The position numbers were made by a program, and so were the translations under genes. Below are positions 1 to 17,603 of a DNA stretch of 17,603 nucleotides, one piece after another. Source of the stretch: a virus. Lineage: Duplodnaviria > Heunggongvirae > Uroviricota > Caudoviricetes. How positions within the stretch are numbered: position 1 is the stretch's first letter; the number at the start of each line of letters is the position of its first letter. The notes beneath the pieces are model-generated. The model did not search any database. It had not been told where the DNA came from and saw only the letters and a program-made list of their open reading frames with translations. The stretch is taken from the IMG/VR virus record IMGVR_UViG_2703718840_000011. One strand, given 5' to 3'.

Positions 1-207
1 ATGCCAAACGGCGCTGTGGACGCGTTAAAGGAAGAATTAACTCGACGCATCAGTAAGCGTTATGACGATGTAGAGGTGATCGTAAAAGCCACCAGCAACG
101 ATGGCCTTTCTGTTACACGCACTGCCGATAAAGATTCAGCTAAAACTTTTGTTCAGGAGACTCTGAAAGATACCTGGGAATCTGCTGACGAGTGGTTTGT
201 TCTCTAA
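1..207 (+). CDS. DinI-family (damage-inducible protein I-like) protein; probably 5'-truncated by the window edge
   Basis: 68-aa ORF ending ...[18 protein letters not shown], matching the conserved C-terminal ETWESADxWF signature of DinI-like proteins. Full-length DinI proteins are about 80 aa, so roughly 12 N-terminal residues appear to be missing. Family call is by motif recognition, not a search. Confidence 0.6.
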
Positions 208-273
208 TTAACACGTAAAATCGGTAACGGCTTGAAATCATTAAATACTCGCCCTATCGAAAGCTCACCAGCC

Positions 274-309
274 AGCCGCAACACGTTCTTACATATGACG
301 TGTCTGCGG
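274..309. repeat. 36-bp imperfect palindrome, copy 1 (AGCCGCAACACGTTCTTACATATGACGTGTCTGCGG)
   Basis: Seen directly: internal inverted arms CCGCAACACGT / ACGTGTCTGCGG. About 83 percent identical (30/36) to a second copy at 2741-2776 in the same orientation. Confidence 0.5.
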
Positions 310-323
310 TTTCAACTCCACCA

Positions 324-357
324 GCCCACCAATCATGATTGGGCTTTTTCGTTTTTC
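324..357 (+). terminator. Putative rho-independent terminator downstream of the DinI-like gene
   Basis: Short GC-containing hairpin (GCCCA ... TGGGC around the palindrome CCAATCATGATTGG) followed by CTTTTTCGTTTTTCTTC on the + strand. Confidence 0.4.
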
Positions 358-486
358 TTCACCTGCAAGCAAACCGTTGTATCATGGCGGAATGAAGATG
401 AGCTAGGAATAATCTTATGAATCAGCTCAATATTCATATAAAAACATTTCGAACTTTGGTGTACAAAACTACATAGGGATAACTTT

Positions 487-1689
487 ATGTCTCTTCGTTT
501 CAGACAAACCTTTACTTTATTTCCTGGCGTTCGACTCAACATTGGCAAGCGTGGAATAAGTGCAAGCATTGGTATGCCTGGCGCAACTGTCAATGTTGGT
601 AAAAAAGGGGTTAGAGCAACTGTCGGATTACCGGGCACAGGCTTATCTTATACTACACCTACCTTGCCCTATGATGATGGATACTCAGTTACCAATCCAT
701 TAAATCCAGCCCCTACAGAACCTCATTTGGGGTCTGGGTCATCTCCAGAAAACACACCATCGAACGCTAAAATATATATGCCTGTAGCTGGCATGAATGA
801 AATATCCAGCGCTTCGGTAGAAGTCCTTACAAGTACCTCCCTTTTACCTTTACGAGATTTGATTGCTAAAGCACGAGAACAAAGAGCAGAGATAAAAGCA
901 GATCTTCAAGAGGCTCTTGCCGAAGAATCAAAACAAAAAAGCGAGCTGGCTCGACGCAAATCAAGTCTATTCCGTTGGTTTTACAAACGACGCATCGCAG
1001 AACTTGAGACACTACTCCCCCTAACCCAAGCTGAGATATCTCGCCTAGTTTCATGGGAAGACAGCACAAAAATAGCCATAACATTCGAGAGCAGTGATGC
1101 TTCACAGCGCGCATATGCAGCGATGGTCCATGCATTTGATATGTTAAAATCGAGTGTCAAAAAATGGGATATTACTGCAGATAAAGCTACAGACCAGTTT
1201 GCTGAAAGAACATTAGCAACCCGGTCTGTTAATCGTCACCCAGTTACCTTTGATTTTAGTTCAACGGATCTCATTCAATTTACAGGGCGTGCGATGAGGT
1301 TTGAAAATGCAAATGGAGACGATATTTTGCTTTATCCTGGAGTTGCAGTCATACCACGAGCCGATGGAGCATTCGCTCTGATTGATTTACGCGAATTACA
1401 AATTAGTTCAGAATATCTAAGATTCCATGAGGAAGAAGGTGTTCCCAGTGACTCACGCATAGATGGTTATACATGGGCGAAAACGAATAAGAATGGCTCA
1501 CCAGACCGTCGTTTTAAAGACAACTACCAAATCCCTATTTGCATTTATGGAAATATTACTTTCCATTCTCAAACAGGGGTAACTGAAGAATATATGGTAT
1601 CAAATGCAGATGCCGCGCACGCCTTTGCTGAGGCAGTAAAACGCTATCAGATTTCACTCACAGAAACAGAAGCGTTGGTACAAGCCTAA
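487..1689 (+). CDS. Hypothetical protein with N-terminal DUF4236-like glycine-rich motif (400 aa)
   Basis: Long ORF with AGGGA about 8 nt upstream of the ATG. N-terminus FRQTFTLFPGVRLNIGKRGISASIGMPGATVNVGKKGVRATVGLPGTGLSY fits the pattern I associate with DUF4236; the remaining ~340 aa have no domain I recognise. AT-rich relative to neighbouring phage genes. Confidence 0.7.
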   Translation: MSLRFRQTFTLFPGVRLNIGKRGISASIGMPGATVNVGKKGVRATVGLPGTGLSYTTPTLPYDDGYSVTNPLNPAPTEPHLGSGSSPENTPSNAKIYMPVAGMNEISSASVEVLTSTSLLPLRDLIAKAREQRAEIKADLQEALAEESKQKSELARRKSSLFRWFYKRRIAELETLLPLTQAEISRLVSWEDSTKIAITFESSDASQRAYAAMVHAFDMLKSSVKKWDITADKATDQFAERTLATRSVNRHPVTFDFSSTDLIQFTGRAMRFENANGDDILLYPGVAVIPRADGAFALIDLRELQISSEYLRFHEEEGVPSDSRIDGYTWAKTNKNGSPDRRFKDNYQIPICIYGNITFHSQTGVTEEYMVSNADAAHAFAEAVKRYQISLTETEALVQA

Positions 1690-1885
1690 TTTATCGCCGA
1701 TATGGGGACGAATCGTAGGTTAAAACCCCTCGAACAAAAAAACCTTAAGAACCAGACTATTATGGCTGGTTCTTATACGGAGGATTTGTTATTGTACAAC
1801 TCTTCTATCTGGTATATTTACGGATAGAACTGTTCGGGCTACTCAATCCTTTTTAAGTACAAATGAACAGATAGAAATAGTTATA

Positions 1886-2688
1886 TTGCAAGGAGCTATC
1901 ATGCACACTGAGTATATATGGCGATATCTTGACATAGAGAAGTTCTCTATGTTACTCGAACAAAATGCTTTATTTTTTTGCTCAGCAAAAAATTTTGAAG
2001 ATCCGTTCGAAGGTGAATTTGCTTGGGGACATACTGGCTATAAAAAATTCATTGAGACACAGGAAAAACTATGCGCTACTCATGGTGCCGGCATGGACTT
2101 AGAGCCTTTCATGGCATTCAATTTAAAGACACTTAAGGAAATAAGCGAGAGGACATATATAAGTTGCTGGCATTGTAACGAACATGAATCTGAAGCTATG
2201 TGGAAGCTGTATTGTAAAAACCCCGCTAAAGGCGTTGTCATAAAATCAAAGAAAAAAACCTCCAAAGCCAACTTGAAAATAATAATCTAAACAAACTACA
2301 ATTAAAACACGTAAAATACATCAAAAATTTCTGGATAAAACAATACAATCCAGAATCAGATGTATTCTTTAACAAGAGACCATCTTTCGAACACGAAAAA
2401 GAGTTTAGAGCTATTTTTCAAGAGAATACCTTTAACACTCCACCTGTAAAGGGAAAATTAGTCCCTGTATCTCTTAATAATCTGTTGGAAGAAATAAGGA
2501 TTTCACCTTTCGCAGATAAGGATTTCAAAAATGAAGTTTTACAAATTTCAAAAAAATATGGACTAGATCTAAAAGTCAAAAACTCTGAAATTGAAATGCA
2601 TCCCATCATGCATGTTGAGGAAGAAATAATTGCAGAAGGCCCCAATTGGTATCAGTCAAAAATCAGGTTGGCAATACGTGATGCTTAA
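1886..2688 (+). pseudogene. DUF2971-like protein gene interrupted by a -1 frame change in an A7 run (track ORFs 1886-2290 and 2485-2688 are the two halves)
   Basis: N-terminal half carries the DUF2971-like signature (RYLDIEKF...LFFCSAKNFEDPFEGE). Frame 1 is open from about 2230 to 2688 and continues the protein sensibly. Adding one A to the A7 run at about 2252-2258 would fuse both halves into one ~267-aa ORF, a typical DUF2971 length. Confidence 0.6.
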
Positions 2689-2740
2689 TCTTATATTGAA
2701 TTTTTTTATGTCTCCTGCTGAAACTAGCTAAAATTTACCA

Positions 2741-2776
2741 AGCCGCAGCACGTTATTGCATACAACGTGTATGCGG
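2741..2776. repeat. 36-bp imperfect palindrome, copy 2 (AGCCGCAGCACGTTATTGCATACAACGTGTATGCGG)
   Basis: Seen directly: 30/36 identity with the copy at 274-309, same orientation. Lies between the stop of the DUF2971-like gene and the stop of tfa (convergent), so it may also act as a hairpin terminator for the minus-strand tail operon. Confidence 0.5.
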
Positions 2777-2791
2777 CGTATCTCAAAACGA

Positions 2792-3376
2792 TTACTCCAT
2801 AACAGGGACAGCAGGCCACTCAATATCCGGTGCTACTGATGTATCAACACGGTTCAGCAACACCCGATACTTTTTCCAGGCTTCCAGCAATGAGGTTTCT
2901 TCCTCCGTTGCAATTTCCAGATCTGCAGCATCCTGAAGCGGCGCAATATGCTCACTGGCTACCTGCATCAGGTTGTTTTTTGTTTCTTCCGCCTCCCGGA
3001 TCCGGAACAGTTTTTCTGCTTCCGTATCCTTCACCCAGGCTGTGCCGTTCCACTTCTGAAACTCCCCTTCCGGCGATAACCAGGTAACATTTTCCGGTAA
3101 CGGACCGAGTTCAGAAATAAATAACTCGTCCCCTGACGCTACGTCATAAACCGTTTTACCCCGATGGTCTTCAACGAGATGCCACGATGCCTCATCACTG
3201 TTGAAAACAGCCACAAAGCCAGCAGGAATATCTGGTGGTGCAATATCGGTACTGTTTGCTGGCAGACCTGTATGAGGCGGAATATATGCGTCACCTTCAC
3301 CAATAAATTCATTAGTTCCGGCCAGCAGATTATAAATTTTTATGGTCCGTGCTTGTTCACTCATTCTGAATGCCAT
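2792..3376 (-). CDS. tfa: Tail fiber assembly protein (Tfa family, lambdoid type)
   Basis: 194-aa [57 protein letters not shown]... closely matches Tfa proteins of E. coli lambdoid prophages as I recall them. Start overlaps the stop of the upstream stf-type ORF (TAATG). Confidence 0.85.
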
Positions 3377-4455
3377 TATGCAAGCCTCACAATATAGTTA
3401 AATGCGATGTTTTTGACGGTGTTTTCCGCGTTACCCGCAGCGTTAACGGTGATGGTGTGTCCATGTGAACCAATCGCAACGGAGTGCGTATGCGCACCAA
3501 TACCTACAGTATGTGCATGTGCGCCAGAACTTGCTGCAGTACCAGACAGCGAGTGGGTATGAGCACCTGCTGACTGTGTCTGAATACGTTGATAATACGA
3601 TCTATAGGAAGAAGTCTCCGGGCTTACTTGATACTGTGAATTCTGGACATAAGTGAACCCACCGCCATCATAAAATGCTAACGCAGAACCGCCGCCTCCT
3701 GGCCAACGAATACCATTACCATGAGTATGAACACCGGCAGACCCCGTAGAGCCACTCAGACTGTGCGTATGCGCCCCGGTGTTATTCGTGGATTTAGTGC
3801 CGTAATCAAACGACGATGTGGTTTTCGTCCCTAAATCCGTACTGGATGCGCTGGCGCTGTGGGTGTGCGATTTAATGCCGTCCTGTTCCTGAGACAATAC
3901 GGCCCGGCCACTGGCGGGTTTGCCCTTGATTGTCCAGCCGCGCATATCTGGAATAACACCTGAAGGATAGGCAATAGCCAGTTTCGGATATGCTGCCTTA
4001 TCAAACGTCTGCCCCTGCATGATTGCATAACCTGCAGGTGGTGTATCTGATGGCCACGGCAGCGGAACACCTGGCGGAAACGCTTCAATATTTGCCGAGC
4101 CGTCAAATTTTACGCCGTTAATTGTCCTTGCAGTTTGCAATTTGGTTGCTGTGCTTGCATTACCCGATAAAGATCCAGTGATACCACCACTCGCGTTTAA
4201 TTTAGTTGCAATTGTAACATTGCCAGTATGGTTACTAATTATAAACGGCCTTAAGCTATTGTGCGTACCAAGACTGTTAAACTCATAACGGTATTTCACG
4301 TTAATCCCGTTCAGATCATCACTACCGGGAACGTTCGTCGAGGCATGGAGATACCCCGCGCTCAGCGTGGACTGATGTTCTGCTGCACTCGCTGGCGTAG
4401 CAGCGGCGACCTGCCAGACTACTGCGGACAAAATAACAGCACATAATTTACGCAT
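3376..4455 (-). CDS. Chimeric ORF: Lom-type signal peptide and N-terminus (~60 aa) fused in frame to the C-terminal part of a side tail fiber (Stf-type) protein
   Basis: N-terminus [59 protein letters not shown] is lambda Lom-like (signal peptide plus first beta strands). The rest is tail-fiber-like ([13 protein letters not shown], repeated HxH motifs, C-terminal [11 protein letters not shown]). Junction near 4270-4285. GAGG RBS upstream of the ATG. Confidence 0.7.
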
Positions 4456-4477
4456 AATTACCTCTCGCTTTTCTGCA

Positions 4478-4504
4478 ATAAAAAAGGCGCCATTTCTGGC
4501 GCCC
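4478..4504 (-). terminator. Rho-independent terminator between J remnant and lom' (tJ-like)
   Basis: On the minus strand: GGCGCC-AGAAAT-GGCGCC hairpin followed by TTTTTTATTGC, located between the J' stop and the lom' RBS. Confidence 0.55.
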
Positions 4505-4522
4505 GTATCTGGGTTATAAAAT

Positions 4523-5660
4523 TCAGCTAATCGTGATGCCTGCAGTGGCTTTCTTCATCACCACAACCAGCAAATCGCTGATACTTGCTGTGGGATACCA
4601 GTTATTTACCAGCCATGCTGACACCGAAAACTCCAGTGTCATGTGACCGTGACCGGCAGGCATATCAATAACACCACTGTAAATCAGCGTATTATCCAGC
4701 GCGGTACGGTTATAAATTTCAGCACCGTTTTTCCGTACTATCAGGCGGCATAACGAATAAATATCGTTATTCTCCCGCTCATGTTTAGCGCCGCTGAATG
4801 CCACCGCCGGAATAACAATCTGCCGGTCAAACGGCTGATCGTCATAAACCCTGACGGTGATGGTCCCTGATGGCCACCGTTCCGGTGCACGGGAGTCCCG
4901 GGGGAAAGCTTTGCCCACTGTTTTAACGAGATCGCCTTCAATCTGGTTGGCGGACAATTTTCCCAGAACCCGACAGTTCTCGTTAATCGTGACGTTGTTG
5001 AGCGTCCCGGAGTTCGCATTCACGTTACCGCTGATATCGGCATTTTTCGCCGTCAGCCGCCCGTCCGGTGTCAGGGAAAATGCCGGAGGATTACCGCCGC
5101 TGGTAATGGTCGGAGCCGTCAGGCGTTTCAGGAACACGTCGTTCATGAATATCTGATCGCCCTGACCAACAAACATCGGCTTTGTGTTGCCATTCGCAGG
5201 ATTAATCATCGCAATCCGGTCAGCAGCCAGAAGCACCTGACTCTGCATACCTGCTGGCGTATTCTCAATACCGGCTCCGATACCCGCAATATAAAGGCGT
5301 CCGTCCTTCATCTGCTGCAGTTTCACGGCCCACATGCTGTTCAGGTTATTATTTGTATCAACCTGAACTTTCTGTATCTGCTGGATTGCCGCACTCTGGT
5401 CTTCCAGTTTTTTATTGACGGTCTGCGTGATTTCATTGCTGACATTCGTAATGGACGTCCTGATTTCAGCCAGGTCCGGCGCAAGCTGACCGTTATCAAT
5501 CTGCGTCCACAACTCCTGGGCCAGATGTGTTTTCCCGATTTCTCCTTTGAAAAAATCCAGGTAACCTTCCGCATCATCGCTCGCCCGACCGACAGCCTCC
5601 ACGAATGCCGATTTGCCAACGGTGTTCACACTGCGAACGTAAAAATAATAATCATGGCCC
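4523..5660 (-). pseudogene. C-terminal ~380-aa fragment of J-type host specificity (central tail fiber) protein; N-terminal two-thirds deleted
   Basis: Translation from ...[39 protein letters not shown]... through [30 protein letters not shown] to the C-terminus matches the C-terminal region of lambda J as I recall it. The first ~34 codons of the track ORF (starting at 5758) are out-of-frame read-through of rusA sequence. Full J proteins are about 1100 aa. Confidence 0.7.
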
Positions 5661-5891
5661 GGTTTGATATTGATACTGGCGGCTATCCGGAGGAAACAAC
5701 ACGATCTCCACTGAAGCAGGTGCCGACGTTGGTTTCGGCAGGCGACGTAACTGCTCAACTATTGCTGCGCACGCCGCGCTCTGGAATTTGCGCCCCGCTG
5801 CGCTTATCAGACTCTTACCAGCAAACGCCCCTTTGTTGGGGTGTCGCCAGTACGTGTTCACGCTGGGCGGAAAAGGCAGGATCAGCTTCAT
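5652..5891 (-). pseudogene. rusA: RusA-family Holliday junction resolvase, N-terminal fragment (truncated at the deletion junction with J)
   Basis: MKLILPFPPSVNTYWRH... matches the RusA N-terminal LPxPPSxN motif. The ORF ends after 79 aa with non-homologous residues (YQYQTGP), whereas RusA is about 120 aa. GAGAGGGG RBS and ATGA overlap with the upstream gene are intact. Confidence 0.55.
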
Positions 5892-6214
5892 ACTTTCAGG
5901 CCCCTCTCATGTAACCAGTGGGCTGCACGCAGCCTGGCGTTTTCCTCACCGGCAAGCAGTGCGCGGATAATCCCGACCGCCTCGCTGTCGTCGTCCTTCA
6001 CAGCGGTATGAAGCGTTATCCCCCGTGCCACGCCACGCTTTATCGTGATGACGCCTTTTTTCTCCAGTGCGCGAAGATGCTCCACCGCTGCATTCACCGA
6101 ACGGTATCCCAGCATGGTTGCCACCTCCTGATTGGTTGGCGGAAAGCCACGCTCTTTCTGGTAAGAAATCAGCATATCCAGCACCTGCTGCTGGCATTGA
6201 GTTAACGTCGTCAT
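5888..6214 (-). CDS. Small winged-helix DNA-binding protein resembling the LexA N-terminal DNA-binding domain (no S24 peptidase domain)
   Basis: 108 aa; QQQVLDMLISYQKERGFPPTNQEVATMLGYRSVNAAVEHLRALEKKGVITIKRGVARGITL parallels the LexA DNA-binding domain (QQEVFDLI...[36 protein letters not shown]). ATGA overlaps at both ends and a GGAG RBS. Confidence 0.55.
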   Translation of the reverse strand: MTTLTQCQQQVLDMLISYQKERGFPPTNQEVATMLGYRSVNAAVEHLRALEKKGVITIKRGVARGITLHTAVKDDDSEAVGIIRALLAGEENARLRAAHWLHERGLKV

Positions 6215-6864
6215 GCCGCCATCTCCCTGACCAGTTTTTCCGCCTGCTGGCGAACCTGCACCAGAAAGGCTTCACCACATGCCTCAAGTTCATCGCGCCC
6301 GATGTAGCTGATTGCCGGTCCCTTCCAGGTCTTGTCGAAAACAGCAATAGCACCAGCGAAGAAAGCGCCTGTCGGCACCTGCTTCTCATCCTTCGGGATA
6401 AACCAGGCAGGCAGTTCAAAACCAATACGCCCGCGAATAAAAGCAATATGGTCCGCATCTTCCGGCCACCACACTTCGCTGGTGGCAGCTTTGATCAGGA
6501 AAACATAGCGCCCGCCCTTATCACGCATGGCACTGGCATGTTTCATGATGTAACGCATGCCGGTGATGTATTGTCCCTCATGCTGACTGGCGCGGCTGTA
6601 TGGGGGATTACCAAAGGCAGCACCTTTAAGCTCCGCAAGACGTTCTGACCAGTCATGCGCCAGCGCGTTATCTTCCGCCGTGTAATACGCGGCACATTTG
6701 GCGTTATCACCGTCAGTAAACAGATCCAGAACAAACGGGCCAAACAGGGTGTTAATTCCCCAGAAAATGTTGTCCGGCGTGCGCCACTGATCGCCCACTT
6801 CCTTCAGTTCATGGGCTGGTTTGTTCCGCAGTTCCACCAGCGCCTGGCAATATTTATTACTCAT
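6211..6864 (-). CDS. Phage-type DNA N6-adenine methyltransferase (Dam family)
   Basis: MSNKYCQALVELRNKPAHELKEVGDQWRTPDNIFWGINTLFGPFVLDLFTDGDNAKCAAYYTAEDNALAHDW... with catalytic NPPY motif (GNPPYS). I place the start at the internal ATG (6864, residue 12 of the track ORF), which overlaps the O-like stop by 1 nt and is preceded by a GGGGG RBS. Confidence 0.8.
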   Translation of the reverse strand: MSNKYCQALVELRNKPAHELKEVGDQWRTPDNIFWGINTLFGPFVLDLFTDGDNAKCAAYYTAEDNALAHDWSERLAELKGAAFGNPPYSRASQHEGQYITGMRYIMKHASAMRDKGGRYVFLIKAATSEVWWPEDADHIAFIRGRIGFELPAWFIPKDEKQVPTGAFFAGAIAVFDKTWKGPAISYIGRDELEACGEAFLVQVRQQAEKLVREMAA

Positions 6865-7817
6865 TAAGCCCCCACGTAATTCCCTGACAGATACCACTCT
6901 TCACCCGATGCAGCGCGCTTGCTGCTTTTCCGTAAACACCGCTCTTCGCGTTTTTCGGTGTACGTGCTGACGGACGGCGATAAGCGCAGGGAAAGCTCAT
7001 CCCATTTTTCCCGCAACTTCGACGGGCTGAGCACGTTACGGCACCAGAACGGATCGCGGCTGACGCGGCTGTACATCTCGCAGATTTGTTTGTGAGTACG
7101 ACCATCCTGCACACACATCAGGCGAATTTCGTTTGCCCAGGCTGTCCAGTTCGGTTCTTTGGGACGAACCACCTCGCCGTCACATTCGGCGGCTTGCTCG
7201 TACAGGGCGATGATTTTTTTCCAGAGCCACTGTGCGCAGGTCAAATCATCCTGCGTTCCCCACTGGCGCTTTTTAGGGCTGAATACAACCGCATCAGGAT
7301 GGCGAGTTAAAAAATCCTGTTCATCCGTCTGCGTGTCCGGTTGCGAAGCGTCCGGACGAGAAGGTTTTTTATCTGACGGATCATGTTTTGATTTTACTGA
7401 CGGATCCCCGCCAGATTCTGACGGGTGAAAACCCGCTTTTTTGCCAGATTTCGACGCATCAAATTTTGACGGGTCAGATTTTGATGCGTCAGATTTTGAC
7501 GGGTCAGAATCTGACAGTTGAGAAAATGCCGCTGCCTGAAGCTTCGCAACGTTAAGCTGATAAACATTCGACGCATTGCGGTTACCCTGGCGACGCGCCT
7601 TACGCGTTAACCAGCCTTCTGCTTCCAGCCGTGCGATAGCCGTTCTGACGGTACTCATCCCCGCGCCAATCTGACGGGCAATGGTTTCAATTGATGGCCA
7701 GCACACACCTTCGTCATTACTGAAATCAGCCAGGCGGGCCATAATTGCCACGCTGGATAATTTCATGCCTGATGCAGCGCAACCATCCCATACATAGCCG
7801 GTTAATTTAGTGCTCAT
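6864..7817 (-). CDS. Replication initiator, lambda O-like (N-terminal wHTH origin-binding domain, repetitive acidic linker, C-terminal domain)
   Basis: 317 aa; N-terminus MSTKLTGYVWDGCAASGMKLSSVAIMARLADFSNDEGVCWPSIETIARQIGAGMSTVRTAIARLEAEGWL is typical of phage replication O-type HTH domains. An internal repetitive linker (SDSDPSKSDASKSDPSKFDASKSGKK) is encoded by an iteron array. GAGG RBS 6 nt upstream. Confidence 0.7.
   Translation of the reverse strand: MSTKLTGYVWDGCAASGMKLSSVAIMARLADFSNDEGVCWPSIETIARQIGAGMSTVRTAIARLEAEGWLTRKARRQGNRNASNVYQLNVAKLQAAAFSQLSDSDPSKSDASKSDPSKFDASKSGKKAGFHPSESGGDPSVKSKHDPSDKKPSRPDASQPDTQTDEQDFLTRHPDAVVFSPKKRQWGTQDDLTCAQWLWKKIIALYEQAAECDGEVVRPKEPNWTAWANEIRLMCVQDGRTHKQICEMYSRVSRDPFWCRNVLSPSKLREKWDELSLRLSPSVSTYTEKREERCLRKSSKRAASGEEWYLSGNYVGA
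7369..7517. repeat. Iteron array (candidate phage origin of replication) inside the O-like gene
   Basis: Seen directly: about 8 copies of a ~15-bp unit with core (A/C)AGATTTTGACGGGTC. The last five (about 7445-7517) are strictly tandem: cagatttcgacgcat / caaattttgacgggt / cagattttgatgcgt / cagattttgacgggt / cagaatctgacag. Parallels ori-lambda, which lies within O. Confidence 0.55.
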
Positions 7818-7826
7818 GACCGACCT

Positions 7827-8165
7827 CTACTTCCCTGAATTTACGACGAAACTGTTCGAGCGGGCTGAAGCACTCATGCTCATAGCCTTCGCGGAGGTAG
7901 ATAACCCGTTGTGTTTCCGGCTCCCAACGAATGACTCTGACGGGCACTCCGTAGTGATCTTTGAACCAGCGGTTAACTTGTCGCAAAGGACTGTCTCCTT
8001 CTGCCGGTTGAAATCACCCACAGCCCACTCTGCAAAGCTGTGGGTTACAATTTCCCTGTCACCTGGTACATTTACTGCATAGCAATACTCCACCTTCGCT
8101 TTTCCACCCGGTACAGGAAGTGCAATCAGTTGCGAGCGACGGTAGTGTGTTGTTAAACTGTTCAT
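7827..8165 (-). CDS. Hypothetical protein (112 aa) between cII-like and O-like genes
   Basis: Start overlaps the cII-like stop (ATGA) and the stop lies 10 nt before the O-like start. The C-terminal third is low-complexity, so the true extent is uncertain. No family recognised. Confidence 0.4.
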
Positions 8166-8776
8166 GCGTTAGTTTCTCCACAACCAGAAGCAATCGACGC
8201 CACGACGCCCGGAGCTGCACACTCGCGGGCGTCATTACTTTCTGAAATGCAAAAAATTTTGTAGACAAGTGCTGCATGCTCCTGCAGCTTCGAAATTGAG
8301 AGATACAGCTCGTCGTTAATTGCTGTCTTCTCATGCGGTTCCACTACACCGTCTTCGATTGCTGAACGAATCTGTTTTGAATAACTGCCGATCTGTTCAA
8401 TGACTTCCAGCAGACGCTGGTTAATATCGGCGTTGTCCACATCCTCGACGTCAGGAAGAGACACAAAGACGCCATTTGCAGACTGCGCCACAGCATCAGC
8501 AATGAAGTGAGTTCCACCAGCACGTTGCAAAATCATTGCCCATCCCAGCGGGAAAATCTGATCGCCATCAGCACGAAGGCGGTTAAATAATGCGTTCTCT
8601 GTTACATCCAGCCAGTCAGCTGCTTCAGCGTAACCACCCGGCAACTTTGCGATAGTTTTTCTGACAGCTTTCACGTACCACTCAGGCTGTTTTTCTACTT
8701 TCCAGTGATGCTTACCCACGGTTAGCCTCATCGTTCTGTGGTTTCTGTTAATCGATTTATCCATTAGATTTTTCAT
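8162..8776 (-). CDS. CII-like regulatory protein (phage 186 CII / YdaT-like); start uncertain
   Basis: Sits immediately downstream of cro. The segment [25 protein letters not shown] resembles the 186-CII-type motif (LRNKLNPEQPHQFTPPELWLL). The track ORF begins at a GTG (8833) inside cro; in-frame ATGs at about 8776, 8764 and 8731 are more plausible, none with a strong SD. Confidence 0.45.
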
Positions 8777-8957
8777 AAAGCTCAGGTTTAAATGGCAACC
8801 GTCCGCAAGTTCTATATGCAGCTTCTGCTGCACGTCCTTTTGGAATTAACTGGCCCGGACGGTTTCGCCACTGATAAACGGCTTCAGTTGTTATGCCGAA
8901 AAAAGCAGCAACTTTCTCAATACTGCCGAAGTAGCTTTCGATATCGTCAGTTGTCAT
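8757..8957 (-). CDS. Cro-like small HTH regulator (YdaS-type)
   Basis: 66 aa, divergent from the cI-like repressor with a ~97-bp operator-containing intergenic region; GGAGGG RBS. HTH-like segment VAAFFGITTEAVYQWRN. Confidence 0.65.
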   Translation of the reverse strand: MTTDDIESYFGSIEKVAAFFGITTEAVYQWRNRPGQLIPKGRAAEAAYRTCGRLPFKPELYEKSNG

Positions 8958-9054
8958 ACGCCCTCCAAACTAAGTTTTATTAGATGCTAATTACAAATCT
9001 ATCTTTGGTCAATAAAAACTAAGATTACTTAGCAATTCAAGAAATGGTGCTCCT
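8958..9054. promoter_or_regulatory. Immunity switch region (OR-like): divergent promoters with palindromic operator candidates
   Basis: Palindromes TTAGATGCTAA (about 8980-8990) and CTAAGATTACTTAG (about 9019-9032); ACTAAG repeated at about 8969 and 9018. Candidate minus-strand promoter TTGACC-17 bp-TAGCAT whose -10 overlaps the first palindrome. Confidence 0.4.
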
Positions 9055-9681
9055 ATGGAAACGGTTGGTCAGCGTATAAAAGCTCTGAGAAGAGTTACCA
9101 GAACGTCCCAGAAAGAATTGGGTAAATTTTGTGGAGTAAGCGACGTTGCTGTGGGGTACTGGGAGAAAGACATCAATACCCCTGGTGGGGAGGCACTTTC
9201 GAAATTAGCGAAGTTCTTCAATACGTCAATAGATTACATTCTTTATGGTGCTGAGTTTGAAGGCAAACTCGTCACAAACATGCGCAGAGTTCCTGTAATA
9301 TCGTGGGTTCAGGCTGGGCAGTTTACTGAGTGCAGGGCAGCAGAAGTGTTTAGTGAAGTGGACAAGTGGGTAGATACATCATTAAAGATTGGTGATAACT
9401 CATTTGCATTAGAGGTTAAAGGTGACTCCATGACTAACCCTAATGGCCTCCCAACAATACCAGAAGGCGCAACAGTGATTGTAGATCCAGATGCAGAACC
9501 TCGTCATGGAAAAATAGTCATCGCTCGACTTGATGGAACAAACGAAGCTACAGTAAAAAAATTAGTCATCGATGGCCCTCAAAAGTTTTTAGTGCCATTA
9601 AATCCTCGGTATCCCAACATCCCTATCAATGGTAATTGCCTTATCATTGGTGTAGTCAAAGGAGTTCAATACGAACTCTAA
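9055..9681 (+). CDS. cI-like prophage repressor (N-terminal XRE-type HTH, C-terminal S24 LexA-like autopeptidase)
   Basis: 208 aa; HTH QKELGKFCGVSDVAVGYWEKD; C-terminal domain with Ser nucleophile in GDSMTNP and Lys in ATVKKLVIDG, the hallmark of RecA-stimulated self-cleaving repressors. Confidence 0.85.
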   Translation: METVGQRIKALRRVTRTSQKELGKFCGVSDVAVGYWEKDINTPGGEALSKLAKFFNTSIDYILYGAEFEGKLVTNMRRVPVISWVQAGQFTECRAAEVFSEVDKWVDTSLKIGDNSFALEVKGDSMTNPNGLPTIPEGATVIVDPDAEPRHGKIVIARLDGTNEATVKKLVIDGPQKFLVPLNPRYPNIPINGNCLIIGVVKGVQYEL

Positions 9682-9695
9682 GACCTCTCTTCTCT

Positions 9696-9763
9696 AACTA
9701 AGGCACCGAACTAAGAAAAGTTTGGTGTTTTCTCTTGCCATAATAACTAAGTTAAGTTAGATT
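9696..9763 (+). promoter_or_regulatory. PL-like early-left promoter/operator candidate immediately downstream of cI
   Basis: Three AACTAAG copies (about 9696, 9709, 9745), sharing the ACTAAG core seen in the cI-cro intergenic region. Candidate promoter TTGCCA (about 9735-9740), 17-bp spacer containing AACTAAG, TAGATT (about 9758-9763). Confidence 0.35.
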
Positions 9764-9865
9764 TTATGTCAAAGATAACGAACAGGCAGGACGCCCACGA
9801 AGTAGCCGCCGGTGGCGTATGAATGACCGGATGATTCGTTAAATACTATGTGTAAGAGAGCGCAA

Positions 9866-10068
9866 ATGAACCGTTATTTCACATGCTCGTTTTGTGGCGC
9901 AAACGAGCTGCAGGCAAAAAAATCATCGCCAAAGGCGGAAAAGATGAAGTTGCTATCTGCTCTGAGTGCGTAGTCTTGTGTGTCGGAGCATTAATCAATA
10001 TCAGCACAACTATTCAGTTCACACCAAATGAGAATGCGCCTTTAGATGCGCGGAAATCTGGAGGTTAA
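9866..10068 (+). pseudogene. Small ClpX-N-terminal-type C4 zinc-finger protein ORF, split by a -1 frame change at an A7 run (slippery heptamer A AAA AAA)
   Basis: ATG at about 9866 opens MNRYFTCSFCGANELQAKK..., which stops after 35 codons. The track ORF 9883-10068 in the -1 frame continues ...KKIIAKGGKDEVAICSECVVLCVGAL. Joined, they give CSFCG...ICSECVVLC, similar to the ClpX zinc-binding domain (YCSFCGKSQHEV...YICDECVDLC). The frames meet in the A7 run at about 9916-9922. Confidence 0.5.
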
Positions 10069-10076
10069 AGAACAAA

Positions 10077-10352
10077 ATGAAAGTCCAGATTTTAAACAAT
10101 AGTGGTGAAGTCGTTTGGTCATACGACATAGCCGCTCCTGTAGATCAGAGCGGCGATAGCTGGACCAATGGGAAACATCAGATTATGGCTGGAGTTGTAT
10201 TCTCTTTACACCGTGCTTTGGAACAGGCTGAAGTATTTCCATCAGACCCTGAATGGAAATGGCCTTTTTCTATTTGTCCAAATTCGGAGAGCACATTTCA
10301 GAAAATTGGTCAGAAAGTCGCACTCGAAGAGCATCAGCCAACTGTTTTCTGA
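10077..10352 (+). CDS. Hypothetical protein (91 aa)
   Basis: GGAGG about 10 nt upstream of the ATG and immediately after the stop of the zinc-finger ORF, which is operon-like. No family recognised. The 3' end overlaps a convergent ORF. Confidence 0.45.
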   Translation: MKVQILNNSGEVVWSYDIAAPVDQSGDSWTNGKHQIMAGVVFSLHRALEQAEVFPSDPEWKWPFSICPNSESTFQKIGQKVALEEHQPTVF

Positions 10353-10515
10353 TTTTTTCAGGTAACTCGTCGGCATCGCAGAAACAACAACGCTCGATCA
10401 TGTTGAAAGCCGATTCGTAGAACTGTTTCTGCTGAGTGTCGCTGAGACAGGAAAAGAGCGACGTTACGATGATTTTATTAATTGCATTATCAAGTTCTTT
10501 TTCATCAAAAGTCAT
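10270..10515 (-). CDS. Hypothetical protein (81 aa), convergent to the early-left operon
   Basis: Plausible amino-acid composition; AAGGAAAA RBS-like sequence 5-6 nt upstream of the ATG. Its 3' end overlaps the + strand 91-aa ORF by about 83 bp, so one of the two is probably shorter or not real. Confidence 0.35.
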   Translation of the reverse strand: MTFDEKELDNAINKIIVTSLFSCLSDTQQKQFYESAFNMIERCCFCDADELPEKIRKQLADALRVRLSDQFSEMCSPNLDK

Positions 10516-10769
10516 TTGATTTTCCTTTTATGTATACGGGCTTAAAAGGATACCACCGAGCCTGAAGTGGTGAAAAGACAGGCACATAACAGCTAAGTAT
10601 TTTCAACCAGAGAGAATCCTTAGCGTTGTGGTGAATGCGGCTCAGCGCACGCGGGTTAAGGTTGAGGCTGACAGTCGACCTTCTGTGGATACCCACCCGT
10701 CTGGTGTGCAACCTTCGCCAGGCACCGGGAGGCACCCGGCACCACAACTTTATGCTGTGTGTAGTCCTG

Positions 10770-10815
10770 GCGGTACCAGTTTGTACCCTTGCTTCCGGCT
10801 GGTACCGCTCTTTTT
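10770..10815 (+). terminator. Rho-independent terminator inside the early-left transcription unit
   Basis: GCGGTACCAG - 19-nt loop - CTGGTACCGC followed by TCTTTTTAC, a 10-bp perfect stem with a T-run on the + strand. Confidence 0.5.
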
Positions 10816-10904
10816 ACAAAACAGAGAAGAGCATCACCGGACGACGGGCTCATAACCCAATCCATCCGGGCGGCTGCCACCGCAGGTGTTCTTCTCTGTT
10901 TTGT
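10816..10904 (+). other. Large stem-loop: perfect 15-bp inverted repeat (ACAAAACAGAGAAGA ... TCTTCTCTGTTTTGT) separated by ~59 nt of GC-rich sequence, in the leader of the yfdP-like gene
   Basis: Seen directly, immediately after the terminator T-run and about 50 nt before the next gene's RBS. The stem can extend by a few pairs and the interior contains sub-hairpins. Confidence 0.45.
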
Positions 10905-10952
10905 GGAGAAACCAACCGACCTTGCAGGGTCGATATGATGAGGAGCAGCAAA

Positions 10953-11315
10953 ATGGCTAGCGAACGCAGTACTGATGTGCAGGCATTTATCGGGGAGCTG
11001 GACGGCGGCGTATTTGAAACCAAAATCGGCGCAGTTCTCAGTGAAGTCGCTTCCGGTGTGATGAACACGAAAACCAAAGGTAAGGTCTCGCTCAACCTGG
11101 AAATCGAACCGTTTGATGAGAACCGTGTGAAAATAAAACATAAACTCTCATATGTTCGCCCGACTAACCGCGGGAAAATTTCCGAAGAAGACACCACCGA
11201 AACACCGATGTATGTCAATCGCGGTGGTCGCCTGACTATTCTGCAGGAAGACCAGGGACAATTACTGACTCTTGCCGGTGAACCTGACGGAAAACTCCGC
11301 GCAGCAGGTCATTAA
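10953..11315 (+). CDS. Hypothetical protein, 120 aa (YfdP-like by position and length)
   Basis: Start chosen at the internal ATG preceded by GAGGAG with 7-nt spacing. The long track ORF from 10635 is an artefact of GC-rich structured sequence upstream. Length and position match what I recall for yfdP of CPS-53; the sequence identity is not confirmed. Confidence 0.55.
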   Translation: MASERSTDVQAFIGELDGGVFETKIGAVLSEVASGVMNTKTKGKVSLNLEIEPFDENRVKIKHKLSYVRPTNRGKISEEDTTETPMYVNRGGRLTILQEDQGQLLTLAGEPDGKLRAAGH

Positions 11316-11379
11316 TATCGTTTTTAATTAACTGATTATTTATCTCATCACTGAATATTTTATATAGTGAGGACTGATT

Positions 11380-12204
11380 ATGTCTCAGAACTTAGACGCA
11401 ACCGCAATTAATCAAATCCATGCCCTTATTTCTGCTCAGGGTGTTAATGAAATTATCAGTAAGATTGGTGCCGATGCTGTGGCATTGCCTGAGAATTTCC
11501 GCATTCATGATCTGGAAAAATTTAATTTAAATCGCTTCCGTTTCCGTGGTGCGCTTTCCACTGCCAGCATCGATGACTTTACCCGTTATTCTAAAGATCT
11601 TGCAGATGAAGGCACCCGCTGCTTTATCGATGCTGATAATATGCGTGCCGTCAGTGTGCTTAACCTGGGTACTATTGATGAACCAGGTCACGCAGATAAC
11701 ACCGCCACTCTCAAACTGAAAAAGACAGCACCGTTCTCTGCCCTGTTGTCTGTTAACGGCGAGCGTAACTCCCAGAAGTCACTGGCAGAATGGATTGAAG
11801 ACTGGGCCGACTACCTTGTGGGCTTTGATGCTAATGGTGACGCCATTCAGGCAACCAAAGCTGCTGCGGCGATCCGTAAAATCACAATTGAAGCGAACCA
11901 GACCGCTGATTTTGAAGATAATGACTTCAGCGGCAAACGCTCCCTGATGGAGTCTGTCGAAGCGAAGACCAAAGACATTATGCCTGTGGCATTTGAATTT
12001 AAATGCGTTCCGTTTGAAGGTCTGAAAGAACGTCCGTTTAAATTACGCCTCAGCATTATCACTGGCGATCGTCCTGTACTGGTTCTGCGCATTATTCAGC
12101 TGGAAGCGGTGCAGGAAGAAATGGCTAACGAATTTCGTGATCTGCTTGTTGAGAAATTCAAAGACAGCAAAGTAGAAACCTTTATTGGTACTTTCACCGC
12201 CTGA
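11380..12204 (+). CDS. yfdQ: YfdQ-like prophage protein (274 aa), function unknown
   Basis: 274-aa ORF with GAGGA RBS. Length, N-terminus ([14 protein letters not shown]...) and the yfdP-Q-R-S-T gene order match my recollection of the CPS-53/KplE1 yfdQ gene. Symbol given on that recollection, not a search. Confidence 0.7.
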
Positions 12205-12216
12205 TTTCATTACTGC

Positions 12217-12240
12217 AAATGCCCCTGCGGGGGCATTTAT
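12217..12240 (+). terminator. Hairpin (AAATGCCCC-TGCG-GGGGCATTT) after the yfdQ-like gene; weak terminator or attenuator
   Basis: 9-bp GC-rich stem seen directly, with only a short T tract (ATTTAT). Confidence 0.35.
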
Positions 12241-12331
12241 GGAAACGTAATTAACTCAATAATCACCGGATGGTGAGGGCTTCCTTTTACCAGAATTCAG
12301 CGCGGTGCAGTGCATATACGTGGAGAATAAA

Positions 12332-12868
12332 ATGTCATTTATTAAAACTTTTTCCGGGAAGCATTTTTATTATGACAAGATAAATAAAGACGACATCGAT
12401 ATTAACGATATCGCGGTTTCCCTTTCAAATATCTGTCGCTTTGCCGGTCATCTTTCGCACTTCTACAGCGTCGCCCAACATGCGGTTCTTTGCAGCATGC
12501 TGGTGCCGCAGGAATTTGCTTTTGAAGCGTTAATGCATGATGCAACAGAAGCGTATTGCCAGGACATCCCGGCTCCACTGAAACGCCTTCTTCCTGACTA
12601 TAAACGGATGGAAGAAAAAATAGACGCCGTAATCCGTGAGAAATACGGGTTACCCCCGGTTATGAGCACGCCCGTGAAATATGCCGATCTCATCATGCTG
12701 GCAACCGAACGCCGCGATCTCGGGCTTGATGATGGCTCTTTCTGGCCTGTACTGGAAGGTATCCCGGCAACAGAGATGTTCAAAGTGATTCCACTGTCGC
12801 CAGGCCATGCCTATGGGATGTTTATGGAACGTTTTAACGAGTTATCGGAGTTACGCAAATGCGCATGA
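12332..12868 (+). CDS. yfdR: HD-domain phosphohydrolase (YfbR-type 5'-deoxynucleotidase fold), YfdR-like
   Basis: Start at the internal ATG (MSFIKTFSGKHFYYDKIN) preceded by GGAGAATAAA, giving 178 aa. H...HD metal-binding motifs (SVAQHAV, ALMHDATEAY). Confidence 0.75.
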   Translation: MSFIKTFSGKHFYYDKINKDDIDINDIAVSLSNICRFAGHLSHFYSVAQHAVLCSMLVPQEFAFEALMHDATEAYCQDIPAPLKRLLPDYKRMEEKIDAVIREKYGLPPVMSTPVKYADLIMLATERRDLGLDDGSFWPVLEGIPATEMFKVIPLSPGHAYGMFMERFNELSELRKCA

Positions 12869-13221
12869 ATGTTTTCGAAATGGAAGGGTTTCTTCGCGGG
12901 AAATGTGTACCGCGAGATCTGAAAGTGAACGAAACAAATGCTGAGTACCTAGTACGTAAATTCGACGCGCTTGAAGCTAAATGTGCGGCACTGGAAAACA
13001 AAATAATACCAGTGTCAGCTGAACTGCCACCTGCAAATGAAAGTGTTCTGTTATTTGATGCTAACGGAGAAGGCTGGCTAATTGGCTGGCGTTCTCTCTG
13101 GTACACCTGGGGACAAAAAGAAACCGGAGAATGGCAGTGGACATTTCAGGTCGGGGACCTTGAAAACGTCAATATCACTCACTGGGCAGTAATGCCGAAA
13201 GCACCGGAGAATAAGAAATGA
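12859..13221 (+). CDS. yfdS: YfdS-like hypothetical protein (120 aa)
   Basis: Start overlaps the yfdR-like stop (translationally coupled). Length and order match my recollection of yfdS. Confidence 0.65.
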   Translation: MRMNVFEMEGFLRGKCVPRDLKVNETNAEYLVRKFDALEAKCAALENKIIPVSAELPPANESVLLFDANGEGWLIGWRSLWYTWGQKETGEWQWTFQVGDLENVNITHWAVMPKAPENKK

Positions 13222-13433
13222 GCGTGATAAAAACTCATACAGGAATTGTTATTACCCGAAACGGTCCGCAGGTAAAAAAACTGCACCAGACAAAGCGGAT
13301 GTGGGTCGTCGGAGAAAACGAGTTTTACCACAAAGAAACCGGACGCCGCCACTTTGCAGAAAATACGCGCCGCCGACTGCTCCTGGACAGCATCAGGCCA
13401 ATTAAACAGGTAGCAACCAGAGAACAAAATTAA
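13218..13433 (+). CDS. Hypothetical small basic protein (71 aa) in the yfdT position
   Basis: ATGA overlap with the upstream gene. K/R-rich. Shorter than the ~100 aa I recall for yfdT, so no symbol assigned. Confidence 0.5.
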   Translation: MSVIKTHTGIVITRNGPQVKKLHQTKRMWVVGENEFYHKETGRRHFAENTRRRLLLDSIRPIKQVATREQN

Positions 13434-13494
13434 TTATCAGGACTGAAATTTGATATTACTGCCCGTGTGCAGCGGGTTAAGTGGAGAAACAGCC

Positions 13495-13704
13495 ATGGCA
13501 AAACTAATGAAAGCGAGCCAATGGGGACGCCGTGAATTCTCTAATGGCTCAATTCCTGACAACCGAACGATAAAACGCTGGGTCGAGAACGGTCTGCTCA
13601 TGGGGCGTATAGTGGACGGTTCTGTTTTTGTCTGCGAAACAGAAAAATGGGGAGTCGACTCAATGGTTAGTCAAGCTGTTCGCAAGTTAATAAATGAGGG
13701 ATGA
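13495..13704 (+). CDS. xis: Excisionase (lambda Xis-type)
   Basis: KASQWGRREFSNGSIPDNRTIKRWVENGLLMGRIVDGSVFVCETEKWGV parallels lambda Xis (LQEWNARQRRPRSLETVRRWVRECRIFPP...GREYLFHESAVKV). Start chosen at the ATG with GGAG 8 nt upstream. Its stop overlaps the integrase start. Confidence 0.6.
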   Translation: MAKLMKASQWGRREFSNGSIPDNRTIKRWVENGLLMGRIVDGSVFVCETEKWGVDSMVSQAVRKLINEG

Positions 13705-14885
13705 CCATGGCGGCAAGGCCACGTAAAAAAGAATACAGACATCTTCCTGATTATCTGGTTTTTGATAAAGATCGAGGTGTTTATAAATTCACACTTATTA
13801 CCGGAAAAAAGAAAAATATAGGTAAGGATCGGGCAATAGCCGTTGCAATCGCCAGAGAGTACAACCTGAGGATGCGATCAGAATTATACCCATCAGTGGA
13901 TAATCTTATTAGAGAATCTGGCGGGGTCACCGGAGAAGCAAAACCATTTGCTGAACATGTCGATCACATAATGGCCAGAATTATCGAAGACGAACGACCT
14001 TCCCAGAGTACCTTAGATGACTGGAAAAATGACGCTCTACGCGTAAAAGCATTTTTCGTAAATGTTCCGGCATGCGATATCGAACTTGAACACGTTAATG
14101 CCTACATCAACAAATATCATGCCAGCGCATCCGCAAATGTGCAGAACAGAAAGGTCAGCTTTCTTAAAAAGTTGTTCTCTTATGCGGTCGATGAATCACT
14201 AATGCAGGATAACCCGGCCATCAGAAAAAAAATGCGTAGGACTGATGAGAAGAAAAGACGGCGCCTGTCACTCGAGCATTTTATAGCTATCAGGCAGGCC
14301 GCTGCACCATGGTTAAGAACAGCAATGGACCTAGCATTGCAGACTACACATGCACGACTCGAAGTATCGCGAATCCGTTACTCAATTCGCGAACCTAAAG
14401 ACGGTTTATGTGGATGTGTTTGGTTCGAACAACCACAAAATGGCATATATGGTACACTATACATCCATAGGCAAAAAGTACAAAAAAAGGAGGCATCACA
14501 TGTTGCAATACCAATTGGTGAAGAATTGAAACGGATAATTGACAATAGCCGTGACAATGTGGCCAGTCCCTTTGTCGTTCATAGAATCCCAGAACGGCAT
14601 GTTAAACGCAGTAAAGAGGTTTCGCACCCAACTCAAGTTGCACCAGATTATTTGAGTCGGTCATTCTCTTCCGTGCGAGACAAACTCGGACTATGCAATC
14701 ATCTAGCAATGGAACAAAGACCTACATTCCATGAAATAAGAGCTTTGGCAGCTCACCTATTTGATAAACAAGGGATTGATCCGCAGGGACGAATGGCACA
14801 TAGCGATGCGAAATCTACTAAAATTTATACTAAAAATCATATAGATTGGATTGTTGTCCCTCATGGAGAAATTAAAACCGGTTAG
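13701..14885 (+). CDS. int: Tyrosine-type site-specific integrase (lambda Int family)
   Basis: 394 aa. C-terminal catalytic region with H-x-x-R (TFHEIRALAAHLF) and the tyrosine motif (MAHSDAKSTKIYTKNH). Arm-binding-like N-terminus. Xis immediately upstream. Confidence 0.9.
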   Translation: MTMAARPRKKEYRHLPDYLVFDKDRGVYKFTLITGKKKNIGKDRAIAVAIAREYNLRMRSELYPSVDNLIRESGGVTGEAKPFAEHVDHIMARIIEDERPSQSTLDDWKNDALRVKAFFVNVPACDIELEHVNAYINKYHASASANVQNRKVSFLKKLFSYAVDESLMQDNPAIRKKMRRTDEKKRRRLSLEHFIAIRQAAAPWLRTAMDLALQTTHARLEVSRIRYSIREPKDGLCGCVWFEQPQNGIYGTLYIHRQKVQKKEASHVAIPIGEELKRIIDNSRDNVASPFVVHRIPERHVKRSKEVSHPTQVAPDYLSRSFSSVRDKLGLCNHLAMEQRPTFHEIRALAAHLFDKQGIDPQGRMAHSDAKSTKIYTKNHIDWIVVPHGEIKTG

Positions 14886-15022
14886 TTATTAAATTCTCCA
14901 CTTTATTTTGACTGACAATAACGGTTGCTAAGGCATAGAGTAAAGCTTAATTTAAAAGGCAGTTCTATGCCCATTTACCATAACTCCTCCCTTGTCCAGA
15001 AAGCAATATTTATTAATAAAAT

Positions 15023-15985
15023 TTATTTACCCTTATTATACTCTTCAGTAATCTTATTCATGGATGATATATATTTATCCAGCCCACCATAGTTGGCTAT
15101 CATTCGAAATGAATTACGGTACTCTGCCATTTTCACATCATGATTAGTAATTCCACACCAGCCACAAACTTTATTTTCCATGTTTAAAGGCTCATAACAT
15201 TTTTTACATTGCCTTGATGCAGGTATTATATTGCCATTAATAAATTGGTGTGATTTGAGATTTTGAGATAAAAGAAATGGTGTAGTTGTTGTTTTTCCTA
15301 TTACCATTTCGAAATATCTACATTTAGCCTTTTTAGCTAAAGATTGAATTTTCTGCTTTAATAAATCATTTGATTTGTGCCCAACTATAACTCCAGTTAT
15401 ACAATTAATCGGTACCGGAAGGAGCATAAGATTGTCATTCAGTTTAGTAAGTGCTTTCTCATTAATTATTACGCGACGTTCCTGCTCATAACTCCAGCAA
15501 GTTTGTTTTGTCAAATATGCGGCTGTCATTATACAGGATTGTAGCCAGTAGATATAACGAGGTTTACAGATATGAAATGCTCTCGCCAGAATGTCTTCAA
15601 TACCTGTATCTGGAGAATCTTTATATTCAACATCTGCTATTGAACTATGATCCTGGAAGCCGATTTCATCCAAATACTTTTTAAACTTCTCCTCATTAAT
15701 CTCTATTACAAAACCAGAAGAATTACCTGCATAATGTGCCCACATAGGTGGTATCACAGGGCTTTTCGTAAAACAAGTTGCTGGTTGTTTTGTAACCATG
15801 CCAATCATTTCATTGTAAAATGCTAACTCATCAGAACCGCGATTAAAATCAATAGTAAGGAAAAACTCATAGGGATCATTATATTCATGTAAATGAGAGA
15901 ATTTTATTCCTATATGTGTTTCATCCATCATCAATTTATCAATTATATCCGCTCCCATAAACTTATACAAATTGGTCATATACAA
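15023..15985 (-). CDS. DUF2971-family protein with C-terminal CxxC...CxxC zinc ribbon (320 aa)
   Basis: N-terminal NLYKFMGADIIDKL...IKFSHLHEYNDPYEF matches the DUF2971 hallmark (LYKY...FS.P..FNDPFE). C-terminus CKKCYEPLNMENKVCGWCG. AAGGAG RBS 7 nt upstream. Strongly AT-rich gene and flanks. Confidence 0.75.
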   Translation of the reverse strand: MYMTNLYKFMGADIIDKLMMDETHIGIKFSHLHEYNDPYEFFLTIDFNRGSDELAFYNEMIGMVTKQPATCFTKSPVIPPMWAHYAGNSSGFVIEINEEKFKKYLDEIGFQDHSSIADVEYKDSPDTGIEDILARAFHICKPRYIYWLQSCIMTAAYLTKQTCWSYEQERRVIINEKALTKLNDNLMLLPVPINCITGVIVGHKSNDLLKQKIQSLAKKAKCRYFEMVIGKTTTTPFLLSQNLKSHQFINGNIIPASRQCKKCYEPLNMENKVCGWCGITNHDVKMAEYRNSFRMIANYGGLDKYISSMNKITEEYNKGK

Positions 15986-16065
15986 CTCCTTTTTTATAAA
16001 ATAACATTTTAAATCATATGATTATGGAGGCACAAAATCCAGTAATTAGTTTTCAAGCCGGTTGT

Positions 16066-16428
16066 GATGTAGTTCGAGGACAAACTGAAACGTATTATTG
16101 ATAACAGTCGCGATAACGTTGCCTGCCCGTATATCGTTCACCGTATACCGAGCGTAATAACAAACGCAGTAAAGAGGTATCCGCACCTGCCTATCTTAGC
16201 CATACTTTTCATTGCCCCGTGATTCGTTAGGCTTGTGTAATAATTTGACGATGGAGCTGCGCCCCCACATTCCACAAAATACGCGCACTAGCTGCATTTT
16301 GTTTGATAAACAGGGAGTAGACCACAAGGGCTCATAGCCCACAGCGACGCGAAATCAACGAAAATTTATACGCGGAACCATATGATTGGGTAATGCTTCC
16401 GCACGGTGAAATTAAATACAATGCATAA
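16066..16428 (+). pseudogene. Decayed 3' fragment of a second, related tyrosine integrase gene
   Basis: Seen directly: nucleotide similarity to the 3' end of the intact integrase (e.g. identical AAACGCAGTAAAGAGGT; ...GCGATGCGAAATC.ACTAAAATTTATAC...; ...CACGGTGAAATTAAA). Translation gives KLKRIIDNSRDNVA.P.IVHRIP, then frameshifts and stops, then ...AHSDAKSTKIYTRNH...PHGEIK. It lacks the 5' two-thirds of the gene. Confidence 0.65.
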
Positions 16429-16430
16429 TA

Positions 16431-16458
16431 AAATTGGCCTCAAATGAGGCCAATTTTG
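16431..16458. terminator. Bidirectional rho-independent terminator (perfect palindrome AATTGGCCTCA-AA-TGAGGCCAATT flanked by A- and T-runs)
   Basis: Seen directly: AAAATTGGCCTCAAATGAGGCCAATTTTGG. Lies between the integrase remnant (+) and the convergent minus-strand operon. Confidence 0.6.
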
Positions 16459-16462
16459 GGGA

Positions 16463-16846
16463 TTAGGACGCTTTAGACTTGGTCATATTAGCGCAACGCT
16501 GGATTAATTTCTCTGCAGTCTTAATCGCGGTGCTTGATTGGGTTGGCGTAATAGTGTCGTTAAGTCTGTAATCACAAACTATTCTCTGATCCTTAAGCGA
16601 TTGAAGAGCATACCCCAAACCAATTAAGTCTCTTTTTTCAAAAGGTTCGTTACCCTTCCAAGCATCGTTAACAAGATAGTCAATGAGGCCTTGGTGACTT
16701 TCTTTCGGCCCCATGGTCAAACACGGAAGTACGTGGTGATAAGCACCATAATACGCACGTGCGACAGCGTTTCTGTAACCAATTTCGTCGTTACGCTTTT
16801 CACAATCTTTTGCGAAAGCGATAAAATCGGAACTATTAACTGGCAC
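16463..16846 (-). CDS. Hypothetical small protein (~127 aa from a GTG start); possible Rx6H HEPN-like motif (speculative)
   Basis: The track ORF starts at ATG 16897, which would overlap the upstream gene by 62 nt. An in-frame GTG at about 16846 is preceded by a perfect GGAGG 7 nt upstream (inside the 3' end of the upstream gene). The motif RAYYGAYHH is noted. AT-rich. Confidence 0.5.
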   Translation of the reverse strand: MPVNSSDFIAFAKDCEKRNDEIGYRNAVARAYYGAYHHVLPCLTMGPKESHQGLIDYLVNDAWKGNEPFEKRDLIGLGYALQSLKDQRIVCDYRLNDTITPTQSSTAIKTAEKLIQRCANMTKSKAS

Positions 16847-17603
16847 GCGCAGGTTCCTCCAAACGCCCTTCAAACCATACGCTGAAGGGTTTTCCAATCA
16901 AACTTTCATTTTCTGCAAGAGAAAATGCTATATCCAAGTTCATATCAGAGAGAACATCAGAATCTTCAGTATTAACTGCCATGACATATGATGACGTACG
17001 CTCTTCAGGGATAGAGCAGAAAGACATAGCAACAGGACTAACTTTATGGTCAGCCATGATATCCACTATGCGGTTTGCAATATCCTGTAGTTCTTCATCA
17101 GTAATTCCAGTTGCACTTTTGAAGGTCGTGGATTGGGCCAGTGCTGTGGCTGCGAGGTGCTTAACCAATTCAGCCTCCTTTTCATCTACCATACTTATCA
17201 ATCTCTCAGCATAGTAGAGCGCTTTGTCAATACGCCCCAAGAACAAGTTAGCTTCCCATGCATGGGACAGCATCGTAGGGGAGTTATAACGTTCAACTAA
17301 TCGATTTACCACTTGTTCAACTTCACGGAAGCTGCCGTAATCGTTGAGATAAACTACATAATTTTGAGCAATGATCAGGTTGTTATGCTTCAATGCTTCT
17401 TCAAAGAATGCAACTGCAGTATCTTTACGCCCAAAAGCACCATTAGCCAACGCTTTGAGATAGTCCTCAGATGCGCTGTCGCGCAACTTTTCTATATCTC
17501 TGATATAACGAAAATATTGCATTTCGGATATCGTATTCCGAGCCGCAAGAATATCGATTAATTCACTGCTGATTTCGTTCGCTTTTAGCGCCGGCTGTGG
17601 CAT
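16836..17603 (-). CDS. Hypothetical alpha-helical (TPR-like) protein, 255 aa; 5' end at the window edge, possibly partial
   Basis: Long ORF whose ATG coincides with the last bases of the window. Helical repeat-like composition (YLKALANGAFGRKDTAVAFFEEALKHNNLIIAQNYVVYL...). Its 3' end contains the RBS for the downstream gene. Confidence 0.55.
   Translation of the reverse strand: MPQPALKANEISSELIDILAARNTISEMQYFRYIRDIEKLRDSASEDYLKALANGAFGRKDTAVAFFEEALKHNNLIIAQNYVVYLNDYGSFREVEQVVNRLVERYNSPTMLSHAWEANLFLGRIDKALYYAERLISMVDEKEAELVKHLAATALAQSTTFKSATGITDEELQDIANRIVDIMADHKVSPVAMSFCSIPEERTSSYVMAVNTEDSDVLSDMNLDIAFSLAENESLIGKPFSVWFEGRLEEPARAS

Follow-up and report, generated by a model that had tools for sequence, protein, structure and literature searches.

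Apparently independent single-gene passengers, one of them decayed, in the cargo slot of a defective Escherichia coli prophage

In a ~17-kb defective E. coli prophage remnant, studied here over a stretch of 17,603 nucleotides (the window), a DinI-like gene and a gene for tail fibre assembly enclose two further genes, and the locus raises the question of whether these form one system or merely adjoin each other, and what either of them would do. A first-pass annotation had read positions 208-2790 as an AT-rich cassette of two same-strand genes, one DUF4236-like and one DUF2971-like, and had put it forward as an uncharacterised accessory or defence module.

Table 1. Features of the cargo slot and its flanks, by position in the window, and layout of the 400-aa protein, by residue
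Feature	Position	Strand	Remarks
DinI-like gene	1..207	+	Pfam DinI, E 6.9e-20; incomplete at the window edge; conserved left flank
Hairpin H1, 13-bp stem	272..309		Downstream of dinI; homologous to H2
ssrA (tmRNA gene) 3'-end relic	306..342	+	T-arm, acceptor, CCA and next 11 nt; left edge of the DUF4236 module
DUF4236 module	341..1777	+	Appears to be transferred whole: coding sequence with 146 nt before and 88 nt after it
400-aa protein gene	487..1689	+	Intact open reading frame; Pfam DUF4236 at the N-terminus
DUF4236 domain	residues 1-57		Strongly cationic, glycine-rich, putative beta-hairpin
Linker	residues 58-105		Pro/Ser-rich, disordered
Helical hairpin	residues ~119-193		
Alpha/beta domain	residues 196-400		Conserved, unannotated; C-terminal helix at its end
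tRNA-Pro (proL) relic	1702..1737	+	Degenerate; last ~46 nt, a former attachment-site core; immediately behind the stop codon of the DUF4236 gene
Hairpin from terminator after proL	1750..1775	+	Aligned with post-proL sequence of lysogen and naive site; folds
DUF2971 module	1881..2688	+	Ribosome-binding site and open reading frame only
DUF2971/PDC-S31-type DarT-like ADP-ribosyltransferase gene (predicted)	1901..2688	+	Pseudogene in the window
A7 homopolymer (A8 in intact alleles)	2252..2258	+	-1 frameshift site, upstream of invariant E166-x-E168
Hairpin H2	2741..2778		Between convergent DUF2971 and tail fibre assembly genes; folds on both strands; conserved right slot edge
Tail fibre assembly gene	2792..3376	-	Pfam Caudo_TAP, E 3e-44; conserved right flank of the slot

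Both genes were confirmed, and the region was indeed AT-rich, with a GC content of 0.30 to 0.44 over positions 200-2800 compared to 0.50 to 0.57 in the right-hand tail genes (0.43 for the DUF4236 gene and 0.34 for the DUF2971 region). Morons are accessory genes inserted between conserved phage genes, and the locus follows this pattern. Between the same flanks, the H10407 prophage, whose dinI flank is 94% identical to window positions 1-314, encloses an acetyltransferase instead, and strain 6409 encloses a 1083-aa protein together with integrase remnants. With the slot empty or differently filled in these two strains, and with a GC of 0.34 to 0.43 compared to at least 0.50 in the tail genes, positions 208-2790 are a real variable cargo slot between the dinI-like and tail fibre assembly genes, in agreement with the accessory cargo slot that had been proposed beside the tail fibre genes. 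The locus is adjoined by yejM and tRNA-Pro, with the tail genes beyond. The slot would be the attachment-site-proximal cargo site of a lambdoid prophage integrated at tRNA-Pro (proL), a likely counterpart of the lambda b region in which the cargo genes converge on the tail fibre assembly gene.

RNA folding of positions 262-362, which contain H1, gave -26.9 kcal/mol (z -4.3). We considered H1 and H2 as cassette-end repeats of a mobile element and rejected this, since each belongs to conserved phage DNA that is also found without cargo. Positions 2741-2790 were 100% identical in E. coli prophages lacking cargo, and a single hairpin copy, abutting the tail fibre assembly gene, replaces both H1 and H2 in strain 6409. 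In an Rfam scan of positions 1-3400, the sole match was IS009, within the gene for tail fibre assembly.

The frameshift reported earlier was traced to the DUF2971 gene, whose frame is split in the window into two open reading frames (1886-2290 and 2485-2688). Its true start is the ATG that follows AAGGAG at position 1901, and homologues are 262 aa long. Alignment with strain CFS3313 revealed a single difference, namely seven adenines in the window compared to eight in CFS3313. The product encoded in the window is 129 aa long, with ~119 native and 10 out-of-frame residues before a stop at position 2290. Residues E166, E168 and R170 are invariant among 43 DUF2971 homologues; the intact E-x-E is encoded by the A8 alleles of other strains and not by the window allele, which ends before this motif and is therefore a pseudogene. 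Judged by its sequence, gene 2 is thus dead in the window through loss of one A from an A8 tract, with truncation at about residue 119. Among complete E. coli genomes, 122 have the locus; 35 of these carry A7 alleles, ~86 A8 and 1 A6, and the A7 carriers include O25b:H4 (ST131) strains. A7 and A8 also occurred in otherwise identical cassettes, for which phase-variable switching within a strain and sequencing error are inseparable from the assemblies alone.

The repaired 262-aa protein passed the gathering score of Pfam DUF2971 (PF11185; 29.3 compared to 22 bits), and matched four PADLOC PDC-S31 models (best E 1.2e-21). Its AlphaFold model (pLDDT 92) showed an ADP-ribosyltransferase fold closest to DarT enzymes. 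At E up to 1, a Pfam scan of this protein returned DUF2971 and no DarT model. DUF2971 proteins have been predicted to be DarT/AbiGi-like ADP-ribosyltransferases (PMC12522546), and experiments have shown the DUF2971 protein Aristaios to be a one-gene abortive-infection system with a block on phage transcription (PMC11381338, PMC13064643). No macrodomain antitoxin (DarG) was found beside the DUF2971 gene in the window, where the neighbours encode the DUF4236 protein and tail fibre assembly, nor beside its stand-alone orthologues. Intact gene 2 would be a DarT-like, NAD-dependent ADP-ribosyltransferase of the PDC-S31/Aristaios kind. By analogy with Aristaios and DarT, the intact protein is most likely a self-sufficient abortive-infection toxin, which infection would unleash.

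The annotation had also held that neither family has an assigned function. For DUF2971 this no longer applies, given its predicted DarT-like fold, Aristaios and PDC-S31; it does apply to the 400-aa protein, to which no PADLOC-DB v2 model matched at E up to 1. As had been described, the N-terminus of this protein is of the DUF4236 type and the rest carries no recognised domain: Pfam DUF4236 covered residues 3-56 (E 7e-21; 74.9 bits compared to a cutoff of 27), and nothing in Pfam matched the remaining ~340 residues. End to end, the protein was matched by phrog_17982, a family of unknown function (E 3e-193). Searches with the C-terminal module gave no Pfam model at E up to 1 in 59 family members, nothing in NCBIfam, and no relative of solved structure in a profile search of PDB sequences, and the model of the 400-aa protein had no significant match among PDB folds. 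Neither the profile nor the fold searches identified it as a known structural or housekeeping protein, and therefore that half of the earlier finding stands. The N-terminal domain carries a net charge of +8 and no acidic residue (family median +7), and was modelled at low confidence (pLDDT 30 to 45). Invariant residues of the protein include W227/D228, R241, N334-K335-D-G337 and D340/R342. In the literature, DUF4236 received one passing mention, in a Salmonella prophage remnant with UmuC and YedK (PMC8049487), and a search on PF14020, IPR025330 and PDC-S31 found nothing relevant.

Comparison with Klebsiella and Pseudenterobacter loci gave 88.5 to 89.9% DNA identity over exactly the span of the DUF4236 module. 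A promoter-like TTCACC-16-TATCAT at 358-385 is conserved upstream of the gene and scored no better than shuffled sequence in a promoter scan. At its left edge, the module retains an ssrA relic that was 89.7% identical over 39 columns (blastn) to the end of the real tmRNA gene upstream of the Klebsiella/Pseudenterobacter orthologue. At the position of the degenerate proL relic on the right, Klebsiella-type loci carry an intact 48-nt tRNA-Pro 3' end that is 100% identical to E. coli proL. A duplicated attachment site of tmRNA type downstream of the Klebsiella gene was considered and rejected: the repeat of the tmRNA 3' end was found upstream, and what follows the gene is the tRNA-Pro 3' end. Beyond the proL relic, the U-tract of the terminator-derived hairpin is degraded in the window (TTCTTAT). 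The DUF4236 module is thus bracketed by relics of an ssrA core and a proL core, which suggests that the gene has repeatedly been the last one beside a phage attachment site. Elsewhere, the 400-aa family occupies four cargo positions in mobile elements: the attachment-site end, the nin region, the Q-lysis gene slot and a conjugative element, in which the gene adjoins a Gabija-like OLD-TOPRIM and UvrD pair.

Do the two genes nevertheless belong together? One possibility is that the 400-aa protein serves the DUF2971 toxin as a sensor, regulator or antitoxin, in the manner of DarG and DarT, and several observations favour such a pairing. DarT-like toxins usually need a partner, and decay has hit the transferase gene only, with the 400-aa gene staying intact. 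The two genes were adjacent in 122 of 5426 E. coli genomes, and were same-strand neighbours in every one of the 122 genomes with either gene. These copies, however, are at least 97.9% identical and belong to one lineage. Since the pair has been kept together in prophages at four different integration sites, there is room for a functional link specific to this lineage. Outside it, the homologues never co-occurred: at none of 80 genome loci from 80 species did a DUF2971 gene lie within 10 kb of the one for the 400-aa protein, in a search whose positive control worked. Among viral loci, both genes were paired in 6 of the 53 with the 400-aa gene and 6 of the 75 with DUF2971, in each case as the same identical E. 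coli cassette. Orthologues of each gene stand alone elsewhere; those of DUF2971 with 80% identity were solitary in three contexts, i.e., after the ogr gene ending a P2-like prophage, beside an integrase in an island, and in a Pseudomonas prophage. The homology blocks are also separate (341-1777 and 1881-2688), with the attachment-core relic of tRNA-Pro and the terminator-derived hairpin between the genes. The DUF2971 gene aligns with its stand-alone orthologues from 20 nt upstream of the ATG as far as the stop codon, with 79.8 to 82.3% DNA identity over 1881/1883-2688 to loci in an Enterobacter P2-like prophage and an island. Furthermore, PDC-S31 and Aristaios are single-gene systems (PMC11381338), and Pfam gives only DUF4236 for the 400-aa protein, with no macrodomain and no other sign of an ADP-ribose hydrolase. 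We therefore regard a single two-gene system as very improbable. As judged from these comparisons, the two genes are a juxtaposition of independently mobile single-gene passengers, and the two-gene cassette of the earlier annotation is not upheld.

For the 400-aa protein itself, a stand-alone role in conflict or defence is our best guess, and a tentative one. Thirty large genes directly next to distant homologues were drawn at random, and 5 of them matched PADLOC models (PDC-S37/Mokosh-like, Cap4-nuclease-STAND, PDC-S41, PDC-S51 and TIR), a raw count without a matched control in which most matches are candidate (PDC) systems or single components and not complete systems. The very high conservation of the protein, by contrast, is unusual for defence genes and argues against the defence reading. 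Its identity of 65 to 93% from Enterobacterales to Rhodobacterales, across distant hosts, would be expected if the target were a conserved host machine, and is consistent with a factor that serves the phage (anti-defence, host takeover or morphogenesis-associated) and is merely carried in prophages. Such a role would also fit a 32%-identical full-length homologue that lies directly after the terminase large subunit gene, within the terminase/structural block of Microcystis phage Mea-Yong924-1, and the occurrence of the DUF4236 N-terminal domain in about ten PHROG families and on numerous proteins from virulent phages of Klebsiella, Acinetobacter and Brevundimonas. We nevertheless consider it unlikely, as the gene also occurs alone in chromosomes of many phyla, with no phage genes around it, one copy sits in a conjugative element, and the gene has been kept intact in a defective prophage remnant. 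In addition, many relatives resemble a resident cell protein: about one-quarter of the top 149 representatives are longer forms in which the conserved module is followed by a transmembrane helix and a periplasmic domain of the SH3_3/SH3_4 or PG_binding_1 type. This architecture would equally suit a cell-envelope or other cellular role outside any phage conflict, with the prophage copies as incidental passengers. Strong purifying selection and the spread of the family point the same way; at 50% identity, 2,911 clusters matched residues 101-400, so that the family counts 2,900 clusters or more, with members in Proteobacteria, Acidobacteriota, Bacteroidota, Nitrospirota, Planctomycetota and candidate-phyla-radiation (CPR) bacteria. 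A purely cellular role is no more probable than the phage-serving one, however, given the patchy distribution (2% of complete E. coli genomes), the recurrence of the gene in phage and conjugative-element cargo slots and beside genes matching defence models, and a base composition that is AT-richer than its own flanks at 60 of 78 loci. Nor is its neighbourhood conserved: when all open reading frames of 80 genome and 53 viral loci were clustered, no conserved partner gene emerged, only shadow open reading frames within the 400-aa gene and lineage-specific neighbours.

On a defence reading, which the earlier annotation had reasonably proposed for the locus, gene 1 would encode a cytoplasmic protein that works by itself in conflict or defence, or else in lysogenic conversion. 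Its C-terminal module may recognise a conserved cellular or phage component, its cationic N-terminal domain may engage membrane or nucleic acid, and longer relatives would tether the same module to the envelope through the transmembrane helix and the periplasmic peptidoglycan-binding domain. It is a more doubtful proposal still that the DUF4236 domain and the 300-residue module define a new, widespread single-gene conflict system absent from defence catalogues, with an undescribed effector or sensor domain, acting on membrane or nucleic acid through a cationic beta-hairpin N-terminal domain. The label of one uncharacterised module does not hold, as DUF2971 is already catalogued and the genes are not one module.

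On balance, the locus is probably a proL-prophage slot with two independent morons, a dead DUF2971 ADP-ribosyltransferase gene and an intact 400-aa gene, which recombination would have brought side by side. For annotation, the cassette is to be split, its DUF2971 half being the decayed form of a candidate defence enzyme that catalogues already list. The 400-aa gene offers a clean and compact test case, being widespread, highly conserved, outside PADLOC, covered by Pfam only at its N-terminal domain and recurrent in places where defence genes are found. A phenotype, if found, would bring a new domain into the known set of conflict proteins, and a negative result would show that defence hot spots also carry other cargo.

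Among known systems, the DUF2971 gene, at the level of domain and fold, most resembles Aristaios, from Lactococcus plasmid pUCCL641, and PDC-S31, with which it shares the DUF2971 domain, the ADP-ribosyltransferase fold, its existence as a partnerless single gene and carriage on mobile elements. Unlike Aristaios, it comes from another phylum, its product is 262 and not 316 aa long, and the copy in the window is a frameshifted pseudogene. DarT, the ssDNA thymidine ADP-ribosyltransferase of DarTG, has a documented anti-phage role. The DUF2971 protein shares with it an acidic catalytic motif at the equivalent position, but the two are only 8 to 14% identical in structural alignment and the DUF2971 model has large helical inserts. 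The N-terminal ~55 residues of the 400-aa protein are a textbook DUF4236, and this name, like PHROG 17982, carries no function. The slot as a whole resembles the lambda b region and the morons next to attachment sites (lom/bor; gtr and oac beside int-att) in carrying non-essential genes between attachment site and tail fibre genes, in transcription towards the tail genes, in deviant GC, in its bracketing hairpins and in a content that varies between related prophages. It differs from classical attachment-site-adjacent morons in that its cargo genes are unrelated and in that relic ssrA and proL cores flank one module, which makes these relics an unusual readable record of attachment-site-adjacent cargo passing between phages of differing integration specificity.

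The window is one end of an E. coli lambdoid prophage. In two complete genomes, the gene order was yejM, tRNA-Pro (proL), the DinI-like gene, the DUF4236 gene (encoding the 400-aa protein) and the DUF2971 gene, followed on the opposite strand by the tail fibre assembly, tail fibre, lom, and J genes; over 208-2790, one of these genomes was identical to the window and the other differed solely in an A-tract. The AT-rich stretch reported by the first-pass annotation was confirmed, with a GC content of 0.30-0.44 over 200-2800 compared to 0.50-0.57 in the tail genes (DUF4236 gene, 0.43; DUF2971 gene, 0.34). Both edges of this slot were common to other E. coli prophages, while the content between them differed (e.g., an acetyltransferase and an HTH remnant in H10407, and a 1083-aa protein with integrase fragments in strain 6409). 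The two edge hairpins were mutually homologous, and strain 6409 had a single copy. The slot genes are convergent with the tail fibre assembly gene and adjoin the attachment site, a position that we take to correspond to the b region of lambda. The block of DUF4236, DUF2971, and tail fibre assembly genes was found at four integration sites in E. coli (proL, thrW, icd, and yegL/ibsA), and the gene content to its left varied (e.g., an S1 peptidase or a DUF3800 protein).

Coordinates of features in the window and in comparison loci from other genomes
Feature	Sequence	Coordinates	Strand
Shared slot edge, right of dinI	window	1-314	
Left edge hairpin	window	272-309	
tmRNA 3'-end relic	window	306-342	
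DUF4236 module, homology block 1	window	341-1777	
DUF4236 gene	window	487-1689	+
tRNA-Pro relic	window	~1702-1737	
Terminator-derived hairpin	window	1750-1775	
Homology block 2	window	1881-2688	
DUF2971 gene, from true ATG	window	1901-2688	+
A-tract	window	2252-2258	
Shared slot edge beside tail fibre assembly gene	window	2741-2790	
Right edge hairpin	window	2741-2778	
IS009 match (RF02111)	window	2835-3033	-
"Tail fibre" ORF	window	3376-4455	-
Integrase gene	window	13701-14885	+
Second DUF2971 gene (318 aa)	window	15026-15979	-
ORF, 144 aa	window	16466-16897	-
ORF, 255 aa, reaching window end	window	16839-17603	-
DUF2971-family genes	L015	2248-2910; 6001-6780	
Helicase-nuclease gene	L044-L046	4996-9990	
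OLD-TOPRIM/AAA ATPase and UvrD pair	L227	8414-12012	

The prophage itself is a ~17-kb deletion remnant without most structural and lysis genes. Its "tail fibre" ORF fuses the first 63 Lom residues to the C-terminal part of a tail fibre (Collar and fibre repeats), showing that an internal deletion has happened, and from ~5680 on the window matched DNA lying ~33 kb away in strain CT282. A strong Rfam match to IS009 (221 bits; gathering score 117) fell entirely inside the coding region for tail fibre assembly and shared its strand. At the other prophage end, a second, intact DUF2971 gene adjoins the integrase gene in very AT-rich DNA (GC 0.30-0.37). Its product matched PDC-S31, a PADLOC candidate defence system (E 4.9e-22), keeps an E-x-E motif (YEQERR), carries a C-terminal CxxC...CxxC zinc ribbon, and shares 16% identity with the slot copy (hhalign probability 95%). 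Neither of the two overlapping ORFs beyond it had a PADLOC match. A Pseudomonas nitroreducens prophage (L015) echoes this pair of paralogues, with two DUF2971-family genes ~3 kb apart in its early region.

The proposal that the two slot genes form one cassette was not upheld: they are not a unit, except by descent in one lineage. Orthologues of the 400-aa gene occurred without DUF2971 in Klebsiella prophages, at the end nearest ssrA; on Paracoccus and Phaeobacter chromosomes, as solitary genes; in the nin region of Enterobacter hormaechei prophages, flanked by the O/P replication genes and, downstream, by a dinI gene; and in Edwardsiella, in the interval separating Q from the lysis genes. A further such orthologue, in a Serratia conjugative element, adjoined a Gabija-like pair made up of an OLD-TOPRIM ATPase and a UvrD helicase; in Serratia marcescens L227, this pair is convergent with the 87%-identical orthologue, ~200 nt apart, among Tra genes. 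Solitary DUF2971 orthologues of 80% identity were found after ogr at the end of an Enterobacter P2-like prophage, in an island adjoining an integrase, and in a Pseudomonas prophage. In 80 species-representative genomes, a profile search within 10 kb of the 400-aa gene, with a positive control included, found no DUF2971. In IMG/VR, which gave 53 loci with the 400-aa gene and 75 with DUF2971, the two genes were paired in only six E. coli contigs, identical to one another. The genes also fall into separate DNA homology blocks, one shared with Klebsiella-type loci and the other, running from ribosome-binding site to stop codon, with stand-alone DUF2971 loci. A single two-gene system is very improbable.

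Relics of attachment sites point the same way. A real tmRNA gene lies ~290 nt upstream of the 400-aa gene in Klebsiella, Enterobacter, and Pseudenterobacter, where the 400-aa gene is directly followed by an intact 48-nt tRNA-Pro 3' end, 100% identical to E. coli proL, then by a terminator and GGGGAA-type repeats that resemble the post-proL sequence of an E. coli lysogen and not that of a naive site. The window carries degenerate forms of both marks, a tmRNA 3' end (89.7% identity over 39 columns, blastn) and a tRNA-Pro relic followed by the hairpin, indicating that the DUF4236 module was inherited as a block formerly adjoining two different phage attachment cores. One of these cores now lies between this module and the DUF2971 gene, which speaks directly, at the sequence level, against the two having been acquired together. 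The block may have been assembled by swaps of integration modules or by imprecise excision. In Klebsiella/Enterobacter-type loci (L003, L017, and L105-L133), the intact proL 3' end lies inside prophages themselves adjoining ssrA and looks like a fossil, an unrecombined proL-type attachment site. Two independent morons in the cargo slot is the best-supported reading, and our confidence is high for its anatomy, for the independence of the genes, and for what the DUF2971 gene is.

The 400-aa ORF with a DUF4236 start was as annotated (Pfam DUF4236, residues 3-56), and a Pfam scan of the remainder gave no match. Conservation was remarkable: orthologues in Klebsiella, Serratia, Yersinia, and as far away as Paracoccus and Phaeobacter had a full-length identity of 65-93%, with variation solely in the 58-100 linker. 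With residues 101-400 alone as query, 2,911 clusters (50% identity) were retrieved, of which 401 had E below 1e-30, and DUF4236 preceded the module in nearly all of the clusters. Two peptide patterns were by themselves enough to find relatives in 251 species of many phyla. The predicted structure comprises low-confidence beta hairpins and linker (1-116), two long helices (119-193), and a well-predicted alpha/beta domain ending in a long helix (196-400); structure and sequence searches for relatives gave nothing significant. The N-domain has eight basic and zero acidic residues (family median net charge, +7).

Where the 400-aa gene sits, its mobility, and the genes beside it favour a stand-alone role in conflict, defence, or lysogenic conversion, which we regard as possible. 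In 60 of 78 loci, the AT content of the gene exceeded that of its flanks, and no conserved neighbour was found. A random draw of 30 large genes lying immediately beside distant homologues was screened with PADLOC models, and five matched, mostly candidate or partial systems: a Mokosh/PDC-S37-like helicase-nuclease, a Cap4-nuclease-STAND protein, a Schlafen-type helicase (PDC-S41), PDC-S51, and a TIR protein. This is well above expectation for random genes, an expectation from general knowledge and not from a matched control. In Azospirillum and a related metagenome-assembled genome (L044-L046), a 1,664-aa Mokosh MkoA-like helicase-nuclease (AAA_11/AAA_12 and MTES_1575/DUF559; PDC-S37, E 8.5e-57) ends ~10 nt ahead of a long-form DUF4236-family gene, and the two could be an operon. 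That the protein serves the phage is unlikely. In favour, a 32%-identical full-length homologue follows the terminase gene in a Microcystis phage; against, other copies are solitary on chromosomes or lie in a conjugative element. An envelope-related cellular role is just as unlikely. In roughly a quarter of the top representatives, the module is followed by a transmembrane helix, then by a Pro/Ala-rich linker and SH3_3/SH3_4 or PG_binding_1 domains, and the module in these long forms must therefore be cytoplasmic and envelope-tethered. The DUF4236 half, possibly a conflict gene, is intact, belongs to a large uncharacterised family, and merits a simple experimental test.

The DUF2971 half is dead in the window. 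As annotated, its frame is broken: over 1880-2790, the sole difference from strain CFS3313 is A7 instead of A8, shifting the frame at ~codon 119 with a stop ten residues further on, and the enzyme therefore cannot be active. The locus was present in 122 complete E. coli genomes, of which 35 carried A7, ~86 A8, and one A6, and both A7 and A8 occurred in otherwise identical cassettes. This fits a slippage-prone tract, the assemblies being compatible with phase variation, with simple decay, or with a homopolymer error here and there. From the true start, preceded by AAGGAG, the repaired product has 262 aa, the length of its homologues, and matches PDC-S31 (E 1.2e-21) and Pfam DUF2971. An AlphaFold model from 43 homologues was confident (pLDDT 92), and E166, E168, and R170, invariant in the family alignment, match the published ExE motif of DUF2971 (PMC12522546). 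With the Aristaios precedent, these results place the gene in a kind already known. The observations of the first-pass annotation (composition, ORFs, and frameshift) thus stand; its interpretation does so in part, failing on the unit and on the claim that neither family had a known function, which is wrong for DUF2971. Aristaios of Lactococcus, a single-gene abortive-infection system interfering with phage transcription (PMC11381338, PMC13064643), is a DUF2971 protein, as is the repaired E. coli product.

Follow-up and report, generated by a model that had tools for sequence, protein, structure and literature searches.

A hairpin closing the 3'UTR of prophage dinI-like genes marks a variable accessory-gene site next to tfa in E. 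coli prophages

Results

Genes and features between dinI and tfa

The window analyzed here is the whole of a 17,603-nt stretch of DNA from a virus of the Caudoviricetes (IMG/VR record IMGVR_UViG_2703718840_000011). At one of its ends, a cassette of two cargo genes lies between a prophage dinI-like gene and the tail fibre assembly gene tfa, and a hairpin-forming sequence is present on either side of the cassette. The following features were recognized:

1-207, + strand: 3' part of a prophage dinI-like gene, a 68-codon ORF in the window (Pfam DinI, E 7e-20)
208-273, + strand: conserved 66-nt 3'UTR of prophage dinI-like genes, which travels with the hairpin (54 distinct UTR+hairpin sequences from other loci)
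274-309 (structural core 276-309), + strand: HP1, the dinI-side hairpin copy (pattern, fold, and covariance model R1 with 53.1 bits)
310-316, + strand: TTTCAAC, a short U-rich tail after HP1 that is common to several otherwise different cargo contexts
323-356, + strand: second hairpin with canonical intrinsic-terminator features (fold of window 260-360 and sequence)
358-385, + strand: promoter-like site upstream of the cassette genes, TTCACC, 16-nt spacer, TATCAT (weak, 9/12 in a consensus scan)
487-1689, + strand: cargo gene 1, encoding a DUF4236-domain protein of 400 aa (Pfam DUF4236, E 7e-21)
1901-2688, + strand: cargo gene 2, DUF2971 / PADLOC candidate PDC-S31 (halves match PDC-S31, E 6e-12 and 3e-9)
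2724-2742, + strand: degenerate dinI 3'UTR remnant adjoining HP2 (alignment)
2741-2776 (structural core 2743-2776), + strand: HP2, the tfa-side hairpin copy (pattern, fold, and covariance model R1 with 57.3 bits)
2777-2791, no strand assigned: 15-nt spacer from HP2 to the tfa stop codon, conserved together with tfa
2792-3376, - strand: tfa, last gene of the late operon, which converges on the cassette (Pfam Caudo_TAP, E 3e-44)

The dinI-like gene starts 41 nt before the window and has one base fewer in an A-run than its counterpart in phage 2H10; in RefSeq, where strains CT282 and CFS3313 have an identical locus, it is annotated as a frameshifted pseudogene for this lineage. The UTR behind it persists without the dinI gene in lambda (24196-24258) and in many other loci. 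When loci were sampled by the UTR alone, 42 of the 43 distinct sequences that followed it among the loci listed folded into a hairpin, and no extra conserved structure was detected in the 66-nt UTR, the RNAalifold consensus being the hairpin alone. Past HP1, the tail TTTCAAC (GTTGAAA on the opposite strand) is directly adjacent to the hairpin in loci of the window type and of the 2H10/Rac type and also in L029, L046, and others, and the second hairpin, whose GC-rich stem (323-345) is followed by TTTTTCGTTTTT, is part of a module (323-356) that adjoins the hairpin in many loci of differing cargo (L012, L046, L056, L066, L096, L113, and L126). An initial sequence-only reading of this DNA had mentioned neither this separate canonical terminator, nor the lack of a U-tract at HP2, nor the same layout in lambda. 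Descent of the element from the chromosomal dinI was considered and rejected, as dinI of K-12 has a different canonical terminator and gives no match to the hairpin model.

The consensus scan returned no more promoter-like sites in total than were found in shuffled sequences, and the match at 358-385 is of a quality found at background frequency. Cargo gene 1 gave no match in PADLOC; homologues of its product with 77-95% identity are encoded in other phage contexts. The two halves of cargo gene 2 match the N- and C-terminal parts of PDC-S31, and the gene is split in the window by the loss of one A from the run at 2252-2258, being intact in CFS3313 and other strains (A8 versus A7 in the window). 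The GC content of the cassette is 30-44% versus 47-53% for tfa and stf.

On the other side of the cassette, tfa is 95% identical to lambda orf-194, and the match to phage lambda begins at window position 2743. The lambdoid late operon is transcribed by a Q-modified, terminator-resistant polymerase. The spacer between the tfa stop codon and the hairpin measures 15-16 nt in lambda and in sites without cargo as well, and the hairpin was found at this distance in 57 of the 67 tfa-anchored loci among those listed. The tfa-side copy of lambda adjoins a longer UTR remnant, which begins CAATACTC. In two tfa variants the ATG of a 15-codon mini-ORF abuts the hairpin; HP2 has ACG at this place and the mini-ORF was judged coincidental.

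Two copies of a bulged hairpin flank the cassette

By direct reading of the window, HP1 is AGCCGCAACACGTTCTTACATATGACGTGTCTGCGG and HP2 is AGCCGCAGCACGTTATTGCATACAACGTGTATGCGG. Two 36-mers in direct orientation with about 83% identity had been described here in the sequence-only reading, and indeed both lie on the same strand with 30 of 36 positions identical. The positions stated there are correct; HP1 starts 67 nt past the dinI-like stop codon, and HP2 ends 15 nt ahead of the stop codon of tfa, which is on the opposite strand. A degenerate pattern covering both copies, with up to 3 mismatches allowed, matched the window (17.6 kb) at exactly these 2 sites and had no match in any of 200 shuffles with preserved dinucleotides. 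Each copy had also been taken for an imperfect inverted repeat, with RNA folding proposed as a check, and both do fold as stable bulged hairpins, with a stem of 11-12 bp, one bulge or small internal loop, and a loop of 9-11 nt (folding energies of -17.8 and -19.0 kcal/mol, z-scores of -4.5 and -3.7; 0/200 shuffles folded as well as either copy). Weaker + strand similarity extends for about 20 nt upstream of the copies (252-275 versus 2724-2742, with about 14 identical bases among 19 aligned and a gap of 3 nt), and therefore the repeated unit is somewhat longer than 36 nt. For searches in other genomes a covariance model was combined with a fold-checked finder; a fuzzy regular expression with 5 errors gave mostly false positives.

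The hairpin is confined to prophages and occurs in few copies per genome

The hairpin element was found in 5,239 of 5,426 complete E. coli genomes, at 1-10 places in each (median 2), and a narrower pattern had a single match in each of two complete Escherichia/Shigella chromosomes. All contexts inspected were prophage settings with tfa, dinI, or an invertase. A scan of genome contigs yielded for the most part contigs of lambda or E. coli that contaminate unrelated genomes. Redundancy is present in the IMG/VR samples, the selection of which relied in part on the hairpin pattern itself, so that counts given for them hold for the loci listed.

The sequence-only reading had seen in the right-hand arm a loose resemblance to REP elements, which are 3' mRNA stabilizers present in hundreds of copies. 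In size (about 35 nt), in its imperfect palindrome, and in its 3'-UTR location the hairpin is indeed similar to such elements, but a maximum of 10 places in any of the 5,239 genomes, in place of hundreds, and its restriction to prophage junctions, with the chromosomal dinI of K-12 lacking it, refute the idea that a REP/BIME-type chromosomal repeat is present here by chance, and we attach practically no probability to it.

A single hairpin separates tfa from dinI at sites without cargo

A synthetic junction composed of the dinI 3' end, the UTR, one hairpin, the spacer, and the tfa 3' end was used as query for empty sites, and a match was defined as at least 80% query coverage at one place. Such an empty site (dinI-UTR-single hairpin-tfa) is present in 551 of 5,426 E. 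coli genomes, and all 25 matches listed (25/25; for example FORC_069) align as one piece with 100% coverage. The window cassette (DUF4236 plus frameshifted DUF2971/PDC-S31) has matches in 120 E. coli genomes. Single-hairpin sites were also seen in loci L074, L150, L160, L206, and L277, of which L074 belongs to a lambda-like phage without ea47. In the cassette-free relatives, for which the sequence-only reading had asked whether one copy remains, exactly one is present between dinI and tfa, and both copies are present in all 6 near-identical cassette loci with enough flank. Its proposal that the copies delimit inserted DNA agrees with the presence of the intervening DNA in some prophages and its absence from others.

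In phage lambda, hairpins at 22573-22606 and 24162-24195 are placed around ea47, and the dinI UTR remnant follows. At least 7 cargoes were found between two hairpin copies, including PD-T4-3, Dcm+EcoRII, and PDC-S31, and arrays of co-directional gene+hairpin units exist. Pin-type invertases adjoin the hairpin in some loci, but a role as invertase crossover site was rejected, as the hairpins are in direct orientation, occur without an invertase, and are by reading unlike sites of the gix/cix type. A literature search, in which subscription-journal and older lambda papers were little covered and an earlier mention is therefore possible, returned no description of these hairpins and no 3'-end mapping for lambda at 22.6 kb or 24.2 kb.

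It is evident that the two 36-mers are paralogues, both being copies of the hairpin at the end of the 66-nt 3'UTR of prophage dinI-like genes, that the basic arrangement is a single hairpin between convergent tfa, at the end of the late operon, and dinI, and that temperate coliphages have a variable site for accessory genes at the position between tfa and dinI. As one hairpin stays with tfa and another with the dinI UTR, direct repeats bracket the cargo.

The two copies are closer to hairpins of other phages than to each other

HP1 has 3 differences from the copies in L012 and L235 and 6 from HP2, and HP2 has 1 difference from the copy in L136 and 2 from the empty-site copy in L014. Likewise, each hairpin of the lambda pair is nearer to copies in other phages than to its partner. 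The sequence-only reading had considered a remnant of a site-specific insertion, that is, att-like sites or a target-site duplication formed when the cassette integrated, and the direct repeats around the insert as well as the one copy left at empty sites would be in line with such a footprint. However, duplicated copies derive from one target and are expected to be mutual closest relatives, whereas here the partners differ at 6 of 34 positions and each has near-identical relatives elsewhere. In addition, the tfa-side copy adjoins a degenerate UTR remnant whose length differs between cargo classes, the distance from the hairpin to the break point on the dinI-UTR side varies (0-7, about 24, and 39-69 nt), and no recombinase, integrase, or transposase common to the cargo classes was found, the sole integrase in the window being a lambda-type Int with arm-binding domain about 11 kb away. 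Since each copy is 1-3 differences away from copies of other phages and 6 from its partner, the window pair is not a target-site duplication, and an insertion footprint of any kind is very unlikely. As judged by these comparisons, the window copies come from two diverged junction lineages that were joined by phage-phage recombination and were not duplicated at insertion.

Flanks and cargoes change at the edges of the hairpin

Clustering of the hairpin flanks among the loci listed gave 30 clusters on the left and 17 on the right, which occur in 46 combinations. For about 81% of cluster pairs, the end of similarity is located no more than 5 nt from the hairpin edge on the tfa side. Between the window and CFS3313, 2 positions differ in 1-2800 and 20 in 2801-3400. 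The PD-T4-3 unit common to L056 and L046 begins 5 nt ahead of one hairpin and ends within the loop of the following one, and L056 carries the UTR+hairpin unit in a phage with P2/Mu-type tail genes. The hairpin of L118 is chimeric, being of the dinI-side type on its dinI half and of the tfa-side type on its tfa half. Recurrent breakage within the loop was considered and rejected, as half a hairpin is found in only one lineage (L046, L066, L072, and L109).

Junctions of this kind might indicate that hairpin and UTR are a functional cassette-exchange site, acting as a portable homology patch or as a hairpin recognized by a recombination or nuclease activity, at which accessory and defence cassettes are captured, moved, and lost with an integron-like outcome in spite of the lack of an integron integrase. 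Homology blocks that stop exactly at the hairpin edges next to many unrelated flanks, a PD-T4-3 unit that is hairpin-bounded in two contexts with one break within the loop, the co-directional arrays, and the unit in L056 are consistent with this possibility. The chimeric hairpin of L118 is as expected for cargo loss by recombination between copies, the conserved bulge and loop hint at specific recognition, and the 34-bp hairpin, or about 100 bp together with the UTR, is within the reach of Red-type recombination. According to PMC3945230, Red-type recombinases use short, diverged homology, and for efficient pairing a segment of at least 23-27 bp is required by Red-beta and one of at least 31-34 bp by RecA.

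However, an exchange site is not easily reconciled with the variable break points on the dinI-UTR side, with partner copies that have just short exact stretches in common (6 mismatches in 34 nt), with the lack of a recombinase common to the loci, or with the finding of just one chimeric hairpin and one half-hairpin lineage. Moreover, any conserved patch yields the same pattern even if it did not evolve for exchange. A functional exchange site is regarded as improbable. Somewhat less probable again is a proposal in which the dinI-UTR+hairpin unit would be a dedicated docking sequence for accessory and defence cassettes travelling among temperate phages, both lambdoid ones and at least one with P2/Mu-type tail genes, as gene-plus-hairpin units that recombine at the hairpin, the bulge and loop would be recognized by some factor, and the tfa-dinI junction, including the ea47 locus of lambda, would be a recombinase-independent integron-like array.

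The hairpin varies as expected for a structure in the transcript

The stem shows compensatory changes from C-G to A-U and from C-G to U-A as well as G.U pairs, and in one variant a replaced stem interior is combined with an unchanged base, CCGCAG/CTGCGG, behind which CTTTTTACTTTTT is located. Such changes would fit a hairpin under selection, but template switching in quasi-palindromes could produce compensatory stem changes at the level of DNA as well, without RNA selection. Of 13 distinct contexts downstream of the hairpin in the dinI sense, about 9 are U-rich by reading, with TTTTTCTTTTTCGC and CTTTTTACTTTTT as examples. Behind HP1 there is just TTTCAAC, and a full terminator comes 14 nt later. 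HP2 lacks a U-tract on both strands, and the most frequent empty sites show CATATC or CATAAT, and not U's, after the hairpin in the dinI sense. The tfa-sense side never carries a clear U-tract. Both copies possess the stable GC-rich stem-loop of an intrinsic terminator, but with 9-11 nt the loop is large for this class (typically 3-8 nt), and neither copy was detected by a simple terminator scan, in which a T-run and a loop of 3-8 nt were required.

A binding site for a dimeric regulator was another suggestion of the sequence-only reading, and dyad symmetry alone, with ACGT-containing arms about two helical turns apart, would suit a pair of operators controlling the cassette. Yet the copies are located at the 3' ends of transcription units and not at promoters, the palindrome tolerates asymmetric changes of the G.U type as well as a bulge on one side and replacement of the stem interior, and the same element flanks unrelated cargoes and is also found at cargo-free sites. 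G.U wobbles, the replaced interior, and U-tracts favour a hairpin acting at the transcript level, and we consider operators extremely unlikely.

The loop (TCTTGCATACG in the dinI sense) is conserved at least as much as the stem, which a plain terminator does not need. This, together with covarying stems, an unstructured 66-nt UTR that is kept even behind a dinI homologue of just 31% protein identity (L244), and opposite strands that fold about equally well, would be compatible with a structured RNA of sequence-specific role in the converging tfa- and dinI-sense transcripts, for example in their processing or stability or in the binding of a protein or an RNA by the loop. Nevertheless, an E-value scan of window 1-3600 with Rfam 15 revealed nothing credible at the hairpins and no family at its gathering score, the sole overlap with HP1 being a chance-level hit to CssrB (19.6 bits versus a gathering score of 76). 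The sampled loci are little diverged, so that loop conservation may reflect recent common ancestry, and two loop types exist besides variants with a fully replaced interior. Such a role is considered unlikely.

Of the three options in the sequence-only reading, the module-boundary terminator fits best, and neither the insertion remnant nor the regulator site is retained. On balance, we think it rather probable that a terminator-type hairpin at a mosaic boundary was acquired twice via inter-phage recombination. The great precision of the junction at the tfa-side edge, seen with many independent flank types, speaks against this reading in so far as selection and recombination in the shared unit account for it only in part. 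At the transcript level it is predicted to act as a terminator or as a stem-loop protecting 3' ends: HP1 would close the dinI unit, with the canonical terminator at 323-356 as a backup, and HP2 would mark the point at which transcription of the cassette, directed towards tfa, meets transcription of tfa. At the DNA level, homologous recombination in the UTR+hairpin unit may shuffle flanks and cargoes, because this unit of about 100 bp is the only sequence common to otherwise unrelated flanks; phage enzymes of the Red/RecT type or RecA are candidates for this activity, and an empty site would form again, with loss of the cargo, if the direct copies recombined with each other.

Discussion

Morons of lambdoid phages were reportedly described by Hendrix and colleagues. 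As summarized in 10.1101/2024.10.15.618418, they are accessory genes in lambdoid phages. The cassette resembles them in consisting of low-GC accessory genes between conserved phage genes, behind a terminator, which are present or absent in relatives; the site at 358-385 is a weak candidate for a promoter of their own. It differs from them in having a homologous hairpin at both ends, of which the upstream one belongs to dinI while the converging tfa shares the downstream one, and in that HP2, the downstream hairpin of the cassette, lacks a U-tract.

In the modular theory, short conserved boundary (linker) sequences were proposed to serve exchange in lambdoid phages. The junction is similar to such linkers as a short conserved sequence with flanks in many combinations and homology that breaks at its edges, but here the boundary is a structured hairpin plus a 66-nt UTR, probably with a function of its own, and exchange through it is predicted from sequence. 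One hairpin between two converging genes, tfa and dinI or cargo, also resembles a shared terminator, and in some tfa variants (L160 type) a one-sided A-tract corresponds to a dinI-sense U-tract; the difference lies in the tfa-sense side, which is without a clear U-tract throughout.

P2-like phages and P4-like satellites have hotspots for defence systems (PMC9122126). As in these hotspots, a fixed position adjacent to the tail fibre genes holds varied anti-phage systems, here PD-T4-3, Dcm/EcoRII, and candidate PDC-S31. However, the site described here belongs to another phage group, extends from tfa to dinI or to the attachment site, which corresponds to the lambda b region, and is bracketed by hairpins, of which none were seen for the P2/P4 hotspots in the passages and abstracts of the papers on them.

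Two further systems share the imperfect palindrome. Integrons contain attC sites, which are imperfect palindromes with extrahelical bases, and employ the integrase IntI and core sites GTTRRRY / RYYYAAC. In both cases gene cassettes are set apart by such palindromes in direct orientation, and units can form arrays, but neither IntI nor GTTRRRY / RYYYAAC cores are present here, the palindrome ends in CCGCAG/CTGCGG, and cassettes have putative promoters of their own, variable break points, and partner copies that are old paralogues. As to REP elements, HP2 may work in an analogous way, as 3' exonucleases could be stopped by a 3'UTR palindrome of about 35 nt that is imperfect and lacks a U-tract, but the hairpin sequence is unrelated, limited to 1-10 copies per genome, and confined to prophages.

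The hairpin is an informative but conceptually ordinary module boundary. As morons, boundary terminators, and hotspots are already established, the gain is a concrete testable example and not a new principle. The 34-nt hairpin and the 66-nt UTR provide a simple landmark for a variable accessory-gene site in E. coli prophages, and a search for new defence genes can start from this site, which holds PD-T4-3, the EcoRII restriction-modification pair, and candidate PDC-S31 besides several unknown genes. The unexplained ea47 gene of lambda is placed in an accessory slot, and a lambda relative without ea47 exists. The locus is a well-defined natural case for the question of whether short structured boundary sequences drive phage mosaicism.

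Two hairpins bracket the cargo genes of the prophage

Two 36-mers, AGCCGCAACACGTTCTTACATATGACGTGTCTGCGG (window 274–309, hairpin copy HP1 on the dinI side) and AGCCGCAGCACGTTATTGCATACAACGTGTATGCGG (2741–2776, copy HP2 on the tfa side), lie on the same strand and are identical at 30 of 36 positions, in agreement with the direct orientation and about 83 percent identity claimed in the sequence-only reading. When the window was searched for the two-copy pattern with up to 3 mismatches, only HP1 and HP2 were matched, and no match occurred in 200 shuffles. Both were also correctly described as imperfect inverted repeats: folding gives a stem of 11–12 bp with one bulge and a loop of 9–11 nt, with energies of -17.8 and -19.0 kcal/mol for the two copies, and no shuffle was as stable. 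Weaker similarity extends about 20 nt beyond the copies on the dinI side (252–275 versus 2724–2742). The features of the locus, in order, are:

1–207, + strand, with its first 41 nt lying outside the window (together locus L001 14960–15207): dinI-like gene, frameshifted in this lineage
208–273, between the dinI-like gene and HP1: 66-nt 3'UTR
274–309, 3' of the UTR: HP1
Directly after HP1: TTTCAAC
Stem 323–345 plus T-run, after TTTCAAC: separate canonical terminator
Between the canonical terminator and the DUF4236 gene: promoter-like site
+ strand: DUF4236 gene, first gene of the cassette
+ strand: DUF2971 gene, match to PADLOC candidate PDC-S31
2741–2776, after the DUF2971 gene: HP2
Between HP2 and tfa: 15-nt spacer
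Minus strand: tfa, then stf

Window 1–3400 is identical to a locus of E. coli CT282, in which a lambdoid prophage adjoins tRNA-Pro and yejM. The dinI-like gene is annotated in RefSeq as a frameshifted pseudogene; an A-run near its start is shorter by one base than in phage 2H10, and the 68-codon ORF in the window begins at an internal ATG. The DUF2971/PDC-S31 gene is split in the window, where the A-run at 2252–2258 is one base short (A7 versus A8 in strain CFS3313), and is intact in CFS3313 (246 aa) and other strains. GC content is 30–44% in the cassette and 47–53% in tfa and stf. The prophage is heavily deleted, stf being fused to the end of J and head and tail genes being absent. In the region from 4279 through 5688 and beyond, a stretch of 2.7 kb that separates stf from the J end in CT282 is missing, and past 5688 there are genes for Dam methylase, a replication protein, CII-like, CI-like (S24 peptidase), DUF2303 and Int proteins but none for head or tail. 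A full-length Rfam IS009 match (2835–3033, - strand; 221 bits, gathering score 117) lies wholly within the tfa coding region, and IS009 probably models a tfa fragment and not a separate sRNA. A second DUF2971-family gene (320 aa; 15023–15985, - strand) lies between an intact integrase gene (13701–14885) and an integrase remnant (16028–16416), the frameshifted C-terminus of a second integrase with 39% identity; these two integrase sequences account for a 72-nt direct repeat (14771–14842 and 16312–16383). The region is possibly a further accessory slot, at the opposite prophage end.

Occupied and empty sites

A synthetic empty junction (window 110–309 joined to 2777–2976) was matched in 551 genomes at a threshold of at least 80% query coverage in one place, and 25 of the 25 matches listed were single-piece alignments with 100% coverage. 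In FORC_069, for example, the order is dinI, UTR, one hairpin and tfa. The window cassette was found in 120 genomes, and of the near-identical cassette loci in IMG/VR, all 6 whose flanks were long enough had both hairpin copies. In phage lambda (NC_001416, L028), to which the window match begins at 2743, within HP2, one hairpin (22573–22606) lies 15 nt past the tfa (orf-194) stop codon and a second, in direct orientation to it, at 24162–24195, so that both bracket ea47 (22686–23918). Directly after the second hairpin, a remnant of the dinI UTR (24196–24258) is left and the dinI gene is gone. Lambda-like phages without ea47 (loci L074, L120, L122 and L141) carry one hairpin. Related prophages without the cassette keep a single copy between dinI and tfa, and the proposal that the repeats delimit inserted DNA was borne out by the presence or absence of the cassette between hairpin flanks and by at least 7 different cargoes bracketed by two copies.

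Table. Cargoes between two hairpin copies (cargo; locus; hairpin spacing)
DUF4236 + PDC-S31; window; 2467 nt
ea47; lambda; 1589 nt
SAM methyltransferase + 3' fragment of a second tfa; L042, L152 (about 35 loci, among loci listed); 1049 nt
PD-T4-3; L056; 1021 nt
PD-T4-3 + Dcm + EcoRII, after a pin-type invertase; L046, L109; 4170 nt
517-aa protein, no family match; L126; 2055 nt
Protein with below-threshold match to SDH-type proteases; L204; 1602 nt

Cargo genes mostly run in the direction of dinI, towards tfa. Some cargoes here are not flanked by two copies: tfa of the 2H10/Rac type has no adjoining hairpin.

Distribution of the hairpin

Four approaches supplied related loci: IMG/VR was scanned with the pattern; loci were anchored on DinI, tfa, DUF4236 or ea47; the hairpin was searched for with a covariance model (R1, with rough E-values); and a fold-checked hairpin finder was run. 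IMG/VR locus samples are redundant and their figures apply among the loci listed; part of the sampling was ascertained via the hairpin pattern, a bias that leaves UTR-anchored, tfa-anchored and BLAST-based counts unaffected. Among loci listed, the hairpin starts 15–16 nt past the tfa stop codon in 57 of 67 tfa-anchored loci with downstream sequence, and, of 43 distinct downstream sequences sampled by way of the dinI UTR alone, 42 form a hairpin after that UTR. At the K-12 chromosomal dinI the element was not found, and a different terminator is present.

The hairpin occurs in 5,239 of 5,426 complete E. coli genomes, at 1–10 places each with a median of 2. This copy number is prophage-like and not REP-like, which rules out a REP element and disposes of the suggested resemblance to one. 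Nor does the hairpin belong to the attC sites or to a known Rfam family.

The Rac prophage end of the E. coli K-12 derivative XL10-Gold and of BL21(DE3) (L229 and L230, 2501–2534) carries a copy about 420 nt 3' of uspF and ahead of ynaM, ydfK and pinR; the layout is that of phage 2H10, but with no dinI annotated there. In three loci (L244, about 2104–2468; L251; L265), the order is a DUF4236 homologue, a DinI-family gene only 31% identical to E. coli prophage DinI, the conserved UTR and a hairpin with three G.U pairs (dinI sense); the UTR is more conserved than the gene before it. Hairpin-bearing contigs also occur in Pseudomonas, Shewanella, Streptomyces, Enterococcus, Chromatium and other assemblies (L004–L008, L010, L011, L015, L016, L018–L027). 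Those inspected by sequence or carrying both copies are lambda sequence, several of about 48.4 kb, and the short low-coverage ones are presumed to be lambda/E. coli contamination or spike-in and not native DNA.

The hairpin as a possible transcription terminator

Stem changes are compensatory or give wobble pairs, so that pairing persists. One variant has a wholly different interior but retains the base CCGCAG/CTGCGG, with CTTTTTACTTTTT following. Of 13 distinct downstream contexts on the dinI-sense strand, about 9 have, by eye, a U-rich tract after the hairpin. These features fit a terminator for dinI or the preceding cargo gene. The loop TCTTGCATACG (dinI sense; e.g., window 287–297) is kept across variants with compensated stem changes, a persistence unusual for a plain terminator. 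Among the earlier suggestions, a module-boundary terminator is the best fit, but a simple terminator agrees poorly with HP2, which lacks a U-tract in either direction, with the large and conserved loop and with the separate canonical terminator behind HP1, and the compensatory changes could also stem from DNA-level template switching in quasi-palindromes. In view of these points, we infer that the untailed copies may be terminator-type or 3'-end-protecting stem-loops where converging transcription meets.

Origin of the pair and possible exchange at the hairpin

Over the 34-position core, HP1 and HP2 show 6 differences. The nearest copies to HP2 are those of L136 (1 difference) and the empty site L014 (2 differences), and HP1 differs at 3 positions from the copies of L012 and L235; similarly, the two lambda copies show 6 differences from each other and each only 1 from a copy in another phage. 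As partners are less alike than either is to copies in other phages, both pairs are old paralogues from two junction lineages. The same comparison (6 versus 1–3 differences) led us to reject a duplication at insertion and an att site, and speaks against the proposed remnant of a site-specific insertion. Copies on the tfa side retain degenerate pieces of the dinI UTR (about 7, 20–25 or 50 nt) and therefore descend from standard tfa-hairpin-UTR-dinI junctions.

When the hairpin flanks were clustered, 30 groups resulted on the left and 17 on the right, which combine in 46 ways. By ungapped comparison, about 81% of cluster pairs lose similarity no more than 5 nt from the hairpin edge on the tfa side; on the UTR side it ends at 0–7, about 24 or 39–69 nt. 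Between window and CFS3313 there are 2 differences in 1–2800 and 20 in 2801–3400, which places a recombination break at or beside HP2. The unit with the PD-T4-3 defence gene common to L056 (6166–7220) and L046 (9022–10064; 96% identity over 1,049 nt) starts 5 nt ahead of one hairpin and stops within the loop of the next, leaving half a hairpin in one lineage; in L046, L066, L072 and L109, its promoter-side hairpin is cut in the loop where the Dcm/EcoRII module starts. L056 being a phage whose baseplate and tail-fibre genes are of P2/Mu type, this unit is not confined to lambdoid phages. The L118 hairpin is chimeric, as would result if a dinI-side copy had recombined with a tfa-side one.

UTR plus hairpin is the sole sequence common to many unrelated flanks, and homologous recombination within it would thus explain their reticulate pattern. 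As a patch of homology it could allow flanks to be shuffled, for example by phage Red/RecT-type recombinases, which can use homology that is short and diverged; for Red-beta the minimal pairing segment is 23–27 bp (PMC3945230). The element may have evolved for exchange or may simply permit it.

The window cassette behaves like a moron at a hotspot, and the hairpin like a conserved boundary sequence with terminator features in addition. A literature search, which reached few of the older lambda papers, gave no account of the hairpins or of a hairpin-bracketed ea47, and an earlier mention is possible. The kind of arrangement being already known, the finding establishes no new principle; the hairpin itself is a real, general and useful landmark.

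Follow-up and report, generated by a model that had tools for sequence, protein, structure and literature searches.

The DUF2971 gene analysed here is most probably an ordinary pseudogene allele, in which a heritable deletion of one nucleotide from a run of eight A residues (A8 to A7) would have inactivated a candidate defence gene carried by a decaying prophage. The gene lies near the beginning of a stretch of E. coli DNA of 17,603 nucleotides (from here on, the window), in a lambdoid prophage that is inserted beside tRNA-Pro, downstream of yejM. The features on which the argument depends are as follows.

1890..1895, + strand: Shine-Dalgarno sequence AAGGAG, 5 nt upstream of ATG 1901, read from the sequence.
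1901..2290, + strand: truncated ORF of 129 aa (frame A), composed of native residues M1-K119 and the out-of-frame tail TSKANLKIII, then a stop.
1973..1979, + strand: T7 run, another hot spot of indels within the DUF2971 gene; it has its intact length (T7) in the window.
2252..2258, + strand: A7 homopolymer, from which 1 nt is deleted; intact alleles have A8 at this place (AAG AAA AAA AAC, encoding KKKN).
2257..2688, + strand: frame B (-1), the coding sequence for N120-A262, the 143 residues with which the DUF2971 protein ends; its translation is identical to the C-terminus of the intact protein of E. coli CFS3313.
2395..2403, + strand: codons of the ExE motif, E166-K-E168, the presumed catalytic glutamates; invariant in 63 homologues and located downstream of the frameshift.
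2407-2409, + strand: codon of the invariant R170.

The A7 run stands in the context AAG AAA AAA ACC, within ATA AAA TCA AAG AAA AAA ACC TCC. Frame A, whose C-terminus reads ...KSKKK TSKANLKIII*, terminates at the TAA of 2288-2290, that is, 10 sense codons past the run, or 13 codons if one counts from the AAG that begins GAAAAAAACC. Frame B, which is -1 with respect to frame A, is open from 2230 to the stop codon at 2686-2688 and reads ...NLQSQLENNNLNKLQLKHVKYIKNFWIKQYNPE..., its translation up to that stop including ...KNLQSQLENNNLNKLQLKHVKYIKNFWIKQYNPE...; it aligns with homologues over its full length, and no translation of it is expected from the A7 allele unless slippage takes place. The third reading frame at the locus is full of stops. 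Addition of a single A fuses frames A and B into one ORF, which encodes 262 aa when read from ATG 1901 and 267 aa when read from TTG 1886, the start assigned by the program that listed the ORFs (ORF 1886-2290). Since ATG 1901 is preceded at a spacing of 5 nt by the AAGGAG sequence, and since homologues of 254-262 aa begin at the equivalent Met, we take ATG 1901 to be the real start. The 262-aa protein restored in this way is identical to the product of the intact allele of CFS3313, and the window allele therefore carries a single lesion. Runs of seven A residues are not unusual as such (12 observed in the window versus 10.6 expected); what gives this one its significance is that the reading frame of a conserved protein is broken there. 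A preliminary description of this DNA had proposed that a DUF2971-like gene is split at the A7 run by a one-base frame change, and that the -1 frame, open to 2688, provides a plausible continuation. The sequence and its frames bear out this layout, and frame B does encode the remainder of the DUF2971 protein. The same description expected an extra A to restore a protein of ~267 aa; a single ORF is indeed restored, but its length is 262 aa, with the start at ATG 1901.

The proposed membership in the DUF2971 family holds as well, and it is only the restored protein that passes the Pfam model (PF11185). Its score of 29.3 bits, against a gathering cut-off of 22 bits, is obtained over residues 100-170 and hence across the frameshift, whereas of the two halves alone the N-terminal ORF gives no match and the C-terminal frame reaches 14.6 bits, which is below the cut-off. 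The restored protein also matches four PADLOC models of PDC-S31, with a best E value of 1.2e-21; PDC-S31 is a computational candidate system, which no paper found in our literature search mentions. Of the 72 homologues found at E <= 1e-5, the 43-63 that were examined are all single-frame and roughly 240-330 aa long, and the closest relatives (at least 42% identity) are single-frame proteins of 248-292 aa, with the exception of a 175-aa protein-database entry (P0020), which is the truncated A7 product itself. Residues invariant among 63 homologues fall on both sides of the junction, with D34, C89, W90 and W101 upstream of it and Y140, K159, E166, E168, R170 and P203 downstream. The possibility that the short form is the native gene, with orthologues all ending where frame A ends, was thus looked for, and every homologue proved to be single-frame and to carry invariant residues beyond the break.

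What the intact protein does can be approached through its relatives. Its AlphaFold model (pLDDT 92.9) shows the beta-sandwich fold of ADP-ribosyltransferases (ARTs), and the best structural matches in a fold search are the DarT DNA ADP-ribosyltransferases. At the sequence level, a search of the PDB with the family profile yielded no relatives, its sole match being a spore germination protein at E = 0.32. DUF2971 proteins have been predicted to form part of the HYE clade of ARTs, related to DarT and AbiGi and having a conserved ExE motif III, with little conservation reported for the motif I His (PMC12522546). Among DUF2971 proteins, only a distant one, Aristaios of Lactococcus, has experimental data on abortive infection (PMC11381338). 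From this resemblance in fold, motif and family we infer that the intact protein is most likely a stand-alone, NAD+-dependent ADP-ribosylating toxin, which would serve as single-gene anti-phage prophage cargo acting by abortive infection or superinfection exclusion. With Aristaios it shares the Pfam domain, the single-gene architecture, the predicted ART fold and carriage by a mobile element; Aristaios differs in being a plasmid-borne protein of 316 aa from Lactococcus, and the likeness is one of a shared domain. To DarT, the single-stranded DNA thymidine ADP-ribosyltransferase toxin of DarTG, its sequence identity is only 9-13%, and unlike DarT it has large helical inserts. Furthermore, no DarG-like macrodomain antitoxin lies beside the DUF2971 gene, whose neighbours encode a DUF4236 protein and a tail-fibre assembly protein; therefore, the gene does not represent a DarTG system. 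It has no conserved partner of any kind, its neighbours being DUF4236 and tfa (tail-fibre assembly) in E. coli versus Ogr and CAT in Enterobacter soli, and it is stand-alone just as PDC-S31 is, the window allele differing in that it is frameshifted. Its positions, at the end of a lambdoid prophage in E. coli and after gpD/Ogr of a P2-like prophage in E. soli, are typical of defence cargo. A tblastn search of sequenced phages returned one distant match, in an Acinetobacter phage (26% identity), and the gene is known only from prophages. The A7 product, which retains residues 1-119, lacks E166, E168, R170 and about half of the fold and is therefore very probably inactive; accordingly, we regard the A7 allele as very probably non-functional.

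The strain comparison that the preliminary description had suggested, with A8 as the expected intact state, could be carried out on 5,426 complete E. coli genomes. The locus is present in 122 of them, one copy each, always on the chromosome and always in the lambdoid prophage beside tRNA-Pro/yejM. An 81-nt probe with A7 matched exactly in 35 genomes and an 82-nt probe with A8 in 52; about 33 further genomes are 1-2 SNPs away from the A8 probe, and all of those listed have the 82-nt length and are annotated 'DUF2971 domain-containing protein'. In total, ~85 carriers are A8 with an intact 262-aa ORF (a count of probe matches, inspected base by base for part of the alleles), 35 are A7 (~30%) and 2, namely 98218 and DETEC-P169, are A6 by direct inspection. 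In CFS3313 and 14 further genomes, the extra A is the only difference from the window within the gene. The comparison thus agrees with the proposal that A8 is the intact state, and also with the view that the difference is a homopolymer indel.

Whether such an indel is a true mutation or a sequencing error had been left undecided. Errors in homopolymer length are the commonest type of error in assemblies made from long reads only, so a source strain that is truly A8 could in principle have been miscalled as A7, and the odd double indels in some related assemblies (T8 with A7, T8 with A6) could partly be errors of this kind. The identical A7 allele is, however, found in 35 independently assembled complete genomes that come from many laboratories and platforms, among them six assemblies of the Ec-050 lineage as well as CT282, whose sequence agrees with that of the window at 100% identity for 871 nt and is also identical for most of the remaining window. 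CCUG 73778 and 4224, which have the same haplotype as the window, are A7 too, and the remainder of the window allele is without any other lesion. A mutation is thus strongly favoured, and we consider a miscall extremely improbable. In RefSeq, the A7 allele appears as a 113-aa 'hypothetical protein' (WP_225517690.1) that starts at ATG 1949 and has no pseudogene flag; the start of the intact gene is likewise placed at this internal ATG, 16 codons too late.

The direction and number of the changes in run length can be judged from an alignment of 21 genomes over window positions 1420-2770, which resolves three haplotype groups.

Outgroup haplotypes: M18, CI5, B7A, 07-4299, 0-4 and SC418, all A8.
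Haplotype X: OHT76-1 and 4114, both A8 (100% identical to the haplotype X query with A8); ~30 others, A7.
Haplotype W: 15 genomes with A8; the window, CT282, CCUG 73778 and 4224 with A7; 98218 and DETEC-P169 with A6.

Haplotypes W and X differ at 1942, 2320, 2458 and 2701, and the A7 members of haplotype X include the ST167-like Ec-050 series, FORC_042 and O25b:H4. EC23-1020, CT265 and HCM-28C-2 were considered as intermediates between X and W and rejected, being derivatives of X with private SNPs. A8 is the native state, as follows from its presence in all outgroup haplotypes and from 60+ homologues in other genera, each of which has a single frame. Because A7 occurs on two haplotypes, each of which also occurs with A8, the run length must have changed at least twice, and A6 on haplotype W represents one more change beyond these two. 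Recombinational transfer of the run state alone is unlikely, given that informative SNPs flank the run within 310 bp on one side and 68 bp on the other. Orthologues with 81-82% amino-acid identity (from E. soli, where the gene is at the end of a P2-like prophage, and from metagenomic contigs) read AAG AAA AAA ACA CTC, encoding KKKTL, at this place. Their A7 is in frame, being followed by CAC, and the tract of eight A residues is therefore specific to the E. coli lineage.

It is tempting to ask whether such a polymorphic tract could be a contingency locus, that is, a selected, reversible, phase-variable switch of a costly abortive-infection toxin, with A8 as the ON state and A7 or A6 as OFF. 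Several of the above observations would fit. Strains differ in having A6, A7 or A8; haplotypes W and X each include both A7 and A8 alleles, which requires no fewer than two independent changes in length; loss and subsequent reversion would, on the available SNPs, be as parsimonious as two separate losses; and the tract is longer (A8) in the E. coli lineage that shows the switching than in the orthologues with their in-frame A7. The gene also resembles homopolymer-tract pseudogenes and contingency loci in that the indel sits in its longest mononucleotide run and that this run is polymorphic and recurrently hit. A tract of 8 nt is short for a dedicated contingency locus, however, and the frequency of A7 runs in the window, being as expected, points to a chance product of AT-rich coding for Lys-Lys-Lys. 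Unlike at contingency loci, switching that is frequent or reversible is not in evidence; the six assemblies of the Ec-050 T0/T5/T20 series and other ST167-like genomes are all A7, so that no rapid switching is seen. Moreover, secondary frameshifts elsewhere in the OFF alleles point to irreversible decay. A switch of this kind is, on balance, very unlikely.

The secondary lesions also bear on whether the two-frame arrangement could be put to use by the cell. A second frameshift is present in 5 of the 37 genomes with a broken run and in 0 among the intact alleles listed (Fisher p = 0.002 when genomes are counted, a signal that is weaker when events are counted). Four of the five have T8 at 1973-1979, namely 65COLEC and PSJ-29 (haplotype X, A7) and 98218 and DETEC-P169 (haplotype W, A6), and CUVET20-1667 has an additional 1-nt deletion near 2566 besides its broken A-run. 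The combination of T8 and A7 in 65COLEC and PSJ-29, which has a net effect of zero, might be mistaken for compensation; we rejected this interpretation, as a stop codon occurs 6 codons after the T-run, and the combination is further decay. Extra frameshifts confined to alleles that are already broken therefore speak for decay and not for recoding, a pattern that is expected of a gene released from selection and is unlike that of a gene used via slippage.

The earlier suggestion that slippage at the A-run is possible can be agreed with, although nothing indicates that it is programmed. The 82 nt past the run fold at -0.79 kcal/mol (z = +0.96), which amounts to no RNA structure, and no well-placed internal Shine-Dalgarno sequence was found on reading the sequence. 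The in-phase heptamer is G_AAA_AAA and not a canonical X_XXY_YYZ, so that only the A-site codon re-pairs perfectly. The two-frame layout is also a minority state, since ~85 of the 122 alleles in E. coli have one frame only, as has every homologue from another genus; taken together with the lack of downstream structure, this led us to reject a programmed -1 frameshift. Nor does the run fit programmed transcriptional slippage, being 7 nt long (runs of A or T used for this are typically at least 9) and having its out-of-frame state in the minority allele.

Unprogrammed slippage is a different matter. Some full-length protein could perceivably be made from the A7 allele, either through a -1 slip of tRNA-Lys on G-AAA-AAA or through an extra A introduced by RNA polymerase, and the outcome would be a low dose of a potentially toxic ADP-ribosyltransferase. 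The phase is right for this, since in AAG|AAA|AAA|ACC a ribosome that slipped by -1 past the second AAA would continue with AAC CTC and so produce the wild-type KKKNLQ. As the slip would give exactly the wild-type protein, the allele may be leaky rather than null. At a C-AAA-AAA sequence in vector pDEST17, with T7-driven over-expression in E. coli and no obvious stimulator, ribosomal frameshifting by -1 was 25-60% (PMC1851650); this sequence may be seen as an analogue of the N-AAA-AAA formed by the A7 run. Like that site and like A_AAA_AAG of dnaX, the A7 run presents two in-phase AAA codons to the single tRNA-Lys of E. coli, and as at those sites a -1 shift would be productive, here by restoring the native protein. 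In addition, AAAAAAA is under-represented in all frames of Escherichia/Shigella coding sequences (PMC5009743), which implies that slippage carries real costs.

Against these points stand the differences from the known sites, for the A7 run has a G in the first position, is followed by no hairpin, stems from a recent deletion and has a layout that is not conserved, ~70% of E. coli alleles and all orthologues being in frame. The pDEST17 figures, moreover, refer to T7-driven over-expression near a 5' end, and on short runs E. coli RNA polymerase has been reported to be far less prone to slippage than the T7 enzyme (PMC6149199). Neither downstream structure nor a well-placed internal Shine-Dalgarno sequence would assist the event, and the later frameshifts in broken alleles are beyond rescue by a single slip, which argues against selection for expression. 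We therefore think it unlikely that the allele is leaky. A more elaborate proposal would be that the A8/A7 tract sets the dose of a toxic, DarT-like abortive-infection enzyme or turns it ON and OFF, the gene being a pseudo-pseudogene kept in ~30% of carriers, which would work through a trickle of full-length protein made by -1 slippage on G-AAA-AAA or through reversion to A8 under phage pressure. This we hold to be very unlikely.

To return to an inactivating deletion, which we favour, the events could have unfolded as follows. An AT-rich cargo gene of the prophage, situated between the cargo of the tRNA-Pro/attachment end (DinI-like, DUF4236) and the tail-fibre assembly gene, would have lost one base from its longest homopolymer. 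The deletion shifts the frame after K119 and leaves a 129-aa fragment without E166-x-E168/R170. The A8 tract is presumably a hot spot of replication slippage, and selection on the DUF2971 gene appears to be weak, or its loss may even be favoured; in combination these would explain why the lesion arose, or changed back, at least two times in E. coli. Broken alleles would then gather more frameshifts. The frameshift as such is an ordinary finding, and the interest that remains is in the repeated loss of a putative defence toxin and in a possible leaky -1 decoding. This toxin candidate, carried at a prophage end, has lost its frame at one and the same 8-A hot spot on two haplotypes or more and in ~30% of the carriers, which fits a rapid gain and loss of costly defence cargo. 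Were G-AAA-AAA leaky, the A7 allele would offer a natural test case for the expression of a 'pseudo-pseudogene' toxin, of which there is no indication here. The practical value lies mainly in annotation, the RefSeq label being 'hypothetical protein' where a frameshifted DUF2971 pseudogene is present.

The surroundings of the gene are those of acquired cargo in an eroding prophage. The order is tRNA-Pro, the DinI-like gene, the gene for the 400-aa DUF4236 protein and the DUF2971 gene, followed on the opposite strand by the genes for tail-fibre assembly, tail fibre, Lom and J. The G+C content of the DUF2971 gene is 30-37% versus ~50% for the tail genes, as is typical of acquired cargo. Compared with the undeleted prophage of CT282, the closest relative of the window, the window is without ~2.7 kb of the tail-fibre region and without ~27 kb between the tail-tip gene J and the RusA/regulatory region, the junction lying near 5680-5688; the prophage in the window is therefore a remnant, with deletions within ~3400-5690. 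A different internal deletion, which fuses the remainders of a tail-tip gene and an HTH gene, both truncated, is seen in 02A16CRGN003 and others. A scan of 1650-2850 for promoters and terminators gave background levels and was uninformative.

A second DUF2971/PDC-S31 gene, intact and encoding 320 aa, is located at 15023-15985 on the - strand (Pfam E = 2e-9, PADLOC E = 4e-22), next to the prophage integrase (13701-14885) at the opposite end of the element. The two DUF2971 proteins of the window share only ~21% identity across a local match of 67 residues, and the prophage thus has two distant paralogues of this candidate defence family, one at each end.

Among the neighbours, the DinI-like gene (window 1-207 and upstream) is flagged as 'frameshifted' by RefSeq in CT282, CFS3313 and 02A16CRGN003. 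The 68-aa DinI-like ORF of the window spans the whole DinI Pfam model (63/63, E = 7e-20), and it may be an N-terminal extension, and not lost function, that the pseudogene flag records. The DUF4236 protein, encoded at 487-1689 immediately upstream of the DUF2971 gene, is identical in most carriers (WP_001351450.1); it has no PADLOC match, and its Pfam match is to the 55-residue DUF4236 N-terminal domain only (residues 3-56). In E. soli, the DUF4236 gene is not linked to the DUF2971 orthologue. On the other side, the tail-fibre assembly gene (2700-3376) contains a full-length match to Rfam IS009 (RF02111) at 2835-3033 on the - strand (221 bits, E = 1.5e-54). This gene is represented by at least 8 protein accessions among carriers whose DUF2971 genes are at least 99% identical, and a recombination (mosaic) boundary therefore lies directly after the DUF2971 stop codon; in several strains tfa is truncated and is followed by a tail fibre with S74-peptidase and pyocin-knob domains. 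Finally, in HCM-28C-2 an IS1A element (locus 1-483) has replaced the gene for DUF4236 directly before the frameshifted DUF2971 gene, which is a further sign that the cargo module is being eroded.

Follow-up and report, generated by a model that had tools for sequence, protein, structure and literature searches.

The window, by which we mean the whole 17,603-nt stretch of viral DNA analysed here, carries on its minus strand a single unbroken open reading frame that runs from 4455 to 3376 in the ORF list and encodes 359 residues, exactly where the original prediction had placed a fusion of lom and stf. In Pfam searches Ail_Lom matches residues 1-63 (E 3e-30), though just over positions 1-64 of its 199-position profile; the Collar domain of phage tails matches residues 129-176, and the HxH repeats of Phage_fiber lie C-terminal of Collar. 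Residues 94-359 align by phmmer with residues 2-242 of PDB 2XGF chain A (E 5e-81), and the chain ends ...NYIVRLA. Its stop codon overlaps the start codon of tfa as TAATG; this gene, identified by its Caudo_TAP match (Table 1) and without a single mismatch to the same stretch of Escherichia coli CT282, is the intact tfa that had been predicted to follow.

The chimera thus has the Collar domain, HxH needle repeats and C-terminal head domain of an Stf/gp37-type fibre, with the gene for the tail fibre assembly chaperone adjoining downstream, and it lacks Stf residues 1-708, that is, the N-terminal tail-attachment domain and the shaft. Pfam finds no prophage tail fibre N-terminal domain in the ORF, whereas intact relatives are annotated with one. 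From the Ail/Lom family (PF06316) it has an N-terminal Sec signal peptide, as judged from the sequence (n-region MRK, a hydrophobic core and ASA followed by A), and it lacks both the complete eight-stranded barrel of about 175 mature residues and the C-terminal aromatic residue: intact Lom ends ...VGIGYRF, and the Lom C terminus is deleted in the chimera. An aromatic C-terminal motif is the insertion signal of outer-membrane proteins. What remains of Lom is the signal peptide plus 35 mature residues, which by analogy with OmpX and Ail would amount to about the first beta-hairpin.

Table 1. Features of the window and its alignment to the intact prophage of E. coli CT282 (L004)
Feature	Window position	Strand	Basis or remark
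lom'-'stf chimeric ORF, 359 aa, KJJ70863.1	3376..4455	-	ORF list; Pfam Ail_Lom, Collar and Phage_fiber; exact database match
lom-derived part (lom nt 1-178, aa 1-59)	4278..4455	-	100% identity to lom of L004, L006 and VT1-Sakai
Putative Lom signal peptide, aa 1-24 (MRK / 16-residue hydrophobic core / TPASA)	4384..4455	-	read from sequence; identical to intact Lom
lom-stf deletion junction, shared dinucleotide TA	4278..4279	-	three-way alignment; overlapping BLAST segments
stf-derived part (Stf aa 709-1008 and stop)	3376..4279	-	99.95% DNA and 100% protein identity to CT282 Stf WP_000216486.1
Receptor-binding tip of T4 gp37 type: aa 94-359, with collar, HxH needle and head	3379..4176	-	phmmer to 2XGF; Collar domain
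tfa, intact gene for tail fibre assembly	2792..3376	-	Pfam Caudo_TAP, E 3e-44
Intrinsic terminator-like hairpin between J' and lom start	4485..4504	-	consensus scan: 8-bp stem, 6 GC pairs, T-run
J', 3' third of tail-tip gene J (from J nt 2315)	4523..5688	-	Pfam Phage_Tail_Tip and Ig_GpJ_C; 99.86% to strain 203740 J
rusA cut after codon 69 of 129 and continued out of frame by J sequence	5652..5891	-	
rusA'-'J deletion junction, microhomology GGATA, ~27.4 kb missing	5684..5688 (block overlap 5680-5688)	-	
Second in-frame fusion, replication-type HTH protein and YfdN end	6864..7817	-	477-bp deletion, junction 6943/6944
Collinear block 1	1-4279		L004 1110-5388, 99.95% identity
Collinear block 2	4278-5688		L004 8085-9495, 96.6% identity
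Collinear block 3	5680-6944		L004 36923-38187, 99.9% identity
Collinear block 4	6943-17603		L004 38665-49325, 100% identity

In E. coli CT282 (NZ_CP095798.1, locus L004) an intact sister of this element occupies the same site, yejM/proL, between tRNA-Pro/yejM and an integrase; it has the gene order of the window, and the window aligns to it as four collinear blocks. Residues 1-59 of the chimera are 100% identical to CT282 Lom, which is 199 residues long when intact, and the last 300 residues are 100% identical to residues 709-1008 of CT282 Stf, a protein of 1008 residues; the lom fragment is identical in both intact references, L004 and the prophage of strain 203740 (L006). The prediction of some 59 Lom-like residues that switch in frame into a tail-fibre C terminus with HxH repeats therefore holds to the residue. 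Relative to L004 the lom-stf deletion measures 2,698 bp and has its ends at lom nt 178 and stf codon 709. Across the breakpoints the parental sequences are GAGTTTA/CGG in lom and CGGGTA/ACAG in stf, the window has GAGTTTAACAG, and TA is common to both parents. The starts of lom and stf in the intact prophage do not share a frame, and as 2698 leaves a remainder of 1 on division by 3, the join is in frame. The alignment to intact lom and stf that had been proposed as a check locates the junction at window 4278/4279, and the exact in-frame deletion that had been postulated is one 2,698-bp deletion with TA microhomology when compared with the sister prophage. Both halves can thus be traced to adjacent intact genes joined at a short microhomology, as in a fusion pseudogene. 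A Qin-type cassette (L001, below) was considered as the source and rejected: the window's lom fragment is 8 nt longer than that of L001, and its J sequence is 99.86% identical to intact J and only 90.7% identical to the J of L001.

The same element has suffered two further deletions, of ~27.4 kb (rusA to J) and 477 bp, which gives it the other inactivating lesions (rusA'-'J and yfdN) typical of the surroundings of a fusion pseudogene. The larger loss runs from rusA codon 69 to J nt 2314, its joint is out of frame, and the genes that it removed, by comparison with CT282, are the antiterminator, lysis, packaging, head and most tail genes. The smaller one fused residues 1-291 (of 313) of an HTH protein to the last 26 residues of YfdN, a protein of the PerC family. 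Because of these deletions the element is unable to make virions, which leaves the fibre tip without any tail to join: J nt 1-2314, the head and lysis genes and most tail genes are gone. All 48 mismatches to CT282 in block 2 lie within J (window 4752-5645), and they vanish against the intact J of E. coli 203740 (99.86% identity), because of which we conclude that the ancestor carried another J allele; by its sequence the J allele is mosaic, against 99.9-100% identity to CT282 in the remainder of the element. Since the flanks are nearly identical to the intact prophage (99.95-100% over 4.3 and 10.7 kb), the deletion events are, on this sequence comparison, recent.

Several other features of the window deserve a record. 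Uncharacterised cargo-like ORFs lie on the plus strand at 1886-2688, between tfa and a DUF4236 gene, and beyond the integrase the minus strand of 15023-17603 encodes a DUF2971 protein and two overlapping hypothetical ORFs; both segments are identical to CT282. Five Chi sites (GCTGGTGG) occur at window 89, 318, 6478, 6834 and 8514, and 0.38 were expected in 17.6 kb from shuffles.

If the fusion is made, its fate would be set by the Lom leader at one end and the fibre tip at the other. The highest 12-residue Kyte-Doolittle mean in the signal peptide is 2.17, at residues 5-16, and by the -3/-1 rule cleavage would fall between ASA and AEH. The lom gene is transcribed in lambda lysogens (PMC1151598; PMC7067206). 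A consensus scan of the minus strand between the terminator-like hairpin and the lom ATG found no promoter in this short spacer, so expression can be proposed only by analogy with lambda. Export of the fibre tip is plausible from its leader. Formation or insertion of an outer-membrane barrel would be impossible with only 35 mature Lom residues and the C-terminal barrel signal gone. Tips of the gp37 type require a gp38/Tfa chaperone to trimerise (PMC9659904), and Tfa has no signal peptide. An expressed chain would therefore probably end either in the periplasm, without Tfa and unassembled, or captured by Tfa in the cytoplasm, unexported, with no apparent way to the cell surface. A role for an exported fibre tip is unlikely.

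The junction itself is rare. The exact 359-residue protein is KJJ70863.1, which GenBank names 'side tail fiber protein from bacteriophage origin', and it occurs in one contig (2 samples) among about 15 billion proteins. That contig, JYHP01000079.1, is a 7.66-kb piece of an E. coli draft assembly; it matches window 3359-11020 with 100% identity and may not be independent of the window. No place spanning the junction was found among 5,426 complete E. coli genomes and no such record among 50,697 phage records, so that, again as in a fusion pseudogene, there is no conservation past one lineage. A literature search returned no description of a lom-stf fusion.

Junctions between lom and stf as such are another matter. 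They recur in Qin-site, Rac-site and other remnants and in metagenomes, each at a different position, which weakens the original description of the chimera as unusual. In L001, a Qin-site remnant of E. coli Res13 strains, lom is cut at nt 170 and the junction makes a TAA stop; in L009, a Rac-site remnant, it is cut at nt ~165 and the junction again makes a stop; and in L008 it is cut at nt ~222 and the join is out of frame. In-frame joins are found in a metagenome contig (L108, 125 aa), where Lom 1-84 precedes the last ~41 Stf residues, and in two database proteins, P0006 (400 aa, Lom 1-~118) and P0079 (571 aa, Lom 1-85). These last three are the only other Lom-bearing fibres found, each with its own junction and each seen once, and together with the window they make four independent in-frame Lom-Stf fusions. 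P0006 and P0079 came from a protein search, which detects in-frame fusions only. The DNA search, which takes no account of frame, gave five junctions; those of the window and L108 are in frame and the other three (L001, L009 and L008) are out, and 2/5 is about the 1/3 expected by chance. The Lom breakpoint of L108 (aa 84) adjoins that of P0079 (aa 85), and their stf entry points differ. Five more proteins (P0032, P0039, P0043, P0065 and P0084) join the same Stf C terminus to portal, tape-measure, DUF977 or minor tail L domains, which suggests many different deletion fusions ending in stf. Among metagenomic lom copies, 106 of the 110 evaluable ones are full length.

Taken together, these observations make the chimera, with a probability of about 0.88, a by-product of prophage decay, a recent deletion remnant that is most likely neutral. 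On this reading illegitimate recombination at the 2-nt microhomology TA cost a lambdoid prophage at yejM/proL the 2,698 bp that separate lom nt 178 from stf codon 709, and as this length is 1 modulo 3, two reading frames became one. No measurement made here contradicts it, though the four in-frame fusions and the clustered lom breakpoints (below) are caveats. The fusion may be transcribed as lom is in lambda lysogens; if so, the Lom signal peptide could route it through Sec into the periplasm, where, parted from cytoplasmic Tfa, it would most likely misfold and be degraded, or stay inert. The existence of the fusion is explicable without any function. The original prediction had left two outcomes side by side, and of these the neutral remnant is favoured by the recent date, the single contig and a frame distribution at chance, while the selected exported adhesin-like protein is not.

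That second outcome, a functional protein expressed from the lysogenic promoter of lom, exported by the Lom signal peptide and using a gp37-type tip in the envelope for adhesion or as a decoy against superinfecting phages, has some points in its favour: no damage is seen in the signal peptide, in the complete collar-needle-head tip or in the overlapping tfa, lom is transcribed in lambda lysogens as noted, and in-frame Lom-Stf fusions arose at least four times. We consider it very unlikely, given that one contig only is on record, against none of the 5,426 complete genomes, that selection has had too little time since the deletion to leave a mark, and that the frames of the junctions ascertained from DNA fit chance. 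Nor does the predicted product suit the task: with the ...GYRF barrel signal lost behind 35 mature residues it has no apparent way across the outer membrane, its tip would be separated from the Tfa on which trimerisation depends, and the receptor surfaces that such tips bind face outward, away from the periplasm. Just as improbable, in our view, is a broader proposal in which the 5' end of lom is kept as a self-contained export unit expressed in lysogens, fusions that set a complete gp37-type tip behind it would yield an envelope-targeted tip that binds OmpC or LPS in transit or on the surface and so confers phage exclusion or adhesion, and the clustering of breakpoints at lom nt 165-178 (below) would reflect selection or a directed process. 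A mis-join during assembly between repeated prophage sequences is conceivable in a genome where lom, stf and tfa are multi-copy (a median of 5 matching places per E. coli genome), but the junction lies inside a separate 7.66-kb contig that is 100% identical to the window, assemblers do not produce mis-joins at a 2-nt overlap, and the same element has two other clean deletions; an artefact is exceedingly improbable. There is practically no chance that the Lom-like N terminus is instead the native leader of a tail-fibre family, a possibility that the original prediction had named as its refutation. Nothing beyond the three other Lom-fibre chimeras speaks for it, and these are singletons with junctions at Lom aa 84, 85 and ~118. 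Over its 178 nt the lom part does not differ from the lom genes of intact prophages and phage VT1-Sakai, the intact Stf proteins in the chimera's 626-member 90% cluster have an N-terminal domain other than Lom, and the listed members of that cluster, like the listed top matches, are fibres with normal or partial N termini.

A further reading keeps the decay remnant as it stands and adds that lom nt 165-178 and J nt 2315 are hot spots of sequence-directed breakage and joining. Four independent lom breakpoints fall within 14 nt (nt 165-178, window 4278-4291), at the carets in GTGAAATA^CCGTTA^T^GAGTTTA^. They belong to L009 (~3918), L001 (4404), the PPompW prophages (L061; L136:5171) and the window; the partner sequence differs in each, comprising three stf positions and one type III effector locus, and three of the four read TA/AC at the junction. 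PPompW prophages occur in EHEC (L136, LC567822.1, 5001-8645); in them lom is cut at nt 171 and a cluster of type III effector genes (espO, nleG, espM) replaces the 3' part of lom, stf and tfa, and the 108-residue Lom' ORF carries the annotation 'hypothetical'. Likewise, the J' fragments of the window (5684-5689) and L001 (3001-3004) start within 0-5 nt of each other, at J nt 2315, with unlike left flanks (rusA' in the window, portal' in L001) and alleles that are only 90.7% identical. The cluster in lom may point to a process that is not random, or to the 5' end of lom being retained. Against hot spots stand several results: none of the five Chi sites in the window lies near 4278 or 5688, which led us to reject Chi as the cause; hairpins were rejected too, folding at the lom and J breakpoints being no different from shuffles (z -1.3 and -1.0); only 1 of the 110 evaluable metagenomic copies is broken in this lom stretch; and further lom breakpoints lie elsewhere (nt ~222, ~255 and ~354). 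A lom anchor scan of species-representative genomes gave 5 copies, all intact at the breakpoint site, and when the intact J segment was compared with all complete E. coli genomes, the best place in each record was a full-length J, so that this comparison speaks neither for nor against a J hot spot. We regard hot spots as doubtful, and the clustering in lom and J may be due to chance: the sample is small and partly biased by ascertainment, the cases having been found in part through ranking on similarity to the window.

The fusion itself is of little consequence, being a new instance of a known process by which prophage decay yields fusion ORFs. It is, however, a clean and datable case of an in-frame ORF made by decay that annotation pipelines name as a gene ('side tail fiber protein'), and in practice it serves to caution annotators. 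It also provides a natural test case of a Sec signal peptide placed on a chaperone-dependent trimeric fibre tip, with parents known to the nucleotide. The point that could grow is the apparent clustering of independent deletion ends in lom and J across unrelated remnants.

Among known systems the parent is the intact J-lom-stf-tfa module (CT282 L004, 203740 L006 and lambda), which has the same site and gene order and 96.6-100% DNA identity; compared with it the window is without lom nt 179-600, the lom-stf spacer, stf codons 1-708, and the head, lysis and most tail genes. The Qin-type lom'/'stfQ remnant (L001; compare K-12 StfQ, b1547, 320 aa, beside nohA) is likewise a defective lambdoid prophage in which part of J, the 5' part of lom, an stf shortened at its N terminus and a complete tfa survive, and its lom breakpoint is 8 nt from that of the window, with the J' start in nearly the same place. 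In L001, however, a TAA stop follows Lom codon 56 and makes lom' and 'stfQ separate pseudogenes, stf is entered at a different, more upstream point, the left flank is portal' rather than rusA', and tfaQ is followed by pinQ, a pin gene being absent from the window. P0006, P0079 and L108 share with the chimera the in-frame fusion of the Lom signal peptide and N terminus to an Stf C terminus, and differ from it in where they leave Lom and enter stf. To the T4 gp37 tip (2XGF) the resemblance spans the whole crystallised fragment, HxH motifs and C terminus included, and the chimera has an equivalent of its iron-binding HxH needle, but gp37 is part of a trimeric fibre that is assembled in the cytoplasm and carried on the virion, while in the chimera the tip comes after a Sec signal peptide with 35 residues of Lom, and shaft and tail are missing. 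The stf frameshift of lambda PaPa (orf401/orf314) differs in being a frameshift rather than a deletion fusion and in leaving lom untouched, and it offers a parallel in a dispensable side-fibre gene inactivated by a simple lesion (PMC9659904; PMC10695390).

Follow-up and report, generated by a model that had tools for sequence, protein, structure and literature searches.

The 17,603-nt stretch of DNA analysed here (the window) carries one example of what is very probably a recurrent, TA-specific and motif-dependent class of deletions in its phage family. In the window, which derives from a defective E. coli lambdoid prophage, a truncated rusA gene is joined to the end of a J-type tail-tip gene, and this join is almost certainly a genuine deletion junction. 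The breakpoint in rusA is shared, to the base, by many other deletions with different partners, almost all of them likewise joined at a TA.

The rusA/J junction and the prophage that carries it

Read on the minus strand, codons 1–69 of rusA (start at 5891) give way to the end of a lambda-J-type tail-tip gene, of which the final 388 codons remain (stop at 4523). A three-way alignment places the crossover inside a TATCC common to both parents: the J parent reads ...GGCGGC TATCC AGTAC, the rusA parent ...CCGGT TATCC GGAGG, and the window ...GGCGGC TATCC GGAGG. Parental identity at the crossover is therefore 5 bp if perfect matches are counted, or 8/9 if it is read as CGGnTATCC. No bases were gained and none were lost, and the join falls on a TA found in both parents. 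The J-side parental site, GGCGGC-TA-TCCAGT, is a look-alike of the rusA site and scores 5/6 on the CGG-N-TA-N-CCG motif described below, and the product site, CTGGCGGC-TA-TCCGGAGG, again scores 6/6. Down to 5680/5684, rusA in the window is 99.8% identical to intact 129-aa RusA genes (L003, CCUG 73778), and the J part, from 4400 to 5688, is 99.9–100% identical to the intact 3480-bp gpJ gene of another relative (L005).

Since intact RusA has 129 aa (with a PF05866 match over residues 6–118) and intact J has ~1160 aa, both pieces in the window are, as the original prediction had supposed, fragments and not small full-length proteins; its estimates of ~75 RusA-like codons and ~380 J residues were close to the 69 (+10) and 388 found. 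A full-length RusA Holliday-junction resolvase has ~120–130 aa and includes acidic catalytic residues from the ...PPD-N-R-I-R-D-L-D... motif onwards, whereas RusA' has 69 RusA residues followed by 10 unrelated ones; judged by its sequence, it is what remains of a gene and no working PF05866 member. J' is without the N-terminal tail-tip assembly domains of the ~1,130–1,160-aa J-type proteins and without its native start codon; read from a TTG at 5758, the ORF has 411 aa and overlaps rusA' in another frame. None of the 5,426 complete E. coli genomes searched has the exact window junction; it was found in one other IMG/VR contig (L008) and, among NCBI draft genomes, in four proteins spread over 6 contigs.

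The window was shown to be an E. coli lambdoid prophage whose locus is proL (tRNA-Pro)/yejM-narP, and from 5680 to 17603 it is 100% identical to the prophage of CCUG 73778 save for a 479-bp gap at perC. In one relative (L004), two copies of the 3' part of tRNA-Pro stand ~18.8 kb apart, outside both window ends; no tRNA gene lies within the window, and both att copies fall outside it. On the intact relative in CCUG 73778, the missing segment measures ~25.4 kb, from rusA codon 69/70 up to the final third of J. In that relative, the segment contains KilA-N, DUF968, Q, lysis, terminase, head and tail genes; of these, the window retains only a minority of the tail genes. Both flanks are colinear with intact relatives. 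This whole-prophage comparison, which had been proposed as the check, bore out a deletion junction within 5640–5700 joining rusA to the C-terminal third of J, with Q, lysis, terminase, head and most tail genes absent. The rusA/J-deleted element cannot build particles.

The features of the window are collected in Table 1. The genes that it retains had been described as intact, and this appears to hold for the repressor, cro-like, CII-like, methylase and integrase genes, but not for the replication initiator, the last ~28 residues of which come from PerC because of the 479-bp perC deletion, while the candidate xis ORF has no family match. Nor is the remnant otherwise intact, as it has two more deletions. 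One of them, of 2,698 bp, fused ~60 residues of the Lom signal peptide/N-terminus to the C-terminal ~300 residues of the side tail fibre Stf, and its parents read GACTGT TA CCCGAA in stf (motif score 5) and GTCCG TA AACTC in lom. The other is the perC deletion, the junction of which has an overlap that reads TC in plus-strand orientation and GA on the coding strand, so that it is not of the TA type. The earlier reading of the remnant as excisable and replication-competent goes beyond the evidence.

Table 1. Genes, gene fragments and junctions of the window, with the basis of each assignment
Feature	Position	Strand	Basis or remark
Tail fibre assembly gene tfa, intact	2792..3376	-	PHROG 105, E 5e-100
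lom'::'stf in-frame fusion ORF, 359 aa	3376..4455	-	Parental alignments; protein identical to KJJ70863.1
lom'::'stf TA junction	4278..4279		Alignment to parents
J' C-terminal 388 codons, tail-tip/host-specificity gene	4523..5688	-	L005 gpJ identity; PHROG tail fiber/central tail fiber J
RusA' ORF as read, 79 aa	5652..5891	-	69 RusA residues + 10-residue out-of-frame tail
Truncated rusA	5684..5891	-	Codons 1–69 + first base of codon 70; L003 identity
Deletion junction, obligatory TA	5684-5685 within 5684..5688		Three-way alignment
LexA-DNA-binding-domain protein, 108 aa	5888..6214	-	Directly upstream of rusA
Dam-type N6-adenine DNA methyltransferase, looks intact	6211..6897	-	PF05869 in relative; PHROG 111
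O-like replication initiator, 317 aa	6864..7817	-	PHROG 391, residues 1-293; PerC-type activator families, residues 286-317
479-bp perC (yfdN) deletion junction	6943..6944		Alignment
Intact copy of second recurrent TA site, in the O-like gene	7583..7584		ATTGCGGT TA CCCTGGCG, score 5
Immunity region overall	8162..9681		CII-like YmfL, cro-like, repressor
CII-like YmfL, looks intact	8162-8833	-	Family matches; annotation of 100%-identical relative
cro-like gene, looks intact	8757-8957	-	Family matches; annotation of 100%-identical relative
cI/LexA-type repressor, looks intact	9055-9681	+	Family matches; annotation of 100%-identical relative
Early-left yfdP, yfdQ, yfdR (5'-deoxynucleotidase), yfdS + small ORF	10635..13433	+	
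84-aa ORF, xis candidate	13450-13704		By position only, upstream of integrase
Tyrosine integrase, 394 aa, looks intact	13701..14885	+	PHROG integrase families

Recurrence and sequence preference of the breakpoint

By itself, the rusA/J junction is ordinary prophage decay. The original prediction missed both the recurrence and the base precision of the rusA breakpoint. Among RusA protein clusters of the E. coli type, 32 of 64 diverge exactly after residue 69 (at 70/71), compared with 1–3 at any other residue. Because the codon for residue 70 is always ANN, the retained rusA end is fixed on the coding strand directly after GGATA. In total, 17 distinct junctions retain the N-terminal side of rusA (broken directly before TATCCGGAGG) and seven retain the C-terminal side (broken directly after GGATCCGGTTA), with independence judged by distinct partners and not by phylogeny. 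The partners all differ, and include KilA-N, DUF968, Q, methylase, lysozyme, terminase, J, stf, the O-like gene, ymfL and yfdR.

The precision extends to the partner. In parents inferred from relatives (91–100% identical, and not the true ancestors), the join coincides with a TA for 36 of the 37 junctions (13/13 and 7/7 for rusA, 16/16 for the second recurrent site, in the O-like gene), where chance would give 1/16; for the sole exception, the inferred parent is just 94.5% identical. All joins are seamless, with neither trimming nor filler bases among the 37 junctions with an identified parent. Scans for rusA ends displaced by 1 nt gave SNP alleles only, or nothing, and a natural rusA allele with the TA changed to TG exists. 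Since both product classes retain the TA, the overlap is 2 bp. Deletions extend both ways from the rusA site and all are colinear; among the junctions examined there were deletions only and no inversions.

TA joins are also found without rusA, for example the lom'::'stf fusion of the window, those of three relatives (L004, L002, L150) and one in CPS-53 of K-12, and several partner sites (KilA-N, the HTH/O-gene site, J-c, DUF968) are reused in different pairings. Where the partner has a CGG left arm (J-a, KilA-N and the partner in L155), the crossover lies at the TA and never in the 3-bp CGG match. TA junctions are present in finished genomes, among them those of MG1655, LR-27, LD39-1, S115, N2250 and 02A16CRGN003. 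A scan of metagenomes gave one locus, and a scan of genome contigs with an intact rusA site gave one match, in Shigella flexneri.

The rusA site, TCCGGT-TA-TCCGGA, is by far the most-used endpoint, and is the sole perfect CGG-N-TA-N-CCG (6/6) among 1,486 TA sites in two relatives. The used TA sites resemble a dyad, C-S-G-K-TA-Y-C-C-G, and a score of 4 or more is reached by 12 of the 22 partner sites, compared with 6% of background TA sites (binomial p = 9e-10), although the motif was derived partly by eye from the sites on which it is tested and the rusA palindrome alone was defined a priori. When 38 sites are pooled, the preferred bases are C at -4 (p = 3.5e-5), G at -2 (p = 6e-7), and C at +2, C at +3 and G at +4 (p from 4e-4 to 1e-3). 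Four of the 15 score-5 sites serve as partners; about a third of the partner sites have little beyond the TA, and several score 1–2. The score-5 site in the O-like gene has 5 + 11 = 16 distinct partners, one of them being the K-12 CPS-53 junction, in a follow-up that was not fully blind because the site was picked afterwards, in part for its known use at junctions (L144, K-12). A control TA site of score 0, located 135 bp away, gave a single variant.

Possible origins of the TA joins

We consider the likeliest cause to be a conservative, site-specific break-and-join reaction with a 2-bp TA overlap, performed by a putative enzyme, a statement that as a whole we hold with modest confidence. A sequence-specific and probably dimeric enzyme would make cuts in the two strands, staggered by 2 nt, at the centre of the dyad, and the cut ends would be rejoined conservatively to a second TA site, either by the direct exchange of strands known from recombinases that have a 2-bp core or by cutting and ligation via complementary TA overhangs. 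In the window, the rusA site would have been paired with its look-alike in J. Deletions losing Q, lysis and morphogenesis genes would then be retained because the prophage is disarmed. No candidate enzyme was found in the window, where the tyrosine integrase is the only recombinase encoded; family members carry differing integrases, and in one relative (L155) a gene for a resolvase/invertase lies close to the tail fibres.

Joining of the repair type, in which no dedicated recombinase takes part, is a rather unlikely alternative. A lesion in the middle of the rusA palindrome (a break, a nick or a replication stall) would free a 3' end (...GGATA-3' or ...GGTTA-3') that anneals through the TA at its tip, in some cases along with a few further bases, to single-stranded prophage DNA and is then extended or ligated, by microhomology-mediated end joining or by template switching. 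Such priming would fit the 2–7 nt of identity at junctions, in which the TA is always included, the enrichment of extra identity on the side where the retained rusA 3' end would pair (TCC, TCCG, TCC, TC and T, and CGGT in the other class), with no identity of 3 nt or more on the opposite side, and also the exclusively colinear deletions in both directions and the low motif scores of many partner sites. A base-precise lesion would still be needed at the site, where the local hairpin is as stable as those of shuffled sequences (z = -0.03), and such joining leaves unexplained why partner sites are reused in pairings without rusA, why partners have a CGG arm on the side that never pairs, and why trimming and filler are missing. 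In addition, the microhomology type predicts varying endpoints and homology, whereas here the rusA site and the O-site are fixed to the base and the shared dinucleotide is always TA. Three observations speak against an enzyme: a strict recognition site would not predict TA-only partners with scores of 1–2, the enrichment of identity on the 3'-end annealing side suits repair or priming equally well, and a recombinase with a palindromic core might also yield inversions, of which none were found. That the joining is enzyme-catalysed and conservative and not of the repair type is, taken separately, a reading that we hold at a little less than even odds.

An obligatory TA that is kept on both sides resembles a TA target duplication, and one rusA junction adjoins a truncated IS66-family element, which brings to mind an IS or a TA-targeting transposase (IS630/Tc1-mariner, or IS30 with 2-bp duplications) acting at the rusA TA, followed by excision or adjacent deletion. 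This origin is very improbable: there is no IS or terminal repeat at 5684–5688 or at the other TA junctions with identified parents, no locus examined has the site split by an insertion, the partner sequences are interiors of ordinary phage genes, and the IS66 case joins the interior of a truncated IS and not an IS end. We give still less credence to the notion that nothing is special here, such that the window deletion would be a one-off illegitimate event and the recurrence would stem from shared ancestry, selection for rusA loss, or artefacts of assembly and gene calling. Prophage deletion remnants are indeed common, some junctions are clearly inherited across contigs (L007/L014; L009/L013/L015; the window and L008), and short-read assemblies are the source of many protein clusters. 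However, with more than 40 junctions, each with a different partner, a single ancestral event cannot explain them; selection gives neither single-base precision nor a TA in the partner; junctions are also found in finished genomes; and the control TA site is not hot.

Several specific activities were also tried and rejected. A Type IIS cut from the adjacent GGATC (AlwI-like, 4/5) would fall in the right place in rusA, but the partner sites are without GGATC, and a BspEI-type cut (T^CCGGA) is at odds with junctions in which the T of TCCGG is retained though the partner lacks it (L007, L012). An integron-type crossover between G and TT was seen in none of 120 TTATCC loci. Sites of the Hin/Gin/Pin type have the wrong flank order, and the TTATCC half-site would put the crossover 12 bp off. 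RusA-style paired cuts 5' of CC, or a gyrase-type 4-bp stagger, need -1 and +1 bases from the same parent, which L007 and L012 contradict. Hairpin or cruciform fragility was set aside as the fold is no better than shuffled. DUF968 gave only a borderline HNHc_6 match (26.9 vs a cut-off of 26.6), and no solved relatives of DUF968 or of the KilA-N protein were found. For Rpn nucleases, no sequence specificity is reported (PMC5350276). The Gabija nicking endonuclease GajA of B. cereus, a defence nuclease that tolerates sequence degeneracy, has the optimal site AATAACCCGGTTATT, which has 8/10 positions in common with the rusA site and is likewise a degenerate near-palindrome with a CCGG-type GC core by a TTAT/ATAA wing (PMC8136825). 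Its cut position is different: GajA, a Bacillus enzyme, nicks within the GC core between CC and GGG, leaving 1-nt ends (PMC8136825), whereas breaks of the rusA class flank the TA.

Known systems and the decay of prophages

In E. coli K-12, the cryptic prophage CPS-53 (KplE1) shares the gene family of the window (yfdK-yfdT, O-like yfdO, perC/yfdN, Dam-type yfdM) and is laid out as the same kind of remnant, its early genes lying against pieces of tail-fibre genes. The join between yfdO' and the region upstream of yfdP in CPS-53 is of the TA type, at the shared O-gene site (GCATTGCGGT-TA). The two differ in integration (argW/IntS in CPS-53, proL in the window) and in what was lost: CPS-53 is missing the immunity region and rusA, both of which the window retains (rusA in truncated form), and the window instead lost Q through J. 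Our literature search returned no common junction mechanism for CPS-53, e14, Rac and other cryptic lambdoid prophages, no paper with the site sequence, and nothing relevant on rusA or prophage deletion hotspots.

Short-homology illegitimate recombination is familiar in E. coli and lambda from lacI deletions between short repeats and from the formation of lambda bio transducing phages. These events and the window class both look like RecA-independent deletions with few identical bases at the join; however, in the short-homology systems both endpoints and the homology vary, whereas the window class has one endpoint fixed to the base, always a TA, a dyad-like motif and repeated pairings. For serine recombinases (resolvases/invertases), crossover sites, including the “quasi-sites” of P1 Cin, must share the central dinucleotide. 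They resemble the TA class in their identical 2-bp overlap, conservative joins, flanks that are dyad-symmetric and at many of the TA sites at least dyad-like, and a good site accompanied by weaker look-alikes, but CSGK-TA-YCCG is unlike hix/gix/cix (…AAACC-NN-GGTTT…) or the AT-rich res site I, and there is no serine recombinase gene in the window. TA and TTAA cut-and-paste transposons include IS630/Tc1-mariner elements and piggyBac, the excision of which is seamless. The TA is obligatory at both sites in TA transposons and in the rusA class, and a single TA is left after loss; unlike in these transposons, there are no transposon ends and no transposase in the rusA class, and the deleted segments are ordinary phage genes of varied extents.

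The usual account of how functional prophages decay to cryptic remnants invokes random deletions on which selection then acts. Our results suggest that, in one large E. coli prophage family, deletions are non-random and occur at a few predictable sites through scarless TA-to-TA joins, and the recurrent TA mechanism appears to be new to the literature. We put forward, with some reservation and at somewhat less than even confidence, that E. coli or its lambdoid prophages may possess an unrecognised sequence-specific breaking-and-joining activity with a 2-bp TA core, which would prefer C-S-G-K-TA-Y-C-C-G, have its best site in rusA, and be a main route to cryptic remnants, including CPS-53 of K-12. 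For annotation, the joins account for the odd “RusA-X” fusion proteins of which databases contain many. Standard strains offer a direct test, given the CPS-53 junction of K-12 and the natural TA-to-TG rusA allele. Should the joins be the work of an enzyme, it would add a new factor to those acting in genome stability, phage defence or prophage domestication, and its site sequence would also forecast the positions at which prophages break.

Fusion of rusA to J in a lambdoid prophage

The window covers a segment of a lambdoid prophage of E. coli, beside tRNA-Pro (proL) and between yejM and narP; the genes under study are on the window's minus strand. Its sequence from 5680 rightward to the end matches the prophage of CCUG 73778, and those of several other strains, at 100% identity except for a single 479-bp gap. 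The CCUG 73778 prophage is complete, with a gene order past rusA of KilA-N, DUF968, Q, methylase, lysis, terminase, portal, head and tail genes, J, lom, stf, and tfa, and it ends with DinI and then tRNA-Pro. The original prediction placed a deletion junction between rusA and the J-type tail-tip gene at 5640-5700, and the join indeed falls within that interval. In a three-way comparison, the J parent reads GGCGGC-TATCC-AGTAC, the rusA parent CCGGT-TATCC-GGAGG, and the window GGCGGC-TATCC-GGAGG, which confines the join to five bases (Table). The J side is 99.9-100% identical to an intact 3,480-bp gpJ (locus L005); parents here are relatives, not true ancestors. RusA' retains 69 of 129 residues and J' the last 388 codons, excluding the alternative of two full-length small proteins. 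The distance from the rusA site to the conserved J site is about 25.4 kb, as measured on CCUG 73778.

Coordinates of junctions and associated features (window positions unless a locus or strain is named)
Feature	Position	Lost	Description
rusA start	5891
Match to intact rusA	to 5680/5684
Match to intact gpJ	below 4523 to 5688
rusA'::J join	5684-5688
lom'::'stf deletion	4278-4279	2,698 bp	Lom signal peptide and N-terminus (~60 aa) in frame with C-terminal ~300 residues of Stf
lom'::'stf ORF	3376-4455		same protein as KJJ70863.1
perC (yfdN) deletion	6943-6944 (region 6930-6964)	479 bp	O-like initiator C-terminus swapped for last ~27 codons of perC
Intact TA sites, score 5/6	7583-7584, 8723-8724, 5281-5282, 11165-11166		7583 is the O-site; 8723 served as partner in L168
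Integrase to distal tRNA-Pro repeat	14886-17603; L004 19310-22510		DUF2971 gene, frameshifted integrase fragment, two hypothetical genes
LR-27			rusA'::J at a different J position; prfC locus
LD39-1			rusA'::DUF968
S115			rusA'::KilA-N
L011	3748 onward		rusA junction, partner unassigned
L013	about 390-3161		rusA TA site joined to interior of truncated IS66-family element
L166 (K-12 MG1655 CPS-53)	9586-9587		O-like yfdO' joined to yfdP-upstream region, TA-type, at O-site
L166, second junction	about 8122		yfdM'/yfdL', ambiguous: GTA[C/T]GGGGG

A recurrent breakpoint at a TA dinucleotide

Three finished genomes (LR-27, LD39-1, and S115) carry different deletions with an identical rusA end base. 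Many E. coli proteins retrieved with the 79-aa ORF as query match RusA perfectly up to ...VEIVLFPPD and then run on into unrelated tails, including DUF968, two methylase positions, lysozyme, Rz-like, terminase, Q, J, and tail fibre. Divergence occurs at residue 70/71 in 32 of 64 E. coli-type RusA clusters, with every other position reaching at most 3. Because residue 70 in diverging clusters is in every case an amino acid with an ANN codon (T, S, N, I, K, R, or M), the retained coding-strand end must be exactly ...CCGGATA. At the DNA level, 17 distinct junctions keep the N-terminal side of rusA in this way, and in a mirror class of 7 the end ...GGATCCGGTTA is kept with the late genes, the deletion running into the early genes; independence was judged by distinct partners, and the IMG/VR contigs, mostly prophage regions of isolate genomes, may over-represent some lineages. 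TA is kept in both classes, which gives their products a 2-bp overlap. Scans for rusA ends shifted by one base returned SNP alleles or nothing.

The partner side is equally constrained. TA lies exactly at the join in the partner parent in 13/13 and 7/7 rusA junctions with a good parental relative (chance, 1/16 each), the lone exception being a lysozyme partner whose parent is only 94.5% identical, and the joins are seamless. The rusA events are colinear deletions wherever gene order or parental alignment could be checked, and no insertion at the rusA site was found among the loci examined. The only possible non-deletion case is L011, where the genes around the partner are on the other strand; this junction may reflect an inversion or a fusion with unrelated DNA. 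The IS66-family join of L013, seen also in L009 and L015, has a GTAAGCG end on the far side only. A natural rusA allele (L157-L165) has TG for TA at the dyad centre (GGTTGTCCGG), a synonymous GAT to GAC change; 9/9 copies are intact, a number too small to judge protection from breakage.

Site motif and reuse

The rusA site, TCCGGT-TA-TCCGGA, is nearly palindromic over 14 bp. When the 1,486 TA sites of intact relatives (about 35 kb of sequence) were scored for matches to CGG-N-TA-N-CCG, rusA alone reached 6/6, and the product site at the window join scores 6/6 again. Scores of at least 4 were found at 12 of 22 partner sites vs 6% of background sites (p = 9e-10), with a motif partly derived from the same sites later tested; 4/15 score-5 sites were seen as partners. 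Four TA sites, those of KilA-N, DUF968, J-c, and the O-gene, take part in more than one pairing. For the O-site (score 5), in the O-like initiator gene, a follow-up scan found 5 + 11 distinct partners, and the parent carried TA in 16/16; the scan was not fully blind because the site was already known at the L144 and K-12 junctions. At a control score-0 TA site 135 bp away, the single variant seen is probably a mosaic allele. The dyad consensus from 38 pooled sites is C-S-G-K-TA-Y-C-C-G. The octamer TACTGGCA is common to three unrelated partner sites: stf-a, methylase-a, and that of a 6.9-kb deletion in L150. The coding-strand hot-spot sequence CCGGATAA is also part of the REP consensus of E. 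coli (…GCCGGATAAGGCG…), and CGGATAAC is found in the lac operator; both likenesses are probably coincidental.

TA-to-TA junctions also form without rusA, in L004 (J x O-like gene), L002 (J x KilA-N), L150 (GGGCGA TA CTGGCA, in addition to a TA-type rusA x methylase deletion), K-12 CPS-53 (yfdO'/yfdP-upstream), and lom'::'stf in the window. It is conceivable that the lom'::'stf product is a secreted or outer-membrane-targeted fibre tip.

Mechanism and the state of the remnant

The fixed end, 2-bp overlap, obligatory TA, seamless joins, dyad motif, and site reuse suggest, at the level of sequence, a site-recognising enzyme behind the TA deletions. Such an enzyme would recognise dyad sites and make two central cuts 2 nt apart, after which either strand exchange or the ligation of TA overhangs would rejoin the ends. 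The main rival model, in which microhomology-primed repair acts on a site-specific lesion, fits the occurrence of deletions only, the several partners sharing TA alone, and the extra identity enriched on the side predicted to pair with the retained 3' end. However, this repair model still needs a base-precise lesion that it does not explain, and it leaves site reuse in rusA-less pairs unaccounted for. Where a partner carries a CGG arm, the crossover is still at TA, outside CGG, which argues against a simple homology search.

As to the putative enzyme, the only recombinase encoded in the window is a tyrosine integrase, and integrases differ among family members. DUF968, beside rusA, gave a borderline HNH match only. 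Rpn nucleases, which lack sequence specificity, and GajA, whose site is similar and whose cut lies elsewhere, were rejected. In the open-access papers searched, no account turned up of deletions that are base-precise, TA-specific, and motif-dependent with a hot spot in rusA; the rusA site sequence is absent from those papers, and keyword queries gave no relevant match.

The original prediction also held that the remnant is excisable and replication-competent. The repressor, cro-like gene, CII-like gene, Dam-type methylase, and integrase do look intact, but the O-like initiator has lost its C-terminus, no family match was found for the xis candidate, and the two att sites fall outside the window, so that excision and replication competence are only possible. 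The region from integrase to distal tRNA-Pro repeat, with its DUF2971 gene and integrase fragment, suggests that what is left of an older element lies in tandem with this prophage. The four intact score-5/6 sites, among them the second hot spot, the O-site, are predicted to be future breakage points. Because the perC deletion (overlap GA on the coding strand) and lexA'::cro' in LD39-1 are not TA-type, TA joining is a major deletion class and not the sole one. The window element is an ordinary cryptic lambdoid prophage deletion remnant, closely related to CPS-53.

Follow-up and report, generated by a model that had tools for sequence, protein, structure and literature searches.

Gene Content of the Locus

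The window, a 17,603-nt stretch of a virus record assigned to Caudoviricetes (IMGVR_UViG_2703718840_000011), contains a leftward early operon in which a short gene for a stand-alone LexA-type DNA-binding domain (DBD) lies between a phage Dam methylase gene and a truncated rusA (rusA'; Table 1), as the initial annotation had placed it. An ATGA is shared on each side of the gene: the Dam stop and the start of the LexA-DBD ORF coincide at 6211–6214, and the stop of this ORF and the start of rusA' coincide at 5888–5891. These 4-nt overlaps suggest that translation of Dam, LexA-DBD and rusA' would be coupled. Annotated Dam orthologues have a length of 654 nt (217 aa).

Table 1. Features of the window that bear on the LexA-DBD gene and its surroundings
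Feature	Position	Strand	Evidence or remark
DinI-like gene	1..204	+	PF06183, 71.6 bits; 5' end cut by window edge
Intrinsic-terminator-like hairpin and T run	4485..4504	-	8 stem pairs, 6 GC
Lambda-J-like tail-tip C-terminal fragment	4523..5680	-	Ig_GpJ_C, Phage_Tail_Tip and Ig_J_second matches
rusA', truncated Holliday-junction resolvase gene	5652..5891	-	79 aa; RusA homology stops near 5680, the deletion junction
Stand-alone LexA-DBD gene, SfV orf42 family (PHROG 362)	5888..6214	-	108 aa, ATG start
Two-helix family-specific tail in place of S24, residues 74–103	5906..5995	-	AF2
LexA-type winged helix-turn-helix (three helices and beta-hairpin wing), residues 1–68	6011..6214	-	AF2, Foldseek
Recognition helix, residues 40–52, VNAAVEHLRALEK	6059..6097	-	Alignment to E. 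coli LexA
Phage Dam-family N6-adenine methyltransferase gene	6211..6897	-	PF05869, E 1.1e-45; PGAP-style ATG at 6864
GGAG Shine-Dalgarno	6223..6226	-	Read from sequence; inside dam 3' end, 8 nt 5' of ATG
pR-like sigma-70 promoter, TTGACC-17-TAGCAT	8984..9012	-	Consensus scan
cI-like prophage repressor gene	9055..9681	+	HTH_3 (PF01381) and Peptidase_S24 (PF00717, 9.2e-28)

The prophage is a grounded one. Over its first 71 residues the rusA' product shares 99% identity with RusA, beyond which it diverges, and a deletion has joined rusA' to the tail-tip J fragment, removing Q and the lysis, head and tail genes. The same junction is present on seven contigs, and a similar rusA-to-tail-tip junction, with the genes annotated as partial, is found in strain LR-27 (95% identity).

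The promoter found by the consensus scan would drive the leftward early operon, including the LexA-DBD gene, and its assignment as pR-like is supported by the divergent cI-like gene that it adjoins. Expression of the operon would be gated by this cI-like switch, predicted to be RecA-cleavable, and the leftward transcript would end past the J fragment at the terminator-like hairpin.

The LexA-DBD gene occupies a constant place in a delayed-early operon of the pR type, between the replication or methylase genes and rusA-DUF968-Q. The order Dam-LexA-DBD-RusA is common to the window and its relatives, and rusA is nearly always immediately downstream, for example in the locus L002, in SfV, mEp460 and mEp390, and in diverged loci. 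The upstream neighbour varies and may be Dam, a Dcm-like methylase, a PerC-like gene, a replication gene or small ORFs. A role of the protein as controller of the upstream methylase is rejected, because that neighbour is not constant.

The LexA-DBD gene is a genuine one that evolves under purifying selection. Its dN/dS against five orthologues is 0.07–0.15 and homologues of equal length extend down to about 40% identity, so that a chance ORF can be dismissed.

Fold and Domain Assignment

The initial annotation had described a 108-aa protein resembling the LexA DBD without the autocleavage domain, and profile searches bear this out. Residues 1–65 match the Pfam family LexA_DNA_bind (PF01726) over its full length (1–65 of 65) with 69 bits (cutoff 23.7; E 2.9e-19), and the runner-up families, HTH_Crp_2 and Rrf2, are under their cutoffs. 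Peptidase_S24 (PF00717) has no Pfam match in the 108-aa protein, whose chain ends at residue 108. The LexA equivalog model TIGR00498 scores 70.5 against a cutoff of 110.95, with only 1–91 of its 203 positions covered, and PHROG 362 is matched by the entire protein, tail included (residues 1–108 on profile 1–106 of 106; E 1.6e-59). The best solved relatives by sequence are E. coli LexA chains (1lea, E 6.5e-16), and BLASTP gives 43% identity to E. coli LexA over residues 1–90 (E 1e-21).

The AF2 model of the protein (pLDDT 84.9) has helices at residues 6–22, 28–35 and 40–52 and strands at 56–58 and 66–68. The best 12 Foldseek matches to it are all LexA, and it superposes on the LexA chain of a LexA-DNA complex (3jso_B) at 50% identity, with an rmsd of 1.0 A across the 68 aligned columns. 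Assignment to another winged helix-turn-helix (wHTH) family, which the initial annotation had kept in view, is not what was found: both the profile and the structure match give a LexA-type wHTH. Repressors of the BlaI/MecI type, in which a C-terminal helical dimerisation domain follows the wHTH, were rejected as relatives, being alike in layout only; the Foldseek match to Rv1846c is weak (E 9.7e-3, TM 0.48, rmsd 7.5 A) and Pfam Penicillinase_R is unmatched. Membership in a known defence system was also rejected, since PADLOC gave just a weak, partial match to a CARF wHTH.

The protein of the SfV orf42 family is thus the DNA-binding half of LexA followed by a short helical tail. Because only the DNA-binding half is encoded, DNA damage is unable to switch the protein off, the absence of the S24 domain meaning that there is no RecA-stimulated self-cleavage.

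DNA-contact Residues, Linker and Tail

LexA contacts DNA through S39, N41, A42 and E45, of which N41 and E45 make key base contacts (PMC13416735; bioRxiv 10.1101/2020.07.14.201889), and all four are kept in the window protein. The wing residues K53, G54, I56, G61, R64, G65 and I66 are conserved in the SfV orf42 family and in LexA. The spacing of the LexA dyad is held to be fixed by wing-mediated contacts (PMC8565304), and an isolated DBD could thus keep the N8 spacing. Three positions differ: R28 of LexA, a backbone contact, is N28 in the window protein, P40 is V, and E44, a contact in an NMR model, is V44 and is never acidic among the aligned family members.

Within the family the recognition helix is less uniform. 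Residues 42–45 differ across it, including in a 67%-identical member that lies next to a RusA of 91% identity, and E45 or N41 is lost in some members (NTIAGH, NAVLLH, NTVFIH, YAAYEH), the operons of which retain canonical SOS boxes. With recognition helices that vary next to boxes that remain canonical, tuning to SOS boxes cannot be a property of the entire family.

The acidic linker (residues 69–73) is predicted with low confidence (pLDDT <50 at 71–74), and the tail forms a block of two helices, residues 74–88 and 93–103, with pLDDT about 90 (AF2). The tail is kept in relatives at 40–50% identity, with A97 and L101 invariant, and it probably dimerises the protein. Both HMM and BLAST alignments place the segment LLAGEE against the hinge cleavage region of LexA (VAAGEP). 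In place of the A-G of this segment close relatives have AN or VG, and most relatives at 40–50% identity lack it. A function as cleavage-site mimic, either decoy or trans-substrate, was rejected on the grounds that A-G is not kept in relatives and that the segment is predicted to be helical (AF2).

Distribution and Existing Annotation

Of 5426 complete E. coli genomes, 2233 (about 41%) have a gene of the SfV orf42 family, sometimes in several copies, and many inducible phages carry one as well. The window gene is 96–100% identical to the copies in phages SfV (orf42), SfII, SfIV, cdtI and mEp460, in Stx2a and Stx2c phages and in thousands of E. coli prophages. The window protein has 96–99% identity to those of SfV, SfII and cdtI, and an identical 108-aa protein is present on at least 1000 contigs. 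A contig scan with a three-sequence alignment returned mostly genuine lexA genes of Vibrio and Photobacterium and only three loci of the family.

That such a gene exists was known already, since the family has a name in PGAP ("LexA family transcriptional regulator"; WP_000210154, WP_000210170) and in PHROG 362. The database names "transcriptional repressor" and "SOS-response repressor and protease LexA" are transferred annotation, and "protease" is wrong. No paper in the library searched reports experiments on the enterobacterial protein.

SOS Boxes and DinI-like Genes

A scan of the window for CTGT-N8-ACAG with at most one mismatch gave 5 matches, none of them perfect, vs 5.24 expected, and no 20-mer SOS box was found within 6 mismatches of the consensus when the CTG/CAG triplets were kept. 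Lacking an SOS box, the window offers no cis target. Inverted repeats near the LexA-DBD gene are unremarkable, the notable ones being just iteron-like and inside the replication gene.

A different picture is given by a sister clade in prophages of Klebsiella and Enterobacter, where the promoter region at the operon head has a consensus SOS box in 7 of 7 loci examined. DinI is the first gene in three of these seven operons, and a fourth starts with a gene for a stand-alone RecA_C protein; such SOS-themed neighbours belong to the sister clade, not to the E. coli clade. Given the variable recognition helices beside canonical boxes, the sister-clade SOS boxes serve host LexA, and not obviously the phage protein.

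In 201 kb of family loci, CTGT-based dyads of either orientation were counted at spacings of 0–20. Among the CTGT..ACAG spacings only N8 is enriched, with 14 observed vs 2.0 expected. An apparent excess of ACAG-N14-CTGT was traced to a covarying inverted repeat in a 112-aa ORF; it does not follow the recognition-helix classes and is not taken as an operator.

The DinI-like gene that the initial annotation had noted at the other end of the element is real, as its profile match shows (Table 1), and its proposed link to the LexA-like gene is positional only. In strain LR-27 the DinI-like gene in the corresponding place, adjacent to prfC, is preceded by two SOS boxes of its own, which is consistent with independent regulation of this gene.

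Proposed Function and Its Alternatives

The best explanation is a tentative one, which we rate somewhat below an even chance: the protein would be a RecA-insensitive mimic of LexA that binds CTGT-type dyads, most probably SOS boxes. It would be made only after cleavage of the cI-like repressor or after infection. As a dimer held together by the tail, it would bind dyads of LexA-type CTGT half-sites, and this binding would re-impose repression on LexA-controlled promoters once host LexA has been destroyed. Its targets could lie among host SOS genes, cargo genes under SOS control such as dinI-like genes, and functions of rival elements that LexA controls. With Q and the genes for lysis and structural proteins gone from the grounded prophage, the cell would survive the induction of the protein by DNA damage.

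The LexA mimic is supported by the fold, the absence of S24, the kept contact residues and wing, the acidic hinge, the confident tail helices and purifying selection. The SOS boxes of the sister clade and the N8 enrichment also count in its favour, and an SOS-related role is supported by the DinI-like gene near the opposite end of the element. The N-terminal fragment of LexA reportedly binds operators by itself, and SOS genes are said to be repressed if it is shielded from ClpXP. Against the mimic stand the window without SOS box, the changes R28 to N and E44 to V, the variable recognition helices, the restriction of SOS-themed neighbours to the sister clade and the precedent of gp6 from phage GIL01. 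Of the initial annotation as a whole, the structural part holds, and the SOS function is plausible and unproven.

The main rival, which we consider somewhat unlikely, follows the logic of gp6, a truncated LexA homologue that acts as an activator at a distinct palindrome (PMC6182141). By this account the LexA-derived domain has drifted to a private operator, a dyad of its own on phage promoters or a few host ones, and would repress or activate these in the delayed-early phase with no direct effect on the SOS regulon. The variability of residues 42–45, also next to a RusA of 91% identity, fits phage-borne, co-evolving targets, E44 is missing from every aligned family member, and the new tail could impose a different dimer geometry. 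However, no candidate operator was found: only the SOS-box spacing is enriched among CTGT..ACAG dyads, nearby inverted repeats are unremarkable, and the sole covarying inverted repeat does not follow the grouping by recognition helix. N41 and E45 are present in the window protein itself, the sequence relationship to gp6 is absent by BLASTP, and the circuit of cI, cro, cII and Q already explains lambdoid regulation.

Proximity to rusA has led us to consider an accessory of the RusA module, in which the wHTH would bind DNA, possibly branched or structured, or RusA itself, and so direct or restrain the downstream resolvase. The arrangement is suggestive, as rusA lies immediately downstream, usually with a stop/start overlap, in every phage or prophage of the E. 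coli clade inspected and, for 8 of 9 diverged representatives (40–50% identity), no further than about 650 bp away on the downstream side, the upstream neighbour is variable, and LexA-DBD and RusA co-diverge. Yet the whole block LexA-DBD-(ORF67)-RusA-(KilA-N or ANT)-DUF968-Q is syntenic, so the two genes may be neighbours only because lambdoid gene order is conserved. The locus L015 and the related L020 and L021 are without RusA, the gene is intact in SfIV and in the window while rusA is frameshifted or truncated, and conservation falls on the residues of a sequence-specific LexA domain. RusA of DLP12 and of phage 82 is not known to need such a partner, which also counts against this decidedly improbable reading. 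Finally, the alignments reaching the LexA hinge and cleavage region (LLAGEE vs VAAGEP) suggest descent from a truncated lexA, and the gene might be a 5' fragment of lexA that was once captured, has no function and is carried passively in a nin-like region. This is scarcely credible and is effectively refuted by the selection and conservation data: the dN/dS is low, length and C-terminal tail are preserved down to 40% identity, many inducible phages carry the gene, as do 41% of complete E. coli genomes, and its Shine-Dalgarno is good.

If the protein is a LexA mimic and occupies SOS boxes regardless of RecA, the response of lysogens to DNA-damaging antibiotics would be altered. Mutagenesis, persistence through TisB/SulA and the induction of co-resident LexA-gated prophages and of colicins could be affected, and an operator-level mechanism would stand beside the anti-SOS factors PsiB and DinI, which work at the level of RecA. 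The carriers include Shiga-toxin, cytolethal-distending-toxin and Shigella serotype-converting phages. If the target is a private operator instead, the protein would be an unrecognised delayed-early regulator in a very common lambdoid lineage.

A broader extension of the LexA mimic to the entire SfV orf42 family appears quite unlikely. The family would then be a widespread phage device acting against SOS at the operator, which re-silences LexA-controlled promoters after the loss of host LexA or pre-empts their induction during infection. Its targets would be host SOS toxins, division inhibitors, SOS cargo and the LexA-gated switches of rival prophages. In grounded remnants it would serve as a damage-inducible, RecA-independent SOS brake, and in the sister clade it would form part of a LexA-controlled cassette with DinI or RecA-C-terminal-domain proteins, hitting SOS at both RecA and the operator.

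Comparison with Known Systems

The N-terminal domain of E. coli LexA (1LEA, 3JSO) has the same winged-helix fold, with numbering that is gap-free through residue 68. S39, N41, A42, A43, E45, H46, K53, R64, G65 and I66 are common to both proteins, and an acidic hinge follows in both. The S24 protease/dimerisation domain of LexA (Ser119/Lys156) is absent from the window protein, which has a private two-helix tail instead, and LexA is encoded by an autoregulated chromosomal gene, whereas the present gene belongs to a phage early operon. SfV orf42 (PHROG 362) is the same gene; the window copy differs in lying in a deleted, grounded prophage with a truncated rusA.

Among phage proteins, the only characterised one consisting of the LexA DBD alone is gp6 of GIL01 (Betatectivirus), an activator at a non-SOS palindrome (PMC6182141). 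It binds a GACACA-type palindrome that is centred at -43.5 of the late promoter P3, where it overlaps the -35 element, and activates this promoter (Fornelos et al., 2018, PMC6182141). Like the window protein, gp6 is a phage LexA DBD that lacks the cleavage domain; its production falls in the early part of lytic development, and the biology of GIL01 is tied to the host SOS response. In contrast to the window protein, which has about 40 further residues, gp6 has 66 aa with no extra tail and is 44% identical to LexA of B. thuringiensis. BLASTP of the window protein vs gp6 gave no alignment at E up to 100, and a shared origin was rejected on this ground; the likeness is an analogy, not family membership. 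The two were most likely derived independently, gp6 from a LexA of the Bacillus type and the window protein from a proteobacterial one.

The plasmid and phage anti-SOS factors, PsiB and DinI-like proteins, have no homology to the window protein, and would share its outcome, the damping of the host SOS response by a mobile element, if the LexA-mimic reading holds. PsiB and DinI act on RecA filaments, whereas the window protein would act downstream, at the operator.

Structure of the LexA-like Protein

The LexA-like gene lies on the minus strand where it was first noted, encodes 108 aa, and starts with an ATG that has GGAG 8 nt 5' of it. ATGA overlaps link it on both sides, the stop of the upstream gene overlapping its start and its own stop overlapping the start of the downstream ORF. 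The initial annotation had likened the product to the winged helix of LexA, and profile and structure searches agree with this. Pfam LexA_DNA_bind aligns in full with the protein (residues 1–65 with positions 1–65 of 65; 69 bits, cutoff 23.7; E 2.9e-19), and all other wHTH families in Pfam stayed under their cutoffs. E. coli LexA is 43% identical over residues 1–90 (BLASTP, E 1e-21), and its chains are the closest solved structures (1lea, E 6.5e-16). The AF2 model, obtained with 19 family sequences as input (mean pLDDT 84.9), has three helices and a beta-hairpin wing, then a linker, disordered at 71–74, and helices at 74–88 and 93–103. The top 12 Foldseek matches to this model are all LexA structures, and 3jso_B fits with an rmsd of 1.0 A over 68 columns at 50% identity. 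Profile and predicted model together confirm a LexA-type fold, and not that of another wHTH family. The autocleavage domain is absent, as had been proposed: Pfam gave no match to Peptidase_S24, and the NCBIfam LexA equivalog reached 70.5 bits, under its cutoff of 110.95, with matches in the first 91 of 203 positions only.

The alignment with E. coli LexA is gap-free to residue 68, so LexA numbering can be used directly. S39, N41, A42, E44, and E45 are named as DNA-binding residues of LexA (Knegtel 1995, as cited in PMC13416735), the key base contacts being N41 and E45, with a backbone contact by R28 (bioRxiv 10.1101/2020.07.14.201889). The protein keeps S39, N41, A42, A43, E45, and H46, together with the wing residues K53, G54, I56, G61, R64, G65, and I66, and carries the substitutions R28 to N28, P40 to V40, and E44 to V44. 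Wing contacts are held to set the dyad spacing of LexA (PMC8565304), and therefore the isolated domain could in principle still measure N8 spacing.

Both proteins have an acidic hinge, KDDDSE here and QEEEEG in LexA. The following segment, AVGIIRALLAGEE, aligns with the cleavage-site strand of LexA, LPLVGRVAAGEP, which suggests descent from a truncated lexA. The segment is probably not a functional cleavage site: close relatives have AN or VG in place of its A-G pair, most distant relatives lack the pair, and AF2 predicts a helix here. Hydrophobic positions of the tail are conserved, A97 and L101 being invariant among relatives. The tail is too small for a stable domain alone and probably serves in dimerisation.

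Occurrence and Annotation

The gene's existence is already known to annotation pipelines, and the lineage of SfV orf42 to which it belongs is very common. The exact protein occurs in at least 1000 contigs under the name 'LexA family transcriptional regulator', and the 327-nt gene is present at 95–100% identity in 2233 of 5426 complete E. coli genomes, in up to four copies per genome. Sixty-three phage records carry it, including SfV, SfII, SfIV, cdtI, mEp460, Ayreon, and many Stx2a, Stx2c, and Stx2k phages. The SfV copy, orf42, is annotated 'unknown' in U82619.2; PHROG 362 matches over the full length (E 1.6e-59). Some public phage records misname the 108-aa protein, which has no protease domain, as 'SOS-response repressor and protease LexA' or 'RecA-mediated autopeptidases', and RefSeq phage records misname the adjoining Dam methylase 'phosphoadenosine phosphosulfate reductase'. 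A literature search found no published test of the function of the enterobacterial protein. Comparison with five orthologues gave dN/dS of 0.07–0.15, and this purifying selection excludes a dead relic.

Relatives of the same length, C-terminal tail included, turned up down to about 40% identity when 1.84 billion representatives were searched exhaustively with HMMER. The search also yielded many other short LexA_DNA_bind proteins, and many with two tandem domains (P0133, P0134, P0148, P0151, P0152, P0157, P0161, and others from the search). By their length, the tandem-domain proteins appear too short to hold an S24 domain; if they lack it, such chains would be another route to a two-headed, non-cleavable LexA-type binder.

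Prophage Context

The gene lies, as the initial annotation had placed it, between a Dam-family methylase gene (PF05869, 1.1e-45) and rusA', a truncated rusA; a DinI-like gene is likewise present at the other end of the element. The rusA' ORF of 79 aa is 99% identical to RusA over the first ~70 residues and divergent beyond, rusA being broken off after about 70 codons and fused to J', the C-terminal part of a lambda-J-like tail-tip gene. Farther upstream, the same strand carries an O-like gene for replication, a cII-like gene, and a pR-like promoter, which faces a cI-like HTH-S24 repressor; downstream are a Lom/tail-fibre fusion ORF and a gene for tail-fibre assembly. The window is a grounded lambdoid prophage that has lost the rusA-to-J interval, including Q and the lysis, head, and tail genes. 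The identical rusA'/J' junction occurs in seven contigs of public assemblies, and a similar one in E. coli LR-27, beside prfC. The fusion ORF, in which roughly the first 63 residues of an Ail/Lom outer-membrane protein run into tail-fibre collar and fibre-repeat domains, probably marks a second scar of deletion or fusion.

A minus-strand scan from the pR-like promoter to the LexA-like gene found a single weak terminator-like hairpin; a stronger one follows J'. The gene would be silent in the lysogen and transcribed once the cI-like repressor is cleaved.

Two further repeats were seen in this region. Iteron-like tandem inverted repeats (GTCAGATTTTGAC and variants) inside the O-like gene, coinciding with a repetitive SKSD/PSKS stretch of the replication initiator, are probably the phage origin. 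An inverted repeat of 6–9 bp, with a fixed 14-nt gap between its 6-bp cores, sits in a conserved 112-aa ORF downstream of the cII-like gene, at the same place across phages. It covaries among them (CCACAG...CTGTGG or CTACCA...TGGTAG) with different spacers and encoded residues, a pattern that points to an RNA hairpin or to a dyad bound by a protein, and it does not track the recognition-helix classes of the LexA-like proteins.

Coordinates of the LexA-like gene, its surroundings, and related features in other loci
Feature	Locus	Position	Remark
LexA-like gene	window	5888-6214	minus strand
Upstream ATGA overlap	window	6211-6214	
Downstream ATGA overlap	window	5888-5891	
rusA'	window	5652-5891	
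J'	window	4523-5758	
Lom/tail-fibre fusion ORF	window	3376-4455	
DinI-like gene	window	1-204	cut by window start
Integrase	window	13701-14885	
O-like gene	window	6864-7817	
Iteron-like repeats	window	7453-7515	
Terminator-like hairpin	window	8209-8196	weak
Terminator-like hairpin	window	4504-4485	stronger
Inverted repeat	window	8016-8045	
Inverted repeat	L002	9816-9845	
Inverted repeat	L018 (SfV)	27355-27384	
Inverted repeat	L090	2363-2392	
Inverted repeat	L004	about 3845	
Inverted repeat	L014	about 475	
SOS-box-headed operon	L007	3540-4979	sister clade
SOS-box-headed operon	L010	3540-4737	sister clade
SOS-box-headed operon	L015	500-1718	sister clade
SOS-box-headed operon	L016	2230-3976	sister clade
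SOS-box-headed operon	L020, L021, L022	about 2380-3600	sister clade
SOS boxes of DinI-like gene	L001 (LR-27)	2497-2544	two boxes
Methyltransferase SOS box	L002	3609-3628	N6_N4 type
Methyltransferase SOS box	L018 (SfV)	34170-34189	N6_N4 type
Methyltransferase SOS box	L010	6739-6758	N6_N4 type
SOS box after rusA	L012 (SfIV)	4265-4284	
Frameshifted rusA	L012 (SfIV)	3824-4219	unannotated in record

SOS Boxes

Family members in Klebsiella and Enterobacter prophages form a sister clade to the E. coli clade that includes the window gene. All seven sister-clade loci examined (listed in the table) have a near-consensus SOS box, for example TACTGTTTATTTATACAGTA, 30–150 bp upstream of the gene that opens the operon with the LexA-like gene; about 0.01 CTGT-N8-ACAG per 600 bp would be expected by chance. 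Among CTGT..ACAG spacings, N8 alone is enriched over the 201 kb of family loci (14 observed, 2.0 expected). In L007, L010, and L015, the loci with flanking sequence read, a sigma-70-like promoter overlaps the box, and in L007 and L010 a terminator-like hairpin precedes it. The operons are headed by DinI, by a stand-alone RecA C-terminal domain (PF21096, 39 bits), or by neither, and continue with a conserved ~80-aa ORF that matches no known family, the LexA-like gene, a 67-aa ORF, RusA in some, DUF968, and Q. Host LexA thus very probably controls the sister-clade gene, which is carried along with RecA modulators, and this gives real, indirect support for an SOS-related role. Host LexA may directly gate the Q-containing operon in these phages. 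The recognition helices of the sister clade are diverse (NAAAEH, NAVLLH, NTVFIH, YAAYEH) and the boxes remain canonical; the boxes therefore serve host LexA, and some family members at least are, from their helices, unlikely to recognise them.

No SOS box was found near the LexA-like gene in the E. coli clade or in the window. Boxes occur elsewhere in such phages. DinI-like genes of LR-27 and mEp390 have boxes upstream; the LR-27 gene, in the same position beside prfC as the DinI-like gene of the window, has two, CACTGTTTATTCATACAGTT and CACTGTATACAAACACAGTG, an arrangement consistent with regulation by host LexA. A conserved box, TACTGTAAAAATAAACAGTG, is found at or just upstream of the start of an N6_N4-type DNA methyltransferase gene, which several phages with the LexA-like gene carry between Q and the lysis genes. 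SfIV has a good box, TACTGTATTTATGAACAGTA, in the gap between rusA and gp44, the latter annotated 'transcriptional regulator' and syntenic with a KilA-N-type gene in related phages.

Linkage to rusA

In every E. coli-clade phage or prophage inspected (CCUG 73778, SfV, mEp460, LR-27, SfIV) RusA follows directly 3' with a 4-nt overlap, rusA being frameshifted in SfIV and truncated in LR-27. The same overlap is found in mEp390 and in C. braakii and C. freundii prophages. Among nine diverged representatives (40–50% identity) RusA lies within about 650 bp downstream in eight, with overlapping or abutting codons in four, a 66–67-aa ORF or gap in three, and an opposite-strand gene in one; it is absent from the ninth. 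The upstream neighbour varies (Dam, large Dcm-like methylase, PerC-like gene, replication gene, small ORFs). LexA-like protein and RusA co-diverge (paired identities 100/100, 96/98, 87/92, 67/91, and about 49/75 percent), the LexA-like one evolving faster.

Possible Functions

Tentatively, the protein may be regarded as a RecA-insensitive mimic of LexA. It would dimerise through its tail, be made in the delayed-early phase, bind CTGT-type dyads, most probably SOS boxes, and re-repress LexA-controlled promoters once host LexA has been cleaved. The fold, the missing protease domain, the retained contact residues, the purifying selection, the place in the operon, and the sister-clade operons headed by SOS boxes are shown, and dimerisation, DNA specificity, the time of expression, and the physiological effect are inferred. 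The main rival, by analogy with the truncated LexA homologue gp6 of phage GIL01, is a regulator with a private operator; in its favour, the recognition helices vary and E44 is lost from every aligned family member, but a search for a candidate site found none, and we consider it somewhat unlikely. A role as RusA accessory, for which synteny is the sole basis, is improbable: the whole block (LexA-like gene, RusA, KilA-N or ANT, DUF968, Q) is syntenic, so the linkage may reflect conserved gene order and not partnership. The broader extension of the LexA-mimic reading, an anti-SOS device that would act at the operator level, be widespread in E. coli prophages, and form in the sister clade a LexA-controlled cassette with DinI or RecA_C, is doubtful.

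GIL01 gp6 has 66 aa and binds a palindrome overlapping the -35 element of the late promoter P3, which it activates and which host LexA together with gp7 represses (PMC6182141). No sequence similarity was detectable between gp6 and the window protein, and the two were most likely derived independently from different LexA lineages; their resemblance is therefore one of architecture and logic, not of family membership. With gp6, a phage regulator made up solely of LexA's DNA-binding domain is already an established kind.

Follow-up and report, generated by a model that had tools for sequence, protein, structure and literature searches.

A candidate lambda-style replication origin within the O-like initiator gene of a remnant prophage

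The stretch of DNA analysed here, 17,603 nucleotides in its full length and called the window below, carries a lambdoid early region in which a cI-like repressor gene, cro, a cII/YmfL-like gene, a small ORF, an O-like replication gene, a Dam gene and a LexA-like gene follow one another. Intact prophages and phage SfII have the same gene order, continued by PerC/yfdN, RusA, KilA-N, DUF968 and Q genes. To the left of the LexA-like gene in the window is a RusA fragment that abuts tail-gene fragments, and the Q, lysis and morphogenesis genes of this prophage are gone. The replication module contains no P, DnaC or DnaB gene in the window's prophage, in the intact prophages or in SfII.

The O-like initiator gene occupies positions 6864–7817 on the minus strand and encodes 317 amino acids, of which codons 1–291 are native and the last 26 are derived from PerC/yfdN. 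Its product matches PHROG 391 ("replication initiation O-like") with an E value of 1e-129, residues 1–293 aligning with positions 1–281 of the 298-position profile. The N-terminal domain (AAs 1–100; 7518–7817, minus strand) is a winged-helix DNA-binding domain and the presumed array-binding part of the protein; it matches Pfam HTH_36 (4.4e-11, AAs 23–70) and is 72–90% identical in 70 loci from other Enterobacterales. The Pfam search of the O-like protein returned HTH_36 and related winged-helix models only and did not find Phage_rep_O (PF04492), and comparison of the initiator with solved structures gave only weak matches, to winged-helix proteins of the MarR type. The C-terminal domain (AAs 166–277; 6987–7322, minus strand) is of the lambda O type, with a tblastn match to lambda 39196–39495 (39.3% identity, E 1e-17). 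Whole-protein BLASTP against lambda O gives 31% identity (E 1e-25) and pairs AAs 182–277 with lambda O 187–270, and lambda O aligns only from its residue 70 onward. The two domains are joined by a linker rich in Ser, Asp, Pro and Lys, and the repeat array lies in the linker-coding part of the gene (codons 101–154, minus strand), where the sequence-only reading had placed it.

This copy of the gene is damaged at its 3' end. A deletion of 479 bp sets the window apart from E. coli CT282, with a 2-bp microhomology (TC) at the junction (6943/6944), and replaces the initiator's last 22 codons by the tail of the neighbouring PerC/yfdN gene, fused at codon 291. Residues 1–291 are identical to those of the intact 313-AA version in CT282, and residues 290–317, at the foreign end (6864–6944, minus strand), match the PerC-type PHROG 2608. 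Lost with the native end is the terminal motif DYS..P.GFR; of the six other lambda-O-type homologues, five conserve it and one (L060) retains part of it. None of the top-ranked complete E. coli genomes has the deletion allele, all of them showing a 479-bp gap against the window. The prophage is thus a remnant in which the initiator is not intact and the array is. The earlier suggestion that the element may still support O-dependent replication had been made for the case that both are intact; of this the array half stands, with 184 of 186 nt the same as in phage SfII, and the initiator half falls with the deletion and the missing terminal motif. Self-driven replication of the window's element is therefore doubtful, given the replaced C-terminal tail and the remnant state of the prophage, and for these reasons it is more likely that the putative origin would answer a related phage's initiator in trans than that it would drive its own replication.

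The array extends from 7356 to 7517. It consists of five 15-bp units arranged head to tail, a sixth unit that stands apart, and two A-rich units of 24 bp, all read here in frame on the minus strand, which is the coding strand. Each of the first five (7443–7517) comprises an 11-bp near-palindromic core, TCA(A/G)AATCTGA, and a 4-bp variable spacer; they are u1 (7503–7517, CTGTCAGATTCTGAC), u2 (7488–7502, CCGTCAAAATCTGAC), u3 (7473–7487, GCATCAAAATCTGAC), u4 (7458–7472, CCGTCAAAATTTGAT) and u5 (7443–7457, GCGTCGAAATCTGGC), and their in-frame translation gives SDxSK-type pentapeptides, xS(K/D)(S/F)(D/G). An 18-bp spacer (7425–7442, coding strand AAAAAAGCGGGTTTTCAC), whose 3' TTTCAC belongs to a conserved block discussed below, separates u5 from the isolated unit u6 (7410–7424, CCGTCAGAATCTGGC). 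The A-rich units u7 (7380–7403) and u8 (7356–7379) both start with CCGTCAG, and in both a GAT stands immediately before it and so creates a GATC site (at 7403–7406 and 7379–7382, respectively); u7 and u8 together form a candidate DNA-unwinding region (7356–7403).

The presence of iteron-like repeats inside the O-like gene, first noticed in the sequence-only reading, is confirmed by Tandem Repeats Finder and by 15-mer counts against shuffles. The former reports 7445–7508 as a repeat of period 15 (4.3 copies, 81% matches) or, alternatively, of period 30 (2.1 copies, 88%). The consensus 15-mer CAGATTTTGACGGGT has six matches at three or fewer mismatches, all of them inside 7412–7513, against 0.49 expected by chance, and none of 200 shuffles reaches six. 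Matches to TGACGGRTC with at most one mismatch number 11 in the window, and six of these cluster at the array. The count of about eight copies given earlier is right for the CCGTCA motif, and the full 11-bp core is found in six units.

The initiator gene matches 2,667 of 5,426 complete E. coli genomes. Its first 160 AAs are 99–100% identical in the viable phages SfII, SfIV, Kati and PhiR49_1 and also in vB_EcoM-689R6, while phiNP and several Klebsiella phages show 75–85% identity; the same 160-AA query corresponds to 480, 495, 510 or 525 nt in different phages, since the number of units differs among them. SfII and SfIV are Shigella serotype-converting phages, and an experimentally defined origin was not found for either. 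No small plasmid that depends on the module was found, the matches being prophages in large records or circular records of about 15 kb with a truncated gene. For comparison across species we used 72 loci that encode the N-terminal domain, one genome per species, from Shigella/Escherichia, Citrobacter, Kosakonia, Kluyvera, Buttiauxella, Yersinia, Pantoea, Rahnella, Providencia, Proteus and others; 68 of the genes were usable. All 68 have the array (the pentapeptide region), with two to ten units. The possibility that functional homologues lack the repeats, which had been named as evidence against an origin, is thus not borne out, the array being present in the viable phages SfII and SfIV as well as in every one of the 68 species-level homologues.

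Repeats that are translated might owe their existence to the protein, as a low-complexity linker of SDxSK pentapeptides that changes by slippage and leaves the DNA repeats as a by-product without a role in cis. That the units are exactly in frame, that they vary in number and that the peptide is rich in Ser, Asp, Pro and Lys all fit such an origin of the repeats; the codons do not. The Ser of D-x-S is encoded by TCA in 304 of 352 cases in the array (16% for Ser elsewhere in the same genes), the Ser before D by TCT in 211 of 280 (8% elsewhere in the same genes) and Lys by AAA in 97% (62% elsewhere in the same genes), whereas synonymous sites in the flanking N-terminal domain are saturated, with a mean top-codon frequency of 0.50 at conserved residues of four- and six-fold degeneracy. 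In a phase-stacked logo of 328 units all 11 core positions, three third-codon positions among them, carry at least 1.25 bits and the 4-nt spacer carries 0.43–0.94 bits, an 11+4 pattern with no codon periodicity.

The most conserved stretch of DNA is a 42-bp block at 7389–7430 (TTTCACCCGTCAGAATCTGGCGGGGATCCGTCAGTAAAATCA), which includes u6 and the first GATC site (7403–7406). Over the 68 genes the mean top-base frequency at its third codon positions is 0.90, while two first positions that change the amino acid vary (D/H 0.62, S/P 0.54). In 1,633 distant pairs of genes, those less than 85% identical in the N-terminal domain, identical residues share their codon at a rate of 0.87 in this block versus 0.40 in the N-terminal domain, and the block has the higher value in all 1,633. 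The two GATC sites are kept in 88% or more of the 68 genes. In phage phiP27 the homologous gene L17, which has 60% N-terminal identity, keeps TTTGACCCTTCAGAATCTGG in a different frame, so that it is read as VLTLQNL instead of FDPSESG. The fixed codons, the conserved block and the frame change in phiP27 indicate that the nucleotides are the selected object and the peptide a tolerant linker. It is the DNA of the array, and not the peptide it encodes, that is under purifying selection; this constraint proves a cis-acting DNA function, yet it leaves origin firing unproved. The array illustrates clearly how the nucleotides of a coding segment can be more constrained than the amino acids they encode, and an origin of the repeats in the peptide is very unlikely, being largely refuted by the codon and frame data and by the covariation of half-sites described next.

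The core is a near-palindrome of 5+1+5 within 11 nt, and its halves change together, the site being TCAGAnTCTGA in phiP27 and EKP1 and TCAAAnTTTGA in Klebsiella phage Kp4866-6. Such symmetric covariation would be expected for sites bound by a symmetric dimer on duplex DNA, and a dyad of 11 nt would be unable to form an RNA hairpin. This bears on whether the conserved nucleotides act instead at the RNA level, in an mRNA structure or an antisense transcript. The array does fold as a single strand better than shuffled sequences (z = -3.7), and a terminator-like hairpin can be drawn on the antisense strand at 7422–7435; that hairpin is, however, not kept in the Klebsiella copy, no Rfam family matches at the array, and the short dyad is of the kind typical of dimer sites. 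We consider a role in RNA extremely improbable.

The core motif is concentrated in the linkers, at 29 per kb, versus 0.063 per kb over the other 412 kb of these 68 loci, where matches are scattered. An apparent second cluster about 2.8 kb upstream proved to be a single palindrome, present in a few related Providencia loci and scored once on each strand, and the rest is scattered background.

The array is inherited with the winged-helix domain at the N-terminus rather than with the C-terminal domain. In Yersinia phage YeP3 and Citrobacter phage phiNP the N-terminus and the array are shared with the window's gene, and the C-terminus is Phg_2220_C; the lambda-O-type C-terminus occurs in only six other homologues among the species-level loci and the added phage copies, and at least three types of C-terminal domain are found behind the N-terminal domain with its array. 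The converse case is mEp460_4F5, whose C-terminal domain is 94.6% identical to that of the window, whose array and A-rich tract are at the same place and whose downstream genes are likewise PerC, Dam, LexA-like and RusA, but whose N-terminal domain is unrelated (no Pfam match) and whose repeat, 23 bp present in 5.4 copies (GGTCAAAATGACACGATGCCATCG), is unrelated as well. Among more distant HTH_36 proteins, the O protein of Min27 has three copies of GGGGTGGGGCAGGAGCTGCCC directly after the domain, and GGTCAAATTCCGACC occurs twice in the same position in a Vibrio phage initiator. From these comparisons the array and the N-terminal domain form one specificity cassette, as is classical for lambda, 434, phi80 and their relatives.

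A host protein, or a function related to Dam and SeqA, could in principle be what recognizes these sites in place of the phage initiator. There are two conserved GATC sites 24 bp apart and a phage Dam gene just downstream, but the GATC sites belong to u7 and u8 only and are found in none of the six core units, SfIV reportedly has no methylase and yet carries the same initiator gene, and a site for a host factor would not be expected to change along with the phage protein's N-terminal domain as the array does. We therefore regard a host-factor site as highly improbable.

The suggestion that the array mirrors ori-lambda within gene O gains support from the homology of the C-terminal domain to that of lambda O (39% identity, E 1e-17) and from the position of the array. 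In the lambda record iterons 1–4 lie at 39034–39118, which corresponds to O codons 117–145, and are followed by an A-rich tract; in the protein alignment codons 100–160 of the window's gene lie opposite this iteron part of O. Both arrays are in the segment that encodes the linker between the DNA-binding and C-terminal domains, both consist of dyad-symmetric sites translated as a repetitive peptide, and both genes are driven from a pR-type early operon with the order cI-cro-cII-O. The A/T maximum is also on the C-terminal side of the array in both: the most A/T-rich 40-bp segments of the window's gene start at 7359 and 7361 (68–70%, versus 47% gene-wide), and at the same relative place the maxima reach 80% in lambda and 70% in mEp460. 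The differences are that the A/T tract of the window is modest (70% against 80% in lambda), that the N-terminal domain is HTH_36 where lambda has Phage_rep_O, that the module has no P gene, and that lambda has four 18-bp sites spaced 20–24 bp apart, whereas the window has 5+1 sites with an 11-bp core and, in the head-to-tail block, a strict 15-bp period. This centre-to-centre distance is unusual, as on the helix it turns each site by about 150 degrees relative to the next, unlike the lambda iterons.

Theta plasmid iteron origins of the P1, F, R6K and pSC101 type likewise have multiple short initiator sites beside an A/T-rich region, and in P1 oriR and in oriC GATC sites lie in the melting region, as they do in the candidate unwinding region of the window's array. 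Plasmid iterons are usually direct repeats of 17–22 bp, located outside the rep gene and bound by monomers, whereas the window has palindromic units that follow one another every 15 bp within the gene itself. A variable number of units has a parallel in Stx phages: the origins of 933W and P27 are described as having six iterons and an O protein longer by 13 AAs, and iteron number is said to vary between related phages with O lengthened accordingly (Kozlowska et al. 2020, PMC7466680). The two to ten units and 5-AA steps of the present family resemble this; the proteins of 933W and P27 are true lambda-type O proteins whose binding was shown experimentally, whereas the window's family has another binding domain and is known from sequence. 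We assume that the P27 work in that paper does not extend to phiP27 L17, since the O proteins it treats are of the lambda type and L17 has the HTH_36 N-terminus of the present family.

We think it likely that the array supplies the recognition sites of a lambda-style replication origin, placed in the linker-coding segment of this prophage's initiator gene. The proposal of a candidate origin made in the sequence-only reading is thus strengthened, and what speaks for it is the homology to lambda O and the matching position, the presence of the array in 68 of 68 homologues, its conservation as DNA and its co-inheritance with the N-terminal domain. Dimers of the N-terminal domain would bind the 11-bp cores of u1–u6 and build an O-some-like complex, upon which the neighbouring A-rich 24-mers (7356–7403) with their two GATC sites would melt and the lambda-O-type C-terminal domain would bring in the host helicase. 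Because the module has no P, DnaC or DnaB gene, this recruitment would be either direct or through a host loader, and how a lambda-O-type C-terminal domain recruits helicase without P is a question that these phages raise. Neither DnaA boxes nor IHF sites of note occur in 7200–7700, the sole match to a DnaA box with at most one mismatch being at 7217. A search of the literature (yfdO, lambdoid iterons, SfII/SfIV origins) turned up no report of binding, footprinting, plasmid replication or marker frequency for this initiator family.

The units might alternatively be sites at which the initiator or another phage protein exerts control, for example by autoregulation of the pR operon, as a transcription roadblock, or by titration or handcuffing, with the true origin elsewhere in the phage. 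Constraint on the DNA and co-inheritance with the binding domain fit any function of cognate sites, and a control function would also agree with the weak A/T-rich stretch and with the lack of an encoded helicase loader. The rarity and scatter of core motifs outside the linkers, on the other hand, leave no second array that could be the real origin, the position of the array and the order iteron, A-rich tract, C-terminal domain copy those of ori-lambda, and mEp460 repeats the same order with unrelated repeats. A purely regulatory role is for these reasons distinctly unlikely, and a lambda-style origin is the reading that we prefer. The design itself, an origin inside the initiator gene, is already familiar from lambda, and this family is a further case of it.

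A broader and more speculative proposal is that the HTH_36 domain, the in-frame 15-bp array and the GATC-bearing A-rich 24-mers make up a portable cassette of origin plus specificity, which is combined with several unrelated C-terminal recruitment domains and works without a phage helicase loader; host DnaB-DnaC would perhaps be freed by YfdQRST of the same prophage, and cryptic but intact arrays could be fired in trans by an SfII-like phage. Taken as a whole this is unlikely. YfdR has been reported to bind DnaA (PMC4776307). If the proposal were true, an infecting SfII-like phage could cause local over-replication of the chromosome by firing such an array in trans, with consequences for exclusion or lateral transduction.

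The comparison yields a precise map of the locus, with six 11-bp cores, a nearly invariant block of 42 bp, two GATC sites and, near 7356, the boundary between two modules. We note that a perfect palindrome, CGTCCGGACG, spans this boundary at 7349–7358. It is not kept in homologues with other C-terminal domains and any role for it is uncertain; it stands at the start of the segment common to the window and mEp460, where the origin module meets the C-terminal module.

The A-rich units of the candidate origin array contain two GATC sites (7379-7382 and 7403-7406) that lie 24 bp apart and are kept in at least 88% of the 68 usable species-level homologues, and a phage Dam methylase gene (6211-6897, minus strand) lies directly downstream of the initiator gene that carries them. 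The conservation of this pair of sites and the closeness of the Dam gene suggest that the candidate origin may be controlled by methylation or SeqA. The spacer between the 15-bp units u5 and u6 also contains a terminator-like hairpin that has a T-run (7422-7435, plus strand), which is antisense to the initiator gene and is not kept in the Klebsiella homologue compared.

Other repeat arrays are found in related initiators. The Escherichia virus mEp460_4F5 has a different candidate origin at the same linker position (locus L004, 2308-2484), in which a 23-bp unit is repeated 5.4 times and is followed by an A-rich 12-mer repeated 3.2 times; the N-terminal domain paired with this 23-bp array has no Pfam match. 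In two HTH_36-type initiators the repeats directly follow the domain: GGGGTGGGGCAGGAGCTGCCC is present three times in the O protein gene of phage Min27 (L081, 2027-2092), and GGTCAAATTCCGACC twice in the initiator gene of Vibrio phage Va_PF430-3_p42 (L083, 2114-2167).

Through a 479-bp deletion, whose junction is at 6943/6944 with 2 bp of microhomology, the O-like gene reads at its 3'-end, without a frameshift, into the final 26 codons of PerC/yfdN (window 6864-6944); the undeleted form is found in all top-ranked complete E. coli genomes among the best matches. Decayed copies other than that of the window include L059 and L076 (both E. coli), where the gene is interrupted behind codon 79 and continues into unrelated sequence (455 amino acids), and L054 (Rouxiella badensis), which has stop codons within the conserved block around u6 and still has the tandem units. 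Four loci, L016, L038, L043 and L085, carry this enterobacterial-type module (61-88% identity) in assemblies labelled Vagococcus, Chryseobacterium, Martelella and "Elizabethkingia phage EKP1"; contamination or a mislabelled source is likely in these cases.

Immediately upstream of the initiator gene are two overlapping ORFs on the same strand (7807-8165, minus), both with family support: a 112-amino acid ORF (7827-8165; PHROG 1170, 1.7e-70) that is annotated in the viable phage SfII, and a 59-amino acid ORF (7807-7986; Pfam DUF4222, 5e-19) that is annotated by RefSeq. YfdQ (DUF2303) and YfdR-like genes are present at 11380-12868 (plus strand). The YfdR protein of CPS-53 has been reported to bind DnaA and inhibit host initiation (PMC4776307), and the YfdR-like gene may be relevant to a phage replication module without a helicase loader.

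The early region is adjoined by tail-gene remnants (2792-5760). A C-terminal fragment of J occupies 4523-5758, the ORF at 3376-4455 combines 63 amino acids of Lom with a tail-fibre protein, and a gene for tail-fibre assembly lies at 2792-3376. Inside a RusA fragment, at about 5680, homology to the intact prophage used for comparison begins. A full-length match to the Rfam family IS009 (2835-3033, minus strand; 221 bits against a gathering score of 117) sits within the tail-fibre assembly gene.

Follow-up and report, generated by a model that had tools for sequence, protein, structure and literature searches.

A predicted P22/phage 21-type immunity switch with CTAAG half-site operators in a lambdoid Escherichia coli prophage

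The window (the whole stretch of 17,603 nucleotides that was analysed) contains two divergent regulatory genes:

8757..8957, minus strand: cro, 66 aa, the gene transcribed first from PR; it matches Pfam P22_Cro with E=4.4e-11, a match that exceeds the curated cut-off
9055..9681, plus strand: cI, encoding a 208-aa repressor of the P22 c2 / phage 21 cI family

The cI product is 47% identical to P22 c2 over 205 aa (BLASTP, E=2e-66) and contains the Pfam domains HTH_3 and Peptidase_S24; its matches in the PDB are the N-terminal domain of P22 c2 (E=5e-10) and the C-terminal domain of lambda cI (E=7e-28). The residues associated with S24 self-cleavage are present (Ala87-Gly88, Ser125, and Lys168). 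In alignments with lambda cI, VQA87-G88QF, GDS125M, and VK168KL correspond to the cleavage site and to the residue altered in the K192A structure, and they also align with the same motifs in P22 c2. cro is preceded by a Shine-Dalgarno sequence on the minus strand (GGAGG at 8961-8966), and the gene downstream of it, ymfL, matches Pfam Phage_CP76 (CII) with E=1.2e-13.

An exact search of the 17.6-kb window found five copies of AACTAAG (at 8968, 9017, 9696, 9709, and 9745), compared to 1.9 expected from whole-window shuffles. All are on the plus strand and none occurs elsewhere in the window; each lies either within the 97-bp cro-cI spacer or within the 184 bp after cI, which together make up 281 bp of non-coding DNA. 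In composition-matched shuffles of these two segments the mean was 0.054 copies, and of 20,000 such shuffles none contained five copies and 28 contained at least two. A preliminary description of this DNA had proposed that ACTAAG/CTTAG repeats flank cI and that three AACTAAG copies follow within 70 bp of its stop codon. Both statements are borne out, as the last copy ends 70 bp after the stop codon (9681). In contrast, the loose pattern CTAAGN4CTTAG with up to two mismatches gave four matches versus 5.5 expected and is not enriched window-wide, and therefore a position weight matrix (PWM) and positional tests were used. The signal for operators is the location of the matches together with three near-perfect matches, and not the count of the loose pattern. 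The perfect 7-mers all have the same orientation, and the right arms of the sites are always degenerate. The features between cro and cI are as follows:

8968..8985: OR1, AACTAAGTTTTATTAGAT, a strong predicted operator that lies over the start region of PR and directly adjoins its -10
8984..9012, minus strand: predicted promoter PR from the promoter scan, with -35 TTGACC (9012-9007), a 17-bp spacer, and -10 TAGCAT (8989-8984)
8992..9009: OR2, TACAAATCTATCTTTGGT, a weak candidate operator that overlaps the PR -35
9017..9034: OR3, AACTAAGATTACTTAGCA, a strong predicted operator adjoining cI, with a perfect 5-N4-5 dyad
9021-9026, plus strand: candidate PRM -10, TAAGAT, inside OR3

The arrangement of this region is retained in related loci. 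For instance, OR1 is located 86-88 bp upstream of the cI ATG in 16 of 17 loci and 97 bp upstream in the other (L013). The PR -35 (GGTCAA) is kept in nearly all relatives, and the -10 is kept as TAnnAT in the 14 loci that retain a divergent cro, with TAATAT in most relatives. Similarly, AAGAT within OR3 is invariant in all relatives, and TAAGAT, which is also found in OR3 of P22, phage 21, and Photorhabdus, is retained in all but one (L010). The promoter scan returned no sigma-70-like plus-strand match upstream of cI, and TAAGAT is thus a candidate PRM -10 only. The centre of the OR2 candidate as listed is 24 bp away from OR1 and 25 bp away from OR3, but the site scores approximately -3 bits and could be read in more than one register (+24 or +29 from OR1). 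A better site is present in Rahnella at the equivalent position (ACTAATCTTTATTAGG), and the P22 OR2 (ACTAAAGGAATCTTTAGT), which overlaps the -35 TTGACT, occupies the same position as the candidate. Of the two palindromes that had been highlighted previously, CTAAGATTACTTAG (9019-9032) forms the perfect dyad within OR3. The other, TTAGATGCTAA (8980-8990), was rejected as a separate operator because the palindrome is not conserved, its second arm being present in only about 4 of 17 relatives; the alignment identifies it as the right arm of OR1 plus the PR -10.

The features on the other side of cI are as follows:

9702..9735, plus strand: intrinsic terminator of the cI transcript, with an 11-bp stem (9702-9712 / 9719-9729) followed by a U-rich tail
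9709..9726: OL2, AACTAAGAAAAGTTTGGT, a weaker predicted operator upstream of the PL -35 and inside the terminator hairpin
9735..9763, plus strand: predicted promoter PL, with -35 TTGCCA (9735-9740), a 17-bp spacer, and -10 TAGATT (9758-9763)
9745..9762: OL1, AACTAAGTTAAGTTAGAT, the strongest predicted operator, which fills the PL spacer and overlaps the -10
9770..9865, plus strand: PL leader

The terminator hairpin has a minimum free energy of -15.1 kcal/mol (z = -2.2), and 108 of the 110 pair cells are retained when 10 loci are folded to a consensus. In three related sequences one pair is changed from CG to UA on both sides, and several wobble-compatible changes occur in the stem among relatives. 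PL, previously put forward as a candidate TTGCCA-17-TAGATT promoter, was located by the promoter scan as one of only three sigma-70-like matches in 8700-10100, with a predicted start near 9770. Most relatives have TTGACC, TTGACA, or TTGACG as the PL -35, with TTGAAT in L023, and the -10 TAGATT is invariant in all but one of those that have PL. The core of OL1, CTAAGTTAAGTTAG, is identical in 11 relatives from six genera. Since OL1 fills the PL spacer and overlaps the -10, bound repressor would be expected to occlude RNA polymerase.

The terminator stem places a constraint of its own on the right arm of OL2 (GTTTG). However, the unpaired AAG of the hairpin loop is kept in 9 of 10 loci while other loop bases vary, and the equivalents of OL2 in Yersinia proxima and Proteus are located outside the hairpin and score 22-26 bits. 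An operator role for OL2 is proposed here because of its position and the better sites in these distant relatives. Two of the three downstream AACTAAG copies (9709 and 9745) are therefore within predicted operator sites, but the third is not. The copy at 9696-9702 (plus strand) has no right arm, scores -13.6 in the PWM, and would overlap OL2. In mEp460, which is 95% identical, the sequence is AACCAAA, and most relatives either lack the copy or vary at this position, which suggests that this lone copy is probably non-functional. An OL3 formed from this copy or from the CTAAG at the cI stop (9678) was also rejected, as the two are unconserved (PWM -13.6 and -13.9, respectively).

BLAST segments and sequence comparison place the restart of homology with the other-immunity phages SfV, SfII, and SfIV near 9766, and therefore the exchangeable immunity module extends from OL to OR. 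Across 9770-9870 the PL leader has no significant fold (z = -0.7), and no second copy of it is present in the window, giving no support for a put-like pair. Rfam searches of the whole window (gathering threshold) and of 8700-10400 (E-value) identified no RNA family in the region, and a scan for intrinsic terminators across 9682-15100 returned only weak plus-strand candidates. This phage group is not known to encode a homologue of N. The segment 10270-10515 may contain a gene in the opposite orientation. Direct repressor control had been predicted for the whole downstream operon; such control is well supported only for the PL promoter itself, and its extension to xis and int (13450-14885) is an extrapolation.

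The PWM was based on 37 distinct sites from other species only. In the window this matrix scores OL1 at 26.9 bits, OR3 at 21.5 bits, and OR1 at 21.0 bits, with the next best match at 5.9 bits; overall, the scores were 26.9-28.4 bits for OL1 (rank 1 in the window), 21.5-22.7 bits for OR3 (rank 2), 21-22.5 bits for OR1 (rank 3), and 5.6 bits for OL2 (rank 6). Three sites reach at least 10 bits, compared to a mean of 0.22 in shuffles, although 1 of 100 shuffles gave a chance 21-bit site. A search of the window for the palindrome, proposed in the preliminary description as a check, thus yields OR1, OR3, and OL1 as the only strong matrix matches, and the same three sites alone exceed 13 bits in the complete 42.9-kb genome of mEp460_4F5. 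All 17 of the 17 loci, from Escherichia to Proteus and Rouxiella, have OR1 and OR3 exactly 49 bp apart, and OL2 and OL1 are separated by 33-36 bp both in the window and in 10 related loci. In OR1, OR3, and OL1 of all relatives, the inverted right arm nTTAG is kept at a fixed 4-bp distance, and the alignments contain footprints on the operators, -35, and -10 elements with diverged flanks. In five relatives (Serratia aquatilis and four loci of the Rouxiella group), the 140 bp that follow cI contain no OL. In a test on sequence alone, OR1, OR3, OL1, and OL2 take the form AACTAAG-(TTTT/ATTA/TTAA/AAAA)-nTTnG, and the operators are very probably 18-bp dyads, AACTAAG-(A/T)4-CTTAGTT.

The sites also vary together with the repressor. 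Across the family, the recognition helix VSDVAVGYWE is paired with the half-site CTAAG, VSNVAISQWE and VSHVAISQWE are paired with TTAAG, and VNRVTVTGWE is paired with GTAGG. This covariation ties the sites to cI. The interpretation of the two regions as OR and OL of a lambda-like switch, with a repressor-controlled early-left promoter directly after cI, is supported by comparative evidence, namely the conserved sites, their spacing, their standing as the only strong matches in the window and in the mEp460_4F5 genome, the alignment with P22 and phage 21, and the presence of the self-cleavage residues.

Comparison with known systems suggests that the region is very probably an immC-type immunity switch and a new member of the P22/phage 21 family. 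In addition to full-length repressor homology, it shares with these phages, whose own immC regions are almost the same as each other, a P22_Cro-family Cro divergent from cI and followed by a c1/cII-type activator gene, and 18-bp dyad operators with 7-bp arms and a 4-bp A/T centre; the P22 repressor binds the 18-bp site ATTTAAGATATCTTAAAT, in which the 4-bp centre has no protein contact. The distance from OR1 to OR3 is 49 bp here versus 48 bp in phage 21 and P22. OR regions of this type have three sites spaced by about 23-25 bp, the middle one of which is represented here by the weak OR2 candidate. On the left, the order cI, terminator, OL2, -35, OL1, -10 is shared, with 36 bp between OL2 and OL1 compared to 35 bp in the phage 21 annotation, which places cI, terminator, OL3, OL2, OL1, and pL within 125 bp. 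The PL promoters of P22 and phage 21, the latter with an annotated start site, can be aligned with that of the window, each consisting of a -35, 4 bp, and an 18-bp operator ending in the -10. Additionally, OL1 is the best site in both cases.

There are also several differences from P22 and phage 21. OL3 has no equivalent here, as no dyad is found upstream of OL2. OL2 is fused with the terminator hairpin, whereas in P22 and phage 21 it lies after the terminator. The cI start is approximately 20 bp past OR3 rather than abutting it, and no homologue of gene 24/N follows PL. The half-site is CTAAG (AACTAAG) here versus TTAAG (ATTTAAG), and from P22 to this repressor the recognition helix changes from N32 to D30, S36 to G34, and Q37 to Y35, while the valine is kept (V33 = V31). 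The combination of a TTAAG half-site and the helix SNVAISQWE is thus replaced by CTAAG and SDVAVGYWE, from which a distinct, heteroimmune specificity relative to P22/phage 21 is predicted.

Lambda is similar in its logic, with divergent cI and cro, an OR that is tripartite (the middle site being only a candidate here), and an OL that controls, here presumably, the early operon running leftward to xis and int; its S24 C-terminal domain is also homologous, but it has 17-bp operators, an unrelated N-terminal domain, N/nut antitermination, and rexA and rexB between cI and OL. Only 27 bp separate the cI stop from OL2, and the lambda-type cI-rexAB-OL arrangement does not occur here. The preliminary description regarded a left promoter that abuts cI without rex genes as a departure. 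However, the phage 21 annotation and the P22 and SfV sequences have the same layout, and the absence of rex is therefore normal for the family. In SfV the immunity region is bordered by the same modules as here, a ymfL-like cII at one end and the PL leader at the opposite end; SfV also has the same layout of cI, terminator, -35, and operators, and an annotated terminator that, like that of phage 21, is in the same place as the one here. In contrast, its repressor specificity is different, with operators that carry a GTAC / ATGTAC motif in the same places, and its homology to the window restarts right after the PL -10.

It is therefore highly likely that the motif belongs to a P22/phage 21-type immunity switch carried by a lambdoid (SfV/KpLE1-like) E. 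coli prophage. Dimers of the 208-aa repressor would bind the 18-bp dyads, as would, probably, Cro. Repressor occupying OR1 (and OR2) in a lysogen would keep cro, the cII-like ymfL, and the replication genes silent, and repressor at OR3, which overlaps the likely PRM -10, would limit the synthesis of cI itself. The cI transcript would end at the hairpin terminator. Following DNA damage, RecA-stimulated self-cleavage of cI at Ala87-Gly88 via Ser125 and Lys168 would free PR and PL. Repressor binding, PR and PL activity, OR2, the position of PRM, cooperativity, and the extent of the PL transcript are all features that we infer from the comparisons above.

Several other explanations of the repeats were considered. 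Chance, or the low complexity of AT-rich intergenic DNA, might seem a natural source of clustered motifs in spacers with GC fractions of 0.32 and 0.42, particularly as the loose pattern is no more frequent in the window than expected. However, the composition-matched shuffles never reproduced the five copies, and different genera retain both the sequence and the position of the sites, so that this explanation is effectively refuted. It is also conceivable that only the downstream copies are by-products, one of a terminator hairpin (9709) and one of a constitutive promoter (9745), and that the left operon is not under repressor control. The hairpin (9702-9729) is indeed conserved with compensatory change, it accounts for the right arm of OL2 as the 3' half of its stem, OL2 has a low score, and the 9696 copy is judged to be non-functional by its conservation. 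This is nevertheless unlikely, as OL1 is the top PWM match of the window (28 bits), has a core that is identical across genera while its surroundings vary, has the dyad common to OR1 and OR3, and is located as is OL1 of phage 21 and P22. Even for OL2, the strong Yersinia and Proteus dyads outside any hairpin and the conserved unpaired loop AAG point to an operator.

A further alternative is that the functional unit is the direct repeat AACTAAG, bound as by the P2 C repressor, rather than a dyad. The shared orientation of the five perfect 7-mers is consistent with this, as is the recurrence of a 49-bp interval between copies on either side of cI (8968 to 9017, and 9696 to 9745). Yet the 9696 copy that the left pairing needs is lost in mEp460 and in most relatives, the inverted nTTAG arm is kept in OR1, OR3, and OL1 of all relatives, and the repressor is a homologue of P22 c2, the dimer of which binds dyads; direct repeats are thus a highly improbable basis for recognition. 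Finally, the operators could be used mainly by Cro or another prophage regulator, with induction by an antirepressor instead of cI self-cleavage. Lambdoid Cro proteins use the same operators as the repressor, and the comparative data are blind to which protein binds. Antirepressor-driven induction is also known in some Salmonella prophages (PMC3121763). Against this, cI retains intact residues at the cleavage site and in the catalytic dyad, the half-site covaries with the cI recognition helix, and no antirepressor gene was seen in a non-exhaustive look at the window, and such a mode of control is considered very unlikely.

The immunity switch proposed here is shared with several known phages. 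The same operators are present in mEp460_4F5, LLS, vB_EcoS-569R4, vB_EcoM-689R6, and Kati, whose repressors are 99-100% identical to that of the window (mEp460, 569R4, 689R6, and Kati) or 90% identical (LLS), and by these sequences they are of the same immunity type. Among 5,426 complete E. coli genomes, 518 (approximately 10%) contain this type. Mentions of mEp460 in the literature are mostly in prophage-typing lists. A 2025 paper on phage LLS called the operator specificity of its immunity group unknown, the operator sequences of the LLS/mEp460 group were not found in print anywhere in the searchable literature, and no published binding, transcription-start, or induction data were found for this immunity type.

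From the sequence, the switch itself is of the ordinary P22/lambda style, and the new part is its specificity, with the half-site CTAAG instead of the P22 TTAAG. More tentatively, and with somewhat less than even confidence, it is proposed that this specificity differs by approximately one base pair per half-site from that of P22/phage 21, and that OL2 doubles as a terminator stem-loop. If so, the change from TTAAG to CTAAG would deprive the P22 "valine cleft" of one of its four thymine methyls and accompany D30, G34, and Y35 in the recognition helix, and the 18 bp of OL2 would be a protein site in DNA and a terminator in RNA. Although the understanding of lambdoid switches is unchanged by this finding, it provides a concrete predicted operator, AACTAAG-N4-CTTAGTT, for a widespread E. 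coli prophage immunity type. This sequence may be used for prophage immunity typing, prediction of cross-repression, and the design of induction reporters, and it offers a natural one-base specificity variant to compare with the well-studied P22 c2-DNA structures.

The cI gene and the divergent cro gene are separated by a 97 bp spacer, and a further 184 bp of non-coding DNA lies 3' of cI. The cI product contains HTH_3 and Peptidase_S24 domains (Pfam) and is 47% identical to P22 c2 over its full length; its N-terminal domain resembles the P22 c2 DNA-binding domain of known structure (E=5e-10), and the C-terminal one resembles that of lambda cI (E=7e-28). The self-cleavage residues are all kept (Ala-Gly cleavage site A87-G88, catalytic serine S125, and lysine K168), and the repressor is predicted from them to be competent for SOS-induced cleavage, in agreement with a preliminary description of this DNA. 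Cro belongs to Pfam P22_Cro, and the next gene after cro, ymfL, to the CII family CP76. The 841 bp immunity region is present in 518 of 5,426 complete E. coli genomes and in phages vB_EcoS-569R4, vB_EcoM-689R6, Kati, and mEp460_4F5, whose repressors are 99-100% identical to that of the window, as well as in phage LLS (90%). Additionally, a 98% identical fragment of this E. coli prophage cI (coverage 0.76) lies on a 369 bp contig (L022) of a Fredinandcohnia humi (Bacillota) assembly, and is almost certainly contamination.

The preliminary description had proposed operator-like half-sites around cI, two palindromes, and a left promoter, and these sequences are present as claimed (CTAAGATTACTTAG at 9019-9032, TTAGATGCTAA at 8980-8990, and TTGCCA-17-TAGATT at 9735-9763). 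Across the 17,603 bp, AACTAAG occurs five times (8968, 9017, 9696, 9709, and 9745), all of them on the + strand and never outside the two spacers. Whole-window shuffles predict 1.9 copies; the count per se is unremarkable, but the placement in the two spacers is remarkable. Shuffling confined to these AT-rich spacers yielded 0.054 copies on average, and five copies were never reached in 20,000 shuffles. All five copies in the window fit the alignment AACTAAG-N4-nTTnG, with the right arm 4 bp away in four of them, and the true unit is, judging from this alignment, an 18 bp dyad. The P22 operator has the same form, with an 18 bp consensus (ATTTAAGATATCTTAAAT), TTAAG half-sites, and four central A/T pairs without protein contact. 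No operator sequences of this immunity group were found in the searchable literature.

Genes, predicted operators, and predicted promoters of the immunity region (window positions)
8757-8957, - strand: cro, divergent from cI
8968-8985: OR1, predicted operator, AACTAAG TTTT ATTAGAT
9012 to 8984, - strand: PR, predicted cro promoter, TTGACC-17-TAGCAT
8992-9009: OR2, candidate only, TACAAATCTATCTTTGGT
9017-9034: OR3, predicted operator, AACTAAG ATTA CTTAGCA
9055-9681, + strand: cI, divergent from cro
9709-9726: OL2, predicted operator, AACTAAG AAAA GTTTGGT
9735-9763, + strand: PL, predicted early-left promoter
9745-9762: OL1, predicted operator, AACTAAG TTAA GTTAGAT

The half-sites originally proposed are retained in OR1, OR3, OL1, and OL2, but not in two other places. 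The palindrome TTAGATGCTAA consists of the OR1 right arm plus the PR -10, and was rejected as an operator because only about 4 of 17 loci retain the second arm. The copy at 9696 lacks a right arm and would overlap OL2. In mEp460 it is AACCAAA, and most relatives do not have it; it is probably non-functional.

A scan of species-representative genomes for cI relatives returned 79 loci. About 20 of these are 63-90% identical (in Enterobacter, Kosakonia, Kluyvera, Serratia, Rahnella, Yersinia, Rouxiella, Providencia, and Proteus), and all of them keep the recognition helix S-D/G-V-x-V-G-Y-W-E. In every locus a dyad precedes the cI start by about 37 bp (by 48 bp in L013, of the Rouxiella group), and a second lies exactly 49 bp farther upstream in 17 of 17 loci, compared with 48 bp between the outer OR sites of phage 21 and P22. 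Among loci with a left promoter after cI, 11 relatives from six genera have an identical core (CTAAGTTAAGTTAG), while the flanks diverge. A weight matrix made from 37 distinct sites of other species, leaving out the window and E. coli phages, scored OL1 at 26.9, OR3 at 21.5, and OR1 at 21.0 bits, with the next best site in the window at 5.9 bits; shuffled sequence gave a mean of 0.22 sites of at least 10 bits, versus the three observed. The same three sites scored 22-29 bits in the complete 42.9 kb mEp460_4F5 genome, where the next best (12.7 bits) is inside the integrase gene. Lambda likewise has strong sites at OR and OL only. Being the only strong sites in the window, with their spacing kept in relatives, these predicted operators favor the earlier suggestion of a motif shared by OR and OL.

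Some relatives are organized differently. In the Rouxiella-group loci L013, L014, L016, and L027, OR1 and OR3 are 49 bp apart and a terminator is present 3' of cI, and OL and PL were not found within 140 bp after cI. L017 has the same downstream layout, a single upstream dyad, and an upstream gene that does not start with the usual cro. OL was also not found within 140 bp after cI in L010 (Serratia aquatilis). These six loci may be a different element type with the same repressor family.

On the right side, the PR -35 found by promoter scan is kept in nearly all relatives, and the -10 form TAnnAT is kept in loci with a divergent cro (TAATAT in most). OR1 spans the PR start region and adjoins the -10. 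The candidate OR2 overlaps the PR -35, as does P22 OR2 (ACTAAAGGAATCTTTAGT); it is listed as a candidate only, because it scores negative with the weight matrix in the window and has an ambiguous register. Inside OR3, TAAGAT (9021-9026) is conserved as AAGAT in every relative and in full in all but L010, and it also occurs in OR3 of P22, phage 21, and Photorhabdus. Since it is conserved although it includes central bases without contact by the P22 repressor, TAAGAT is a reasonable candidate for the -10 of PRM, the promoter of cI itself. If so, the cI leader would be about 21 nt in this group, versus the near-leaderless arrangement of P22.

On the left side, OL1 fills the PL spacer and has five bases in common with the -10. 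The window's PL can be aligned column for column with PL of P22 and of phage 21 (-35, 4 bp, 18 bp operator, right arm entering the -10). Their -10 is TAAATT versus TAGATT in the window, and therefore the base that changes the half-site also sits in the -10. The phage 21 GenBank record annotates cI, a terminator, OL3, OL2, OL1, and the start of pL in a span of 125 bp, with OL2 and OL1 35 bp apart and the -35 TTGACC between them. The position of OL1 and the PL alignment support the proposal of a repressor-controlled promoter right after cI. The lack of intervening rex genes, pointed out in the same description, is not unusual, being the norm in P22, phage 21, and SfV.

The RNA between cI and PL is predicted to form an 11 bp hairpin (-15.1 kcal/mol) with a U-rich tail after it. 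Over ten loci, 108 of 110 terminator pair cells are kept, and one pair has changed from CG to UA on both sides (a single evolutionary event). OL2 lies inside this hairpin and scores low in the window (5.6 bits). Its assignment as an operator is nevertheless supported by its position, since both the window and 10 related loci have a site 33-36 bp upstream of OL1, by 22-26 bit dyads outside any hairpin in Yersinia proxima and Proteus, and by conservation of the unpaired loop bases AAG while the remaining loop varies. The predicted OL has two sites, one of which is merged with the terminator.

Extending repressor control from PL to the distal left operon is an extrapolation. Terminator candidates on its + strand are only weak. 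In one strain, 51008369SK1, PGAP annotates a gene on the - strand (10270-10515; WP_000141752.1); this 81-aa ORF, opposed to the "early-left operon", has a good AAGGA ribosome-binding site. The PGAP annotation of strain G4/9 instead has an overlapping + strand ORF (10077-10352). The first gene after PL (9866-10068) is a 67-aa ClpX-type C4 zinc-finger ORF, split in the window by a 1 bp shorter A-run (9914-9920; A7 vs A8 in G4/9) that leaves one CxxC pair in frame 9866-9973 and the other in 9883-10068, either through a frameshift or a homopolymer sequencing error. Elsewhere, Rfam RF02111 (IS009 candidate small RNA) is matched over its full length at 2835-3033 on the - strand (221 bits vs a gathering score of 117).

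Within the PL leader, the segment ACAGGCAGGACGCCCACGAAGTAGCCGCC (9783-9811) is nearly identical in SfV, SfII, and SfIV, whose immunity differs, and in Kluyvera, Kosakonia, and Yersinia loci, and is in part common to P22 and phage 21 (CAGCAGGACGCTGGTAGCC). It matches no Rfam family, shows no significant fold, and occurs only once in the window. No N homologue is known for the group, and the paper on phage LLS for this reason speculates on put-like antitermination. In LLS (L003, 2460-3005), about 540 bp of GC-rich non-coding DNA unrelated to the window's leader lies between PL and yfdP, and might hold a structured RNA.

Both ymfL and the PL leader (from about 9766) are common to SfV, SfII, and SfIV, and the region between them is not. 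At both OR and OL, SfV carries a motif of its own (ATGTAC / GTAC); the layout is the same, and a terminator is annotated downstream of its cI. With flanks common to these phages but a different interior, the OL-to-OR stretch behaves as a single immunity module that can be exchanged, which would be expected from co-evolution of the sites with the repressor. Across the wider family, recognition helix and half-site vary together: VSNVAISQWE or VSHVAISQWE with TTAAG (P22, Photorhabdus, Xenorhabdus), VSDVAVGYWE with CTAAG (the window's immunity group), and VNRVTVTGWE with GTAGG (Morganella, Proteus). The P22 c2 valine that packs against thymine methyls is kept in the window's cI (V33 = V31), whereas N32, S36, and Q37 are replaced by D30, G34, and Y35. 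Overall, there is strong computational evidence that the region is a lysis-lysogeny switch of the P22 type whose operator sequence is new, and the helix and half-site differences from P22 predict heteroimmunity of the phage to P22 and phage 21.

Follow-up and report, generated by a model that had tools for sequence, protein, structure and literature searches.

The first gene downstream of the cI-type repressor in an Escherichia coli prophage is divided between two reading frames, and the question raised by this locus is whether the break is a lesion or a device. The preliminary description, which noted that the frames meet in a run of seven A residues, offered either a homopolymer indel or a recoding or phase-variable switch. 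The stretch of DNA that was analyzed here (the window, 17,603 nt) is 100% identical to E. coli strain 51008369SK1, where it forms part of a lambdoid prophage integrated near yejO/narP. Our findings indicate that the A7 run is very probably an ordinary inherited frameshift mutation, from A8 to A7, in a conserved accessory phage gene and not a site of programmed recoding. Of the readings offered, the indel is thus the one that stood, on the strength of A8 homologues, while recoding is contradicted by the homologues and a rapid switch by the uniformity of clones and by the absence of the tract from part of the family.

The split gene and its place in the prophage

The features of the repressor-proximal region to which the argument refers are as follows.

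9055..9681, plus strand: cI-type repressor with HTH_3 and Peptidase_S24 domains, identical to WP_000450737.1
9700..9736, plus strand: terminator-like hairpin and U tract just past the cI stop codon, at the t_imm position (fold -15.1 kcal/mol, z -3.18)
9735..9763, plus strand: PL-like sigma-70 promoter, TTGCCA-17-TAGATT, recognized by sequence
9776..9843, plus strand: structured leader RNA of 68 nt at the 5' end of the early-left transcript, a three-way junction (covariance model 90.5 bits; covariation)
9866..10068, plus strand: gene with a frameshift that specifies, in its intact 204-nt form, a standalone ClpX-type zinc-binding-domain protein of 67 aa; the window copy has 203 nt
9866..9973, plus strand: zero-frame ORF of 35 codons with the first CxxC only (ATG at 9866, TAG stop at 9971-9973)
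9916..9922, plus strand: A7 run, the probable site of a one-base deletion (A8 in intact alleles and A9 in CX15, from alignments)
9923..10068, plus strand: remainder of the gene in the -1 frame, with the second CxxC and a tail of low model confidence (IIAKGGKDEVAICSECVV...; stop at 10066-10068)
9927..9937, plus strand: small hairpin CGCC-AAA-GGCG, 4 nt past the heptamer, not credible as a frameshift stimulator
10077..10352, plus strand: next early-left gene, 91 aa, matching phrog_3195 (function unknown), with DNA that matches SfV orf33

The elements reported earlier, namely the 35-codon ORF, the -1 frame with the second CxxC, the A7 heptamer, and the hairpin, are all present at these positions. 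The zero-frame ORF translates as MNRYFTCSFCGANELQAKK followed by SSPKAEKMKLLSALSA, the latter being 16 out-of-frame residues that are present only in A7 alleles, and the -1 frame runs onward as IIAKGGKDEVAICSECVVLCVGAL.... Codons 17 to 19 are GCA AAA AAA, and positions 9916-9922 read A_AAA_AAA in the zero frame, which is formally the slippery heptamer that had been claimed; TCAT follows at 9923-9926 and then CGCC-AAA-GGCG. A -1 slip at this heptamer yields exactly the 67-aa protein that is annotated in other strains. In the window allele, C7/C10 and C32/C35 lie in different frames and no single polypeptide has CxxC...CxxC; it takes an A8 allele, or the conceptual product of a -1 slip, to complete the four-cysteine motif. 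A 61-aa ORF at 9883-10068 was considered as an alternative product and rejected because it is without the first CxxC.

The assignment of the joined product as a ClpX-type C4 zinc-finger mini-protein was borne out by its Pfam score, its matches to ClpX structures in the PDB, and the fold of its model, all of which agree. The joined 67-aa sequence scores 41.4 bits against Pfam zf-C4_ClpX (PF06689; cut-off 27, E 1.3e-10) and aligns with the solved ClpX zinc-binding domain (PDB entries 2ds5 and 1ovx), with an identity of 36-41% over ~43 residues. An AlphaFold model, with a mean pLDDT of 70.9, can be superposed on 2ds5, 2ds6, and 2ds8 at an rmsd of 1.4-1.7 Å, with TM-scores of 0.80-0.84 on the target; its top PDB matches are these three entries and 1ovx, and ClpX zinc-binding-domain entries are the sole convincing ones. 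The NCBIfam ClpX models match residues 5-45 only, and an identity as the ClpX unfoldase itself (PRK05342 / TIGR00382) was rejected at 25.8 bits against a cut-off of 359. In PHROGs the protein belongs to phrog_5259, function unknown, and its intact allele, WP_001083098.1, is annotated in RefSeq as "ClpX C4-type zinc finger protein". A PADLOC scan of the protein and its two neighbors gave no defense-system match, and a search of the literature for the ClpX zinc-finger family by name turned up no study of its function.

The zinc-binding domain of ClpX recognizes adaptor tails and certain substrates. Since the phage protein is a free-standing copy of this recognition domain, we infer that it may function as a ClpXP decoy: judging from the known role of the domain, the intact protein would compete, early after induction, for the ligands of the ClpX zinc-binding domain. 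Candidate ligands would be SspB-type adaptor tails and domain-recognized substrates such as lambda O-type replication initiators, and decoy binding of this kind would shield early phage proteins from ClpXP.

It had been proposed that the gene sits in the slot where lambda carries rexAB, a position that is inside the cI transcript, and this part of the preliminary description did not hold. A terminator-like hairpin, a PL-like promoter, and the structured leader separate the gene from cI; with these three elements in between, the zinc-finger gene is therefore the first gene of a PL-type early-left operon, the position that is occupied by N in lambda and by nun in HK022. The hairpin and U tract at 9700-9736, which overlap the -35 of the promoter, are probably the terminator of the repressor transcript, and a terminator is annotated at the matching place in SfV. 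The order of repressor, ~200 nt, and zinc-finger gene recurs in all relatives examined. The gene is cassette-like (9844-10068 compared with 1265-1290 of the SfV locus, L106): in SfV and many E. coli prophages the leader joins the orf33/91-aa homologue directly, and the gene is found in 98 of 5426 complete E. coli genomes versus 1386 for the leader.

Several further observations concern the annotation and the state of the surrounding prophage. The 91-aa ORF, which starts 8 nt past the stop of the zinc-finger gene, is annotated in other strains (WP_001514782.1 and WP_001306230.1) and unannotated in the source strain, as is the frameshifted zinc-finger gene. On the minus strand at 5732-6385 of the window (10774-11427 of IMG/VR locus L010), a phage N-6-adenine methyltransferase gene has an internal stop, and a truncated site-specific methyltransferase lies further along the same prophage; this damage is consistent with general prophage decay. 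When 9000-10800 was searched against Rfam, neither the frameshift site nor the leader gave a match; the sole match, which was below threshold, lay at 10603-10788 on the plus strand and was to STnc100, a family of prophage sRNAs (RF02076; 33.7 bits, where the gathering score is 47; E 3.8e-5). PGAP calls this stretch a "frameshifted hypothetical protein" in nearly every strain that has the segment, and by its sequence it may instead be an sRNA gene of the STnc100/PasD group, which is discussed in bioRxiv 10.64898/2026.05.13.724894.

Tract length in homologues and the origin of the missing base

The closest comparison is provided by E. coli G4/9 and C4, which have identical cI (WP_000450737.1), Cro, and YmfL and carry A8 within the intact 204-nt gene for WP_001083098.1. 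Over 8380-10037, both differ from the window only by a SNP at 8477 and by one extra A in the tract. Among 99 E. coli records with the gene, the tract is A8 in 64, as counted by an exact 80-nt stretch, and A7 in 25, as counted by an exact 79-nt stretch; it is one base longer in four (CX04, CX07, CX15, and CX21), of which CX15 was read and has A9. The close group of 49 loci in IMG/VR divides into 44 with A8 and 5 with A7. About a quarter of the E. coli copies thus have A7, and they fall on at least three haplotypes: UPEC_U013 and RMDEC465 carry it on two haplotypes other than that of the window, with a different repressor, and the A9 of CX15 is found on yet another. The tract is a recurrent indel site; some of the single A7 and A9 cases (such as UPEC_U013, RMDEC465, and the CX series) could be sequencing errors.

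Many independent assemblies, made by different laboratories from different hosts, contain the A7 haplotype of the window at 100% identity over ~3.1 kb. These include CCUG 73778 (Sweden) and ST131 strain 4224 (Houston), as well as dog, cat, and human isolates with 4.85-Mb chromosomes, and the haplotype is also present in four IMG/VR loci, L065 and L067 among them. Because this exact haplotype recurs in independent assemblies, its A7 is inherited and is not an assembly slip. Tract length is also uniform within clonal sets: the seven Ec-050 assemblies have A7, as do DDG206 and DDG220, HYM1 and T-HYM1 have A8, and the four CX records agree with one another in being one base longer. Such uniformity in close isolates argues against rapid phase variation.

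The wider family, for which Salmonella phage 118970_sal3, several metagenomic prophages, and one 120-aa variant were compared, has one continuous frame across the site in all distant relatives examined. The in-frame sequence there is GCA AAA AAG CTC in the L070-type loci, GCG ATA AAG ATC in the L088-type, GCG ATG AAG ATC in the L083-type, and GCG AAA AAA ATC in L007. Purifying selection acts across the site, with dN of 0.08-0.27, dS large or saturated, and dN/dS of at most 0.26 where dS could be estimated. The A8 tract itself has been kept in several lineages with saturated synonymous sites (E. coli, Salmonella sal3, and the P0010 locus), which counts only weakly against a simple deletion because AAA is the preferred lysine codon and the independent lineages are few. 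When A7 and A8 homologues are aligned, recoding is refuted in both ways, in that close homologues are uninterrupted with A8 and several distant ones are non-slippery.

Programmed -1 ribosomal frameshifting on A_AAA_AAA, aided by the small hairpin, would give the 67-aa protein along with a 35-aa product. This reading, to which we attach almost no credence, draws on the correct frame of the heptamer and on the exact wild-type protein that a -1 slip rebuilds, and certain IS elements do use A_AAA_AAA where it precedes a stem-loop (PMC4066793). Here, however, most homologues have A8 and need no shift, distant homologues are in frame through a non-slippery site, and the 16-residue zero-frame extension is confined to A7 alleles and is not conserved among homologues. 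The in-frame X_XXY_YYZ heptamer (GC A_AAA_AAA) is accompanied by neither a conserved two-frame layout nor a conserved stimulator: the 60 nt 3' of the heptamer fold at -12.8 kcal/mol, no better than chance (shuffles -12.1 +/- 2.5, z -0.28), the 4-bp hairpin is not kept in relatives and its pairing is lost in L005 and L007, and no Shine-Dalgarno-like element at dnaX-type spacing is evident in the window sequence. A profile scan of genome contigs with the protein alignment added only two distant Clostridia matches (28-31% identity), which are uninformative for the A tract.

The remaining readings take the variation in length as their point of departure. A phase-variable contingency switch, in which the tract toggles among A7, A8, and A9 at high frequency and so makes an early gene alternate between on and off within a population of prophages, would accommodate the three known lengths, the spread of A7 and A9 over several haplotypes, and the retention of A8 in diverged lineages. 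We consider it quite improbable. The length polymorphism between strains that is expected of a contingency locus was found, but variation within clones and a family-wide tract were not, as close isolates never differ and the tract is absent from the L070, L083, and L088 groups; moreover, the promoter is repressed in the lysogen, so that selection would be blind to the on or off state until induction. In mismatch-repair-proficient E. coli, a run of A8 is an indel hot spot but falls short of a classical contingency tract. Long-read assemblies often under-call homopolymers, and it is conceivable that the true tract is A8 with one A under-called, as may have happened in the single cases named above; as an explanation of the window this is very unlikely, given the recurrence of the exact A7 haplotype in assemblies from different laboratories and in IMG/VR, and given that sister haplotypes that were assembled likewise read A8. 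We give a small chance to the possibility that the A tract is a tuning device, by which slippage of RNA polymerase or a -1 slip of the ribosome would let A7 alleles provide a low set dose of a protein that mimics the ClpX zinc-binding domain, and by which recurrent A7/A8/A9 changes would set, lineage by lineage, the dose of a ClpXP decoy at induction.

The inherited one-base deletion is the reading that we prefer. One A has very probably been lost from A8 (GCA AAA AAA ATC, Ala-Lys-Lys-Ile) by replication slippage in a homopolymer indel hot spot, and the deletion has then been passed on with the prophage lineage. The gene accordingly stops at 35 codons and retains half of its zinc site, which leaves the strain in effect without the protein; where the gene is intact, it heads a PL-type operon that is silenced in a lysogen and turned on by induction or infection. 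Traces of full-length product might arise by unprogrammed RNA-polymerase slippage, with one A added, or by a -1 ribosomal slip on A_AAA_AAA. The product of A7 alleles could be recovered only by leaky slippage of this kind, and nothing indicates selection for it. The presence of other decayed genes in the prophage supports the deletion, as does the scarcity of the heptamer AAAAAAA, in whatever frame, in E. coli genes, which the authors who described it put down to transcriptional slippage and a high indel rate (PMC4066793). Besides the weak evidence of the retained A8 tract, two observations count against the deletion, namely, the frequency of A7 and its occurrence on at least three haplotypes, which mean either that the site is very mutable or that loss of the gene is tolerated or favored, and the correct frame of the heptamer, with which some expression from A7 alleles is possible.

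A structured leader RNA at the start of the early-left transcript

The leader at 9776-9843 consists of the stems P1, P2 (GGC-AGGAC-GCC), and P3. When 38 diverse copies are aligned, paired cells make up 95.5% of the total, versus 69.7% in shuffles, with 0 of 500 shuffles as high and with slid controls reaching at most 42.5%. Compensatory changes are found in 12 of the 14 pairs, and the covariation score is 0.621, compared with 0.152 for shuffled alignments. The single-stranded CACGAAGUAGC is invariant, and the P2 hairpin loop contains GGA in every one of the 38 aligned copies. The leader is nearly unchanged while the promoter/operator upstream and the genes downstream have been swapped; thus the promoter stretch at 9735-9763 varies with immunity type and the leader behind it stays constant.

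According to the covariance model, each immunity region has exactly one copy, always on the PL side. The leader is annotated in none of the 1386 complete E. coli genomes that have it, and its distribution extends well beyond them. It lies downstream of the repressor gene in SfV, ZF40, SPN3UB, and Aeromonas pAEv1818, and in a Klebsiella prophage it lies beside a gene for an HTH protein and precedes early recombination genes. BLAST matches alone place it in SfII, SfIV, and ST64B as well, and it is also found in T5-like Providencia phages, including vB_PreS_PR1, where it falls within the annotated terminal repeat. In Providencia phage PSTCR5 (L103), at ~1272-1295, CGCTCTTTAA occurs within ~10 nt past the leader and resembles a boxA element. 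A second subgroup of leader copies is followed by a conserved TTAACGCGCAGCAGGT.

Rfam 15 contains no match to the leader, and a literature search with leader sequence strings returned only unrelated primers. The anti-sRNAs AgvB and AsxR were considered as its identity and rejected, both being Rfam families that it does not match. The leader opens an early transcript and is tied to no particular phage gene as a partner, which suggests that it acts with host machinery. Our leading guess is that it may act on RNA polymerase as put does; no less conceivable is that it contributes to transcript stability or, by way of the GGA hairpin loop, binds a host RNA-binding protein such as CsrA. It may represent a new class of RNA, either leaders of early operons or antiterminators.

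Relation to known systems

The frameshift itself is of little importance, since it amounts to the loss of one base from a gene whose intact form RefSeq already lists for other strains, and its main lesson is one of caution: an in-frame slippery heptamer is insufficient to call recoding, and comparison with homologues settles the matter quickly. The site resembles the -1 sites of dnaX and of IS elements (A_AAA_AAG or A_AAA_AAA with stimulators) in having an in-frame all-A heptamer within an E. coli mobile element. It differs from them in that the need for a shift, the stimulatory structure, the upstream Shine-Dalgarno-like element, and the zero-frame product are not conserved, and in that the unshifted gene is the norm in the zinc-finger family.

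Efficient slippage takes place on tracts of ~9 nt or more. The locus is similar to pseudogenes with leaky rescue in that a one-base indel lies in a coding A run and low-level restoration by polymerase or ribosome is possible, and it is unlike them in that A7 is shorter than the tracts that slip efficiently. Homopolymer frameshift pseudogenes with such leaky transcriptional-slippage rescue have been described for poly-A tracts in E. coli and endosymbionts (Baranov et al. 2005, as cited in PMC4066793).

The intact gene represents an uncharacterized family of free-standing mimics of the ClpX zinc-binding domain, which form the first early gene of many enterobacterial prophages, a placement that suggests phage interference with substrate or adaptor recognition by ClpXP. 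As in the N-terminal domain of ClpX (PDB 2DS5, 2DS8, and 1OVX), a CxxC...CxxC zinc ribbon precedes a helix in the protein, and the two have the motif CSFCG...K(K/L)IA...ICxECVxLC in common. Unlike ClpX, it is free-standing at 67 aa, without an AAA+ ATPase module, and is encoded by a phage as the first gene of an early-left operon; it also has a 3-residue insertion between the cysteine pairs and a C-terminal tail of low model confidence, neither of which belongs to the ClpX domain.

The leader RNA, which is widespread, covaries strongly, and occupies the position of the HK022 put antiterminator, is a more interesting object than the frameshift. Its position is put-like, at the start of the PL transcript and upstream of the first early gene, and the same layout is found in SfV, ZF40, SPN3UB, and pAEv1818. 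By sequence, the two are distinct: blastn detected no similarity between the leader and HK022 putL, and the leader covariance model (R1) gave no significant match at the put sites, with scores of at most 7.9 bits in HK022 and at most 10.7 bits (E 0.36) in HK639, where the comparison used the putL-like annotation in GenBank. If it is true that the leader modifies RNA polymerase, it would constitute a second class of protein-independent antitermination RNA. Like the put sites of HK022 and HK639, it is a structured RNA of ~70 nt right after PL that has no fixed phage-encoded partner gene. It differs from them in sequence, in number and placement, with a single copy per phage that is always on the PL side, and in architecture, being a three-way junction that has a closing stem, whereas put consists of two side-by-side stem-loops.

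Follow-up and report, generated by a model that had tools for sequence, protein, structure and literature searches.

The 17,603-nt window, by which we mean the whole stretch of viral DNA analyzed (IMG/VR record IMGVR_UViG_2703718840_000011), belongs to a lambdoid E. coli prophage, and the structured segment upstream of its yfdP gene is probably a modular non-coding leader of the early-left operon of an SfV/mEp460/ST64B-type prophage, composed of a small RNA (sRNA), a terminator that acts as a barrier, and a three-way-junction RNA. By its sequence, the sRNA is a new allele of a described family; what had not been described before is the junction RNA and how deeply the 5' domain of the sRNA is conserved. 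A preliminary description of this DNA had proposed a non-coding, structured regulatory leader upstream of the yfdP-like gene. Our analysis supports structured RNA on the + strand in the leader of an operon that starts with yfdP; each sequence feature that the description listed was found where it had been placed. The segment is also GC-rich, as it had noted, with a GC fraction of 0.575 at 10600-10899 compared to 0.385-0.455 before it and 0.365-0.48 after it (the flanks being at about 42%), and 10595-10960 folds at -151.3 kcal/mol, with a z-score of -5.6 relative to shuffled sequences.

The window is collinear with strain 98218 from approximately position 5680 on, and the NCBI annotation of that strain was therefore transferred. 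The segment lies among the following genes and signals:

8757-8957 (-), cro-like gene, transferred NCBI annotation
9055-9681 (+), LexA/cI-type repressor gene, transferred NCBI annotation
9735-9763 (+), candidate early-left promoter (PL analogue), TTGCCA-17-TAGATT, proposed from a consensus match
10270-10515 (-), 81-aa gene, phrog_3311, function unassigned, which splits the PL-proximal small genes from the RNA element
10628-10938 (+), "frameshifted hypothetical protein" pseudogene called by PGAP at NCBI, placed by equivalence
10940-10945 (+), Shine-Dalgarno sequence GAGGAG
10953-11315 (+), yfdP, ATG to stop, first gene past the leader, by annotation
Downstream of yfdP (+), yfdQ, yfdR, and then small genes, by annotation
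13707-14885 (+), integrase gene as annotated, with the frame open from 13701

Since the genes from yfdP to the integrase gene run on the + strand, as does the repressor gene, the + strand corresponds to the "leftward" early direction of a lambda-like map. An operator-like repeat at 9745-9762 overlaps the candidate promoter and is similar to a pair of repeats (8967-8983 and 9016-9032) that lie between the cro-like gene and the cI-like gene; 9735-9763 with this repeat is a plausible PL analogue. Between it and the RNA segment lie a small ClpX-zinc-finger-like ORF split by a frameshift, a 91-aa ORF (phrog_3195), and the 81-aa phrog_3311 gene. IS009 is also present in the window. Several chromosomes carry positions 10500-10960 with 100% identity, and 2785 of 5426 complete E. 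coli genomes (about half) have a match to some or all of this interval; an ST131 strain is among the carriers of this allele. The leader is found as well in Salmonella ST64B, in serotype-converting phages of Shigella, and in some Stx2 phages. The order of repressor, gap, and yfdP-type gene is common to SfV, ST64B, mEp460, and LLS, while in phiES15 and F1055 the segment is matched only in parts and the first gene differs (kil and a recombination-associated protein); most phages have a yfdP-like gene next to the leader, and a few have an RdgC-like or other gene there.

The homology, structural conservation, position, and strand of the leader modules were observed directly, and the modules are as follows:

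10595-10817 (+), match to Rfam STnc100 (RF02076), full model 1-206, 44.6 bits, E 5.1e-8
10624-10814 (+), 191-nt counterpart of sRNA-17, by alignment with mEp460 L004 2354-2547
10625-10748 (+), 5' domain, by fold and alignment
10749-10769 (+), single-stranded linker UUUAUGCUGUGUGUAGUCCUG, conserved across several alleles
10770-10815 (+), intrinsic terminator, 10-bp G+C-rich stem then UCUUUUU, by inverted repeat and fold
10816-10904 (+), 89-nt three-way-junction RNA, by covariation and fold
10816-10835/10885-10904 (+), helix P1 of the junction, 20 bp
10837-10841/10865-10869 (+), helix P2, which bears the apical hairpin
10846-10858 (+), apical hairpin GGGCUCAUAACCC, equal to the anticodon-arm G-C pairs plus loop of E. 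coli initiator tRNA
10870-10873/10880-10883 (+), helix P3
10904-10916 (+), conserved motif UGGAGAAACCAAC, directly 3' of the junction RNA
10917-10932 (+), hairpin CGACC-TTGCAG-GGTCG upstream of the yfdP ribosome-binding site

An sRNA had been one of several options raised for this segment, and 10624-10814 does correspond end to end with sRNA-17, a 193-nt RNA of an mEp460-type prophage in E. coli K1 RS218 whose ends were mapped by 5' and 3' RACE and which was detected by Northern blotting (Sun et al. 2020, PMC7719688). Using the primers and probe of those authors (PMC7719688), sRNA-17 was placed at the mEp460 interval given above, on the yfdP strand, with 194 nt between primer ends. Both alleles start with CGTTGTGGTGAATGCG and end with CTGGTACCGCTCTTTT, matching the RACE-mapped ends of sRNA-17, and they agree over their initial 16 nt, in the closing-helix 3' strand, and at 45 of 46 positions of the terminator, making the terminators near-identical. 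The window RNA likewise belongs to a lambdoid prophage and immediately precedes yfdP on the same strand, and its length is similar (191 nt versus 193 nt). The interior of the window allele (about 100 nt), however, is not alignable with that of sRNA-17, and the two are thus not identical over their full length; because the interior is unrelated in sequence, expression of the window allele is extrapolated from its sister. BLAST coverage of mEp460 begins at query base 209, which is window position 10768, and the same breakpoint is seen in cdtI and Stx2c phages; an interior swap between alleles fits both this breakpoint and the class termed "degenerative sRNA-17" (PMC7719688). The reported ArcA control and trans effects of sRNA-17 (PMC7719688) concern a different upstream region.

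An Rfam scan at permissive settings, one of the checks that had been suggested, gave a match to the full STnc100 model, though at a score below the gathering cut-off of 47 bits; it is the sole such match in the whole window (E 6e-7 when the whole window is searched). The closing helix, the core hairpin CACCGGGAGGCACCCGG, and the terminal terminator of STnc100 are all present, the core hairpin and its flanks are identical to the consensus, and the terminator pairs with model positions 167-206; on this sequence evidence we treat the window RNA as a divergent relative of STnc100 and not as a certified member. The mEp460-type allele matched no Rfam family, even at E 1, and its discoverers saw no Rfam relative (PMC7719688), in contrast to the window allele. 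Because the latter shares its ends with sRNA-17 while its interior matches STnc100, it links the two. STnc100 is a prophage RNA of approximately 200 nt, one EHEC copy of which has been confirmed by Northern blot, and a recent preprint ties it to the Hfq-bound PasD sRNAs (Zhu, Shabalina and Storz, bioRxiv 10.64898/2026.05.13.724894). Like the window RNA, STnc100/PasD is an RNA of about 200 nt in lambdoid prophages with a closing helix GGUG.../...CACC, the hairpin CACCGGGAGGCACCCGGCACCA, and a terminal terminator; the copies described so far, however, map to the late region, either past stx2B or in the interval from Q to the lysis genes, whereas the window copy lies in the early-left leader and scores just under the threshold. 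Judged by these likenesses, the window RNA is allelic to sRNA-17 and belongs to the STnc100/PasD group as a divergent member. PasB was also considered, given IS009 in the window, and was ruled out, as the preprint puts PasB among structural genes. No convincing conserved sigma-70 promoter was found just upstream of 10624; the 5' end may therefore derive from processing of a longer transcript. DicF, an sRNA similarly embedded in the repressor-controlled early dicB operon of the defective lambdoid prophage Qin, has a terminator-type 3' end and involves RNase E and RNase III. The window element is much larger than DicF and has no significant match to the Rfam DicF model (RF00039; 15.7 bits against a cut-off of 48, E 2.8).

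Within the sRNA, the closing helix of the 5' domain (GUUGUGGUG at 10625-10633 with CACCACAAC at 10740-10748) encloses five hairpins, one of which is CCGGG-AGGCA-CCCGG at 10724-10738. No variation is seen in the closing helix or in the first and last hairpins, the interior helices show some compensatory changes, and at least five interior alleles occur within a common closing helix, adjacent 5' hairpin, and adjacent 3' hairpin. When one genome per species was scanned with a pattern, the 5' domain turned up in Citrobacter, Buttiauxella, Phytobacter, Rouxiella, Pantoea, Aeromonas, and Massilia; on visual inspection, the matches in metagenome-assembled genomes (Bacteroidia, archaeal, and others) were discarded as fitting the pattern only. 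Two contexts were seen for the domain, after a Cro/cI pair (Aeromonas, as in the window) and between the antiterminator Q gene and holin/lysozyme genes (Pantoea and Rouxiella), and a hairpin and T-run follow it in nearly all related copies examined, the exceptions being in Buttiauxella and Aeromonas. Conservation as far as Aeromonas and Massilia exceeds what an ordinary base-pairing sRNA needs; the 5' domain may therefore have a further function. The linker at 10749-10769 is a candidate seed or chaperone-binding region. Riboswitch-like switching was considered and dropped, as no alternative pairing between the 5' domain and the terminator, sought by eye, was conserved between alleles with the same terminator; a self-cleaving ribozyme, considered for a hammerhead-like CUGAUG...GAAA in the mEp460 allele, was dropped as well, as Rfam gave no ribozyme match.

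The terminator that had been proposed here was confirmed as a perfect 10-bp repeat (10770-10779/10799-10808, 19 nt between) followed by TCTTTTT at 10809-10815, which folds alone at -21.2 kcal/mol (z -3.8) with 13 pairs in the fold. Terminator stems differ in homologues (e.g., GTGACGCCGA, CGGTGGGCAC, and GGATGCCGC) and the T-run is always kept; the 3' RACE end of sRNA-17 falls at this terminator. In RS218, yfdP has 0.49 normalised reads in the wild type and 47 when the interior of sRNA-17 is replaced by a cassette, a 96-fold increase (PMC7719688). This rise fits a role of the terminator as a barrier to transcription of yfdP; alternatively, it may reflect read-through from the inserted cassette.

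Directly after the terminator, the long inverted repeat was found as described, with a perfect 15-bp core (10816-10830/10890-10904, 59 nt apart) and extended arms of 25 nt (10816-10840/10880-10904) that are 84% complementary. As RNA, it folds at -45.5 kcal/mol (z -7.3), and none of 200 shuffled sequences folded as well. Across 23 distinct sequences, 94.4% of cells in the three-way junction are paired and 8 pairs are changed on both sides; none of 500 shuffles reached the observed values, partners slid out of register were 37-54% paired, and the G-U pairs occur only when the + strand is read. P3 is of variable length, some phages having an expansion of approximately 25 nt. All true copies of the family that were recovered start directly after TTTTAC, the end of the terminator (a few chance pattern matches were excluded), and the junction RNA is present on more than 200 IMG/VR contigs; no Rfam family was matched in a scan of it. 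It is a so far undescribed RNA that is well supported and widespread. One Buttiauxella prophage has lost both terminator and junction to a deletion with similar UGUGUGUA strings at its ends, which shows that the modules can be separated. With a 20-bp P1 stacked on a 5-bp P2, the modeled structure offers the approximately two turns of near-perfect double-stranded RNA expected of an RNase III substrate, and this helix of 20-25 bp may act as an RNase III or stability element. Comparable helices are found in the lambda N leader and the dicB-dicF operon.

Downstream of the junction in homologues is the almost invariant sequence GGAGAAAC(C/U)AAC. A second copy of the window motif, UGGAGAAACUAAC at 8168-8180 (-), is an exact match to the degenerate pattern TGGAGAAACYAAC and forms the ribosome-binding region of an ORF. 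The hairpin noted just before the yfdP ribosome-binding site is present (-8.5 kcal/mol, z -2.7); its stem varies among phages (CGACC/GGUCG, GGCGG/CCGCC, GCGCC/GGCGC, and others) and its loop stays U(U/G)GCAG-like across homologues. The terminator, the inverted repeat, and this hairpin are thus all kept in related phages, in answer to the structure-prediction and covariation check that had been suggested. A leader peptide starting at (G/A)UG-GAG-AAA past the junction was considered and rejected, since its lengths and frames are inconsistent and some variants have ACG or a stop after 3-4 codons.

The apical hairpin of the junction has a GGG/CCC stem and a CUCAUAA loop and is identical to initiator tRNA at 13/13 positions (17/19 with flanks); the tRNA sequence used is 100% identical in all 5426 E. 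coli genomes, with a median of four copies per genome. In a sample anchored on the outer helix and chosen without regard to the loop, the loops were CUCAUAA (19), CUCAUUC (15), UUCAUAA (6), CUCAUUA (4), CCCAUAA (2), and others. A tRNA-like loop (U33 and a purine at 37) is not conserved across the junction family in this sample, and the variation weakens mimicry of tRNA-fMet as a family property. Pairing of the loop with the start codon was also rejected: CUCAU/AUGAG can be drawn in many variants, but loop changes are unmatched at the start. We regard the tRNA-like loop as a curiosity of low probability, a lead rather than a conclusion.

Two readings would deny the segment a role as RNA. One is that it is a decayed or frameshifted protein gene, as NCBI annotates it, or an N-terminal extension of yfdP: PGAP calls its frameshifted hypothetical protein across most of the segment, the open frame of yfdP reaches back to 10635, hypothetical proteins are annotated over the segment in some phage records, and the record of phage 118970_sal3 annotates a longer yfdP-type protein. 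The segment had been called ORF-poor, and this holds only in part, as ORFs of 75, 49, 80, and 161 aa and the upstream extension of the yfdP frame cross it; none of the ORFs crossing the segment has a Pfam match. Homologues differ by indels of 1, 2, 20, and 25 nt, which are not multiples of three, substitutions are compensatory within RNA helices, and the 5'-domain interior is exchanged between unrelated alleles with the helix ends kept. Given the indels, the compensatory changes, and the lack of family matches, protein coding is excluded as the explanation of the segment, and we consider this reading extremely unlikely. The other is that the inverted repeats act as DNA, for instance by bounding a small mobile element or by serving for protein binding or recombination, and that RNA structure is incidental. 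The closing helix, TTGTGGTG...CACCACAA, is indeed a sequence-invariant inverted repeat around a variable interior, and mosaic breakpoints fall at module borders (e.g., 10768 and 10811). However, the sister allele has been detected as RNA, the G-U pairs in the helices would be A-C mismatches on the opposite strand, the element invariably points the same way as the genes downstream and comes with a terminator, and all matches that retain the wider architecture lie in prophage leaders (those set aside by eye being pattern-only); a DNA-level role is thus very unlikely.

Of the antitermination elements that had been suggested, a nut site was rejected. The boxA-like sequence CGCTCTTTTTA is present at 10806-10816, but it consists of the 3' arm of the terminator plus its T-run, and its CGCTCTT part varies: homologues have CCGTCCT, CCGCCCT, CCGACCT, or GCACCTT in its place, in the versions CCGTCCTTTTT, CCGCCCTTTTT, CCGACCTTTTT, or GCACCTTTTTT. 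No conserved lambda-type nut boxA (CGCTCTTTA-like) was found among homologues. The earlier remark that no N-like protein is evident holds for the ORFs between the repressor gene and yfdP, which are those of the ClpX-zinc-finger-like peptide, phrog_3195, and phrog_3311; with the motif not conserved and no N-like protein, a boxA/nut element is untenable. The lambda PL leader does resemble the window in having a long hairpin between a promoter-proximal control element and the first early-left gene, but it has nutL and N, whereas the window is without a conserved boxA, a boxB-type pentaloop hairpin, or an N gene and places a full terminator before the hairpin. A put-type element is a separate matter. 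As such, the 5' domain would be a cis-acting antiterminator RNA that replaces N in N-less phages, and RNA polymerase modified by it would pass 10770-10815 and later terminators. Consistent with this, the element heads operons that contain terminators, in the early-left case without an N-like gene; the same domain follows cI-type repressors (window, SfV, ST64B, LLS, and Aeromonas) and lies between Q and lysis genes (Pantoea and Rouxiella), with the hairpin and T-run after it apart from the two exceptions above, and it is conserved from E. coli to Massilia. HK022 put, whose terminator read-through involves the zinc-binding domain of the RNA polymerase beta' subunit, is moreover a structured early-leader RNA of a lambdoid phage without N, as here, but it has two stems in about 70 nt against a five-hairpin domain of about 125 nt in the window, and the sequences are dissimilar. 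An nhmmer profile of HK022 putL and putR, numbered after the cryo-EM paper and scoring sequence similarity, recovered its controls at E 1.3e-20 and 3.1e-17 and found nothing significant in the window (best E 1.6-2.7) or, with it, in six relatives (best E 0.8-7); a short resemblance to put, GCGGGUUAAGGUUGA, is one arm of an unrelated hairpin. Furthermore, HK022 carries one put element per early operon, whereas the window has a single copy (one STnc100-like match in 17.6 kb, which includes the start of the early-right operon), and the phages with late-operon copies have Q already. By 3' RACE, the sister RNA stops at this same terminator, and wild-type yfdP reads are as low as given above; therefore, the element does not suppress its own terminator under those conditions. 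Taken together, a put-like function of the 5' domain is unlikely.

In the modular leader that we favor, 10624-10814 would give rise to an sRNA of approximately 190 nt with a multi-hairpin 5' domain, a linker, and an intrinsic terminator. In the lysogen, transcription arriving from upstream would stop at 10770-10815, so that the sRNA accumulates, possibly with targets in trans, and the terminator would keep yfdP through int, including the excision and recombination genes, silent. Read-through transcripts would fold the 89-nt junction at once, and its helix, as a likely site of RNase III processing or stabilization, would part the sRNA from the mRNA and set the mRNA 5' end; the small conserved hairpin and then the yfdP ribosome-binding site would complete the leader.

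If the terminator is a barrier, the rise of yfdP, which is the largest transcript change in the sRNA-17 mutant, could be a local effect in cis rather than one in trans. Being allelic to sRNA-17 and related to STnc100/PasD, the window RNA would join three separately named prophage RNAs in one family, and it corrects the annotation of a stretch now labelled as a frameshifted pseudogene or as hypothetical proteins. It is a rather doubtful proposition, but one worth stating, that the 5' domain unites sRNA-17, STnc100, and PasD in one superfamily and that the junction is an undescribed cis-regulatory RNA. If true, this superfamily would span Escherichia to Aeromonas and Massilia and head both early-left and late phage operons, and the presence of the 5' domain before a terminator in nearly every copy suggests a job in transcription or processing over ordinary base-pairing. 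The junction loop, which usually contains CAU, could bind the ribosome, an initiation component, or the start-codon region, or the junction could be a decoy for a tRNA-directed nuclease. The junction RNA is a candidate for RNA family databases and a possible element of processing or translational control in these prophages.

The foot of the junction RNA (the three-way junction at 10816-10904, + strand, with outer helix P1 and inner helices P2 and P3) is followed directly by the conserved GGAGA motif, a 13-mer, TGGAGAAACYAAC, which is present in the window in two copies with 0 mismatches:

8168-8180, - strand: ribosome-binding region of a 112-aa ORF (7827-8165) that lacks annotation.
10904-10916, + strand: GGAGA motif, with no start codon after it.

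The stretch common to the two sites is 13-17 nt long, and the ATG of the 112-aa ORF overlaps the ymfL stop codon (ATGA). In the window (10903-10938) and its homologues, a short frame opens at (G/A)UG-GAG-AAA at the base of the junction helix. In several unrelated variants it closes with a UGA that shares bases with the start codon downstream (AUGA); in other variants the frame either stops after 3-4 codons or is without a start codon.

Two variants of this arrangement were noted among the retrieved sequences (L-numbers). In a Buttiauxella relative (L019/L020, ~3816-3880), the multi-hairpin 5' domain (10625-10748 in the window) runs straight into the GGAGA motif and the hairpin that precedes the ribosome-binding site, without the terminator or the three-way junction; these were apparently lost by deletion between similar UGUGUGUA strings. 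In E. coli ECDA1023 and ECGI0523 (L029/L032) the outer helix of the junction RNA stays perfect, but the apical loop is UUAAUAA and P2/P3 are altered; the gene downstream of this variant is a different one.

The 5' domain was also found in other genera as the allele typical of mEp460 (L004). In Pantoea (L024) and Rouxiella (L018) it separates Q from the holin/lysozyme genes; in Aeromonas (L028) it lies downstream of a Cro/cI pair, and Massilia eurypsychrophila (L013/L025) has two copies of it. A tRNA gene was noted after the domain in Rouxiella and Aeromonas, and a tmRNA gene a few kilobases from one of the Massilia copies. Inspection by eye of the domain itself picked out a possible loop-loop pairing, GCUGA/UCAGC:

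Window, 10641-10647 and 10667-10671: candidate GCUGA/UCAGC pairing, by eye, which would link the first and second hairpin loops.
mEp460 (L004), ~2372-2380 and ~2470-2478: candidate GCUGAU/AUCAGC pairing, by eye, which would link the loop of the first hairpin with that of the last.

ST64B (L003) has an Rfam isrK match in its early-right region, at positions 21-97 (- strand); the score, 64.3 bits, is above the threshold.

The first ORF past the candidate early-left promoter (9735-9763, + strand) is without annotation in the matching RefSeq record:

9866-10068, + strand: small ORF encoding a C4 zinc finger of the ClpX type (phrog_5259; Pfam zf-C4_ClpX, E 1.5e-8 once repaired).

This ORF is broken by a frameshift, located in the A-run 9917-9923, into two halves, ORFs 9848-9973 and 9883-10068.

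In the left part of the window, a match to the Rfam "RNA family" IS009 (2835-3033, - strand, 221 bits) lies entirely within the tail-fibre-assembly ORF 2792-3376 (phrog_105); it is therefore a match on coding sequence. The early-right genes are only ~1-2 kb from the tail-fibre and tail-fibre-assembly genes (2792-4455), and collinearity of the window with E. coli strain 98218 ends leftward of ~5680. These two features of the interval ~2790-5680 suggest that the prophage is mosaic or rearranged.
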